Assembly: GCA_030037265.1 (NCBI GenBank)
Contig: JASHRQ010000144.1
Coordinates: 1-45,865, forward strand
Direction: 5' to 3'
DNA length: 45,865 nt
Origin: Thermoplasmata archaeon
GTDB taxonomy: Archaea > Thermoplasmatota > Thermoplasmata > Lutacidiplasmatales > UBA184
A program made the translations under genes and the position numbers. Positions 1 to 45,865 of this stretch are shown here, in pieces (within the stretch, counting starts at the first letter, position 1; the number at the start of each line of letters is the position of its first letter). The notes under the pieces were generated by a model that was given only the letters and a program-made list of their open reading frames with translations, made no database searches and was not told the DNA's origin.

Positions 1-332
1 GAGCCACCCGGAAATGCGACCCCGGCAGCCGCCGGCCGGCCCGTCCCCGCTCGGCGAATCGGCGCGTGCCCTCGGCGGAAGCCGCCCCGGAGAGTCGGGG
101 CACGGCGGCTTCGACCCGCGGGGGGCTCAAAAGGTCTGCCGGTCGGCCCGACCGGCCGGAAGGCCCCCAGCCTCAAGACCGACGCGGCGGTGCCGGCTCC
201 GTGCCGCGGCGCAAGTACGGCCGGATGCAGAAGCCGATCCCGCCGGTCCTACCCGAGCGGTGCCGGTACTGTCGGTTGAGGCGTCCGTGCCCCGCGCACG
301 GACGGACCGCAGGATGAACGCCCCGGTCGCGC

Positions 333-1241
333 TCACGGCGTGAGCTCGAACACCTCGCTCTCGGCCAGGGGTGCGAACCCCCGCGCGACGAGCGCCCCGA
401 GCTCCTCGGGCGGCGGCGCGGGGGCGGTGGTCCGCGCCCGCTCGACCCCGAGTCCCTGGAGCCAGCCCAGCGCAGACGCGAGGAGCTCCGACACCGTGTC
501 CGGGATCGCGGCCGGGGAAACCACCCAGGGACCGAGAAACCCCACCCGCTCGTCGCGCCGATGCGTCGCGCCCGCGACGCCGAGCAGCTCGCGCCTCGCG
601 CCGATCACCCACACCGCGCGGTCGAGGTCGATCGCCGGGTCCCGGAAGACCCCGCCCTGAAGGTCCAGGAACGGCACCGGGACCGGCGGCGGGCTCGGCT
701 CCGGGTGCCTCGCCTGGAACAGCTTCTGCGCCGCCGGGAGGTCCGCGCGGCGGAAGGCACGGACCGCGGACGACGCGGCCGGTGCCCGGTCGTTCGCCGT
801 GACTGGCCGGTGGAAGACGAGCCGACGCCAGCGGACCTTGCCGCGCCGGACCGCGATCGCCCGCAGGTCGGCCCGGGCCGTCGGCACGTCCAGGAGGAAG
901 CCCGAGGCCCGACGGATGCGGAACCACTGGGCGACCGAGTCGAACAGCCCTCCCAACGCCCCGGCGTCGACGGCTCCCGGCGCGACCACCGGGACGGCGT
1001 ACCGCTGGTCGGCCTCGGAGCGCGCGTACGCCCAGCCCGTCACCCGGCCCCCGTCGGAGGCGACCCAGGCGGCATCGTCCGGCCCCCGGGAGAACCGCCC
1101 GCGGCCGACGGAGAGCCGGTGCAGGACCCGGTCGACGTCCGAGAGCGACACGGGAGAGGTCTCCCGGTACCACCCGCCCGCGTCGAGCCAGAGCGCCCGC
1201 GCTGCCTCGGCGTCGGCGGCCACGAACGGTCGAACGGCCAC
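333..1241 (-). CDS. Tandem GNAT-fold (acyl-CoA N-acyltransferase-like) protein
   Basis: 302-aa ORF (GTG start in track) with G/C-rich third positions. It has two similar halves. Each opens with a GNAT-style segment ('VRPFVAADAEAARALW' / 'VRAFRRADLPAAQKLF') and closes '...RRGK' / '...ARGFAPL'. It starts 6 nt after the radical SAM stop. Family call by eye only. Confidence 0.5.
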   Translation of the reverse strand: MAVRPFVAADAEAARALWLDAGGWYRETSPVSLSDVDRVLHRLSVGRGRFSRGPDDAAWVASDGGRVTGWAYARSEADQRYAVPVVAPGAVDAGALGGLFDSVAQWFRIRRASGFLLDVPTARADLRAIAVRRGKVRWRRLVFHRPVTANDRAPAASSAVRAFRRADLPAAQKLFQARHPEPSPPPVPVPFLDLQGGVFRDPAIDLDRAVWVIGARRELLGVAGATHRRDERVGFLGPWVVSPAAIPDTVSELLASALGWLQGLGVERARTTAPAPPPEELGALVARGFAPLAESEVFELTP

Positions 1242-1247
1242 GGCGGC

Positions 1248-2771
1248 TCACGCCACCGGCGGAGCGCCGGGAGGAGGCGGGGAGAGCATCGGGAGCGCGA
1301 CGGCCGGGGCGCCGTCCGGGAGCCGGACGAGCGCGCCGCCGCGACCCAGGAGGAGCGGGCGGGCGACCCGGGCATCGATCTCGTCCACGGCGCGCGACAG
1401 CCGGTCCAGCACGTCGGCGGAGAGCTTCCGCCGGAGCCGCGCGAGCCGGGACTCCCAGCCGAACCGGAACTGCTCCCACCGGTAGAGCGGCTCGGGGTAC
1501 GCGGCTTCGTACAGCAGCGAACGGCCCCCGGCGCGCCCCGTGGAGCGCGGCCGGCCGCGGAGCCGGTCGCGCACCGACTCGTAGAACCGGGTACCCGGCA
1601 CGGGGACGGCGATCGAGACCGAGTACTCCTCGGGCGAGAACCGGCGGAACAGCTGGAGGGTCGCCTCGATGTCGTCGAGCGTCTCGCCGGGGTAGCCCAG
1701 CATGAGGAACCAGAACTGCCGGACGTCGTGCGCCCGCAGGCTCGCGGCGACCCGCTCCACCTGCGCGAGCCGGGTGCCGCGGTTCATCAGGTCGAGCATC
1801 TTCTGGCTCCCGGACTCGACACCCAGGTACACCCGCTCGAGCCCGGCCGCGCGCATCCGGTTCAGCAGGTCCGGCTTGAGGAGGTCGACCCGGGCCAGGC
1901 ATTCGAACCGGACCCGGGGGCCCTCCGCGACCATTCGGTCGAGCAGCTCCTCGATCCAGGGCCGGTAGATCCCGAACACGTCGTCGCAGAACCGGATGTA
2001 ATCGACGCGGTACCGGTCGACGAGCGCGCGCAGCTCGGCCAGCACGCGCCCCGGCGACTGCTGGCGGAACGTCCGGCCGAAGGTCGGCTTGGAGCACCAC
2101 GAGCAGTCGAACGGACACCCCCGGGACGTTAGCAGGGCGGCCCGCCGTTCGCCGGTCTTCCGCTGCCACGCCCCCAGATACGCCTCCATGTCGATGAGGT
2201 CCCAGGCCGGCAGCGGCAGTTCGTCCAGGTTCCGGAGGAACGGACGGGGCGGCCCGCGGACCGTGCGGCGTCCGACGCGGGCCACGGTCCCGGGCACGCC
2301 GCCGAACGGCTTCCCGTCGCGGGCCCGAGTGGCCACCTCCACGATCGTCGTCTCGCCCTCGCCGGGCACCACGACGTCGAACCCTCCGTCCAGGTAGCCG
2401 TCCGCGCGCGTCGCGGCGTCGGGCCCCCCCGCGACCGCGACGGCGTCCGCTGACCGCGCGAGCGCGGCCACCTCGAGCGCCCGCGGCAGCGTGAGCGTCT
2501 TCGTGTGGACCCCGACCAGGTCGGGGTGGAACCGCTCGATCCGGCGCGCGACCGGCCCGGTGTCCCGGGCGAAGGTGAGGTCGACGATCTCGACCTCGGT
2601 CCCGTGTCCCCGAAGCCACGCCGCGAGCGTGAGGAGGCCGAGCGACGGGTACAGCTCGACGAACTTGCGCTCCATCGGGTCCTCGCGCGCGACGTACGGG
2701 TCGACCAGCAGCACGCGGGGGGCGACGCCGTCTCCGCCCCGGCGACCGGACGCGGGGGTCGGCTCAGCCAC
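1248..2771 (-). CDS. Cobalamin-binding-domain (class B) radical SAM enzyme, substrate unknown
   Basis: 507-aa ORF. N-terminal B12-binding-type segment 'RVLLVDPYV...LGLLTLAAWLRGHGTEVEIVDL'. Radical SAM cluster motif 'SRGCPFDCSWCSKP' (CxxxCxxC). Core 'GVESGSQKMLDLMNRG'. Start is either GTG 2771 (8-nt overlap with the ferredoxin gene) or GTG 2714. Confidence 0.85.
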   Translation of the reverse strand: MAEPTPASGRRGGDGVAPRVLLVDPYVAREDPMERKFVELYPSLGLLTLAAWLRGHGTEVEIVDLTFARDTGPVARRIERFHPDLVGVHTKTLTLPRALEVAALARSADAVAVAGGPDAATRADGYLDGGFDVVVPGEGETTIVEVATRARDGKPFGGVPGTVARVGRRTVRGPPRPFLRNLDELPLPAWDLIDMEAYLGAWQRKTGERRAALLTSRGCPFDCSWCSKPTFGRTFRQQSPGRVLAELRALVDRYRVDYIRFCDDVFGIYRPWIEELLDRMVAEGPRVRFECLARVDLLKPDLLNRMRAAGLERVYLGVESGSQKMLDLMNRGTRLAQVERVAASLRAHDVRQFWFLMLGYPGETLDDIEATLQLFRRFSPEEYSVSIAVPVPGTRFYESVRDRLRGRPRSTGRAGGRSLLYEAAYPEPLYRWEQFRFGWESRLARLRRKLSADVLDRLSRAVDEIDARVARPLLLGRGGALVRLPDGAPAVALPMLSPPPPGAPPVA

Positions 2772-2979
2772 GGAGCGCCCTCCGCCGGGGAAGCGGCCGG
2801 CCGCCGCGCAGCGCCCCGACGGGGCAGTACGGGACGCACCAGCCGCACCGCGTGCAGTTCGACAGCACCCGAAGACGGTCCGCGCGGAGCTCGAGGGCGT
2901 TCGGCGGACAGACCGCGAGGCAGAGGCCGCAGGCGACGCAGACGTCCGGGTCGACCGTCACGGGGGGCGGCTCCGGCAC
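2764..2979 (-). CDS. 2x[4Fe-4S] ferredoxin
   Basis: 71 aa with two CxxCxxCxxxCP motifs: 'CVACGLCLAVCP' and 'CTRCGWCVPYCP'. Lies 4 nt downstream of the sufU stop and overlaps the radical SAM start. Confidence 0.8.
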   Translation of the reverse strand: MPEPPPVTVDPDVCVACGLCLAVCPPNALELRADRLRVLSNCTRCGWCVPYCPVGALRGGRPLPRRRALRG

Positions 2980-2983
2980 GGAC

Positions 2984-3385
2984 CTACGCCCCGGCGCTCC
3001 CGGGCGACGGCCCGTCCGGATGGAGCGCCTTCCCCAGCGCCGTGAACCCCGTGAGCGCGCACTTGAGCCGAACGGGGGAGAGCGGAATCCCGAGCATCTG
3101 GAGGACGTCGTCCCGGGAGAGCTTCGCGACCTCCGCGACCGGCTGCCCGGCGAGCTTCTGGGTGAGCATCGACGCGCTGGCCATCGAGATCGCGCAGCCG
3201 TCGCCGGAGAACCGCACCTCCTCGACGAGGGCGCGGCCGGGGTCGAGCCTCAGGTCGATCCGGATATGGTCGCCGCAGAGCGGGTTGCTCTCCTCGCCCG
3301 TGAGGTCGGGGTGGGCGAGCTCCCCGAAGTTCTTCGGGTGGCGGTAATGCTGGAGAATCCGCTCCTGGTACATGTCGTAGGCCAT
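2984..3385 (-). CDS. sufU: SufU/NifU-N-type Fe-S cluster scaffold / sulfur acceptor
   Basis: 133 aa. ATG preceded by GGAGGT about 6 nt upstream. Three ligand Cys sit in family context: 'NPLCGDHI', 'GDGCAISMASASM', 'RLKCALTG'. No LPPVK motif, so SufU type rather than IscU type. Confidence 0.8.
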   Translation of the reverse strand: MAYDMYQERILQHYRHPKNFGELAHPDLTGEESNPLCGDHIRIDLRLDPGRALVEEVRFSGDGCAISMASASMLTQKLAGQPVAEVAKLSRDDVLQMLGIPLSPVRLKCALTGFTALGKALHPDGPSPGSAGA

Positions 3386-3429
3386 CGTCGACCTCCGCCG
3401 GAACGGACGAGGTAAGGGACGCCGGGAAA

Positions 3430-3439
3430 CTTATAAAAG
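3430..3439 (-). promoter_or_regulatory. TATA-like box upstream of the sufU operon
   Basis: Minus-strand 'CTTTTATAAG' in GC-rich surroundings, about 50 nt upstream of the sufU ATG. This implies a roughly 20-nt leader carrying the GGAGGT site. Confidence 0.45.
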
Positions 3440-3464
3440 GCGACCGACGCGCGGGCGACTGGCC

Positions 3465-4526
3465 CTACGCGCGCCCCCGGGCCGGGGCCCGGGTCGGCTC
3501 CAAGAGGCGGTCGTACCGGTGGTCGACCACCCGGGCGAGCGACGCGATCCGGTCGGACTCGACCTCGATCTGCCGGAGGTGCTCCTCGATGGTGCCGAGC
3601 ACCGACGCCCGAGGGCCGTTGCCGCCGGACGGGGGCTCCGCCTGACCGACCGTGCCCAGGATCGCCCGTCGACCGTCGTGCGCGAACAGGAACGGATAGA
3701 CCTGACAGCGCTCCGTCAGCGCGCGCAGCAGCTCGGCCGGACGGGCCGGAGGGATGAACTCGCCGTGCAGGAACACCACCTGGTCCGCCCGCCGGTCGCG
3801 GTAGGCGGGCAGGACCGCGAAGTCCGGGAGCGCCCGATGGAGCACCCAGCCGTCCGAGAGGAGCCGTCGCTCCGGGCGGGTGAGCCCGAGGAGGCCCAGG
3901 TAGTGGCCCGAGCGTCCCTCGAGCTCCGCGACGATCGGGCGGAGGACCAGGTCGTGGGCGGCCCGCCGCAGTCCCGGGGACGCGTCGCCCGTGGGAGTGC
4001 GGGCGCCCGGAGGGAACGGCGGCGCGAGCGGCCGAGGGTACGCGGTGATCCCGGACAGCCCCGCCAGATGGGACCAGACCCCCTCGTAGTCGAAGTACAA
4101 CGGCACCGCCTCGGGCGTCGTCCCCGTCGTGAGGACGAAGGCGCCCGGCCGGGTCGGGTCGTCGTTGAGCCCCGCGGCGGTCCGCGCCGCCTCCGCGCCC
4201 GACCGGTGGAGGAAGATGCCGAACAGGAGCTGGGAACTCGCCCAGAGCACGACGTTGGAGTCGAGCCGGCTCCATCGCTCCATGAGCGGGGTCGCGCGGT
4301 CGGCGTACGGCCGGGCCACCGCGACCGTGATCGCACCGAAGCCGAAGCACCCGGGGTGCGGCACGAACCGGACCCGGAGCCACCCCTCCTCGTACGCGCG
4401 GCGCCGGACGGCATGATACGTCGAGCGCGGGAGCCGGGTCTCCTCCAGGAGCTCGTGCTCGCCTTCCGCGGGACGCGCGACGAGGGCCCGGATGAGCCTC
4501 GCCTCCGCGTCGGTGAGTGCGCGCAA
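3465..4526 (-). CDS. Hypothetical protein with internally duplicated HTH-like plus alpha/beta module
   Basis: 353-aa ORF (TTG start in track; true start uncertain). N-terminal HTH-like 'LTDAEARLIRALVARPAEGEHELLEETRLPRSTYHAVRRRAYEEGWL'. The second half repeats the pattern: 'LVLRPIVAELEGRSGHYLGLLGLTRPERRLLSDGWVL'. No family recognised. Confidence 0.55.
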   Translation of the reverse strand: MRALTDAEARLIRALVARPAEGEHELLEETRLPRSTYHAVRRRAYEEGWLRVRFVPHPGCFGFGAITVAVARPYADRATPLMERWSRLDSNVVLWASSQLLFGIFLHRSGAEAARTAAGLNDDPTRPGAFVLTTGTTPEAVPLYFDYEGVWSHLAGLSGITAYPRPLAPPFPPGARTPTGDASPGLRRAAHDLVLRPIVAELEGRSGHYLGLLGLTRPERRLLSDGWVLHRALPDFAVLPAYRDRRADQVVFLHGEFIPPARPAELLRALTERCQVYPFLFAHDGRRAILGTVGQAEPPSGGNGPRASVLGTIEEHLRQIEVESDRIASLARVVDHRYDRLLEPTRAPARGRA

Positions 4527-4660
4527 CTCCTCGCTCTCCGACCGACCGGGACCGAGTCCAGCCTACCGGCGCCGGCGTTGGACATCTCTTGATGTAAGCC
4601 TGTCGGCCGTTACCGGCAGCGGACGCCCCCGCGGGGCGCCCCGAGGAGGCCCGACCGACC

Positions 4661-6124
4661 ATGCACGCACCGGACCGAGCATCCGCCCGACGCCGATCGC
4701 TCCCGCTCGTGGCCGCCGTCGTGGCCGTCGCGGCGACGATGACGATGCTGTTCGCACTGCCCGCCGTCGCCGGGGTCGGGGGCGCCACACCGGCCGGCCT
4801 GTCGGCCCAGACCTACACGGCGAACGGGAACGTCCAGACCTGGGCGTTCGGCGGCACCCGCACGGTCAACTCGAACCTCACGGTCACGAACTCGACCGGT
4901 GCCGGGTTCGAGCTCACCTATCACGCCTATTACGGCTGGACCGAGGTGCTCACGCAGACCAACAGCACCACGAACGCCTCGATCTTCCAGCTCGAAGCCC
5001 AGCGCGACGCGCTCACCATCCTGTACATCGACTTCAAGGTGTGCGCCACGTCGTGCGCGACTCCGACCAGCCAGGGGAACTTCTCTGCCCAGGCGACGGC
5101 CGCCGCGACGGCGTTCGGCAACTTCACCCGGAACGGCACCGTGACCGTCCAGGGCCAGGCCGTCCCGGCGGTCGGGATCCTGAACGCGTCGGGCAGCCGG
5201 CAGGAGAACCTGTCGGCCCGGCTCGTCCTCACCGACGCCCTTGGCAACTCCCGCGGCTGGTCGCTCGTCGTCGGCTCGTACGCCGAGGCGGCGGTGTCGC
5301 TCTCGCCGGAGCTGGGGCTGATCCCGTACAACCTCACCCCGGGCGAGCACTGGTCCAGCACGTCGACCTACGTGCTCACCGGCAGCTCGGCCGTGACGGC
5401 GAACCTCACCGGTCCGGCCGGCCGCAGCAGCGTCTGGACCGGCGGCGGCACGCTCGACAGCACCGGCACGGTCATCGTCGTCGGGGCGTACACCGCGAAC
5501 CTGAACCTGAAGGACGGGGCGCACACCCGGATCGTCGTGTTCTCGCTCACGGGACCGTTCGACCTCGATGACGGGGTCATGCTGGTCCCGAACGCGGGCG
5601 ACGTGCTGAGCGGCGCCTCGCTCGGAGCTGGCGCCCCCGGGCTCGGCATGGGTCCGACGGCGGCCACCTCGGCGGTCGACTACGACCCGTCGGCCGGTCA
5701 CTTCGGCGTGGACGCGGCGGCGACCTCCTACGGGCCCGCGGTCGCGGGCGCGGGCGCCACCGCGGGCATCGGCCCGGACGCGGTTCCGGCCTCCGCCTCT
5801 CCGACGGTCCAGGGTCAGCCGATGGCGCCGAAGGCCGCCGAGGAGCTCGGCTCGAGCCTCGTGCACGGCCACGCCGTCACCTACCCCGCGACCGGCTCGC
5901 TCCCGTGGAGGGCGATCGTCGTGGTCGGCGCCATCGCGGGAATCGCCGTGCTCGCGATCGCGCTGGTGACGACGGGCGCGGGCCGGCGCCCGCGAACTCC
6001 CCCGGCCGCGCAGTACCCGCCCGCCACGGCCCCCCCGGTCCCTCCGGGAGCCGCGGGCACCCCCGCTCCACCGCCGGCGAACCCGCCGCCGCAGCCGTCG
6101 GACCCGCTCCGGAACCTGTGGTGA
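4661..6124 (+). CDS. Type I membrane-anchored surface (glyco)protein
   Basis: 487 aa. N-terminal 'RRRSLPLVAAVVAVAATMTMLFALPAVAG' signal (Tat-like RR). Thr/Ser/Gly/Ala-rich ectodomain with about 11 N-x-S/T sequons. C-terminal TM 'AIVVVGAIAGIAVLAIALVTT', then the Pro-rich tail '...PPATAPPVPPGAAGTPAPPPANPPPQPS'. Confidence 0.75.
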   Translation: MHAPDRASARRRSLPLVAAVVAVAATMTMLFALPAVAGVGGATPAGLSAQTYTANGNVQTWAFGGTRTVNSNLTVTNSTGAGFELTYHAYYGWTEVLTQTNSTTNASIFQLEAQRDALTILYIDFKVCATSCATPTSQGNFSAQATAAATAFGNFTRNGTVTVQGQAVPAVGILNASGSRQENLSARLVLTDALGNSRGWSLVVGSYAEAAVSLSPELGLIPYNLTPGEHWSSTSTYVLTGSSAVTANLTGPAGRSSVWTGGGTLDSTGTVIVVGAYTANLNLKDGAHTRIVVFSLTGPFDLDDGVMLVPNAGDVLSGASLGAGAPGLGMGPTAATSAVDYDPSAGHFGVDAAATSYGPAVAGAGATAGIGPDAVPASASPTVQGQPMAPKAAEELGSSLVHGHAVTYPATGSLPWRAIVVVGAIAGIAVLAIALVTTGAGRRPRTPPAAQYPPATAPPVPPGAAGTPAPPPANPPPQPSDPLRNLW

Positions 6125-6202
6125 AGGACGGTCGACAGCGAATCGAACCGGACGTTGAACGACGGGGGTGGCCTGTCCCCCGGGCTACCCCCGATAACCC
6201 CT

Positions 6203-6222
6203 TCCCGAACCTCTTTTTTCGG
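6203..6222 (+). terminator. Hairpin with T6 run downstream of the surface protein gene
   Basis: 'CCCGAA-cctctttt-TTCGGG': 6-bp stem with TTTTTT at about 6213-6218, roughly 80-95 nt after the stop at 6124. Oligo-T is the usual archaeal termination signal. Confidence 0.4.
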
Positions 6223-6252
6223 GGCTGGCGGAGGAATCCTTCCCGGCCGCCG

Positions 6253-6287
6253 CACACGCTATAAACACGAATCCGTGTGTAAATTCG
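6253..6287 (+). promoter_or_regulatory. sufD promoter (TATA box, leaderless spacing) with candidate operator
   Basis: 'CACACGC-TATAAAC' (6253-6266) is centred about 26 nt before ATG 6288. The inverted repeat ACACG-N4-CGTGT (6265-6278) lies between the TATA box and the start. Confidence 0.5.
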
Positions 6288-7688
6288 ATGGAGAGCGGCG
6301 GGGCGGGTTTTGACCGCTGGTTCGAGCCGTCCCAGGTCGAGGAGCTGTCGCACGGTCTCGGCGAGCCGGCGGCGGAGACCCGGCTCCGGCAGGACGCCCT
6401 CCAGTCGTTCCGCGAGCTGCCGTTCGAGCCCAGCCCGCTGTACCGCAAGTACGTCTACCTCTCCGGCGTGAACCTCTCCGCGGCGAGCCCGCTCGTGCGG
6501 GGCCCGCCGGTGGGGCTCCCCGCCGGGACCCCGACGGTCCTGCGGGTGGTCCACGACGCCTCGGGGACCCGGGTCGAGCTGCCGGAGGAGCTCCGCGCCG
6601 CCGGAGTGACCGCCGAGGCGCTCCCCGCGGTCGCCGGCTCGCTCGACGGCCGGTACGCGGGGTTCCTGGAGGGACTCGACCCGAAGGGGCCCCGGTCCGA
6701 CAAGCTCGAGGCGCTCTCCGTGGCGCTGATGAACCGGGGGGTGGACCTCACGGTGCCGGACGACTGCCCGGTCCCCGTCCACGTGCAGGACCTGACGGTG
6801 TTCTCGCGGCCGAACGAGATCCTCTCGGTGCGCCGCCGGATCCGCGCCGGACGGCACGCCCAGGTCGTCGCGAGCGAGGAGGTGTACAGCACGCCGGCCG
6901 AAGGGGGCCAGCGGTTCTACGGCTCGCTCGCCTCGGTGCAGACCGGCGACGAGGCGCGCGTCGCGTACCTCACGGTGCACGCGCCGGACGCCCGGCTGTT
7001 CTCGGCCTACTCCCGCCACGCCGTCACCGGTCGCGCGACGCAGCTCGCGTGGGTCTGGGCGGGACTGGGCGGGTTCCGGACCCGCAGCCGCAACTTCTCG
7101 GACGTCGCGGGCAACGGCGGCGACGTCGCGGACCTCCAGGCGTTCTACGGGGACGGCCAGCAGTCGTTCGACAGCTACGTCCAGATCACCCACCAGGGGA
7201 CCGACACGCACGGCCAGTCGATCACGCGCGGGATCTTCCGGGACGAGGCGCGCGGCGTGAGCCGCGGGCTGGCCCGCATCGAGAAGGAGGCGCGGAAGAC
7301 GGTGAGCTACCTCTCCGAGCACGCGATGCTGCTGTCGCGCCAGGCACGCTCCGACACGATCCCGGTGCTCGAGATCCTCTGCCGGGACGTGAAGGCGACG
7401 CACTCGTCCTCCGTCGCGCCGGTCGACCCGGAGCGGGTGTTCTACCTCGAGTCGCGCGGCATCCCCGCGCCGGACGCCGTGCGCATGATCAGCGAAGGGT
7501 TCCTCGGCTACGTTCTCGACCGGGCGCCGATCGCCGACCTCGCGGGCCGGCTCGCCCCGCACCTCGCCGCCCGGTGGGAGCGCCGGCCGATCGTCTGGGC
7601 GGACGGGGCCTACCCGGTTCTCGCGCCGCTCGAGGTCCTGGGGGCCGAGGGCGCCAAGGAGTGGCGGTTCGACACGAAGCTGCGCTGA
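6288..7688 (+). CDS. sufD: Fe-S cluster assembly protein SufD
   Basis: 466 aa. SufB/SufD-family C-terminal beta-helix region: '...VQITHQGTDTHGQSITRGIF...RIEKEARKTVSYLSEHAMLLS...ATHSSSVAPVDPERVFYLESRGIPAPDAVRMISEGFL'. It lacks the SufB-specific N-terminal features seen in the neighbouring sufB. Confidence 0.85.
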   Translation: MESGGAGFDRWFEPSQVEELSHGLGEPAAETRLRQDALQSFRELPFEPSPLYRKYVYLSGVNLSAASPLVRGPPVGLPAGTPTVLRVVHDASGTRVELPEELRAAGVTAEALPAVAGSLDGRYAGFLEGLDPKGPRSDKLEALSVALMNRGVDLTVPDDCPVPVHVQDLTVFSRPNEILSVRRRIRAGRHAQVVASEEVYSTPAEGGQRFYGSLASVQTGDEARVAYLTVHAPDARLFSAYSRHAVTGRATQLAWVWAGLGGFRTRSRNFSDVAGNGGDVADLQAFYGDGQQSFDSYVQITHQGTDTHGQSITRGIFRDEARGVSRGLARIEKEARKTVSYLSEHAMLLSRQARSDTIPVLEILCRDVKATHSSSVAPVDPERVFYLESRGIPAPDAVRMISEGFLGYVLDRAPIADLAGRLAPHLAARWERRPIVWADGAYPVLAPLEVLGAEGAKEWRFDTKLR

Positions 7689-7760
7689 CGCGCACCGACC
7701 GGCCCGCGCGGGGACGCCGGGCGCGGCCCCGGTGAGCGGGGGGCGCGGAGGCGGCCGGCC

Positions 7761-9173
7761 CTACCCGACCGCGCCGGTCATCTCGAGCTGGATGAGCCGG
7801 TTCAGCTCGAGCGCGTAGTCCATCGGGAGCTCCTTCGCGAACTCCGCGAGGAAGCCCATCAGGATGAGGTGGATCGCGTCGCTCTCGGAGAGGCCGCGGC
7901 TCATGAGGTAGAAGATCTGCTCCTCGCCGATCTTCCCGACGACCGCCTCGTGGGTGATCGTCGCGTCCTGTTCGTGGATCTCGTTGTACGGGTACGTGTC
8001 GGACCGGCTGTCGTCGTCCGGCAGGAGCGCGTCGCACCGGACCGCCGCCTTCACACCGGACGCGCCGCGCGCGACGCGCAGGAGCCCGCGGTAGCTCGTC
8101 TGCCCGCCGCGGATGGCGATCGACTTCGAGACGATCTTGCTCGACGTGTCCGGCGCCAGGTGGACCGCCTTCGCGCCGGAGTCGATGACCTGGCCCTGGG
8201 AGGCGAAGGCGACCGACAGGATGTCGGCGCGCGCCCCGCGGCCCTTCAGGTAGACCGAGGGGTACTTCATCGTCACCTTCGAGCCCATGTTCCCGTCGAC
8301 CCACTCGACGAGCGCCGCCTCCTGGGCGACGGCCCGCTTCGTGACGAGGTTGTAGACGTTCTTCGACCAGTTCTGGACGGTCGTGTACCGCACCTTCGCG
8401 TACGGCTCCGCGACGACCTCGACGACCGCGGCGTGGAGCGAGTCGGTCGAGTAGACCGGCGCCGTGCACCCCTCGATGTAGTGCACCTTCGCCCCGCGGT
8501 CGGCGATGATCAGCGTGCGCTCGAACTGCCCCACGTTCCGCGCGTTGATGCGGAAGTACGCCTGGAGCGGGATCCCGGCGTCCACCCCGGGCGGCACGTA
8601 GACGAAGCTCCCGCCGGACCAGACCGCCGAGTTGAGGGCCGAGAACTTGTTGTCGTTGAACGGCACGACGGTCCCGAAGTACTTCCGGACGAGGTCCGGG
8701 TACTCGCGCACCGCGGTGTCGGTGTCGGTGAAGACGACCCCCTTCTTCGCGAGGTCCTCGCGGATCTTGTGGTAGACCGTCCCCGAGTCGTACTGCGCCC
8801 CGACGCCCCCGAAGAACTCGCGCTCGGCCTTCGGGATCCCGAGCCGCTCGAAGGTGTTCTTGATGTCGGCCGGCAGGTCCTCCCACTTCCGCTTCGTCTC
8901 CCCCTCGGCGAGCGGATTGGCGTAGTACGTGTAGCCGTCGAAGTCGATGTCCGAGAGGTCCGGGCCCCAGTCCGGCATCGGCCGGTTCACGAACTCCTCG
9001 TACGCCCGGAGCCGGTAGTCGAGCATCCACTGGGGCTCGCTCTTGAGGCGGGAGATCTGCTCCACGATCTCCCGGGAGAGCCCCTGGGCGGTCCGTACCT
9101 TGTACGTCTCGGGGTTCTTGAAGTCGTAGCGCGTGTAGTCGAGCGGCTGGAACTCCGCGGCGGTCTGCGCCAT
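7761..9173 (-). CDS. sufB: Fe-S cluster assembly scaffold SufB
   Basis: 470 aa with full-length family match by eye: 'FNDNKFSALNSAVWSGGSFVYVPPGV', 'FERTLIIADRGAKVHYIEGCTAP', 'VTMKYPSVYLKGRGARADILSVAF', 'ATITHEAVVGKIGEEQIFYLMSRGLSESDA'. ATG start with a G-rich RBS upstream. Confidence 0.97.
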   Translation of the reverse strand: MAQTAAEFQPLDYTRYDFKNPETYKVRTAQGLSREIVEQISRLKSEPQWMLDYRLRAYEEFVNRPMPDWGPDLSDIDFDGYTYYANPLAEGETKRKWEDLPADIKNTFERLGIPKAEREFFGGVGAQYDSGTVYHKIREDLAKKGVVFTDTDTAVREYPDLVRKYFGTVVPFNDNKFSALNSAVWSGGSFVYVPPGVDAGIPLQAYFRINARNVGQFERTLIIADRGAKVHYIEGCTAPVYSTDSLHAAVVEVVAEPYAKVRYTTVQNWSKNVYNLVTKRAVAQEAALVEWVDGNMGSKVTMKYPSVYLKGRGARADILSVAFASQGQVIDSGAKAVHLAPDTSSKIVSKSIAIRGGQTSYRGLLRVARGASGVKAAVRCDALLPDDDSRSDTYPYNEIHEQDATITHEAVVGKIGEEQIFYLMSRGLSESDAIHLILMGFLAEFAKELPMDYALELNRLIQLEMTGAVG

Positions 9174-9204
9174 GCCGTTCTCCCCCCGGAGAATTCCATC
9201 ACTC

Positions 9205-10503
9205 CTACGTATTTAAACGAGGCGTAGCGGCGGCGCGGACGCCCTTCTGCCGGCGGTGGGAGACGGGGGGTGTCGCGCCTCCCGCGAACAGCGCTCGCGC
9301 CTTCTCCAGAGCGTGGAACAGCTGGTCAACCTCGTCCTCGGTGTTGTACAGGTGGACGCTCCCGCGGGTCAGCGCCGGCACCGCGAGCCGCTCCATGAGC
9401 GGCTGGGCGCAGTGATGCCCCGCCCGCACCGCGACCCCCTCCGCGTCCGCGACCGCGGCCACGTCGTGCGGATGGATGCCGCGGAGCGCGAACGAGAAGA
9501 CGCTCGCATGCCCCTCGGCGAGCGGGGGTCCGTACACCGTGAGATCCGGGCCGAACTCCTCCGCCCGGCGGTACGCGCGCGCGAGCAGCCGACGCTCGTG
9601 CTCCGCCATCGCCTCCCAGCCGACGGCCTCCAGGTAGTCGGCCGCGGCCGCGAGACCCACCGCCCCCGCGACGTTCGGGGTCCCGGCCTCGAAGCGCGCC
9701 GGCGGGTCGCGGAAGGTGACCCGGTCCGGGTGGACCTCGCGGATCATCTCTCCCCCGCCCATGAACGGGGGCAGCGCGTCGAGCCGTTCCCTCCGGCCCC
9801 AGAGGACCCCGATCCCCATCGGGCCGAGCATCTTGTGGCCGGAGAACGCGACGAAGTCGACGCCCAGCCGCTCGACGTCGATCGGCCGGTGGGGCGCCGA
9901 CTGCGCCGCGTCGAGCACCACGACCGCGCCGTGGTCCCGCGCCTCGCGGGCGACCTCCGCGACGGGGTTCACGGTGCCGAGGACGTTCGACACGTGCGCG
10001 AGGGTGACCACCTTCGTTCGGGGGCCCCACGCGCGGGCGTACTGCTCGGTCCTGAGCCGGCCCGCGTCGTCGATGTCGATGAACGTGAGCTCGACCCCGC
10101 GGCGCTCCCGCACGAGCTGCCACGGGACGATGTTCGAGTGGTGCTCCATGATCGTCGGGAGCACCCGGTCGCCCCGCTCGAGCGTCGAGTGGCCGAGCCC
10201 CTGCGCGACCAGATTGAGCCCCTCCGTCGTGCCGCGGACGAACACCACCTCCGACGGGTCGCGCGCGTGCAGGAACCGGGCCATCCGCTCGCGCGCGCCC
10301 TCGTAGGCGTCGGTCGCTTCCTCGGAGAGCGCGTAGACGCCGCGGTGCACGTTCGCGTTGGTCCGCTGGTAGAATCGCCGTTCGGCCTCGAGGACCGGCC
10401 GCGGCTTCTGCGACGTCGCGGCGGAGTCGAGGTACGCGAAGGGCCGGCCGTGGAACGTCCGGTCGAGGATCGGGAAGTCCTTCCGGATCCGGTCCACGTC
10501 CAT
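9205..10503 (-). CDS. sufS: Cysteine desulfurase SufS (class V aminotransferase, group II)
   Basis: Real start is the internal ATG 'MDVDRIRKDFPIL...' (residue 163 of track ORF 9205..10989). Motifs: 'AYLDSAATSQKP', 'HHSNIVPW', PLP lysine 'FSGHKMLGPMGIG', active-site 'RAGHHCAQPL'. The upstream part of the track ORF is Arg/Gly junk overlapping sufC. Confidence 0.95.
   Translation of the reverse strand: MDVDRIRKDFPILDRTFHGRPFAYLDSAATSQKPRPVLEAERRFYQRTNANVHRGVYALSEEATDAYEGARERMARFLHARDPSEVVFVRGTTEGLNLVAQGLGHSTLERGDRVLPTIMEHHSNIVPWQLVRERRGVELTFIDIDDAGRLRTEQYARAWGPRTKVVTLAHVSNVLGTVNPVAEVAREARDHGAVVVLDAAQSAPHRPIDVERLGVDFVAFSGHKMLGPMGIGVLWGRRERLDALPPFMGGGEMIREVHPDRVTFRDPPARFEAGTPNVAGAVGLAAAADYLEAVGWEAMAEHERRLLARAYRRAEEFGPDLTVYGPPLAEGHASVFSFALRGIHPHDVAAVADAEGVAVRAGHHCAQPLMERLAVPALTRGSVHLYNTEDEVDQLFHALEKARALFAGGATPPVSHRRQKGVRAAATPRLNT
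9209..9218 (-). promoter_or_regulatory. TATA-like box for sufB inside the 3' tail of sufS
   Basis: Minus-strand 'GTTTAAATAC' about 41 nt upstream of the sufB ATG (9173). A GGGGGGAG RBS lies in the predicted short leader. Confidence 0.35.
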
Positions 10504-10535
10504 CGGTCGGTCCCGGTCTCCCGCTCCCGCCCGGC

Positions 10536-11312
10536 TCAGGCCGACGTCGTCGGCTTCACCCAGTCGTAGCCGCGGGACTCGAGCTCGACGGCGAGCTCCT
10601 TGCCTCCGGAGAGCGCGACGACTCCGTCGACCATCACGTGGACCCGGTCGAGCGGGACGTACTTGAGGATCCGCTGGTAGTGCGTGATCACGACGATCCC
10701 CATGTCGGGGTTCGCCTTCGCGACCTTCGCGACCGTCTCGCCGACCGCCTTCACCGCGTCGATGTCGAGCCCGGAGTCCGGCTCGTCGAGGATCGGGAAG
10801 ACGGGCCGGAGCGTCGCCATCTGGAGGATCTCGGACCGCTTCTTCTCGCCGCCCGAGAACCCCTCGTTGAGCGAGCGCTTGAGGAACGACGCATCCATCG
10901 ACAGCGCGGAGAGGCCCTCCTGCACCGCCCGGTCGAAATCGGCGGTGTCGACGTCCGGGCCCGGGTGGCGCTGCGCGTAGGCGGTCCACAGGAACTTCGC
11001 CATCGACAGCCCGGACACTTCCTGCGGGTACTGGAAGCCCAGGTAGATCCCGAGCCGGGCGCGCTTGTCGACGGTGAGCGGCAGGATGTCCTGCCCGTCG
11101 AACAGCACCTTCCCGGAGGTCACCTTGTACTTCGGGTGGCCCATGATGCAGTAGCCGAGCGTCGTCTTGCCCGAGCCGTTCGGGCCCATGATCGCCGACA
11201 GCTCGCCGGAGCGGAACTCGAGCGAGACGCCCTTCAGGATCTCCTTGCCCCCGACCTCGGCGTGCAGGTCTCGGACCGCCAGGGTGTGCGGGGTCGGCGG
11301 CGGAGTCGACAT
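10536..11312 (-). CDS. sufC: Fe-S assembly ATPase SufC
   Basis: Internal ATG 'MSTPPPTPHTLAVRDLHAEV...' (residue 71 of track ORF). Walker A 'GPNGSGKTT', signature 'FSGGEKKRSEILQ', Walker B 'ILDEPDSGLDIDA', 'VITHYQRIL'. Confidence 0.95.
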   Translation of the reverse strand: MSTPPPTPHTLAVRDLHAEVGGKEILKGVSLEFRSGELSAIMGPNGSGKTTLGYCIMGHPKYKVTSGKVLFDGQDILPLTVDKRARLGIYLGFQYPQEVSGLSMAKFLWTAYAQRHPGPDVDTADFDRAVQEGLSALSMDASFLKRSLNEGFSGGEKKRSEILQMATLRPVFPILDEPDSGLDIDAVKAVGETVAKVAKANPDMGIVVITHYQRILKYVPLDRVHVMVDGVVALSGGKELAVELESRGYDWVKPTTSA

Positions 11313-11415
11313 CGCTCGTTCCGAACGGAGCGATGGGGGGTCCCTATTAAAGCATATTGCGGTGAGTAAATCAGGAAAGGAGATATAGCGCGCGAACGAT
11401 GGACCGGCGCGGTCG
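11313..11415. promoter_or_regulatory. Divergent control region between sufC and the wHTH regulator gene
   Basis: 103-bp spacer with two opposed A/T-rich boxes in GC-rich DNA. Minus-strand 'GCTTTAATAG' (11344-11353) lies about 36 nt from the sufC ATG. Plus-strand 'AGATATAG' (11381-11388) lies about 31 nt from ATG 11416. Confidence 0.5.
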
Positions 11416-12063
11416 ATGAGCGCCGGCGACCTCGTGCTGTCCGAGGGAACTCGGGGAAAGATCCTGGAACGGCTCGCCTCCGCTCCGCGTACCGCCCGCG
11501 ACCTCGCGGAGAACCTCGGCATCCAGGAGAGCGCGGTCCGGGGGCACCTCGACCGGCTCGAGGACCGGGGACTCGTCCATCCGACGTTCTACCGCGAGGG
11601 CGTGGGCCGGCCGAAGAAGCGCTACGCCCTCACGTCGCAGGGCTTCGACCTGTTCCCCCGTCGCTACGAGTTCCTGCTCGACGCGGTGATGGAGGAGCTC
11701 CTGTCGCGCGAGGGCGAGGGGTACACCTCGGCGCTGTTCGCCGAGGCCGCGCGTCGGATGGCCGGGCAGATCGCGAGCCGGATCCCCGCGAGCCTCCCGC
11801 GCGAGGCGCGGGCGCGCGCCGTCGCGGACGCGCTGAACCAGCTCGGATTCCGCACCGAGGTGGAGACGACGCCCACCGGGGAGATGCGGATCGTCCGGAC
11901 GAACTGCGTCTTCCGCCACAACGCGCTCACGCACGCCTACCTGCTCTGCGAGGTGTTCGACAAGTACCTCACCGAGGGGATCGTCGGCCAGTCCGGGTTG
12001 CAGCTCGAGGAGTCGATCACCCGCGGCGGGCTCAAGTGCACGCATCTGATCCAGCTCCACTGA
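11416..12063 (+). CDS. ArsR-like winged-HTH regulator with Cys-bearing C-terminal sensor domain (SufR-like by context)
   Basis: 215 aa. wHTH 'RGKILERLASAPRTARDLAENLGIQESAVRGHLDRLEDRGLV'. C-terminal domain carries Cys-x13-Cys-x29-Cys-x-His ('TNCVFRHNALTHAYLLCEVF...GGLKCTH'). Divergent from sufCSB. Confidence 0.8.
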   Translation: MSAGDLVLSEGTRGKILERLASAPRTARDLAENLGIQESAVRGHLDRLEDRGLVHPTFYREGVGRPKKRYALTSQGFDLFPRRYEFLLDAVMEELLSREGEGYTSALFAEAARRMAGQIASRIPASLPREARARAVADALNQLGFRTEVETTPTGEMRIVRTNCVFRHNALTHAYLLCEVFDKYLTEGIVGQSGLQLEESITRGGLKCTHLIQLH

Positions 12064-13016
12064 CCGCCGGGGGGGACCGAGCCTCGGGGGCCGTGCGTCC
12101 CGAGACGGTGCTCGACGCGCTCGTCCAGCGCGTCGGCCACACCCCGCTCGTGCCGCTCGCCCGCGTCGGACGGGGGCTGCCGCCCGGCGTCGGGCTCTGG
12201 GCGAAGGCCGAGTTCCTGAACCCGACCGGGTCCGTGAAGGACCGGGCGGCGCTCGCGATCGTGCGCTCGGCGCTCGAGGCCGGCGCGCTGGACGGCGGCC
12301 GCACGCTGCTCGACGCGTCGAGCGGCAACACCGGCATCTCGTACGCGTGGCTTGGCGCCCGGCTCGGGTTCCCGGTCGAGGTCTGCCTCCCGAGCAACGC
12401 GAGCCCGGGACGGATCCGGCGGCTCCGCGCGTACGGCGCGACGGTCGTCTTCACCGACCCGACGGAGGGGACCGACGGGGCGCAGCGGGAGGCGCGCCGC
12501 CGGGCGGAGTCGGCCCCGACGCGGTACTACTACGCCGATCAGTACCACCATCCGGCGAACCCCGGGGCGCACTTCACCGGCACCGGCCCCGAGGTCTGGG
12601 CCGAGGTCGGGGATCGACTGACGCATTTCGTCGCCGGCGTCGGCACCGGCGGGACGCTCACCGGCACCGGCCGGTTCCTGAAGCAGGTCTCGCCCGCCGT
12701 CCGGGTGGTCGGCGTCGAACCGGACGGCCCGTTGCACGGGCTCGAGGGGCTGAAGCACCTCCCGTCGTCGCAGCGCCCGGGGACGTACGACCCGTCGGTC
12801 GTCGACGAGACCGTGCGGGTCCCGACGGAGCGGGCCCAGGTCATGGCCCTCCGGCTGGCCCGGGAGGAGGGGCTCCTCGTGGGGACCTCGGCCGGCGCCG
12901 CGGTCGTCGGCGCGCTCGAGGTCGCGTCGCGGACGGCCGGCCCCGCCGTCCTCGTCACGGTCCTTCCGGACGGCGGCGACCGGTACCTCTCGGACGCCTA
13001 CTGGGCCGCGGTATGA
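12036..13016 (+). CDS. cysM: CysM-type cysteine synthase (PLP-dependent, sulfur-carrier/O-phosphoserine type by context)
   Basis: PLP lysine 'NPTGSVKDRAAL', 'SSGNTGIS', 'GVGTGGTLTG'. The track start GTG 12036 overlaps the regulator gene. The low-GC3 first codons suggest the true start is GTG 12093 or 12108 ('VLDALVQRVGHTPLVPL'). Confidence 0.9.
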   Translation: MHASDPAPLTAGGDRASGAVRPETVLDALVQRVGHTPLVPLARVGRGLPPGVGLWAKAEFLNPTGSVKDRAALAIVRSALEAGALDGGRTLLDASSGNTGISYAWLGARLGFPVEVCLPSNASPGRIRRLRAYGATVVFTDPTEGTDGAQREARRRAESAPTRYYYADQYHHPANPGAHFTGTGPEVWAEVGDRLTHFVAGVGTGGTLTGTGRFLKQVSPAVRVVGVEPDGPLHGLEGLKHLPSSQRPGTYDPSVVDETVRVPTERAQVMALRLAREEGLLVGTSAGAAVVGALEVASRTAGPAVLVTVLPDGGDRYLSDAYWAAV

Positions 13017-13471
13017 CCGACGTGGAGCTCGGCGCCGGGCTCGCGGAGGAGGTCCGCCGGCACGGCGAGCGGGCGTACCCCGAGGAGGCGTGCGGCTTCC
13101 TCGTCGGGGAGGCCGCGAGCGCGTCCGGAACCGCCCGACGACGCATCGTGCGCGTCGAGTCGATGGAGAACCGCGTCGGCGACCAGCGGACCCGGCGGTT
13201 CGTCATCCCTCCCGACGAGGTCCGACGGTTCGAGCGCTCGCTCGAAGGCAGCCACGAGCTCCTGGTCGGCTTCTACCACTCGCACCCGGACCACCCGGCG
13301 GTCCCCTCGCAGTTCGACCAGGAGCACGCCTGGCCGTGGTACACCTACCTCGTCCTCTCGGTCGCGCACGGGAGGGCCGACGAGCTCGGCGCCTTCGAGC
13401 TCGACCCCGATGAGCGACGCTTCCGCCCCGTGGAGTGCACGGTCGACGCGCCCCCGCTCCCGCGGGAGTGA
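13013..13471 (+). CDS. mec: JAMM/MPN+ metallopeptidase (Mec-like)
   Basis: 152 aa from the internal ATG of track ORF 12347..13471. The ATGA overlaps the cysM stop (13013-13016). Catalytic Glu 'EEACGFLVGE' and an intact 'HSHPDHPAVPSQFD' (HxHx7Sx2D). Confidence 0.85.
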   Translation: MTDVELGAGLAEEVRRHGERAYPEEACGFLVGEAASASGTARRRIVRVESMENRVGDQRTRRFVIPPDEVRRFERSLEGSHELLVGFYHSHPDHPAVPSQFDQEHAWPWYTYLVLSVAHGRADELGAFELDPDERRFRPVECTVDAPPLPRE

Positions 13472-13515
13472 AGGGGGGGTAACCGAGGGAGTAATACCGC
13501 ACCCCCGTGAGCGCC

Positions 13516-15009
13516 ATGATGGCTACCGTCCCGGTCCGCATCCCGACCCCGCTCCGCTCGTTCGTGGGCGGGGCCGCGGTCGCCGAGGTGGAGGCGACGA
13601 CGCTCGGGGGCGCCCTGCGCGCGCTCGTCGCGCGGCACGGGGCGCTCGAGAAGCACCTCTACTCCGCCGACGGCACGCTCCGGAACTTCGTGAACGTCTA
13701 CGTGAACGACGAGGACATGCGCCAGCTCGACGGCCCGGCGACGCCGCTGCGGGCCGGCGACACCGTCACGATCGTCCCCGCGATCGCGGGCGGGTCGCCC
13801 GGCCCGTCGGCGGCGGCCCCCGCGCGACCGGCCGCGGTCGGTCCGGCGGTCGGAGGGGACGGAGAGCCTCGCCTCACGCCGGACCAGCTCCGTCGCTACA
13901 GCCGCCACCTGCTCCTGCCGGAGATCGGGGTCGAGGGGCAGAAGAAGCTCCGGGCCGCGAAGGTCCTCCTGGTCGGCGCCGGGGGGCTCGGCGCCCCGGC
14001 GGCGCTGTACCTCGCCGCGGCGGGGGTAGGCGAGCTGGGGCTGGTCGATTTCGACGTCGTCGAAGCATCGAACCTCCAGCGCCAGGTGCTGTTCAGCACG
14101 GCCGACATCGGGCGGCCGAAGCTCGACGCCGCCCGCGACCGGCTGACCGGCCTCAACCCGGACGTCGTCGTGCGGCCGTTCCCGCACCGGCTCACCGGTG
14201 ACAACGCGCTCGAGGTCCTGCGTCCGTACGACGTGGTCGTCGACGGGACGGACAACTTCCCCACCCGGTACCTCGTGAACGACGCCTCGGTGCTCCTCGG
14301 GAAGCCGAACGTCTACGGCTCGATCTACCGGTTCGAGGGCCAGGCGAGCGTCTTCGACGCGCGCCGGGGGCCGTGCTACCGGTGCCTGTATCCGGAGCCT
14401 CCGCCGCCCGGCCTCGTGCCGTCGTGCGCGGAGGGCGGCGTGCTCGGAGTGCTGCCGGGGCTCATCGGGACCCTCCAGGCGATCGAGACCGTGAAGCTCC
14501 TCACGGGCGCCGGGGAACCGCTGTACGGGCGGCTCCTCCTGTTCGACGCGCTCGCGATGCGGTTCCGCGAGCTGCGCCTCCAAAAGAACCCGGACTGCGT
14601 CCTGTGCGGCCCGCACGCGACGCAGCACGGCCTCATCGACTATCCGGCGTTTTGCGGCGTCGGGGCCGAGCCGGAGGCCCCGGCGGCGGGGCTGCCGACC
14701 ATCTCGCCGACGGAGCTCGCGGCACGGCTCGCCGCCGACGACCCGCCGTTCGTGCTGGACGTCCGCGAGCCGAACGAGTGGGAGATCGGCCGGATCCCCG
14801 GCGCGACGCTCATCCCGCTCGGCGAGCTGCCGAACCGGCTGACCGAGCTCACCCGCGCCCGGGAGGTGGTCGTGTACTGCCGGACCGGCGGCCGGTCGCG
14901 TCGGGCCGTCCAGCTGCTGCTCGACCTGGGGTTCACCCGCGTCGAGAACCTGGAGGGCGGTCTCCACGCCTGGTCGGACCAGGTCGACCCGAGGATCCCG
15001 AAGTATTAG
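13516..15009 (+). CDS. Fusion protein: CysO/MoaD-like ubiquitin-fold sulfur carrier + MoeB/ThiF E1 adenylyltransferase + rhodanese (MoeZ-like)
   Basis: Single uninterrupted frame (track 13507..15009; ATG at 13516/13519 is the likelier start). Carrier domain: 'VPVRIPTPLRSFVGG...FVNVYVNDEDMR...GDTVTIVPAIAGG'. Ala/Pro/Gly linker. E1 domain: 'RYSRHLLLPEIG', 'VLLVGAGGLGAPAALYLAAAGVG', 'CYRC'/'CVLCG', 'PSCAEGGVLG'. Rhodanese loop: 'VVYCRTGGRS'. Confidence 0.85.
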   Translation: MMATVPVRIPTPLRSFVGGAAVAEVEATTLGGALRALVARHGALEKHLYSADGTLRNFVNVYVNDEDMRQLDGPATPLRAGDTVTIVPAIAGGSPGPSAAAPARPAAVGPAVGGDGEPRLTPDQLRRYSRHLLLPEIGVEGQKKLRAAKVLLVGAGGLGAPAALYLAAAGVGELGLVDFDVVEASNLQRQVLFSTADIGRPKLDAARDRLTGLNPDVVVRPFPHRLTGDNALEVLRPYDVVVDGTDNFPTRYLVNDASVLLGKPNVYGSIYRFEGQASVFDARRGPCYRCLYPEPPPPGLVPSCAEGGVLGVLPGLIGTLQAIETVKLLTGAGEPLYGRLLLFDALAMRFRELRLQKNPDCVLCGPHATQHGLIDYPAFCGVGAEPEAPAAGLPTISPTELAARLAADDPPFVLDVREPNEWEIGRIPGATLIPLGELPNRLTELTRAREVVVYCRTGGRSRRAVQLLLDLGFTRVENLEGGLHAWSDQVDPRIPKY

Positions 15010-15167
15010 CCGGGTCGCGGCCCGGCTCCTCAGGACCCCCGGCCATCGGGGCGTCCGAACGGTCGGCGCGGACCGACCGGCGCTTCGGCCGCTGCCGCCG
15101 GGGACCGCCGGATCCGCGCGGGCGCGGGCCGCGGGACCCGGGCGGGCGTTGCGGCGCCAACCATAGG

Positions 15168-15177
15168 TTCATTATCG
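15168..15177 (+). promoter_or_regulatory. TATA-like box, leaderless spacing to ATG 15197
   Basis: 'TTCATTATCG' is the only A/T-rich patch in a 187-nt GC-rich spacer. It is centred about 25 nt upstream of the ATG. Confidence 0.4.
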
Positions 15178-15196
15178 ATGAGCCGGTTCGCGGGCC

Positions 15197-15907
15197 ATGC
15201 GCCGGTCGCGGCCGTACCGGGCCCGGTTTCCCGACGTGGGCCGACGCCTTTCCCGGGCGTCCGCGGCCCTCGCCGTGGCGTTCCTGCTCCTGCCGTTCGC
15301 GACGACGGCGGCCGCCGAGGCGGCCCCCGCGCCCGTGACGCCCGCGCTCGCGGCGAGCAGCTCCTCGCTCGCCGGCGCGCTCTACTGGAACGGCAAGGAC
15401 GCCGCCACGGCCGGCTCGCCGGGCACGGCGTTCTCCTGGTCGTTCGCCAACGTGGCGACCGTGAAGTTCGACTGGACCTCGCTCCCGGGCGTCAGCGTCT
15501 CGGGGATCTCCCAGGCGGACCTGTACGTGCTGCTGCTCGGCATCCCCGTCTACACGAAGACCCAGGTCGAGTCGACCCCGCTCTCCGCGCTGGCGGGTTC
15601 GATCACCATGACGTACGACCTGACCCAGTACCGCTGGTTCGTCCAAGGGCTGTACGAGCTCAAGGGAGCGCTGGAGGACCCGAACGGCAGCGTCGTCTGG
15701 AGCGAGACGTTCTACGTCCGCGCCACCGTTCCGTTCGACGTCACCGTCGCGACGGTCGCGTTGCTGCTCATCGTCGTGGCCGAGCTGTACATGATCGTGA
15801 CCGTCGGCCCGCGGGCCGCCGACAAGACCCGAGCCCAGGCGATGAAGAGCGCCTCGACCGGCGCCGAACCGCCCCCGCCGTCGCCCCCGCCGTCGGGAGG
15901 GTCGTGA
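15197..15907 (+). CDS. Secreted, C-terminally membrane-anchored hypothetical protein
   Basis: 236 aa. Signal 'GRRLSRASAALAVAFLLLPFATTAAAEA'. Beta-rich ectodomain. TM 'VATVALLLIVVAELYMIVTV'. Cytoplasmic tail ending 'GAEPPPPSPPPSGGS'. Confidence 0.65.
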   Translation: MRRSRPYRARFPDVGRRLSRASAALAVAFLLLPFATTAAAEAAPAPVTPALAASSSSLAGALYWNGKDAATAGSPGTAFSWSFANVATVKFDWTSLPGVSVSGISQADLYVLLLGIPVYTKTQVESTPLSALAGSITMTYDLTQYRWFVQGLYELKGALEDPNGSVVWSETFYVRATVPFDVTVATVALLLIVVAELYMIVTVGPRAADKTRAQAMKSASTGAEPPPPSPPPSGGS

Positions 15908-15908
15908 G

Positions 15909-16202
15909 ATGGGCGCCGGGTCGAGCGCGGCGGGGAGCGGCGTCATCGTCGGGATCTGCATCGTCCTCCTCGCGCAGCAGCTGGGGATCCTCGACCTCAG
16001 CTCGGTCCTGACGGGGCTCATCTATCTCATCGTCTTCGCCGTCGTCTTCGGAATCTTCTTCGGGATCATCGGCTCCGCGCTCGGCCGGCGCTACCTGCGC
16101 CAGCACTCCGGCCTCTCGGAGTGGAAGGGCACGGCCGCCTCGGCGGCCGCGGCGAAGGCGGGGGCCGCCTCCGGCGAGGAAGAGCCGACCCAGTCGAACT
16201 GA
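15909..16202 (+). CDS. Small two-TM membrane protein
   Basis: 97 aa. The ATG lies 1 nt after the upstream TGA (GTGAGATG). TM segments 'VIVGICIVLLAQQLGIL' and 'LIYLIVFAVVFGIFFGIIGSALG'. Ala-rich acidic tail. Confidence 0.6.
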   Translation: MGAGSSAAGSGVIVGICIVLLAQQLGILDLSSVLTGLIYLIVFAVVFGIFFGIIGSALGRRYLRQHSGLSEWKGTAASAAAAKAGAASGEEEPTQSN

Positions 16203-16222
16203 AGGGCCGGCCCGGGTCCCGC

Positions 16223-16780
16223 TCAGGCCGGCGGCTCCGGCCGGTCGAAGTCCGGGTGGTACGACCGCACCCGGCGGGAGAGCTCCTCGAGGAACGCGGA
16301 CGGGTCCTTCGGGGAGATGAACAGCGGCACGCCGGTGCCGCCGGTCACGAGGATCCCCTCCGAGACGGTGTGCACGGTGTCGAACGAGCCGATCCGGGGG
16401 CTCCACATCCGTCCCCGCCAGCCCCAGCTGCCGACCAGGCCCACGGGGGCCAGGTCGCGCAGGCTGATCGGCTCCGCCTGCCGGATCTCGGTGAGGTCGA
16501 TGCGCCGGCTCCCGAACAGCCGGCCGGCGACGAGACGACGGGCGTCGAGCCGGTAGTGGGTCGAGAGGTACCGCGCGAGGTAGATCGCGAGGGCCGCGAT
16601 GAGCAGCTCCGAGAGCCACGCCTCGTGCGGCCGGAGGGTGCCGAGGTAGGTGAGGAGGAGCGCGAGCGCCGCATAGAACCCGATCACGCCGTACGACCAG
16701 CGGGCGCCCATGCGCCACGCGGGCGGGAGCGCCGCGGCCCCGACCGGCGCGCTGGCGGCGTTCACCGCTCTTCCCTCCAT
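16223..16780 (-). CDS. Membrane protein with bacterial-type PH (bPH) domain
   Basis: 185 aa. Two N-terminal TM helices, then 'YRLDARRLVAGRLFGSRRIDLTEIRQAE...GSWGWRGRMWSPRIGSFDTVHTVSEGILV', a pattern I associate with bPH/YdbT-like domains. Family call by eye. Confidence 0.6.
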   Translation of the reverse strand: MEGRAVNAASAPVGAAALPPAWRMGARWSYGVIGFYAALALLLTYLGTLRPHEAWLSELLIAALAIYLARYLSTHYRLDARRLVAGRLFGSRRIDLTEIRQAEPISLRDLAPVGLVGSWGWRGRMWSPRIGSFDTVHTVSEGILVTGGTGVPLFISPKDPSAFLEELSRRVRSYHPDFDRPEPPA

Positions 16781-16849
16781 CGGCCCACCCGACCCCCGCG
16801 CCGTCCGCGGACCCTCCGGGCCGTCGCGGCCCGGGGGCTCGCGCGGGAC

Positions 16850-18631
16850 TCACGCCGCGGGCTCGTAGTAATACTCCCCCTGGGCGCGCTGCTCGCGGTC
16901 GAGCACCGAGTTCTCCTGGTTGATGCGGGGCCGGAGCGTCTCCGGGTCGCGGCGGAACGTGATCTCGACGCCGCGCAGGAGCCGATTCATCCCCTCGCGC
17001 ATCGTGAACGGGCCCTCGCCCCGCCCCCCGGGGACGCCGTCGGACGGGTTCGGCTGGAACACCATGAGCCCGTCGCACGCGAGGTCGAGGAAATAGACGT
17101 CGTGGTCGGCGACGAGCGCCGTCGCCCCCTCCCGCTCGACGCGCCGCCGGACCAGCCGCGCCATCGCCATCCGCTCGTCCGAGTCGAGGTACGCGGACGG
17201 CTCGTCCAGGAGATACAGCGTCGACCGCCGGGCGAGCGCGAGGGCAACGGCCGCCCGCTGGAGCTCCCCCCCGGACAGGTCCGGGAGCGCGACGTCGAGC
17301 ACCCCGTCGAGTCGGAGCGCGGGCACGAGCTCGCGCTCGAGCGCGGCGGCGTCGAAGCCCGGGTCGTTCGCGAGCCGGGTGATCCGGTCGCGGAGGCTCG
17401 CCGGCTGCGTCGCGTGGAGGTACTGGGGCTTGTAGCTCACGGTGACCCCCTCGGGCGGCGTCCCGGCCGTCGGGGGCTCGGCCCCGGCGAGCATCTTCAC
17501 GAACGTCGTCTTCCCGGTGGCGTTCGGTCCCACGACCCCGACGGTCTCGCCCTTCGTGAGCGCGCCGCCCCCGACGCGGAGACGGAACGAGGGGAACTGC
17601 TTCTCGAGCGGCCCGAAGACGACGCGGGACGCGCGGAGCGCGGCCGGCTTCGGGGGATGGGCGGTGAACTGCACCGGCGTCTCCCGGAACCGGATGTTCT
17701 CGTCGCGGAGGTACCCCGTGAGGTAGGTGTTGACCGCCGAGCGCATCGGCATCGGGTGCGACACGACGCCGAACGCGGCCTCCTCCCCGTAGAACAGGTG
17801 CGCCTTCTCGGCGAGGTAGTCCAGCAGCGCGAGGTCGTGCTCGACCACGATGACGCCGTGCTCGGTGCCGAGCCGGTGGAGCACCCGCGCGATCTCGAGC
17901 CGGTGGACGATGTCGAGGTAGCTCGACGGCTCGTCGAACAGGTACAGGTCCGCCTCGGCCGCGAGGGTCCGCGCGATCGCGGCCAGCTGGAGCTCGCCAC
18001 CCGAGAGGCTCGGCATCGGGTCGTCGGCGCGGCTCGCGAGCCCCACCGCCTCGAGCGCCGTCCGCGGGCGCGCGCCGGTCCCTCCCACGTACTCGGCCAC
18101 GGTGACCCGCTCGTCGGAGAGCCGGTCGATGTACTGCGGCTTCACCGCCGTCCGGAGCTCGCCGCGGGCGAGCCGCTGGAAGTGGGCCTGGAGCGCCGTG
18201 CCGCGGTACTTCGCGGCCGCCCGCTCCCAGCTCGCCGGCGCGTCGTAGTTCCCCAGGTTCGGCACCTCGAGACCGGCGAGGATGCGGGCGGCCGTCGACT
18301 TGCCGGTGCCGTTGGGCCCCAGGATGCCGACGATCCCCCGGGTGGGCGGGACCGGGAGCCGGTACAGCCGGAACCCGTTGTAGCCGTACCGGTGGACGAT
18401 CTCCGACTCGCTCGCCTGGGGGGTGTTCAGGATCTTGATCGCGTCGAACGGGCACTTGTGGATGCAGATGCCGCACCCGATGCACAACGTCTCGGAGATC
18501 ACCGGCTTGCCCGTCGGCCCCTCGACGATGCACTCCTGGCCCATCCGGACGACCGGGCAGTACGCCTGGCACTCCCACTGGCACTCCTTCGGGTGGCACC
18601 GGTCGTCGAGCAGGATCGCGATGCGGCCCAT
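16850..18631 (-). CDS. abcE1: ABCE1 / RNase L inhibitor-type ribosome recycling ATPase
   Basis: 593 aa. N-terminal FeS domain 'CHPKECQWECQAYCP' plus 'CIGCGICIHKCP'. Two NBDs ('GPNGTGKST', 'GPNATGKTT'; 'LSGGELQ' twice; 'LYLFDEPSSYLD', 'LYLLDEPSAYLD'). This family is found only in archaea and eukaryotes. Confidence 0.95.
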   Translation of the reverse strand: MGRIAILLDDRCHPKECQWECQAYCPVVRMGQECIVEGPTGKPVISETLCIGCGICIHKCPFDAIKILNTPQASESEIVHRYGYNGFRLYRLPVPPTRGIVGILGPNGTGKSTAARILAGLEVPNLGNYDAPASWERAAAKYRGTALQAHFQRLARGELRTAVKPQYIDRLSDERVTVAEYVGGTGARPRTALEAVGLASRADDPMPSLSGGELQLAAIARTLAAEADLYLFDEPSSYLDIVHRLEIARVLHRLGTEHGVIVVEHDLALLDYLAEKAHLFYGEEAAFGVVSHPMPMRSAVNTYLTGYLRDENIRFRETPVQFTAHPPKPAALRASRVVFGPLEKQFPSFRLRVGGGALTKGETVGVVGPNATGKTTFVKMLAGAEPPTAGTPPEGVTVSYKPQYLHATQPASLRDRITRLANDPGFDAAALERELVPALRLDGVLDVALPDLSGGELQRAAVALALARRSTLYLLDEPSAYLDSDERMAMARLVRRRVEREGATALVADHDVYFLDLACDGLMVFQPNPSDGVPGGRGEGPFTMREGMNRLLRGVEITFRRDPETLRPRINQENSVLDREQRAQGEYYYEPAA

Positions 18632-18635
18632 CGGC

Positions 18636-19334
18636 TCACTCCCGGGGGCCCGCCGGCACGAGCCGGCCGTCGCGCATCGCGACGTGGCGGTCGGCCCGGC
18701 GGCTGACCAGCGGGTTGTGGGTCACCACGACCACCGCGGCGCCGCTCCTTCGGTGCGCCTCCTCGATGAGGTCCATCACCTGCGACGCGCGCGCGCTGTC
18801 GAGCTCGCCGGTCGGCTCGTCGGCGAGGAGGAGCGGCGGGCGGTTGGCCAGCGCGCGGGCGATCGCCACGCGCTGCTCCTCGCCCCCCGACAGCTGGTGC
18901 GGGAACGCCGCAGACCGGCCCTCCACGCCGACGCGCGCCAGGAGGTCCCGGGCGCGGTCGGTCCGTTCCGACGCCGGCACGCCGGCCGCGCGCATCGGGA
19001 GCGCGACGTTCTCGAGCGCCGTCAACGTGGGGAGGAGGTAGAACCGTTGAAAGATGAAACCGATGCCGTGGAGCCGCAGCCGGGTCCGCTCGCGCTCGGG
19101 GAGCCCCGGCACCGGCCGCCCCTGCCAGCGGAGCTCCCCCGAGGACGGGAGGTCGAGGAGGCCGAGCAGGTTGAGGAGGGTCGTCTTGCCGGAGCCGGAC
19201 GGGCCCTCGACGGACAGGTAATCCCCGGGGCGGACCGCGAGCGTCACCCCGTCGAGCGCGCGCACCTCGTCCGGGGCGCCGGCGTGGAACACCCGCCGCG
19301 CCTCGACGAGCTCGACCGTCGCGCCGTCGTTCAC
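18636..19334 (-). CDS. ABC transporter ATP-binding protein (MacB/LolD-type)
   Basis: 232 aa. 'GPSGSGKTTLLN', 'FQRFYLLPTLTALENV', 'LSGGEEQRVAIARAL', 'LLLADEPTGELD'. The GTG start overlaps the permease stop (GTGA). Ends 4 nt before the ABCE1 start. Confidence 0.9.
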   Translation of the reverse strand: MNDGATVELVEARRVFHAGAPDEVRALDGVTLAVRPGDYLSVEGPSGSGKTTLLNLLGLLDLPSSGELRWQGRPVPGLPERERTRLRLHGIGFIFQRFYLLPTLTALENVALPMRAAGVPASERTDRARDLLARVGVEGRSAAFPHQLSGGEEQRVAIARALANRPPLLLADEPTGELDSARASQVMDLIEEAHRRSGAAVVVVTHNPLVSRRADRHVAMRDGRLVPAGPRE

Positions 19335-20599
19335 CGGAGCGCCTCCGGGATCGACAGCGCGAGCGCGCGCCGGGTGGGCAGCAGGGCCGCGACGAGCCCC
19401 AGGACCCCGAGGGCGACCGCGAGCAGCCCGAGCGTCACCGGGTCGAACACCGCGTCCCGCGCGATCGCCGCGACGGACGACGAACCGTACCGCGCGAGCA
19501 GCACCACGACGAGGATCCCGCCGCTCATCCCCGCGACGAGGCCGGCCCCGGTGAGCGCGAGGGCCTCCGCGGCGATGCCGCGGCCGATCATCCAGCCCGA
19601 GACGCCGATCGCGCGGCGGATGCCGATCGACCGCCGGTCCTGCTCCACGCGGCGGAAGAGGATGATCGTGAGGAAGATGAACCCGACGATGAGCCCGACG
19701 GAGGAGAGCCCCAGGTAAAACCCGGTGAGCACCGCGGCCGCCGAGGCGAGGGAGGCCGCGGTTTGGGTCTGCGAGCTCACCGAGTAGTACGGCACGAGCG
19801 GCTCGATCTCGTGCGCGATCCGGGCGATCGCCGACGGGTCCGCCGCGAGGGAGGCGTTCACCGACACCTGGATCGTGTCCGCCGAATCGAGCAGCTGGCC
19901 GGACGGGCCGAGGGCGTACCCGGTGAGGGTCTGCAGGTCGGAGAGCGGCACGAGCACGACGTACAGGGCGGACGGGCCGAGCAGCGACGGGGGGAGGCCG
20001 AACGTCCCCTCGACCGTGAACCCGACCCCGGCCGACGCGTTCGCCGTCGGCGCGAGCGTGGCCATCGAGCCGTTCGCGATTCCGAGCGTTCCCGCGAGGG
20101 CGGTCGAGAGCAGGAGCTCCCGGCTCTCCGGACCGGTGTAGCTCCCGTTGGCGTAGTGCACGGTGTCGGCGGGGTCGCCGAGCGCGATCGAGCTCGGGAG
20201 CAGGGACCGGTCCGCGGCGCTCTGGGTCGCGAGGAAGGCGTCGGGCACGATCCCCTCCGCGAGCACCGGCGTCGCGCCCTGGCCGGGCGCGAACAGGTCG
20301 ACCGCTACGCTGAGGATCGGCGAGGCCGCGGCGACCCCGGCGATCCGGTCGATCTCGGCGCTGAGCGCGTGGGCGTCCGAGATGCCGTGGTCCGCCGTCG
20401 TCGTGATCGAGATCTCGAAGCCGGACTGACGGATCGTCGCGAGCTCGTGCTGGAACACGCCCCCGCCGACGGAGAGCAGGACGACGGGGAGCGCCACGGC
20501 CGCCCCGACGGCCGCGACCGCGAGGATCGTCTGGGCGGTCCGGTGCCGGAGGTCGCGGAACCGACGGCCCCAGCGCGGCGCACGGGGGGTCGGCCTCAT
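19331..20599 (-). CDS. FtsX/MacB-type ABC permease
   Basis: 422 aa from the internal ATG 'MRPTPRAPRW...' of track ORF 19331..21625 (ATGA overlap with the upstream permease stop). One N-terminal TM, a large sequon-bearing extracytoplasmic domain, three C-terminal TMs and 'RRSIGIRRAIGVSG'. Confidence 0.8.
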   Translation of the reverse strand: MRPTPRAPRWGRRFRDLRHRTAQTILAVAAVGAAVALPVVLLSVGGGVFQHELATIRQSGFEISITTTADHGISDAHALSAEIDRIAGVAAASPILSVAVDLFAPGQGATPVLAEGIVPDAFLATQSAADRSLLPSSIALGDPADTVHYANGSYTGPESRELLLSTALAGTLGIANGSMATLAPTANASAGVGFTVEGTFGLPPSLLGPSALYVVLVPLSDLQTLTGYALGPSGQLLDSADTIQVSVNASLAADPSAIARIAHEIEPLVPYYSVSSQTQTAASLASAAAVLTGFYLGLSSVGLIVGFIFLTIILFRRVEQDRRSIGIRRAIGVSGWMIGRGIAAEALALTGAGLVAGMSGGILVVVLLARYGSSSVAAIARDAVFDPVTLGLLAVALGVLGLVAALLPTRRALALSIPEALR

Positions 20600-21915
20600 G
20601 CGGCTCGGAGCTCCTCGGCGATCGGGAGGCGGAGCGCCCGGGCGAGCGGCAGGAGGGCGGCGACGAGCCCGATGGCGAGCACCTCGAGGACCCCGAGGAG
20701 GAGGACCGTCGGGGTGAAGCTGACGAACGAAAACCCGGCCGGTAGCCCGGCGACCTCCCGGGCGAGGAACAGGTTGAGGAGGTACGCCCCGGCGAGCCCG
20801 AACGGCAGTCCGACGAGGAGGCCGAGCGCGGAGAGGCAGAGGCCCTCCTCGACGACCTGCCCGCCGACGTACGCGCGGGAGAACCCGACGACCCGCAGGA
20901 GCGCCAGCTCCCGCGTCCGGTCCTCGACGCTCATCAGGAGGACCGTCGCGGTGAACAGCGTCGCCACGAGGACGCCCACGAGCCCGACGAGGACGCCGAA
21001 CGTCCGGTAGAGGTTCACGACCTGCTGGACCGCTCCCAGCACGTCCCCGAGGGTGATGAACGTCATCGATGGGAACGCGGCGGCGAGCACGGTCTGGTCC
21101 TGCCCCGGGTGGGTCGAGTCGGTGAGGTGGATGAGTACCAGCGAGGCGTAGTCGGCGGACGCGTTCGCTCCGCCGACCACCGACTGGAGCTCCGACAGGT
21201 AGAACATGCCGAGCAGCGCCGAGGGGAGGAACCAGAACGGTCCGCTCACGCCGACGACGCGGTACGACACCGCGCCGGCGAACCAGCCCGACAGCTGGGA
21301 CGGGCCGGACGGCGACTGGAGGCTCACCCACACCGTGCTGTTCGGGGTGAGTCCGATCGCCTGGGCGAGCGCGCTGTCGACGACGACCTCGTCCGTGCGC
21401 GGCCCGTCGTACGTGCCGTTCGCGTAGTGCGGGTCGCCGGGCGCCGACAGGCTCGTCCCGTTGAGGATCGTCGGCACCTCGATCCCGCCGTTGTCGTCCG
21501 GTATCCAGCCGATGGAGGTGGCGTCGGCCGGGGCCCACCCGGCCGGGACCGCGCTGCCGTTGGCCGAGGCGTTGACGGCCCGGTACAGCGACGCGTTCGC
21601 GAACACCAGCGACGAGACCAGCCACGGGCTCGCGCTCGCGACGTTCGGGTCGGCCCGCTCGAGCGCGGTGGGGAGGGCATGGGCGCCGGACACCGGAGGG
21701 AACTCGAGCCCGGAGCTCGCGTTCGAGAGGGAGGTGTCGGCGCTCGTCCCGAGCAGGTCCACGCCGCTCTGCGTGGCGAGGCGGAAGGCGCTGGCCTGGA
21801 TGCCGGCGGACACCGCGAGCAGGATGAGCACGAGCGCGGTCGCGAGGCCGATCCCGAGCGACGTGAGGGCGGTGCGGCCCGGGCGGCGTCGAAGCGCGTC
21901 GAGCGCGTAGCGCAT
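20596..21915 (-). CDS. FtsX/MacB-type ABC permease
   Basis: 439 aa with the same architecture: 'RTRELALLRVVGFSR', C-terminal TMs, and about 8 N-x-S/T sequons in the external domain. Confidence 0.8.
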   Translation of the reverse strand: MRYALDALRRRPGRTALTSLGIGLATALVLILLAVSAGIQASAFRLATQSGVDLLGTSADTSLSNASSGLEFPPVSGAHALPTALERADPNVASASPWLVSSLVFANASLYRAVNASANGSAVPAGWAPADATSIGWIPDDNGGIEVPTILNGTSLSAPGDPHYANGTYDGPRTDEVVVDSALAQAIGLTPNSTVWVSLQSPSGPSQLSGWFAGAVSYRVVGVSGPFWFLPSALLGMFYLSELQSVVGGANASADYASLVLIHLTDSTHPGQDQTVLAAAFPSMTFITLGDVLGAVQQVVNLYRTFGVLVGLVGVLVATLFTATVLLMSVEDRTRELALLRVVGFSRAYVGGQVVEEGLCLSALGLLVGLPFGLAGAYLLNLFLAREVAGLPAGFSFVSFTPTVLLLGVLEVLAIGLVAALLPLARALRLPIAEELRAA

Positions 21916-21934
21916 GGGGGGCTTCCCTCCCGCG

Positions 21935-22846
21935 TCACTCGGCGGCGATGCGCCGGATCTCGCCGAGGGTCGCCCGGTGCTCCGCCACCACGTCGTACTT
22001 GTGGATCGACTCCTCGCTCACCGTCCGCGCGCGCGCGACCGTCGAGTCCGGGAGCTCGGGGAAGGCGGACGCCACCTGGTGGAGGAGGTCGCGGAGCACG
22101 TCCTCCACGAACCGCGGGCGGCGGTGGGCGGCGATCACCATCCGCGCCTCGTCCCCGCGCTTCAGGATCGCGTACGTCGGGCTCGACTGCGCGGCCTCGA
22201 TGACCGCCAGGATCCGGTCCACCTCGACCTCGTGCCCCTCGCCGAGGTCGAACTGGAGCCGGGTGCGGTTGCGCTGGTTGTGCGTGACCATCGGGAGGTC
22301 GCGGAGCGCCGGGTCCCGGAGGAGCGGGAACTCCTCCGACAGCGCGTCGCGCGCCGTCTCCATCGCGCACGGGCACGCGGTCATCCCCACCGCCTCGCCT
22401 CCGATCGACTCCGTCGTCGAGACCGACCCCGCGGGGCTCGAGCGCGTGCAGACCGCGTCGGCCAGGATGCGATAGTCCTCGAGGCTCATGCGCTCCGGAG
22501 CGATGCCGCGACGCAGGAAATACTCCGCCTCCGCCCGGACCGTCGCCGTCGTGGCGTACTCGTGCCGGGCGAGGAGCTCCCGGGCGATCCCAACGCACGC
22601 CGCCTCGAGGCTCGGCACGGGTCGGGTCACCGTCGCGTCGACGACCTCGGCCAGGACGATCGCGCTCCGCGACAGGTCCGACCCTTTCCGCGTGGGCGGA
22701 AGGTCGACGGCAATGTCGAAGGACGCCGCCAACGTGACGGCCCGCTCCGGACGCCGGACCGCGATCGGCTTGCGGACCCCCGAGATTCCGACCTGGTGCA
22801 GGTCGAACCGGGCGACGGACGGAACGAGGGCGTGGACGTCTCTCAC
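21935..22846 (-). CDS. mptA: GTP cyclohydrolase MptA/FolE2 type
   Basis: 303 aa (GTG start). 'FDLHQVGISGVRKPI', 'LPPTRKGSDLSRS', 'GMTACPCAME', 'VTHNQRNRT', 'SEESIHKYDV'. Family recognised by eye. Confidence 0.8.
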   Translation of the reverse strand: MRDVHALVPSVARFDLHQVGISGVRKPIAVRRPERAVTLAASFDIAVDLPPTRKGSDLSRSAIVLAEVVDATVTRPVPSLEAACVGIARELLARHEYATTATVRAEAEYFLRRGIAPERMSLEDYRILADAVCTRSSPAGSVSTTESIGGEAVGMTACPCAMETARDALSEEFPLLRDPALRDLPMVTHNQRNRTRLQFDLGEGHEVEVDRILAVIEAAQSSPTYAILKRGDEARMVIAAHRRPRFVEDVLRDLLHQVASAFPELPDSTVARARTVSEESIHKYDVVAEHRATLGEIRRIAAE

Positions 22847-22869
22847 GGTGCGCGCGGTATCCGGAACGA

Positions 22870-22877
22870 GATTAAAG
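22870..22877 (-). promoter_or_regulatory. TATA-like box, leaderless spacing to the mptA start
   Basis: Minus-strand 'CTTTAATC' centred about 27 nt upstream of the start codon at 22846. Confidence 0.45.
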
Positions 22878-22977
22878 TGGTTCCATCGAGCGGAGCGACT
22901 CCGGGTGCAGCCGGAGGGTCCGACGGGCCGGCCGGCGGGACGGCCGGCGGGGCCGCTGGCGCCCGGGTATCGAGCGT

Positions 22978-22985
22978 CTTATACC
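22978..22985 (+). promoter_or_regulatory. TATA-like box, leaderless spacing to ATG 23008
   Basis: 'CTTATACC' centred about 26 nt upstream of the DUF59 gene ATG. Confidence 0.45.
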
Positions 22986-23007
22986 CCGGCACGGACTGTT
23001 CGGGTCG

Positions 23008-23421
23008 ATGGCCGACGCGACCCCCGCCGCTCCCCCGGGCTCGGCACCGTCCGCCGCGGGCGGACCGACCGGTCCCAAGGTGGGCCCGGCGTCCGCCTGG
23101 GACGCCGCGAACCCGCACGCTCCGCTGGAGCAGAAGATACTCCAGAACCTGAAGAAGGTCTACGACCCCGAGATCCCGATGAATATCGTCGACCTCGGGC
23201 TCATCTACGAGCTCCACTGGACCGACGACTCGACGGTCAAGATCACGATGACGCTCACCGCGCCGGGCTGCCCGGTCGCGGGGATCCTCGCGGAAGAGGT
23301 CAAGGCCGCCGCCCAGGCCGCCGGCGGGATCAAGGAGGCGATCGTCGACCTGATCTGGGAGCCTCCCTGGACGCCGGACCGCATGTCCGACCTCGCGAAG
23401 CGGACCTTCGGCTACCTCTGA
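23008..23421 (+). CDS. DUF59 / MIP18-family Fe-S assembly protein (SufT/PaaD-like)
   Basis: 137 aa. A low-complexity N-terminal 40 aa, then 'LKKVYDPEIPMNIVDLGLIY' and 'ITMTLTAPGCPVAG'. Confidence 0.85.
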   Translation: MADATPAAPPGSAPSAAGGPTGPKVGPASAWDAANPHAPLEQKILQNLKKVYDPEIPMNIVDLGLIYELHWTDDSTVKITMTLTAPGCPVAGILAEEVKAAAQAAGGIKEAIVDLIWEPPWTPDRMSDLAKRTFGYL

Positions 23422-23438
23422 GCCTCCGCCCGGTGGGC

Positions 23439-25190
23439 TCAGAACTCGGCTAGCCGTCGCTGGACGCGCTTCCGTTCCGTCCGCTCGGGGGACGGCTCCG
23501 GGGCCGCCGCCGGGGGCGGGGCCGGCTCGGCGGGCGGGCGGCCCGGCGCCTCTTCCGGCCCGCCGCCCGACGACTCGCCGGCCTCCTCGGTGGGCTCCGG
23601 GGCGGGCAGCAGCTCGACCACGGCCGGGTCGCCGGGCCCGGCGCGGGAGAGCAGCGCCACCTCCTCCGCGGAGAGCCCCAGGGCCGGGACGAGCCGGCCC
23701 AGGAGCGCCAGCCGCTCCTTCCGCTTCCCCTCGGGGACGGCCGGCCGGAAAACCGTCTCCAGGAACGGCCACCACGCCTCGACCGACTTCCGACGGGACG
23801 TGTGGAGCATGCGACCCGCCTTCGCGAGCACCGAGGCCCGCGTGGCGCGGAGGAGCCGCGTACGCCCCATCTCGGCGATCGCCTGCGGGAAGGCGACGGG
23901 CTCCGGCGGGACGCTGCCCGGGCCCGCGAGGGCGAGCCCCACGCCGCCCGTGAGCAGCTCCGACGCGTAGCTCCAGAGTCCGTACACCCGGTATCGACGC
24001 GCGCGGGAAAGGAGGAGGTCGCTTTCGGCCAGCCGGGAGAACCCGCGGAGCCGGGGGGCCGGGTCGCGCGTCGCCCGCGGGAGGTTCTCCTCGACCCACC
24101 CGATGAGGTCGTCCGGCGTCGCATCGAGCCGGTTCCGGATCTCCACCGACCGGTAGACGCGGGGATGCTCGAAGATCTCGTGCGTGATCTCGTAGAAGTC
24201 GGACGGCAGGTCGCGGGCGCCGAGGAGCGCGTCCTGCCCGGGCCCCGGCGGCACGGCCGAGAGCGCGTCCAGGTCGTTGAGCGCGGCGCGCAGATCTCCC
24301 TGGCTCCGACGGACCAGGGCGTCCAGCGCGGTCGTGGCGAGCGCGATGTGCTGCCCGAGCGCCACCCGACGGACCACGCCGCGCACGTCCTCCTCCCGGA
24401 GCGGATGGAACCGGATCCGGGTCGCCGCGAAGCGGAAGACCGGCGAGTACCGGGCGAGGGCCCGGGGGTCGTTGACCGTCAGCACGATCGGCTGCCGCGT
24501 GTCCCGCACCAGCTGCGCGATCGCGCCCAGCCCGCCCCGGTCGGTGAGATCCGGCCGGCTCCGGCTCTGCGACCAGTCCGCCGCATCCCGGGCCGCGGCC
24601 GGCAAGCGGAACGCGGCCCCCCGGGTGGAGGTGGCGGGCACCGCCTCCCAGCTCGCGAAGGGCGGCGGGGCGCCCGGCCGCCCGAGGCCCCACGCGGCCG
24701 CGAGCGCCTCGACGGACCCGTACCGGGCGCGTAGGAACTCGCGGAGGGAGGGCGTCGGGGCCGGGGCGGCGGCCGTCGCGTCCGTGTCCCGGGCGAACAG
24801 GCAGTCCGCCTCGTCGAGGAGGATGAGGAGATGGCGCCCGCGCCGGCCATCGAGCAGCTCGCCCGACTCCGAGAAGCCGTTCGACACCGCCGCCCGGCCG
24901 GCGACGCGCTCGATCGCCGCCCGGTTCCGGGCGTCGGAGGCGTTCATCTCAACGAGCCCCCACCCGAGGTCGCGCGCGAGCGCCTCCGCCGCGGTGGTCT
25001 TCCCGACGCCCGGGGGTCCCTCGAGGATCGCCGCCCGGAACCGGGGCCGCCGGCCCGGCTGCTGCCAGCCCTTCGCCCAGGACCGGAGCGCGTCGACCGC
25101 CTGCGGATTGCCGACGAGGTCGCGAAGGCTCGACGGACGGACCCGTTCGGCCAGCGTCCGGGGGTCGGGCGGCGGCGTGCGAGACGGCAC
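23439..25190 (-). CDS. rfcL: Replication factor C large subunit
   Basis: 583 aa (GTG start). 'RPSSLRDLVGNPQAVDALRSWAKGW', Walker A 'GPPGVGKTT', 'EMNASDARN', Walker B 'LILLDEAD', 'PIVLTVNDP'. C-terminus 'QRRLAEF'. Confidence 0.9.
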   Translation of the reverse strand: MPSRTPPPDPRTLAERVRPSSLRDLVGNPQAVDALRSWAKGWQQPGRRPRFRAAILEGPPGVGKTTAAEALARDLGWGLVEMNASDARNRAAIERVAGRAAVSNGFSESGELLDGRRGRHLLILLDEADCLFARDTDATAAAPAPTPSLREFLRARYGSVEALAAAWGLGRPGAPPPFASWEAVPATSTRGAAFRLPAAARDAADWSQSRSRPDLTDRGGLGAIAQLVRDTRQPIVLTVNDPRALARYSPVFRFAATRIRFHPLREEDVRGVVRRVALGQHIALATTALDALVRRSQGDLRAALNDLDALSAVPPGPGQDALLGARDLPSDFYEITHEIFEHPRVYRSVEIRNRLDATPDDLIGWVEENLPRATRDPAPRLRGFSRLAESDLLLSRARRYRVYGLWSYASELLTGGVGLALAGPGSVPPEPVAFPQAIAEMGRTRLLRATRASVLAKAGRMLHTSRRKSVEAWWPFLETVFRPAVPEGKRKERLALLGRLVPALGLSAEEVALLSRAGPGDPAVVELLPAPEPTEEAGESSGGGPEEAPGRPPAEPAPPPAAAPEPSPERTERKRVQRRLAEF

Positions 25191-25210
25191 GACCGGGCCA
25201 GGTCCCCGCG

Positions 25211-25220
25211 CGTTAAATGC
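25211..25220 (-). promoter_or_regulatory. TATA-like box, leaderless spacing to the rfcL start
   Basis: Minus-strand 'GCATTTAACG' centred about 25 nt upstream of the start codon at 25190, in the 68-nt gap after htrA. Confidence 0.45.
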
Positions 25221-25258
25221 GCGGCGCCCCGGCGCCCGGCGAGCGGACGGGCATCTCC

Positions 25259-26224
25259 TCAGCGCGGCGTCGGAAGCGTCTCCGGATTCTCCTCGAGCGG
25301 TACCGTCGTCGTCTGCGCGACCCCCCGTCGCCGGAAGGTGAGCGGGGCGTCCGCGCCGACCGGGAACCTCGACAGCGCTTCCAGCAGGTCCCGGACCCGC
25401 CGGACCTCGAACGGTCCGACCCGGACGATCACGTCCCCGGCCCGTAGCCCGGCGCGATGCGCGGGAGACCGCGGGACCGCCTCGGCCACGAGCAGGCCCG
25501 ACCCGGGTTCCAGGCCGTACTGCCGGGCCACGTCGGGCCGCAGCTCCACGACCGACACTCCGATCCAGGGCCGGACGACCCGGCCCTTCTGCCGGAGCTC
25601 GTCGGCGATCCGGCGCACCGCGTGGATCGGGATCGCGAACCCGACCCCCTGTGCGAACGGCACCATCGCGGTGTTGATCCCCACGACCGCCCCGGACAGG
25701 TCGGCGAGCGGGCCGCCGCTGTTCCCCGGATTGATCGCGGAGTCCGTCTGGATGAGACCCTCGAAGATGAAGTCGGAGCCGGGAAGCGGGCGACCTAGAG
25801 CGCTCACGAGCCCGAGGGAGACCGTCGGCCCTCCCGGGAGCCCGAGGGCATGGCCGACGGCCAGGACGAACTGGCCGACGCGGAGCTGTTCGGAGTCTCC
25901 GAGCGGCGCCGCGGACAACCCGGTCGCGTCGACCTTGACGAGCGCCACGTCGGTGACCGGGTCCCCTCCGACGACCTCCCCGTCGAGCTCCCGTCCGTCG
26001 GCGAGGTGGACCCGGAGCCGGGCAGCCTGCTCGACCACGTGCTGGTTCGTGATCAGGAGGCCGTCCGGGTCGATCACCGTCGCCGTCGCGGTCGCGGGAG
26101 CGCCGAACGGGCCGAGCCCGCGGCGTCGGCCGACCCGAAGGCTCTCCACGCTCGCCACGGCACGGCCGATGGAGTCCACCGCCGCGATGACCGAGTCCTC
26201 GAGCGGCGAGAGGGGGCTCACCAT
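25259..26224 (-). CDS. HtrA/DegP-family serine protease with one PDZ domain, no signal peptide
   Basis: 321 aa from the internal ATG 'MVSPLSPLEDS...' of track ORF 25259..27427. GGAGGAGG lies about 9 nt upstream. Triad contexts 'TNQHVV', 'DVALVKV', 'GNSGGPL'. PDZ 'AHRAGLRAGDVIV'. Confidence 0.9.
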   Translation of the reverse strand: MVSPLSPLEDSVIAAVDSIGRAVASVESLRVGRRRGLGPFGAPATATATVIDPDGLLITNQHVVEQAARLRVHLADGRELDGEVVGGDPVTDVALVKVDATGLSAAPLGDSEQLRVGQFVLAVGHALGLPGGPTVSLGLVSALGRPLPGSDFIFEGLIQTDSAINPGNSGGPLADLSGAVVGINTAMVPFAQGVGFAIPIHAVRRIADELRQKGRVVRPWIGVSVVELRPDVARQYGLEPGSGLLVAEAVPRSPAHRAGLRAGDVIVRVGPFEVRRVRDLLEALSRFPVGADAPLTFRRRGVAQTTTVPLEENPETLPTPR

Positions 26225-26372
26225 GGTCGCGCGCCTCCTCCCGTGGAGGGAGTGCGCGCGGTCGATGGGATCCGGGGGCCTAGCCGCAGCCCGCCGGGGG
26301 CCGGCGGGCGCGGCGACGGGCCGACCGGTGGGAGCGGAATCGGTTCGAGGGGAAAGGGCAGCTCCACCGACC

Positions 26373-26630
26373 TCACTCCGACAGCAGCGCGTCGAGCCGC
26401 GCCCTGAGCCGGCGCACGGCGGGCGAGTCCCGCCGGTCGCTCTCCCATCGGGCGCTGACGAGCTCCGCGAGGATGTCCGCCACCCGGTCCATCCACGGGC
26501 CTTCCTGCTTCTCGAACCGGGCGCGGAGCTTCTCTCGGAGCAGCTCGTGGTACGCCCGGTACGCCGTCCACATCCACGGCCCCAGTCGCTCGGCGTGCGC
26601 GCCGTCGGGGGCCCCCGTTTTCTTTGCCAT
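26373..26630 (-). CDS. Small helical hypothetical protein with repeated GPWM motif
   Basis: 85 aa. ATG preceded by AGGTGG 6 nt upstream. High GC3. 'GPWMWTAYRAYHELL' and 'GPWMDRVADILAEL' lie about 30 residues apart. Same strand as htrA, 148 nt upstream of it. Confidence 0.5.
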   Translation of the reverse strand: MAKKTGAPDGAHAERLGPWMWTAYRAYHELLREKLRARFEKQEGPWMDRVADILAELVSARWESDRRDSPAVRRLRARLDALLSE

Positions 26631-26788
26631 CTCGAACCACCTGGAACGTCGATTCCGGTGAAGGCACGGCGAGGGTAGGGGATATTGAGCGGGTGGCCAG
26701 AGGGCCGGTCACACCCCCGGGACCGACGGCGAAGGGGTCCCCGCCCGACCCCGCGGGGCGCCCCCGATGGTGCCCACGCCACCGACCG

Positions 26789-26796
26789 CCTAAATG
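26789..26796 (+). promoter_or_regulatory. TATA-like box, leaderless spacing to ATG 26819
   Basis: 'CCTAAATG' centred about 26 nt upstream of ATG 26819. This supports 26819 rather than the track start 26624. Confidence 0.4.
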
Positions 26797-26818
26797 CGGT
26801 CGGTCCCGTGCCACGCGC

Positions 26819-27418
26819 ATGGCAGGCCCCCCGAGCGACGGTACGGACGGCGGGATGGGCCGGCTCGACGACCGGATCCTCGGGGCCCTCCAGGGGCTCC
26901 CGGGCCGCATCGCGTTCAACGGGCTCCGCCGGGTGCTCGGAGCCCATCCCGAATCGCTCGCCCGGGCGTTGCGGCGGCTCGAGCGCGAGGGGCGCGTGGA
27001 GCGGACGGTCGGCGGCTACCGAGCGAGGTTCTCCGGAGCCTCGGTCCCGGCGTCGGGGGACCCCCTGCGCCAGATCGCCCGGCTCCGCCTGCCGGCGGGG
27101 GTGGACCCGGCGGCGCTCTCCGCCCAGCTCACGGGGCGGTGGTTCGGATCGCTGCGGTGGGTCGGGGTGATCGAGCGACCGGGCCGACGGTGGCTCACGT
27201 GGGCGGAGCGGGACGGGTCGAACCCCGTGCTCCTGTCGATCGACCACGGCGCGATGCGGGTCGCCGCGCCGGTGGCTGCCGACGGTTCCGACCCGAACGA
27301 CAGCGCCGAGCCCGCGTACGAGCTCCTCGTGCGCGCGATGGAGGCGGTGAGGCCTTCGGTCCGGGCCGCGGACGCGGGCGGCGGGCCCTCGACGCCCGCG
27401 TGGAGCCCCGAGAATTAG
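26819..27418 (+). CDS. Winged-HTH protein with uncharacterised C-terminal domain
   Basis: Internal ATG of track ORF 26624..27418 (alternative ATG at 26855). 'LDDRILGALQGLPGRIAFNGLRRVLGAHPESLARALRRLEREGRVER' is wHTH-like. The C-terminal roughly 110 aa is unassigned. Confidence 0.6.
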   Translation: MAGPPSDGTDGGMGRLDDRILGALQGLPGRIAFNGLRRVLGAHPESLARALRRLEREGRVERTVGGYRARFSGASVPASGDPLRQIARLRLPAGVDPAALSAQLTGRWFGSLRWVGVIERPGRRWLTWAERDGSNPVLLSIDHGAMRVAAPVAADGSDPNDSAEPAYELLVRAMEAVRPSVRAADAGGGPSTPAWSPEN

Positions 27419-27430
27419 GCGACCCACCCC

Positions 27431-27457
27431 TTTTTATCCACCGCCATCGGATAATCG
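27431..27457 (+). promoter_or_regulatory. A/T-rich promoter-like patch upstream of the STAND ATPase gene
   Basis: 'TTTTTATC' (27431-27438) and 'GGATAATC' (27449-27456). The latter is centred about 29 nt before ATG 27482. Confidence 0.4.
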
Positions 27458-27481
27458 ACCGGTCCGGGGGCGAACGCAAGG

Positions 27482-29956
27482 ATGGACAGCACGGCTCGTC
27501 CTCCCGCGGACCCGCATCCGCCGATCGGGCGGCCGGAAGTCGTCTCGGCGATTGACGAGGCATTGACCTCCGGCGCGGCGGGGCGCGGGTCCCTCCTGCT
27601 GCTGGTCGGAGAGGAAGGCGTCGGCAAGTCGACGTTCCTCGACCTCGCCGTTCGTCGGGGGGCCGAGCGGGGATTCCGCACGGCGCTGGCGCGCGCCCTT
27701 CCGCACGAGTTCCCGCAGCCGTTCGCGATGGTGCAGGAGCTGCTCGGGGAGTTCCGGGAAGGGGAGCGGGGCGGGACGGACGAGGACCCGGGCTCGTTCT
27801 CTCTCCTGCTCGCGCCGCTCGAGCGAGGACCGCGCCCCGCGGAAGACTCCGCGGACGGCGCCGGACCGGGCCGCGGCCCGGACCCCCCGCGCCTCCTGTC
27901 CGCCCTCAGCGAACTTCCGCGCCGGAGCGGGAGGAACCGGTTCCTCGTCCTCGACCGCGTGATCGAGGACCTGACCCGCCTGGCGGCCCGCCAGCCGATT
28001 CTGCTCGCGATCGACGACCTCCAGTTCGCCGACGACTCCTCGGTGGAGTTCGTCGAGCAGATCGCCCATCGCGTCGAGGGAAAGCCGATCGTGCTCGTCG
28101 CGACGCTGTTCCCGCCGCCGCACACGCCCGTGCGGCTCCAGCGATGCCTTGCGTCGCTGCAGCCGCTCCCGATCGCCCGGTGGCAGCCGATCCGCCCTCT
28201 CTCGTCGGCCGAGGTTGGCGACTACGTCTCGGCGCTGCGGGGCGGCGGACCGGTATCGCCCGACGAGGTGCTCGCCTGGCACCGGCGCACCGGGGGGAAC
28301 CCGCTCGTCGTGGAGCAGTTCCTGCGGGGACCGCCGCTCGCGGGCGCTCCGGCGGGCCAGGGCCCGCCGGAGGAGCTTCCGCTCATCGACGTGGACCGGG
28401 CCCGCATCGCGCGGCTCCCCGAACCGGCGCTGCGGGCGCTCTGCTACGCCGCCGTGGTGGGTAAGCGGTTCGACCTCGAGGTGCTGGGGCGCGCGCTGGG
28501 CCGGGAGACGGAGGACGTCTCGGCCGCGGTCGACGCCCTCGTCGCCGCCGGCCTCGTCCGGGAGGGGCGGCCCGGTACGTTCGAGTTCGTGCGCGAGTCG
28601 CTGCGGCGGGAGCAGTACGCCGGTCTCACCGAGAGCCGGCGGAGGATCCTCCACCGGAACATCGCGGAGGCGCTCGAGGAGCGTCGCTCGGCACCGCCCG
28701 CGGTGTTCGAGCTCGCGCGGCACTCCTACCTCGCGCGCGACTGGGCCCGGGCCGTCGACTACTCGCGGCGGGCGGCCGACCTGTCGACCGCGGCGTTCGC
28801 GTACCCGGAGGCGCGGCTGCATCTGGAGCGGGCGCTCGAGAGCGCCCGCAACCTCGCGAGCCGCGACCCGCTCGAGGAGTGGCGGATCGAGGTCGAGCTC
28901 GGCCGGGTGCTGGACGCGATGGGCGAGCTCCGCCCCGCGGTCGACGTCCTGTCGGCCGCGGTCGACTCCGCCCGCGCGGACGATCGGATCGCGCCGGAGC
29001 TCGCCATCGCGACGCTCTGGCTCGCGACCGCCCACGGCCACCTCTGGGAGCACGAGCGGGCCCGGGCGCTCGCGCAGGAGTCGCTCGCGCAGTTCGACCG
29101 GCTGGGGAACGACGCGGGCCGGGCGGCCGCGCACCGCGTGATCGGGCTCTCCGACTGGGACACCGGGCACTTCGCCGAGGGGGAGCTGCACCACCGGCAG
29201 GCGGCCGAGATCGCGGCGCGCCTGGGGGACACCCACCTGGAGGCGCACGCGCTCATCGACCTCGCGAACCTCCTGATCTTCCGGGGACCTCCGGTCGCCG
29301 AGCAGGCGCTGGCGCTCTACGACCGCGCCGAGGCGCTCCTCCGCCCGACGCACGACGCCTCCTCGCTCGCCCGGGTCGCGATGAACCGGGCGGTGCTCCT
29401 GAACAGCCTGGGCCGGCGGGCGGAGGCGCTCCGCTCGATCGACGAGGCGGAACGGCACGCGGAGGCGTCCCGCTCGCTGCTCTGGCGCGTGTACACCGCG
29501 CTCAACGAGGCGACCTTCCGCGCCGAGGCGGGCGAGTCCGTGCGCGTCCGGCAGCTCGTCGAGCGGGCGCGCGAGCTCAACCACCGGCTCCGCGACCGCC
29601 TGAGCGACGAGCAGATCGCGGTGGTCGAGGGGATCGTGCTCGAGAACGAGAGCGACCCCGCGCGCGCCCGGGACCGGTACCTCGAGGCGCTCCGCCTCGC
29701 GGAGGAGCTCGACATGGTCCCGGACGTGCTCGAGGTGCGGCTGCGGCTCGCGCGCCTCGCCTGGTCGCAGCGCGACCTCGAGGAAGCCCGGAGCCAGCTC
29801 CAGCGCGCGCTCGACGACGGGATCGACACGGTGCGGGCGGACCTGCGGGGCCCGACGGAGCAGCTCCTCACGTCGCTCGCGGCGGCCGGCGTCTCGGTCC
29901 GCCGGGGCGCGCCCGGCGCGGCCGGAACCTCGCCAGGGAGAACGGCCGCCGGTTGA
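27482..29956 (+). CDS. STAND-type P-loop NTPase (AAA_16-like) with long C-terminal TPR-like array, no HTH or effector domain
   Basis: 824 aa. 'IGRPEVVSAIDEAL...GRGSLLLLVGEEGVGKSTFL' (Walker A), 'ILLAIDDLQFAD' (Walker B), 'WHRRTGGNPLVVEQ'. Residues from about 400 to 800 are Ala/Leu/Arg-rich helical repeats ('...ALALYDRAEALL...', '...EALRSIDEAERHAE...'). Confidence 0.8.
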   Translation: MDSTARPPADPHPPIGRPEVVSAIDEALTSGAAGRGSLLLLVGEEGVGKSTFLDLAVRRGAERGFRTALARALPHEFPQPFAMVQELLGEFREGERGGTDEDPGSFSLLLAPLERGPRPAEDSADGAGPGRGPDPPRLLSALSELPRRSGRNRFLVLDRVIEDLTRLAARQPILLAIDDLQFADDSSVEFVEQIAHRVEGKPIVLVATLFPPPHTPVRLQRCLASLQPLPIARWQPIRPLSSAEVGDYVSALRGGGPVSPDEVLAWHRRTGGNPLVVEQFLRGPPLAGAPAGQGPPEELPLIDVDRARIARLPEPALRALCYAAVVGKRFDLEVLGRALGRETEDVSAAVDALVAAGLVREGRPGTFEFVRESLRREQYAGLTESRRRILHRNIAEALEERRSAPPAVFELARHSYLARDWARAVDYSRRAADLSTAAFAYPEARLHLERALESARNLASRDPLEEWRIEVELGRVLDAMGELRPAVDVLSAAVDSARADDRIAPELAIATLWLATAHGHLWEHERARALAQESLAQFDRLGNDAGRAAAHRVIGLSDWDTGHFAEGELHHRQAAEIAARLGDTHLEAHALIDLANLLIFRGPPVAEQALALYDRAEALLRPTHDASSLARVAMNRAVLLNSLGRRAEALRSIDEAERHAEASRSLLWRVYTALNEATFRAEAGESVRVRQLVERARELNHRLRDRLSDEQIAVVEGIVLENESDPARARDRYLEALRLAEELDMVPDVLEVRLRLARLAWSQRDLEEARSQLQRALDDGIDTVRADLRGPTEQLLTSLAAAGVSVRRGAPGAAGTSPGRTAAG

Positions 29957-31052
29957 GGCGCGTCCGGCCGTCGACGACCAGCTCCGCGATGGCTTCCCCG
30001 ATGACGCTCGCGAACTTGAAGCCGTGGCCGGAGCACGGGCTCGCGACCACGACGCGCGCTCGCCCCGGGAGCCGGTCGAGGACGAAGTCCCGGTCCGGCG
30101 TGTGGGTGAACAGGCACGTGGTCTCGGAGCGGATCGGTCCCGCGGCGTCGGGGAAGCGCTGGCGCACGAACCGGACCACGCCGTCCCGCTCCCGGCGGGC
30201 GATCGTGCGGGGGACGCGGTCCGCGCTCGCGACCGGATGGCCGGAGAAGCCCGCGAACTTGGGGCCGTCGCCGAAGTCGGGCGTGCCGTAGAAGTACCGG
30301 TCGGGTCCGCCGCCCGCGTCCCAGGTGAATCCGGGCATCCGTTCCGGGGCGAACTCCATCTCGTTCCGCCGCGGCTCGAACCAGAAGACCGACTGGCGCT
30401 CGACGAGCGGGTGGAACGGGAGGGACGGGACGAGGTGGCCCACCCAGGCGCCGGCGGCGATCACGAGCTGGTCGGCCCGGTAGTCGCCGCGCGAGGTCTC
30501 CACCGTCACCCCGTCGGCGTCGGCGCTCCACGCCCGGACGCGCTCGTTGAAGTTCCAGCGGGCCCCGCGCTCCTCGGCGACCCGAGCGTGGGCGGCCAGG
30601 CAGCGTTCCGGGAACAGCACGCCGCCGCCGGGGTCGAACACCGCGCGCGTCCCGTCGGCGGGGTGGAACGCGGGAAAGCGTTCGCGTACCTGCGCGGCCG
30701 TCAGCCGCGCGTGCGGGACCCGTCGGCGACGGGCGGAGGCGAGCGCCCGGTCGAGCTGGTCGCCGGAGGGACCCCCGAGCTGGAGGATTCCCGTGGGGCG
30801 GAACAGCTCCCGGTGCGTCTCCGCCTCGAGCGCCTGCCAGAGCTCCCGCGCCCGGAGGACCCACGGGACGTACTGGGGGCCTTCCGCGTAGACCGTCCGG
30901 AGCAGCCGCGTTCGCCCGTGGGACGACCCGTGCGCATGGTTGAGGGAGAACTGCTCGACCCCGAGCGCCCGGACCCCCCGACGGGCCAGGTGGGCCAGGG
31001 CCGAGGTTCCCATGGCGCCCGCGCCCACGACGATCGCCTCCCACCGCTCCAT
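29868..31052 (-). CDS. FAD-dependent monomeric sarcosine oxidase / N-methyltryptophan oxidase family protein
   Basis: 394 aa. 'AIVVGAGAMGTSALAHLARRG' dinucleotide fold, 'SPCSGHGFKFASVIGE'. The low-complexity C-terminal tail overlaps the 3' end of the convergent STAND gene. Confidence 0.85.
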   Translation of the reverse strand: MERWEAIVVGAGAMGTSALAHLARRGVRALGVEQFSLNHAHGSSHGRTRLLRTVYAEGPQYVPWVLRARELWQALEAETHRELFRPTGILQLGGPSGDQLDRALASARRRRVPHARLTAAQVRERFPAFHPADGTRAVFDPGGGVLFPERCLAAHARVAEERGARWNFNERVRAWSADADGVTVETSRGDYRADQLVIAAGAWVGHLVPSLPFHPLVERQSVFWFEPRRNEMEFAPERMPGFTWDAGGGPDRYFYGTPDFGDGPKFAGFSGHPVASADRVPRTIARRERDGVVRFVRQRFPDAAGPIRSETTCLFTHTPDRDFVLDRLPGRARVVVASPCSGHGFKFASVIGEAIAELVVDGRTRLNRRPFSLARFRPRRARPGGPRRRPPRAT

Positions 31053-31136
31053 GGGGTTCCGTCCCTCCGCGTGGACGCCGCCAGCCCGGAGAGGTTAAAG
31101 ACCGACCGGTCTCGCTGCGCTCGGCCGAGGTGCTCC

Positions 31137-31793
31137 GTGGTGCCTTCGTACGCCAACGACGTCCGCACCGAGCGGAAGCTCAAGGACCGGTTCATGGCGA
31201 CGCATCCGGAGTCGCCGTTCGTCGATGCCCGGGTGCCCGGGTTCACCGGGCTGCACTACTTCCCCTACGCCCCGAGGTTCCGGGTCACGGCGCTCCTCGA
31301 GCGCCTGGACTCGCCACGGGCCGCGTACCTCCGGACGAACCGGGACAACGAGGCGGAGATGCGGTACGTGGGGGACCTCCGGTTCACGCTGCTCGACCGC
31401 CCGCTCCGGCTCCGCGTCTTCCACGCGATCGGCTCCGCGTCCGCCTCGGTGTTCGTCCCGTTCCGGGACCTGACCTCCGGGCGGGAGACGTACGGCCCGG
31501 GTCGGTACCTCACGATCGACCTCACCGAGTCGGACGAGTACGACCTCGACTTCAACCGGGCCTTCAACCCGTACTCCGCCTACACCGACGCGTTCGAGTG
31601 CGGGTTCCCGCCCCCGGAGAACGACCTGCCCGTCCGCGTGCTCGCGGGGGAGAGGGTGTGGAGCGGCGAGCGCAACCCGGCGACCCCCGAGACCGCGGTG
31701 CGGGAAATGACCGAACGCGCGCTGCGACGGACGGCGAAGCCGGAGCCGCGGTCGCCGCCGCGTCCCCGTCGACGCCGTCGGGCGGCTCGGTAG
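31137..31793 (+). CDS. DUF1684 family protein
   Basis: Track ORF 30024..31793 is mostly antisense shadow. The family N-terminus 'YANDVRTERKLKDRFMATHPESPF' argues for GTG 31137/31140 (ATG 31194 is the minimum). 'GRETYGPGRYL' and 'DFNRAFNPYSAY' are present. Confidence 0.75.
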   Translation: MVPSYANDVRTERKLKDRFMATHPESPFVDARVPGFTGLHYFPYAPRFRVTALLERLDSPRAAYLRTNRDNEAEMRYVGDLRFTLLDRPLRLRVFHAIGSASASVFVPFRDLTSGRETYGPGRYLTIDLTESDEYDLDFNRAFNPYSAYTDAFECGFPPPENDLPVRVLAGERVWSGERNPATPETAVREMTERALRRTAKPEPRSPPRPRRRRRAAR

Positions 31794-31831
31794 GCGACCG
31801 GCCCTCCGCCGGTCCGTCGGGCGGGCTCGGC

Positions 31832-31839
31832 GTTAAGGG
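31832..31839 (+). promoter_or_regulatory. TATA-like box, leaderless spacing to the osmC ATG
   Basis: 'GTTAAGGG' centred about 26 nt upstream of ATG 31861. Confidence 0.35.
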
Positions 31840-31860
31840 TCCGAGCCGCTCCCACGCCCG

Positions 31861-32304
31861 ATGACCGCGCGGAGCACGGCGGAGGCGGTGTGGGAGAACG
31901 ACTTGGCGAAGGGCTCGGGCCGCGTCCGGTTCGAGAGCGGAGGGATCCCCGAGAGCCCGGTGAGCTGGGCCGCCCGCATCGAGCGGGGCCCGGGGAAGAC
32001 GAGCCCCGAGGAGCTGCTCGCGGCGGCGCACGCGGCCTGCTTCTCGATGGCCCTGGCGGCCCAGCTGGGTCGGAACGGGACTCCGCCCCGGCGGCTGTCG
32101 GTCCGCGCGACCGCGACGTTCGACCGGGCCGGCGAGGGCTGGAAGGTCACCTCGATGGAGCTGGACGCCACCGGAATCGTGCCCGGTGTCGAGGCGAGCC
32201 GGTTCGAGGAGCTGGCGCGGGCGGCGAAGGACGGCTGCCCCATTTCCCAAGCGCTCCGGGGGAACGTCGAGCTGCGCCTGACCGCGCGGCTCGCGTCGGC
32301 CTGA
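31861..32304 (+). CDS. osmC: OsmC/Ohr-family peroxiredoxin
   Basis: 147 aa with the two family Cys in 'AAHAACFSMAL' and 'KDGCPISQAL'. Confidence 0.9.
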   Translation: MTARSTAEAVWENDLAKGSGRVRFESGGIPESPVSWAARIERGPGKTSPEELLAAAHAACFSMALAAQLGRNGTPPRRLSVRATATFDRAGEGWKVTSMELDATGIVPGVEASRFEELARAAKDGCPISQALRGNVELRLTARLASA

Positions 32305-32387
32305 GCGGCGGTCCGCGACGGGGCGCGGCGGCCGCCGCGAACGTTGATGAGCCCCGAGGGGCATCGGGGAGAGCGGGAGCCCGGGAG

Positions 32388-32552
32388 ATGACCTGCCGGT
32401 TCGAGGGGGATGACCCCCGGAAGTGCGACCGATGCGGCGAGTTCCTGTGGGCGATGGAGGAGGGCTGGTGCTGCACGGAGTGCGGCGTGACGATGCCGTG
32501 CACGATGCGGATTCTGCCGCCCCCCGTGCCCGAGCCGGGCCCGCGCCCGTAA
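32388..32552 (+). CDS. Small Cys-rich zinc-ribbon-like protein
   Basis: 54 codons inside track ORF 31890..32552. ATG start. Nearly every third position is G/C. 'KCDRCGEFLWAMEEGWCCTECG' (CxxC-x12-CCxxC). Pro-rich tail. Confidence 0.45.
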   Translation: MTCRFEGDDPRKCDRCGEFLWAMEEGWCCTECGVTMPCTMRILPPPVPEPGPRP

Positions 32553-32590
32553 CCTACTTGGCCCGACCCCCCTAGCGCCCGCCGAGTCCC

Positions 32591-34555
<1,965 letters not shown>

Positions 34556-34615
34556 CCCGGCCCGGGGCCGTGTCGATACGCCTTCATACTCGGTCCGGCC
34601 AAGGCTAGGCGGGGA

Positions 34616-35335
34616 GTGGCCGTGATCGTCGTGCGCCCGCCGGAATCGATCCACGTCGTCCGCGATACGGTCGACGGGGGCTCCGTCGAGGGACGGTGGC
34701 ACTTCTCGTTCGACGACTACGCCGACCCGCGGCACGTACGGTTCGGGCAGCTCCGCGTCCTGAACGACGAGACCCTGGGTCCCGGGGCGACCCGGCCGCT
34801 CCGCGCCCTGCGGCACAACGAGCTCCTCACCTACGTCGCGACGGGAGAGCTCTGCCCGTCGGACGAGCGCGGGAAGGGAGAGGTCGTCGTCGCCGGGGGC
34901 GCCTACCATCTCACGGCGGGGCGAGGGGCGTGGTACGCCGAGGCGAACGCCCGCGCGGACCGTCCGCTCCGGCTCGTTCGGATGGAGTTCCTGCCGGAGG
35001 TGCCGGACCTCGCGCCGTCGACCGCACGGAAAGCGGTCACCCGCGAGCAGCGGCGGAACGGGCTCCTTCCGATCGCGGGCGGAGCCCACGCCGGGGCGCT
35101 GCCCCTCCGGTCCGAGGCCACGGTGTTCTCGAGCTTCCTCGAGGCGGGCCGCACGGTCTCGCATCCGCTCGACGGGCCCCGGGGGGCGTACGTCTACCTG
35201 CTCGAAGGCGGCCCCGTCCGGGTCAACGCCCGCGGGCTCCCGGCCCTGGGCGCCGCCGAGTTGTCCGCGGAGCCGACGGTGCGGGTCTCGGCCGACGCCG
35301 ATGCCGAGCTCCTGCTCGTCGAGACCCGGCTGTAG
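34616..35335 (+). CDS. Pirin-family (bicupin) protein with apparently degenerate metal site
   Basis: 239 aa (GTG start). TATA-like 'TTCATACT' lies about 29 nt upstream. 'GRWHFSFDDYADPRHVRFGQLRVLNDETL' and 'ELLTYVATGE' match the pirin/YhhW N-terminal cupin. Confidence 0.75.
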   Translation: MAVIVVRPPESIHVVRDTVDGGSVEGRWHFSFDDYADPRHVRFGQLRVLNDETLGPGATRPLRALRHNELLTYVATGELCPSDERGKGEVVVAGGAYHLTAGRGAWYAEANARADRPLRLVRMEFLPEVPDLAPSTARKAVTREQRRNGLLPIAGGAHAGALPLRSEATVFSSFLEAGRTVSHPLDGPRGAYVYLLEGGPVRVNARGLPALGAAELSAEPTVRVSADADAELLLVETRL

Positions 35336-35543
35336 CCCGGGGTCCCGCCGGATCGGCGCGGACCGCTAGATATAAGGCGGGCCGACCCCTCGTCGCGTCG
35401 GCCCGGAACTAGGAGGGGGCCTCCACCGAATGGCGCGAAGTACACGAAGAGTATCGGCGCCGTCCCAACCCGTTCGAGCCCCTTTTTCCCGCGACGCGGG
35501 AACCGGTTGATCCGTTCGCCGCGGTTCCTCGGCGGGCGCCGGG

Positions 35544-36011
35544 TCACCCCAGCAGTCGTTCCTCCTCGGTGAGGTGGCGGTCGAGCGCCTCGAGCACCAC
35601 CCGCCAGTACTGGCCCAGCGCCTGCCGGTTCCCGCCGTGGGGCGCCTCGTCGACGACCTGGAAGAACCAGCGCAGCTGCTCCAGCGAGGTCTGGAACATC
35701 GCGTGGTCGGTCCGGAGGCGCCGGACCTGCGGCTCCGCGGCTGGGCGCCGCTCCAGGAGCGCCCGGAGCGCCGAGCGGACGGCCCGCGGGTGGTCCCCGA
35801 GCAGCGTCGCATCGAGCCGGTCGATCTCCTCCACGACCTCCGCGCGGGCGACCGGCTCCAGCCGGACGAGGGCGTCCGCGAGGGCACCCTGCCACCGGAG
35901 GAGCTGCCGGAGCGGGATCCGCCCCGGGCCGGGGGCCCCCGGTCGGGGTTGGTACGGAGCCCAGCCGTCGGGCCGCTCCGACGTCGTCGCCGGCAGGCGG
36001 CGGGAGGCCAT
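35544..36011 (-). CDS. Hypothetical protein, possibly hemerythrin/HHE-like four-helix protein
   Basis: 155 aa, 6 nt downstream of the amidohydrolase stop. Helical. 'DHAMFQTSLEQL' and 'LDRHLTEEERLL' resemble HHE cation-binding motifs. Weak call. Confidence 0.45.
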   Translation of the reverse strand: MASRRLPATTSERPDGWAPYQPRPGAPGPGRIPLRQLLRWQGALADALVRLEPVARAEVVEEIDRLDATLLGDHPRAVRSALRALLERRPAAEPQVRRLRTDHAMFQTSLEQLRWFFQVVDEAPHGGNRQALGQYWRVVLEALDRHLTEEERLLG

Positions 36012-36017
36012 TTCGGC

Positions 36018-37634
36018 TCACCGCCTCCCCGATTCGGCGGGCTCGTCGGCGAAGACGACGCGTCCGTCGACGACGGTGAGGAGGGTGCGCGTCGCCGCGA
36101 GGGCGGTGGGAGGGGCCGAGAACGGGTCGGGCGCCACGACGACGAGGTCGGCGTACTTGCCGACCTCGAGCGTCCCGCGGGTGGTCTCGCAGTGGCTGGC
36201 GTAGGCCGCGCCCCGGGTGTACGCGGCGACCGCTTCCGCGACGCCGAGCCGGTGCGGTGAGTGCGCGCCGTCCGGCGTCTCGCGCGCGACCGCCGACTGG
36301 ACGCCGACCCACGGGTTGAGGTCGGCGACCGGCCAATCGCTCGCGAACGAGAGCGCCGCCCCGGAGTCCAGCATCTCCCGCCAGGCGAACGAGCGGAGCG
36401 TGCGGTCCGGCCCCATCGCCTCCCGCCACCGGTGCGTGAGCTCGGGGGCGGAATGGCGGGGCATCATGCACGGCACGACGCCGAGGGCGGCGAACCGCGG
36501 GAGGTCCCGCTCCGACACGGTCTCGCAGTGCTCGATCCGGTGCCGGCGGCCGGTCATGCGGTTGACCGTCGCGGCCCGCTCGTACGCGTCGAGCGCGAGG
36601 CGGACCGCGCGGTCCCCGCACGCGTGCGTCAGGATCTGGAACCCCCGGCGGTCGAGGTCCTGGACGATCGCCTCGTACCGCTCGACCGGGTAGACCGTGG
36701 GCCCGGTCGACGCAGGGGCGTTGGCGTACGGCTCGAGGAGGGCGGCCGTGCCGGTCTCCTGGACCCCGTCCAGGTACAGCTTCACCGCCCCCACGTCGAA
36801 CCAGTCGTCGTGCGCCTCCGCGACGGCGCGCATGAACTCCGGATACTGCTGGGGAGGGGTGTCGGGAGGGTGGTAGATCGCCGCGCGGATCCGGAGCGGG
36901 AGCGCGTTCTTCTGGCGCAGCGCGGTGTACGCGCCGAGCGCGTCGAGCGGCACCTGCGCGTCGAACGCGGTGGTGATGCCGTAGCCGACGGCGGCCGTCA
37001 GCATGCGCTCGAGCCCCTCGACCGAACGGCGGCGCCGGAATTCGGGGATCGCCCCGGTGAGGTCGAACGAGTCGAAGTAGATGCCGGTGGGCCGGCCGGT
37101 CCCCGGGTCCCGCTGGGTCCCCCCGAGGTCCCGACCGGCCGTCCGCTGGGCGCGCTCCGCCCGCTCCACGAAGCGCGAGTTCGCCCATCCCGTGTGGCCA
37201 TCCCACGAGGTGAGGAGGACGGGCCGGTCGTAGACGGTCGAGTCGAGGTCCTCTCGGCGGGGCAGCTCCCGGAGGCCGAGCGCGGCGTAGTCGAAGCCGT
37301 GGCCGAGGATCGCCTCCTCCTCGGGATGCGCGTGGGCGTACTCCCGCACCCGACGCTGCACCTCGAGCAGCGTCGGATGGTCGGTGAGGTCGATCCAGTG
37401 GCCCAGCTGGTAGCCCCACACGAGGTGGACGTGGGCGTCGATGAAGCCGGGGAGGGCGCGTCGGCCCTCGGCGTCCAGGACCTGCGTGCGCGAGTCGGCC
37501 GACCGCTCGACCGTCCGGCGGCTCCCGAGCGCCACGATCCGGCCCCGCCGCGAGGCGAGCGCCTCCACTTCGCGACCATCGCCCGGGCCCGGCGAGATCC
37601 GCGCGTTCGTGAGGATGAAATCCGGTGCCGGCAC
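36018..37634 (-). CDS. Amidohydrolase-family metal-dependent hydrolase (YtcJ/Amidohydro_3-like)
   Basis: 538 aa (GTG start). 'LPGFIDAHVHLVWG', 'VKLYLDGV', 'ILTHACGDRAV', 'RHRIEHCETV', 'SFASDWPVADLNP'. Confidence 0.85.
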   Translation of the reverse strand: MPAPDFILTNARISPGPGDGREVEALASRRGRIVALGSRRTVERSADSRTQVLDAEGRRALPGFIDAHVHLVWGYQLGHWIDLTDHPTLLEVQRRVREYAHAHPEEEAILGHGFDYAALGLRELPRREDLDSTVYDRPVLLTSWDGHTGWANSRFVERAERAQRTAGRDLGGTQRDPGTGRPTGIYFDSFDLTGAIPEFRRRRSVEGLERMLTAAVGYGITTAFDAQVPLDALGAYTALRQKNALPLRIRAAIYHPPDTPPQQYPEFMRAVAEAHDDWFDVGAVKLYLDGVQETGTAALLEPYANAPASTGPTVYPVERYEAIVQDLDRRGFQILTHACGDRAVRLALDAYERAATVNRMTGRRHRIEHCETVSERDLPRFAALGVVPCMMPRHSAPELTHRWREAMGPDRTLRSFAWREMLDSGAALSFASDWPVADLNPWVGVQSAVARETPDGAHSPHRLGVAEAVAAYTRGAAYASHCETTRGTLEVGKYADLVVVAPDPFSAPPTALAATRTLLTVVDGRVVFADEPAESGRR

Positions 37635-37671
37635 CCGAGGTCACCCTCGGGGGACCGAGGACCCCCGGCTC

Positions 37672-38856
37672 TTATGTTCGACCGGACCCCGGTGGCGCGG
37701 GCGCCGTTCCGGAGGCGAGCGGGCCGGCCCCGGGAGCCGGGGGCGCGGGGCGCCCCCGCTGGAACAGGTACGCCGTCGCGGCGCCGACGGCGGCCACGGC
37801 GACGACGACCGGGTAGATGGACGCCGGGCCCACGGCGCTCCAGAACGCGCCGAACAGGAGCGGGCCCACCAGCAACCCGAGGTCCTCCATCGACCCGAAC
37901 AGCCCGATGCCGGTACCCTGGTGCTCCGCCGCCACGTGCGACAGCGCGAGCGGCAGGAGGCTCGAGGTGAGCCAGCCCATCCCGGCGGAGAAGACCACGG
38001 TGGCGACGACCATCTCGCCGTACGACCGGGAGGCCCAGGTGCCGAGCCCGCCAGCGACCAAGAGGAGGAACCCGGCCGGTGCCGAGCGGAGGGGGGTCCA
38101 CCGGTCCACCACCGGCCCGAACAGGAACGAGGTCACGAGCGTCACCGCCCGGGCCAGGCCGACGACGTACCCCGCCTCCGAGGGAGTCCCGCCGAACAGC
38201 ACCGTCGAATACAGCTGGAGGAAGTTCGTGGTGAACGTCAGCGCGGTGAACTCGAGCACCGCGAGCCCGGCGGCCACGACGAAGAACGGCCCGAGGAAAC
38301 CCCGCCAGTGCGGCCGACGGACGGGAGCCGGCAGGCGGGCGTGGGCCCACGGAAGCACCGCTCCGGCGGCGACCGCGAGGCCGAGCAGTCCGACCGCCAG
38401 CGCCGCGACCGCCCAGAAACCGACCGAGACGAACAGGAGCGGTCCGACCGACGCCCCCACCGTCAGGCCCAGGCCGAAGTAGAATCCGAGACGCCCGGTC
38501 CCGGCGGCGTGCGTCCCCGGTCCGAGCCCCGTCAGGAACAGCCAGCGCAGCACCGGGATGAGGAAGATGCCGGTCGCGCCAAAGGCGGTCATCGCCACCA
38601 GGAACTCCGGGAAGGTCCGGATGACCGCGAACGAGGCGGTGATCCCGACGACCACCGCCCCGATGGCGACGATGCGGCGCGGTTGGCCGAGCCGGAACGC
38701 GACCACCCCCCACAGCGTCTCCGTCACGAGCATGCCGGCGCCGTACGCCGCGAGCGTGATGCCGTACTGCAGGACCGACAGGTGCAGCTGGAGGAACCGG
38801 AACGGGAGCGCGACGCTGAGCAGCGACGTCGCCGCGGCCCAGCTCAGGCTGGACAC
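37672..38856 (-). CDS. MFS transporter
   Basis: 394 aa (GTG start). About 12 hydrophobic segments in a 6+6 layout. Gly/Ala/Leu-rich. Typical short basic loops. Confidence 0.8.
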   Translation of the reverse strand: MSSLSWAAATSLLSVALPFRFLQLHLSVLQYGITLAAYGAGMLVTETLWGVVAFRLGQPRRIVAIGAVVVGITASFAVIRTFPEFLVAMTAFGATGIFLIPVLRWLFLTGLGPGTHAAGTGRLGFYFGLGLTVGASVGPLLFVSVGFWAVAALAVGLLGLAVAAGAVLPWAHARLPAPVRRPHWRGFLGPFFVVAAGLAVLEFTALTFTTNFLQLYSTVLFGGTPSEAGYVVGLARAVTLVTSFLFGPVVDRWTPLRSAPAGFLLLVAGGLGTWASRSYGEMVVATVVFSAGMGWLTSSLLPLALSHVAAEHQGTGIGLFGSMEDLGLLVGPLLFGAFWSAVGPASIYPVVVAVAAVGAATAYLFQRGRPAPPAPGAGPLASGTAPAPPGSGRT

Positions 38857-38923
38857 CGAGGCGTACGGCAGGGTGCGGCGCGCGCCGGCCCCGGTACCGG
38901 GGGATGCTGCCGAGGTCGACGTT

Positions 38924-39781
38924 CTATCCCTCGGGGTTCCGCGGTCGTCCGCTCGGGGCTCCTCCGGGCACGGAGCGTTCCCGGACCTCGTCCCGGAGGT
39001 CCATCAATCCTCGGCCGAGCCACTGCCCCCCGTCGACCGCGAGGACCTGACCGGTGATGTACCGGGCCTGCGGACCGGCCAGGAAGGCCACGGCGTCGGC
39101 GATCTCCTCGGGAGTCCCGAACCGTCGCATCGGGATCCCGTCCGCGATCCGCTGCACGAGCCCCTCCGACAGCCAGAGCTGGCGGTCCGTCCCCTCGGTC
39201 CGCACCGGCCCGGGCGCGACGGCGTTCACCCGGATTCCGTCGCCGGACCACTCGACGGCGAGGGAGCGCGTGAGGGAGAGCACGCCGGCCTTGGCGGCCG
39301 CGGAGTGGGCGGTGCCGGGACCGGCGAGCCAGGCGTACGCCGCGACGATGTTCACGATCGCGGGCGCCGGGGCGGCGCGCAGCAACGGATGGGCCGCCCG
39401 GCAGCAGAAGAACGTGCCATCGAGCACGATCCCGACCACGGCCCGCCAGCCGTTCGGCGAAATCGACTCGGCCGGTGCGATGAAGTTCCCCGCCGCGTTG
39501 TTGACGAGCACGTCGAGGCGCCCGTACCGGTTCCGCGTCGCCTCGATCATCGCCTCGACCTGATCCGGGTGCCGGACGTCGGTCGGGACCGGGAGCACCT
39601 CCGCCCCGCGTGCCCGGAGGCGCTCCGACCCCGCGGCGAGGTGGGCGTCGGAACGGCTCGCGATCACGAGGTCGTGGCCGTCCGCGGCGAGCCGCTCGGA
39701 GATCGCGAGGCCGAGCCCGGTCCCTCCCCCGGTGACCAGGGCGACCGGTCGTCCGCCGGTGGACTCCTTCGACGGGGACAT
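38924..39781 (-). CDS. SDR-family oxidoreductase (dienoyl-CoA-reductase-like)
   Basis: 285 aa. 'ALVTGGGTGLGLA' (TGxxxGxG), 'NNAAGNF', 'HSAAAKAGV', 'IRVNAVAPGPV'. Confidence 0.9.
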   Translation of the reverse strand: MSPSKESTGGRPVALVTGGGTGLGLAISERLAADGHDLVIASRSDAHLAAGSERLRARGAEVLPVPTDVRHPDQVEAMIEATRNRYGRLDVLVNNAAGNFIAPAESISPNGWRAVVGIVLDGTFFCCRAAHPLLRAAPAPAIVNIVAAYAWLAGPGTAHSAAAKAGVLSLTRSLAVEWSGDGIRVNAVAPGPVRTEGTDRQLWLSEGLVQRIADGIPMRRFGTPEEIADAVAFLAGPQARYITGQVLAVDGGQWLGRGLMDLRDEVRERSVPGGAPSGRPRNPEG

Positions 39782-39839
39782 CGTACGGAAGACTCCTTCG
39801 CTCGAAGGCTGCCGGGCTGTCTCGGGTCCCGTCCGGGAG

Positions 39840-39980
39840 CTACGTCCCGGGCTCCTTCAGCTTGGCGAAGCAGGCCGAGCAGATCGCGTGCAGCTTCGGC
39901 CATCCCTCGGCGGGCAGGTCCACGACCCGGGAGATCTTCGTGCCGCACGTATCGCAGAACAGGACGCCTTCCTTGATCAT
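39840..39980 (-). CDS. Small zinc-ribbon protein
   Basis: 46 codons from ATG 'MIKEGVLFCDTCGTKISRVVDLPAEGWPKLHAICSACFAKLKEPGT' (CxxC-x21-CxxC). High GC3. The minus-strand A/T patch 'CATTATTT' at about 40035-40042 lies upstream. The long track ORF 39840..41081 is shadow. Confidence 0.5.
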   Translation of the reverse strand: MIKEGVLFCDTCGTKISRVVDLPAEGWPKLHAICSACFAKLKEPGT

Positions 39981-40118
39981 CGCATCCCCCCGAGCAACGG
40001 CCCGTCCGGATTCCGTGCGCGCAGGAGCCCTCCCCAAATAATGCTGGCTCATCCACCGGCGGTCGGCGGTCGGTCCCGCGGGGCGAAGGATTGAAGCCGC
40101 CGGCTCTGTCCCCCGGCC

Positions 40119-40712
40119 ATGGCCACACGACGGCGGGGGTCCCGCGCCGGTGGAGGGGTGGAGGTACGGGTGCTGTTCCCCGGATACTCGGCGCCCGGGG
40201 TGGCCGGCACCGTCGGCTACGTCCGCGACGGCGCCCGTCGTATCGTCATCGACCCGGGGATGGTCCCGCGCCGGTCGGCGATCCTCGGACCGCTCCGCCG
40301 GGCCGGGGTGGCGCCGGAGCAGGTGACCGATGTCGTCTTCTCGCACCACCACCCGGACCACACGCTCAACGCGGCGCTCTTCCCGCGCGCGAGGTTCCAC
40401 GACCACTGGGCGATCTACCGGGGCGACGTCTGGGAGTCGCGACCCGCGGAGAACTTCCGTCTCTCGCCGCACGTCCGGCTGCTCGAGACGCCGGGCCACA
40501 CCCCCCAGGACATCACGACGCTCGTCGACGCCCCCGAGGGCGCCTACGCCTTCACGCACCTCTGGTGGGACGCGACCGGGCCGGCCGAGGACCCGCTCGC
40601 GACGGACGCCGTCGCGCTCCACCGGCACCGAGCGCGCGTGCGCGAGCTGGCCCGCTGGGTCGTTCCGGGCCACGGCAAGCCGTTCGGCACCGGCGCGTCG
40701 ACTCCGCCCTGA
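40119..40712 (+). CDS. Metallo-beta-lactamase-fold hydrolase
   Basis: 197 aa. 'VVFSHHHPDHT', 'ETPGHTPQD', 'VVPGHG'. Confidence 0.85.
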   Translation: MATRRRGSRAGGGVEVRVLFPGYSAPGVAGTVGYVRDGARRIVIDPGMVPRRSAILGPLRRAGVAPEQVTDVVFSHHHPDHTLNAALFPRARFHDHWAIYRGDVWESRPAENFRLSPHVRLLETPGHTPQDITTLVDAPEGAYAFTHLWWDATGPAEDPLATDAVALHRHRARVRELARWVVPGHGKPFGTGASTPP

Positions 40713-40772
40713 GGGCCGGGGAGCCGCCCGGCGGCCCGAGTACCCGGCGGGGCAAAGTGTAACTGCCGGATT

Positions 40773-40790
40773 CACACGCAAAATAAATAG
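40773..40790 (+). promoter_or_regulatory. Ferredoxin gene promoter (TATA box preceded by CACACGC)
   Basis: 'CACACGC-AAAATAAATAG' centred about 36 nt before ATG 40821. It has the same CACACGC-plus-TATA arrangement as the sufD promoter. Confidence 0.5.
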
Positions 40791-40820
40791 CATGGAACCG
40801 TCAGCCGATACGGCGAACGC

Positions 40821-41099
40821 ATGGTTTCGGTCGAAGTGGCCCACAACAAGTGCACCGGCTGCACCCACTGTCGGGACGTCTGCCCGGTGAACGTCTTCGA
40901 GATGCAGAGCCGGGACCGCTTCGAGGGCGTCGTCGACGATCCGGCGGTGGCCGCCAAGTTCCAATTCCGTGCCGAGAAGTCGAGGGTGATCAACGGCCCG
41001 GACTGCATCATGTGCGAGGCCTGCCTCTTCGAGTGCGAAGGCGAATGCATCACGATCGTGGACGACGAGGGAACCGTCCACCAGTCGACGTACAAGTAG
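40821..41099 (+). CDS. Dicluster-type ferredoxin with long inter-motif insert
   Basis: 92 aa. 'CTGCTHCRDVCP', then about 45 residues later 'CIMCEACLFECEGEC' (CxxCxxCxxxC without the Pro, plus an extra Cys). Confidence 0.85.
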   Translation: MVSVEVAHNKCTGCTHCRDVCPVNVFEMQSRDRFEGVVDDPAVAAKFQFRAEKSRVINGPDCIMCEACLFECEGECITIVDDEGTVHQSTYK

Positions 41100-41111
41100 G
41101 GCCGGGACCGG

Positions 41112-41315
41112 CTAGGCCGCGGCGGGCGAGGTCGCGCGTCCTCGGAGCCAGCCCCAGGCGCGCACGGGGCGCGGGACGTGCTCGTGCCGGCGGCAGGTGC
41201 GGCACCAAACCACGCGGACCCTCGGGCTCGGGTTGAGCTCCGGCGTGGCCGAATGGTCGGCCGCCGGGTGGCGGCACCCGCGAATGCGGCACCGTTCGGT
41301 CCAACTGCGATCCAT
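41112..41315 (-). CDS. Possible small basic Cys4 protein
   Basis: 67 codons from the internal ATG of track ORF 41112..41450: 'MDRSWTERCRIRGCRHP...VVWCRTCRRHEH'. High GC3. The minus-strand 'TATAAAG' sits only about 15 nt upstream of the ATG, which fits poorly with a leaderless start. Speculative. Confidence 0.3.
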   Translation of the reverse strand: MDRSWTERCRIRGCRHPAADHSATPELNPSPRVRVVWCRTCRRHEHVPRPVRAWGWLRGRATSPAAA

Positions 41316-41458
41316 CGGCGGTCGAGGCGACTTTATACTGATGCGCATAACCACGTATATACCTATTCGCGCGAGCCCGTCGCCTTCGGCCGCGCGCCGG
41401 GCCCACGGTCCCCGGGGCCGGGCGACACAGTTTTCTCGGCGCCGCCGCATCGCGGGGC

Positions 41459-44056
41459 GTGGCGCTCCCCCGCCCTCGCCGCGGGTCCCGACGTCGGTAC
41501 GCGGTCTTCCTCGCCGTGAGCGTCGCCCTGCTCGTCGGAGCGTCCGTCGTGCTCCAGGGCTCGCTCGCCCTCCTCGCCCCGGGCACGGGCGTCTGGACCG
41601 ACGCGGCGACGGCGAGCTGGGGGAACGAGACGATCGTCCTCCCGGCGCTGGAGCATCCGGTGACGGTGATCCGAGACGGTTCGGGGACGGTGCACATCTA
41701 CGCCCAGGACGACCCGGACCTGTTCTACGCCCAGGGATACACCCAGGCCTCGGACCGGCTGTTCCAGATGGAGGTCGAGAGCCTCTCGGCGCAAGGGAAC
41801 CTGTCGTCGTGGCTGGGACCGAGCGCCCTCGCCTCGGACGAGATGTACCGGTACCTCGGGGTCCCGCAGGCCGCCGCCGCGATGGCCGCCGGGGTCGCCG
41901 CCGAGGACCCCAGCGTCGCGCAGGACATGAACGCGTACGTGGCCGGCGTGAACGCCTACATCGACTGGGCCGAGGCCCACCACGCGCTGCCGCTCGCGTT
42001 CAAGGTGCTGGGGGTCCAGCCGTACCGCTGGAGCCTCTTTGCCTCGTTCTGCTTCGACCGGCTCATGGTGATCGGGCAGACCACGGGGTTCACGGAGCCC
42101 CTGTACGCGGCCGTCGAGGCCGCCGGGGTGGGCGACGCGGCGTTCAACCAGCTGTTCCCGATCTACCCCCAGTACTCCCAGAACTTCACCGTGCTGCCGG
42201 GCAACGGCACCGACAACGGGAACTCGCTCGCCGACGAGGGCATCTCGGCGAGCGACCTGTTCTCGCTCGACTGGTTCGGCTCGTGGGCGACCGGCCTGTC
42301 GGACGCGCTCAATGCGTCGCTCGTGCCGCTCTACCGCGACGCGATCGCCAACCTCTCGGACCCGTACCTCGCCGACCTCTCCCCGTCGTCCGGCGTCGGT
42401 AGCAACAGCTGGGTCGTCGCGGCCAACCACTCCTCGACCGGTACGCCGCTCCTCGCCAACGACCCGCACCTGCCGATCATGCTGCCCTCGCTCTGGGTGA
42501 GCACCCAGCTCGTGAGCCCGGACTTCGACGTGGAGGGCTGGTCGCTCGCGGGGCTGCTCGGCGTGCTGATCGGGCACAACGACCAGCTGGCGTGGGGACT
42601 CACGAACTCCGAGGGGGCGACGGCGCTCGACTACGTGGAGACGCTCCAGGGCGACAGCTACCTCCAGAACGGCACCTGGCACCCGCTCTCGTGGACGAAC
42701 GAGACGATCCGCGTCGCGGGCCGCGCACCGGTCGCCTTCGACCTCGCCTGGACCGACAACGGGCCGATCGTGGCGCGCGTCGGCGACTACGGCCTCAGCG
42801 TCCGGTGGGCGGGGACCGGCGCGACGTGGGAGGCGATCGCCGAGCTCGACTTCGACCGCGCCCAGAGCATCCCGCAGTTCTTCCAGGCCCTCGCGGACGA
42901 CTGGTCGATCCCGAACCTGAACGCCGTCGTCGCCCAGTCGAACGCCTCCGACCCGGCCGGCCACATCGCCTGGGTGGTCCCGGCCCGATTCCCGCTCGTC
43001 GCGGAGACGCTCCCCGACGGGCAGCACGTGGACGTCATCGGCTCGAGGGGGCCGCTGAACGGCTCGGGCGGCTACGAACCGGTCGGCACCGTCCCGTTCG
43101 ACCAGCTTCCTCAGGTCGCGGACCCGGCGCAGGGCTACCTGTTCGCGCCCAACCAGCCGACCGTCGGTCCGGAGTACGCCTACCCGTTCATCGGGAGCTG
43201 GTGGGACTCCGGCGGGCGCGCGCACACGATCGGCGTCTACCTCCAGAACCACACGACGATGTCGATGGCCTCGATGGAGGGGCTCCAGGCGAACGTGACG
43301 GACTCCTGGTCGCTGGCGCTCGCGCCGTCGCTACTCCAGACGCTCGAGGCGCTCGCCCCGGCGAGCCCCCTCGCCCAGGCGGCGGTGCCGTACCTCGAGG
43401 CGTTCAACGGCTCGTTCGACGTGGGCTCGGTCGCCGCGACGATCTACACCTACTGGTGGAACGCCCTCGTCACGGCGACGTACGACGCCCCGGTGAGCGC
43501 GCTCGGGATCTCGGGAGCGCCGAGCGCCTTCCCGAGCGCCTACGCCTGGCTCGCCACGAACGACCCCGACTCCTCCTGGTTCCCGGGAGGCTTTGCCCAC
43601 GCGTCGACCCTCGCCGCCCTCGCGGCGCTCGACCTCCTGGCCGCGCACCTGGGGATCGGCCCGACGCCCTCCGCGCCGAACGTGTCGGGATGGACCTGGG
43701 GGCGGGTCCACACCTTCGTCCTTCCGTCGCTCACCGGCGTGAGCTCGCTCGCCGCCGGGCCGTATCCGGAGTGGGGGGACAGCTACACGCCGAGCGTCGC
43801 GCCGTTCACGGACAACTCGACGTTCCCGCTGCAAGAGGTGGCGATCGGCTCGTCGCTGCGGTTCGTCACCGAACCGGGCCTGGGACCGTCCGTGGGCGTC
43901 CTCCCCGGGGGCGCGAGCGAGGACCCGGCGTCGGCGTACTATGACGACCTCCTGCCGCTCTGGCTCGACCACCAGTACGTCAGCATGACGATCGTGCCCA
44001 CCAGCGCGGGTCCGTTCCCCGAGGGGGTGGTGTCGACCTGGACGCTCCAGCCGTGA
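41459..44056 (+). CDS. Penicillin/AHL-acylase-family Ntn hydrolase, exported and sequon-rich
   Basis: 865 aa (GTG start). Signal/anchor 'SRRRYAVFLAVSVALLVGASVV'. 'FYAQGYTQASDRLFQME'. Nucleophile context 'GVGSNSWVVAANHS'. 'LLANDPHL'. About 16 N-x-S/T sequons. Confidence 0.9.
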   Translation: MALPRPRRGSRRRYAVFLAVSVALLVGASVVLQGSLALLAPGTGVWTDAATASWGNETIVLPALEHPVTVIRDGSGTVHIYAQDDPDLFYAQGYTQASDRLFQMEVESLSAQGNLSSWLGPSALASDEMYRYLGVPQAAAAMAAGVAAEDPSVAQDMNAYVAGVNAYIDWAEAHHALPLAFKVLGVQPYRWSLFASFCFDRLMVIGQTTGFTEPLYAAVEAAGVGDAAFNQLFPIYPQYSQNFTVLPGNGTDNGNSLADEGISASDLFSLDWFGSWATGLSDALNASLVPLYRDAIANLSDPYLADLSPSSGVGSNSWVVAANHSSTGTPLLANDPHLPIMLPSLWVSTQLVSPDFDVEGWSLAGLLGVLIGHNDQLAWGLTNSEGATALDYVETLQGDSYLQNGTWHPLSWTNETIRVAGRAPVAFDLAWTDNGPIVARVGDYGLSVRWAGTGATWEAIAELDFDRAQSIPQFFQALADDWSIPNLNAVVAQSNASDPAGHIAWVVPARFPLVAETLPDGQHVDVIGSRGPLNGSGGYEPVGTVPFDQLPQVADPAQGYLFAPNQPTVGPEYAYPFIGSWWDSGGRAHTIGVYLQNHTTMSMASMEGLQANVTDSWSLALAPSLLQTLEALAPASPLAQAAVPYLEAFNGSFDVGSVAATIYTYWWNALVTATYDAPVSALGISGAPSAFPSAYAWLATNDPDSSWFPGGFAHASTLAALAALDLLAAHLGIGPTPSAPNVSGWTWGRVHTFVLPSLTGVSSLAAGPYPEWGDSYTPSVAPFTDNSTFPLQEVAIGSSLRFVTEPGLGPSVGVLPGGASEDPASAYYDDLLPLWLDHQYVSMTIVPTSAGPFPEGVVSTWTLQP

Positions 44057-44466
44057 CGGAGCCGGGCCCTCGCCCGCGCCGCGGACCGCTCGTAGTCGCC
44101 GCCGGGGTCCTCGTCGCCGCCTCCGCGGCCGTGGCCTACCTGGTGGCGGCGTGGTGGTCCATCGTGCCGCTGGCCGCCGTGCTCGGAGGGCTCGCCGGCA
44201 TCGGGCTCCGATGGTATCTCGCCCCGGTCGTCGGGTTCCTGTCGGGCTTCGCGGGATGGGCGGTCCCGCTCCTGCTCCTCCCGGCGGAGCCTCGGACGAA
44301 GCTCGCCGACGTGCTCGGGGCGGCCGAGGGGCTCTCCGGCCCGTTCTTCCTGTGGCTGGGACCGCTGCTGATCGGCCTCCTCGGACTGCTGGCGGGCTGC
44401 GCGCTGTTCTGCGCCCTCCGGCTCGTCCGTCCCCCGACCGCACGCGAGGCGTCGACCCCCGCGTGA
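44053..44466 (+). CDS. Four-TM membrane protein translationally coupled to the acylase gene
   Basis: 137 aa. The GTG overlaps the acylase TGA (GTGA at 44053-44056). Four hydrophobic helices. No family recognised. Confidence 0.6.
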   Translation: MTEPGPRPRRGPLVVAAGVLVAASAAVAYLVAAWWSIVPLAAVLGGLAGIGLRWYLAPVVGFLSGFAGWAVPLLLLPAEPRTKLADVLGAAEGLSGPFFLWLGPLLIGLLGLLAGCALFCALRLVRPPTAREASTPA

Positions 44467-44501
44467 GGGCGGCGGGTCGCCGCTCCCGTGCCGTCGCGGG
44501 C

Positions 44502-44936
44502 CTAGTCCCGAACGATCAGCACCGGGCACTTCGCGTGGTGGACGACCGCGTCGGAAACGCTCCCGAGGAAGAACCGCTGGCCCGCGGAGAGGCCCCGCGC
44601 GCCCATCACCAGGAGGTCGACGGGGTGGTCCTCCAGGTACCGGAGGATCTCCTCGGCGACGAACCCGTCGAGCAGGACCGTCTCGATCGACTTCGCCCCG
44701 CCGGCCGACGCCCGCTTCTGGAGGTCGTCGAGCACCTGCCGATGGACCGCCACCTCCGCGTCATGGATGACCGGTACGGACGTCGCCGCCATCGGCGGCA
44801 TGACGTGGAGCGGCGCGACGCTGATCAAGGTCAGCGTGGCGCCGAGCGAGGCGGCGAGCGTGCCCGCGAGGTCGAGCGCCTTCTCCGCCGGTTTCGATCC
44901 GTCCACCGCCACCCCGATCCTCTTCACTGCGACCAT
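44502..44936 (-). CDS. Universal stress protein (UspA family)
   Basis: 144 aa. GGAGGAGGA RBS upstream. 'IGVAVDGS', 'DLLVMGARG', 'GSVSDAVVHHAKCPVLIV'. Confidence 0.9.
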   Translation of the reverse strand: MVAVKRIGVAVDGSKPAEKALDLAGTLAASLGATLTLISVAPLHVMPPMAATSVPVIHDAEVAVHRQVLDDLQKRASAGGAKSIETVLLDGFVAEEILRYLEDHPVDLLVMGARGLSAGQRFFLGSVSDAVVHHAKCPVLIVRD

Positions 44937-45101
44937 GATCCTCCTCCCGCGCGGGGTGGGTCCACCCCGATACCGCGGGACGAGCGGCGGGCTAATGAGG
45001 GCTCGCTATCCGGCACTTGACGCCGTCGGGGGCGGTGGCCCCTCCGCCGGTGAGCCGCGCCGGGTCAAGCTTATCGCCCCGCCGGTCAGGCGGCGCCCGT
45101 C

Positions 45102-45865
45102 ATGCCGGGTCCGCTCCGCATCGTGGTCGCGGTGAAGCACGGCATCGACGTCGCACTGACCCGCCCGGACCCCTCGACCGGCGCCATCTCCCTCGCGAAC
45201 GCCCCGCGAAAGACGAGCGACTTCGACCGCAATGCGGTCGAGGAAGCCGTACGGATCCGCGAGCGGTCGGGAGCGACGGTGACCGCCGTCTCGATCGGCG
45301 GGGCCGCGGCCCGGGAGGCGGTCCGCGATGCCCTCGCCATCGGGGCCGACGAGGGCGTGCTGATCGCCGTACCGGACGCGGGGACAACGGACTCCCGCCT
45401 GACCGCCCGGGCGGTGTCGGCGTTCCTCCGGGGGGCGGGATTCGACTTGCTGCTGCTCGGGGAGGGCAGCACCGACCACTTCTCCGGTACCGTGGGCCCC
45501 CGGGTGGCGGCCGAGCTCTCGATCCCGTCGGTCTGCCATGTCCGTCGGCTCGCCCTGGAACCTGGCTCGGTCGTCGCCGACCGGGACCTCGAGTCCGCGG
45601 TGGAGTCGGTCCGCGTGGGCCTCCCCGCGGTGGTCACGGTCGGGCAGGAGATCAACACCCCCCGGGCGCCCACCTTCCTCTCCACCCTCAAGGCGTCCAA
45701 GAAGGAGATCCGGCAGGTTCCGCTCACCGAGCTCCCGGGACTCCTCCCGACCCCGGCCCCGGCGGTCCGCATCGAACGGGCCTTCCAGCCCACGGTCCCA
45801 CGGAAGCAACGGGTCCTCTCCGGCGCCTCGCCCGACGCCCTCGCGACGGAGCTCCTGGAAGCGCT
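45102..45865 (+). CDS. etfB: Electron transfer flavoprotein beta subunit (partial, runs off the window)
   Basis: Not in the track because no stop is reached. My translation from ATG 45102 reads 'MPGPLRIVVAVKHGIDVAL...RKTSDFDRNAVEEAVRIRERSGATVTAVSIGG...DLLLLGEGSTDHFSGTVGPRVAAELSIP...PAVVTVGQEINTPR'. Confidence 0.85.
   Translation, partial: MPGPLRIVVAVKHGIDVALTRPDPSTGAISLANAPRKTSDFDRNAVEEAVRIRERSGATVTAVSIGGAAAREAVRDALAIGADEGVLIAVPDAGTTDSRLTARAVSAFLRGAGFDLLLLGEGSTDHFSGTVGPRVAAELSIPSVCHVRRLALEPGSVVADRDLESAVESVRVGLPAVVTVGQEINTPRAPTFLSTLKASKKEIRQVPLTELPGLLPTPAPAVRIERAFQPTVPRKQRVLSGASPDALATELLEA

Follow-up and report, generated by a model that had tools for sequence, protein, structure and literature searches.

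How can a sulfur carrier serve its pathway when its Gly-Gly end lies inside the same polypeptide as the enzyme expected to activate it? This question is raised by a locus in the metagenome-assembled genome of a Thermoplasmata archaeon, considered here over a window of 45,865 nt, i.e., the whole stretch of DNA analysed, in which one open reading frame comprises the following features:

13507..15009, + strand: carrier, linker, E1 and rhodanese in a single ORF, uninterrupted frame of 500 aa
13507..13794, + strand: CysO-like beta-grasp sulfur-carrier domain, residues 1-96 (Pfam ThiS over residues 10-96, E 2.7e-13)
13789..13794, + strand: codons of Gly95-Gly96, with the predicted scissile bond between Gly96 and Ser97
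13795..13869, + strand: Ala/Pro/Gly-rich linker of 25 residues, residues 97-121, sequence SPGPSAAAPARPAAVGPAVGGDGEP
13897..14598, + strand: MoeB/ThiF/MoeZ-type E1 adenylation domain, residues 131-364 (Pfam ThiF, E 1.7e-84)
14704..14979, + strand: rhodanese domain, residues 400-491 (Pfam Rhodanese, E 7e-22)

This arrangement bears out a preliminary description of the same DNA, which had reported a carrier of about 96 residues, a Gly-Gly ending at 13794 with no stop codon behind it, a 25-residue linker and, further on, a complete MoeB/ThiF domain and a rhodanese domain; the profile scan suggested there matched ThiS, ThiF and Rhodanese alike, and every motif named was found in the translation, namely (i) GAGGLG (157-162), (ii) the two CxxC pairs (290-293 and 364-367), (iii) PSCAEGG (305-311), with the crossover-loop Cys307 encoded at 14425-14427, and (iv) CRTGGRS (458-464) of the rhodanese, with the active-site Cys458 encoded at 14878-14880. 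After the Gly-Gly, the frame reads straight through into the linker and, since no in-frame start codon is present within 13795..13869, neither the carrier nor the E1 part can be made alone. The public gene call for this ORF begins at the ATG at 13519 and gives 496 aa.

Sequence and predicted fold both identify the N-terminal domain as a beta-grasp of CysO type, with CysO of M. tuberculosis as its best match. Residues 8-96 align onto residues 3-93 of the 93 of CysO (3dwg_C) at 44% identity (E 7.6e-17), so that Gly95-Gly96, at the end of the stretch GDTVTIVPAIAGG (residues 84-96), line up with the C-terminal Gly-Gly of CysO. The beta-grasp fold supposed in the preliminary description was recovered by AlphaFold2 with a pLDDT of 90.5, and the top Foldseek match of the model is again 3dwg_C (TM 0.79/0.85), SAMP1 structures being among the best fold matches as well. 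The linker, by contrast with this confidently modelled domain, is predicted to be disordered (pLDDT 26-33). Judged from its sequence, the remainder comprises an entire MoeZ-like E1 followed by a rhodanese, with Uba4, ThiF and MoeB as PDB matches of the E1 (E 1e-60 to 1e-65) and a match to the MoeZ model NF005902 over residues 122-500 (E 3e-143) which, at 477 bits, stays below the cut-off of 647, as do all the NCBIfam equivalog matches obtained at this locus (MoeZ, cysM, SAMP1 and desampylase) relative to their own cut-offs.

As the window derives from a metagenome-assembled genome, the fusion could in principle result from a stop codon or frameshift missed after the Gly-Gly, or else represent a decaying pseudogene. 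The three-domain architecture recurs, though, in at least 120 protein clusters (65-72% identity), many representatives of which cover the carrier, the linker and the start of the E1 as one continuous match, and for which the source annotations already show all three domains. The search for fused versus split relatives proposed in the preliminary description further retrieved the same in-frame junction at 53 independently assembled genome loci, 51 of them full-length, alongside 25 split loci, these frequencies being biased because the sample consists of the top 80 loci by similarity to the fused query. The fused loci are found in two domains of life, with hosts from the Thermoplasmata, Methanomassiliicoccales, Acidobacteriota, Gemmatimonadota, Ktedonobacteria, Zixibacteria, Eisenbacteria and Fibrobacteraceae among others. 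Such recurrence excludes an error in this one assembly and refutes the artefact reading and, with the catalytic residues all conserved, a pseudogene retains next to no probability either. The fusion is thus real and, to judge from its recurrence, under selection, and its layout is common in soil microbes and very common in metagenomes.

Across the 51 full-length fusions, the junction motif AGG is present without exception, and an alignment of 23 sequences shows G95, G96, GxGxxG, both CxxC pairs, C307 and C458 to be invariant. While column conservation reaches 0.62 in the carrier and 0.78 in the E1, it falls to 0.20 in the linker, which is hypervariable and ranges from 5 to 53 residues in length. 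An invariant Gly-Gly next to a variable and presumably disordered linker is the signature of a cleavable junction, and the alignment and the structural model together support that reading here. One point counts against it, namely that the shortest linkers, of 5 aa (L074), give a peptidase scant space at the junction.

The neighbourhood of the fusion indicates which pathway such a carrier may serve:

9205..10503, - strand: sufS (Aminotran_5, E 5.6e-140; gene call)
10536..11312, - strand: sufC (gene call)
11416..12063, + strand: ArsR/SufR-like winged-helix regulator (Pfam HTH_5, E 6e-10; TIGR02702 SufR, E 2.4e-10, under cut-off)
12036..13016, + strand: CysM-type PLP-dependent cysteine synthase (Pfam PALP, E 1.4e-69; TIGR01138 cysM, E 4e-90, under model cut-off)
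13013..13471, + strand: JAMM/MPN+ metallopeptidase of the Mec/desampylase type, 152 aa (Prok-JAB, E 1.5e-22; NF041370 desampylase, E 3.6e-20, under cut-off)

The SufR-like regulator gene opens the plus-strand cluster and is divergent from sufC-sufS (9205..11312), a synteny kept in Thermoplasmata, where the regulator lies directly 5' of CysM or JAMM; this is not so in bacterial loci. For the cysteine synthase, the gene caller prefers a GTG start at 12093, giving 307 aa (12093..13016). The JAMM gene, which the preliminary description had placed upstream of the fusion with an intact motif and in ATGA coupling to CysM, does overlap with its ATG (13013-13015) the TGA stop of CysM (13014-13016); it matches 2kcq_A (E 3.8e-26), and its translation carries the HxHx7Sx2D site as HSHPDHPAVPSQFD together with an upstream Glu within PEEACG. 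In CysM and JAMM, as in the E1 and the rhodanese, the catalytic motifs are intact and invariant. JAMM adjoins the fusion in 49 of the 51 evaluable cases and CysM does so in the majority of loci, archaeal as well as bacterial. The two fusions with no JAMM within 6 kb (L032 and L055) both have CysM, while five loci (L011, L018, L025, L056 and L077) combine JAMM and fusion in the absence of CysM.

Relatives in which the carrier is a gene of its own are particularly informative. In the 25 split loci, the gene order is CysM-JAMM-carrier-E1, i.e., a free carrier occupies the very position held by the fused domain, and on the E1 tree these loci are intermixed with fused clades, so that fused and split forms interchange among close relatives. 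Even there, the Gly-Gly is seldom terminal: 23 of the 25 split carriers have a tail beyond it, such as A, C, SC, ARK, CVII, CCVMILA, SHRTIQRIW or APDSANFRRAVI, and 11 of these 23 tails begin with Cys and thereby mimic a CysO-Cys adduct. Gene content at other loci is in part consistent with a JAMM that processes the carrier. In syntenic L045, CysM, JAMM and the carrier domain have all been lost together; L068 is unfused, with a carrier stopping at Gly-Gly and no JAMM; L076 likewise has a carrier stopping at Gly-Gly, yet a JAMM is present.

These comparisons bear on whether the carrier is released at all. The beta-grasp could be a regulatory, docking or pseudo-substrate domain that stays attached to the E1, as may be the case in Campylobacter-type ThiF, the real carrier being encoded elsewhere in the genome. 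Ubl-ThiF fusions do occur in operons with a stand-alone ThiS, where a different role was inferred for the fused Ubl (PMC1779556); L045, L068 and L079 retain an E1-rhodanese that lacks the domain; and the search for a second carrier covered only the window and about 6 kb around each fusion. Within that range, though, no second carrier in the form of a ThiS-like ORF was found, in the operon or beside any fusion, and the domain, in contrast to that of the Campylobacter type, is a true homologue of CysO that can be aligned with it up to the final residue. An attached domain also sits poorly with the AGG junction kept throughout, with a linker free of constraint and with the free carrier of the orthologous split loci, so that we consider permanent attachment quite unlikely. 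The claim of the preliminary description that the carrier is released at Gly-Gly thereby gains comparative support from the junction motif, the fused/split interchange, the tails and the lack of a nearby carrier, while the cut itself and the protease are what we infer from them.

Taken together, the locus probably encodes thiocarboxylate-dependent cysteine synthesis of the CysO/CysM/Mec/MoeZ type, in which the carrier would be made as part of a precursor and cut off behind its Gly-Gly, the adjacent JAMM being the most likely peptidase. The 500-aa precursor would be translated with the carrier ahead of its activating enzyme, and a peptidase, for which the co-transcribed JAMM is the likeliest candidate, would hydrolyse the Gly96-Ser97 bond. 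This would separate the carrier, of 96 residues and with its Gly-Gly carboxylate now free, from an E1-rhodanese that keeps a short disordered tail at its N-terminus. The E1 would then adenylate the C-terminus of the carrier, and a persulfide on Cys458 of the rhodanese would turn the adenylate into a thiocarboxylate, the neighbouring cysteine desulfurase SufS being a plausible donor of that persulfide. In the CysM reaction, the carrier thiocarboxylate would attack an activated serine as the nucleophile, and the resulting carrier-Cys adduct would be hydrolysed at its Gly-Gly-Cys bond by the JAMM acting again, which would set cysteine free and return the carrier to the cycle. The fusion may be tolerated precisely because the pathway already has a peptidase that cuts whatever comes after the carrier Gly-Gly.

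Two steps of this scheme call for some caution. In M. tuberculosis, CysM is O-phosphoserine-dependent, and in mycobacteria the JAMM family hydrolyses CysO-Cys. The CysM of this locus gives a better score with enterobacterial CysM (2jc3, E 6.7e-66) than with its M. tuberculosis counterpart (3dwg_A, E 5e-50), so that a protein thiocarboxylate is only a putative substrate for it. As for the peptidase, a JAMM is needed anyway as Mec to hydrolyse the CysO-Cys adduct and also stands beside the carrier of L076, which already ends at Gly-Gly, so that adjacency is neither specific to a processing role nor by itself proof of it.

It follows that the precursor might be cut by another cellular protease or by the E1 itself, the JAMM serving solely as Mec for the carrier-Cys adduct. 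Besides L076, this option is favoured by L032 and L055, the fusions lacking a nearby JAMM, and by the MoaX fusion of M. tuberculosis, whose protease is still unidentified (PMC4326299). Against it, the five fusion loci with JAMM but no CysM would leave a Mec without a local partner, JAMMs of the same family cut linear Ubl fusions after Gly-Gly (PMC8832034, PMC4443979), and, since Ala or Gly follows the Gly-Gly in 23 of the 51 fusions, self-cleavage through an N-to-S or N-to-O acyl shift cannot serve as a general mechanism. Cleavage by something other than the JAMM is, on balance, unlikely.

That same set of loci without CysM may suggest that the module mainly attaches the carrier to proteins, in the manner of sampylation or urmylation, or provides sulfur for tRNA and molybdopterin, CysM being a mere neighbour. 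In favour of this, the DNA comes from an archaeon, there are further matches of the carrier to SAMP1, of the E1 to UbaA and of the JAMM to desampylase, and M. tuberculosis MoeZR is reported to work in both the MoCo and the cysteine pathways (PMC3227635). Set against this, all three archaeal equivalog models remain under their cut-offs (SAMP1, 53.5 against 60; UbaA, 334 against 450; desampylase, 72 against 130), so that the match to the SAMP/UbaA/HvJAMM1 system does not reach equivalog level, and it is CysO and MoeZ/MoeB that match best. Considering also the translational coupling of CysM to JAMM in this locus and the recurrence of CysM beside the fusion elsewhere, such a main function is very unlikely.

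Going beyond the cysteine pathway proper, the fusion might be zymogen-like, with carrier and E1 inert until the JAMM cut, an obligate 1:1 stoichiometry and a proteolytic on-switch, and the carrier of Thermoplasmata perhaps acting as a protein modifier too. Eukaryotic ubiquitin is invariably synthesised within a fusion precursor, from which deubiquitinases release it. If true, this doubtful extension would provide a prokaryotic counterpart of it, in which the partner within the precursor is the E1 itself.

Respective to known systems, the module, which the preliminary description did not recognise as described, is less new than supposed there. The operon combining ThiS, E1-rhodanese, JAB and cysteine synthase corresponds to row 4c of Iyer et al. 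2006 (PMC1779556), and Ubl-E1 fusions were noted there as well as by Makarova & Koonin 2010 (PMC2948915); nonetheless, the layout in which a CysM- and JAMM-linked carrier is fused to the E1 seems never to have been studied. The closest pathway is CysO/CysM/Mec+/MoeZ(R) of M. tuberculosis (types 4c and 4d, PMC1779556), with the same four activities, here encoded by clustered genes: the carrier domain is of CysO type, the E1 with its C-terminal rhodanese and invariant C307 and C458 has the MoeZ architecture, and the JAMM encoded alongside retains the intact E...HxHx7Sx2D signature of Mec. The differences are that (i) the carrier is the N-terminal domain of the E1 instead of a separate gene, its Gly-Gly being internal and becoming terminal only upon the predicted cleavage, so that proteolytic release would be needed before the first turnover, (ii) the host is an archaeon, with the cluster adjoining a suf operon under a SufR-like regulator, and (iii) CysM scores nearer its enterobacterial counterpart.

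Other fusions of a beta-grasp to an E1 in one polypeptide, namely Campylobacter-type Ubl-ThiF (Iyer 2006) and Thaumarchaeota Ubl-E1-TBP (PMC2948915), have their Ubl at the N-terminus too; those Ubls were described as distinct from ThiS and occur in thiamine operons that also encode a stand-alone ThiS, and a different function has been proposed for them. In the present locus, by contrast, the domain is a CysO orthologue and the sole carrier nearby, the E1 bears a C-terminal rhodanese, and the neighbours are CysM, JAMM and suf genes; with no second ThiS-like ORF in the window or in any fused locus either, the fusion does not conform to the Campylobacter type. Haloferax SAMP1/UbaA/HvJAMM1 shares with the present locus an archaeal host, a beta-grasp with Gly-Gly, an E1 and a JAMM, but here the E1 has a rhodanese and the cluster includes CysM.

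In the thioquinolobactin (QbsE/QbsD, GG-CF) and Wolinella (HcyS/HcyD, GG-A) systems, an operon-encoded JAMM trims the residues after the carrier Gly-Gly. Such post-GG tails resemble those of the split relatives, including the GG-C type, while the "pro-peptide" in the window is a 404-residue enzyme.

The most direct precedents for processing are fusions to MoaE: MoaX, the M. tuberculosis MoaD-MoaE fusion, is cut between Gly82 and Ser83 (PMC4326299), i.e., at the same GG-S junction as predicted here, DRJAMM cuts the natural MoaD-MoaE fusion of D. radiodurans (PMC8832034), and HvJAMM1 cuts an engineered linear SAMP1-MoaE fusion exactly after Gly-Gly, as required for activity (PMC4443979). As in the window, the Gly-Gly of an N-terminal Ubl is peptide-bonded in all of them to a functional partner within one ORF; in these precedents, activity depends on cleavage after it, and in the two whose protease is known the enzyme is a JAMM. 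They differ from the present fusion in that their partner is the downstream sulfur acceptor MoaE and their product molybdopterin, whereas here the partner is the activating E1-rhodanese, the product would be cysteine, the linker is long and predicted to be disordered, and the JAMM lies in the same operon, where by analogy it may have a second catalytic role in the cycle. While the operon type and the processing of carrier fusions by JAMM were known already, what sets this module apart from them is a CysO-like carrier fused to its own activating E1-rhodanese.

The preliminary description held that a ubiquitin-fold sulfur carrier and its own E1 are made as one polypeptide, and translation of the window indeed gives a single open frame at 13507..15009 on the forward strand (500 aa), in which a CysO-like carrier, an Ala/Pro/Gly linker, a MoeZ-type E1 and a rhodanese domain follow one another without a stop after the carrier Gly-Gly (GG), which ends at 13794. 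The other elements it had pointed out are equally in place, namely the E1 motifs (GAGGLG, PSCAEGG and two CxxC pairs), the rhodanese motif (CRTGGRS) and, just upstream, a JAMM metallopeptidase gene with an intact motif, whose start overlaps (ATGA) the stop of a gene for a CysM-family PLP enzyme. An HMM scan recovered the three expected Pfam domains of the fusion, i.e., ThiS, ThiF and Rhodanese, all of which were already detected by JGI annotation strings and precomputed Pfam hits:

13013..13471, JAMM gene, 152 aa (Prok-JAB E 1.5e-22; motif HSHPDHPAVPSQFD intact)
Fusion residues 10-96, ThiS (Pfam E 2.7e-13)
Fusion residues 84-96, junction, GDTVTIVPAIAGG, with Gly-Gly codons at 13789..13794 and stop-free beyond
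Fusion residues 97-121 (13795..13869), Ala/Pro/Gly-rich linker
Fusion residues 131-364, ThiF (Pfam E 1.7e-84)
Fusion residues 400-491, Rhodanese (Pfam E 7e-22)

The best solved relative of the carrier domain is CysO of M. tuberculosis (3dwg_C, E 7.6e-17), to residues 3-93 of 93 of which residues 8-96 align, so that both Gly match the CysO C-terminus. Modelled alone, this domain adopts the anticipated beta-grasp (pLDDT 90.5), with CysO (TM 0.79/0.85, 44% identity), Amycolatopsis CysO and archaeal SAMP1 as top fold matches; the full-length model has a folded beta-grasp, E1 and rhodanese and a disordered stretch at residues 92-120 (pLDDT 26-33). The E1-rhodanese part (residues 122-500) matches MoeB/MoeZ models as well as Uba4, ThiF and MoeB structures, and the JAMM best matches 2kcq_A (E 3.8e-26). 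The window CysM is somewhat closer to enterobacterial CysM (6.7e-66) than to M. tuberculosis CysM (5e-50), PDB scores which do not separate O-phosphoserine from O-acetylserine use. The window proteins stay below the cut-offs of the NCBIfam equivalogs MoeZ, cysM, SAMP1, UbaA and desampylase.

The fusion is a very common variant of the CysO/MoeZ pathway. Among relatives that carry a name, Thermoplasmata archaeon proteins come closest, and the same protein, with a start four codons later, is also recorded in NCBI GCA_030044915.1 (contig JASIBX010000050.1). In a search of 5.8 billion proteins, at least 120 clusters were found at 65-72% identity, all with the three Pfam domains over 483-517 aa and with organism-named members corresponding to Thermoplasmata archaeon 'MoeB'. 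HMMER, run exhaustively with residues 1-175 as query, retrieved 43 representatives at E <= 1e-30; among the best 150 matches, most cover carrier, linker and E1 start in one stretch. Scanning one genome per GTDB species yielded 80 loci; these are the top hits of a fused query and hence no measure of fused versus split frequency. Script-checked frames place carrier and E1 in one stop-free frame at 53 loci and in adjacent separate genes (split) at 25, whereas the E1 has no carrier attached at 3. Both arrangements thus occur among relatives, the fused one in Thermoplasmata, Methanomassiliicoccales, many Acidobacteriota families, Gemmatimonadota, Ktedonobacteria, Zixibacteria, Eisenbacteria, Fibrobacteraceae and others. 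As over 50 independent assemblies share the junction, a sequencing or assembly artefact is ruled out, including a missed stop or frameshift in the present assembly.

Carrier adenylation requires a free Gly-Gly carboxylate, as established for MoaD, ThiS and CysO (PMC4443979, PMC4326299). The fusion is probably a precursor cut at Gly96|Ser97, in which case the polypeptide would be processed, most likely by the co-transcribed JAMM, into products entering the known CysO/MoeZ/CysM/Mec cycle. As this cycle already needs a peptidase hydrolysing anything on the carrier GG, a C-terminal extension of any size would come free of cost. Release at GG is first suggested by a conserved AGG junction followed by an unconstrained linker: G95 and G96 are invariant in a 23-sequence alignment, AGG is present in 51/51 full-length fusions, and column conservation among the latter is 0.62 in the carrier, 0.20 in the linker, 0.78 in the E1 and 0.61 in the rhodanese. 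With linkers of 5-53 residues and A, S, T, G, L, V, K, R, C or I as post-GG residue, the stretch beyond GG is unconstrained; where the linker has five residues, a peptidase may have difficulty in reaching the junction. An acyl shift at the post-GG residue cannot be a general route of self-cleavage, this residue being Ala or Gly in 23/51 fusions, and an internal start giving E1 alone is ruled out by the lack of any in-frame ATG, GTG or TTG in the linker (13795..13869).

Searches by phmmer and family HMM revealed no second ThiS-like carrier in the 45.9-kb window nor within ~6 kb around any fusion. The lack of any other carrier there argues for release of the fused domain; a beta-grasp acting as an uncleaved regulatory domain is the less probable reading. 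Further support for release comes from the split relatives. Fused and split forms alternate between near neighbours on the E1 tree (neighbour joining, without support values), and the free carrier keeps a tail after GG in 23 of the 25 split loci, e.g., A, C, SC, AR, ARK, CVII, CGDMI, CCVMILA, SHRTIQRIW, APDSANFRRAVI and others of up to ~50 residues. As such, the operon family as a whole would make pro-carriers, with the E1 fusion as their most extreme form. CysO-Cys is hydrolysed by Mec+, the GG-CF end of QbsE is trimmed by QbsD and the GG-A end of HcyS by HcyD. Eleven of the tails begin with Cys (GG-C, GG-CVII, GG-CGDMI and GG-CCVMILA among them), all in Acidobacteriota (loci L028, L029, L036, L037, L039, L042, L046, L047, L048, L069 and L080); Cys directly after GG has the exact look of the CysO-Cys adduct, and may indicate the post-GG residue preferred by this JAMM family. 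In a Methanobacteriota MAG (L070:6001-6423), a stand-alone carrier repeats its C-terminal motif in the tail (...VIVPSIAGG-AADGVLSREVAEGRVEASIAGG-VCEAEVSRDEVAAGGRMVEANIVPFIAGG-stop), and likewise the protein record P0266 ends in ...IVPSIAGG-(~25 aa)-IVPSIAGG, so the terminal strand with GG appears duplicated in both. Reading the JAMM and carrier of L070 as one ORF was rejected, the shared stop-to-stop frame being spurious and the JAMM lying in a different frame.

Finally, the JAMM tracks the carrier, which also points to release at GG. It adjoins 49/51 evaluable fusions and stays with the fusion at five loci devoid of CysM (L011, L018, L025, L056 and L077). At the Thermoplasmata locus L045, where synteny is kept, no CysM, JAMM or carrier domain is left and HTH -> E1-rhodanese remains; the three seem to have been lost as a unit, the E1 presumably being retained for other sulfur-relay work. 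A role of the fusion itself in conjugation or another sulfur relay is held less probable than the cysteine cycle. Around ~5196-7131 of this locus, sufS, sufC, HTH, a bPH protein and ABCE1 are kept, and the E1-rhodanese has a short, linker-like N-terminus. Cleavage by a protease other than the JAMM, also given a smaller share, would suit the two fusions without a JAMM nearby (L032 and L055); moreover, JAMM adjacency is equally explained by the Mec role, a JAMM being present at L076 even though the carrier there ends at a GG-stop. Taken together, release of the carrier by the neighbouring JAMM, as proposed initially, is supported by the comparative evidence, the cleavage step itself being predicted. 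As part of the same pattern of JAMM occurrence, near an unfused Thermoplasmata E1-rhodanese a divergent carrier of ~92 aa ends in ...LIPAVAGG-stop (L068:3518-3800, reverse strand), with neither JAMM nor CysM within 6 kb. In a Terriglobales/Acidobacteriaceae clade (L024, L028, L029, L034, L036, L042 and L052), JAMM and carrier are ~1-1.5 kb apart; at L029, the one locus inspected, the gap holds a minus-strand ORF that interrupts the operon and, by sequence alone, looks like an unrelated PP2C/SpoIIE-type phosphatase.

In the window, the cluster runs HTH (ArsR/SufR-like) -> CysM -> JAMM -> fusion, divergently from sufC and sufS, beside a suf iron-sulfur assembly cluster. The surrounding genes are listed here, those within 2984..11312 making up the suf cluster:

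1248..2771, reverse strand, B12-binding radical SAM protein
2984..3385, reverse strand, NifU/SufU-like gene
6288..7688, forward strand, SufD-like gene
7761..9173, reverse strand, SufB
9205..10503, reverse strand, SufS
10536..11312, reverse strand, SufC
15197..16202, forward strand, two ORFs (236 and 97 aa)
27482..29956, forward strand, AAA_16 + TPR (STAND-like) protein, 824 aa
41459..44056, forward strand, penicillin-amidase family protein

With a SufR/ArsR-like regulator as first gene of the cysteine module, this layout suggests that cysteine supply and Fe-S assembly could be under joint control. ABCE1 lies downstream of the fusion, consistent with an archaeal host, and the whole arrangement (suf, HTH, CysM, JAMM, fusion, ABCE1) is syntenic among Thermoplasmata loci; bacterial loci retain the order CysM -> JAMM -> carrier/E1 but not the HTH. 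The two hydrophobic, Ala-rich ORFs directly 3' of the fusion have no Pfam match; some Thermoplasmata loci keep them in the same place (30-54% identity). No evident link to the fusion emerged from the window survey for the radical SAM, STAND-like and penicillin-amidase genes.

The fusion proteins are annotated solely as 'MoeB adenylyltransferase', so that CysO will be scored as missing when pathways are reconstructed for Thermoplasmata, Acidobacteriota, Gemmatimonadota and others, an annotation gap by which a complete protein-thiocarboxylate cysteine route is overlooked. Recurrence of the fusion points to a CysM-JAMM-fusion cassette common to soil bacteria and archaea. The predicted cleavage would extend the principle of a precursor carrier freed by a JAMM beyond MoaD-MoaE, to a fusion with the enzyme that activates the carrier, and would add a case outside eukaryotes in which a deubiquitinase homologue processes a Ubl precursor, of mild interest for the history of such processing; the fused, tailed-split and GG-stop-split forms provide a natural substrate series for what Mec-type JAMMs recognise. 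While useful for annotation, the finding overturns no current view.

The preliminary description did not recognise the module as described, which holds in part. Neither full-text literature searches nor a reading of Iyer 2006, Burroughs 2007 and Makarova & Koonin 2010 turned up a CysO-type carrier fused to MoeZ, described or tested (one may be mentioned in the E1-like superfamily paper of Burroughs et al. 2009). The operon type, however, already figures in Table 1, row 4c, of Iyer et al. 2006 (ThiS/MoaD, E1 with rhodanese, JAB and cysteine synthase, an acidobacterium included), who also note Ubl-ThiF fusions with a Ubl distinct from ThiS and a separate ThiS alongside (PMC1779556), and a 'Ubl-E1-TBP' is listed in Thaumarchaeota (Makarova & Koonin 2010, PMC2948915). 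Processing at GG has precedents as well, namely (i) the SAMP1-MoaE linear fusion, cut by HvJAMM1 precisely after the terminal Gly and inactive without it (PMC4443979), (ii) the natural D. radiodurans MoaD-MoaE, cut by DRJAMM (PMC8832034), and (iii) M. tuberculosis MoaX, whose activity depends on a cut between Gly82 and Ser83 by an unidentified protease (PMC4326299). The fusion is thus best filed as a new variation, in which pathway and processing principle are both known, rather than a new kind of system, and the GG-C tails of its split relatives resemble both the GG-CF tail of QbsE and the CysO-Cys adduct.
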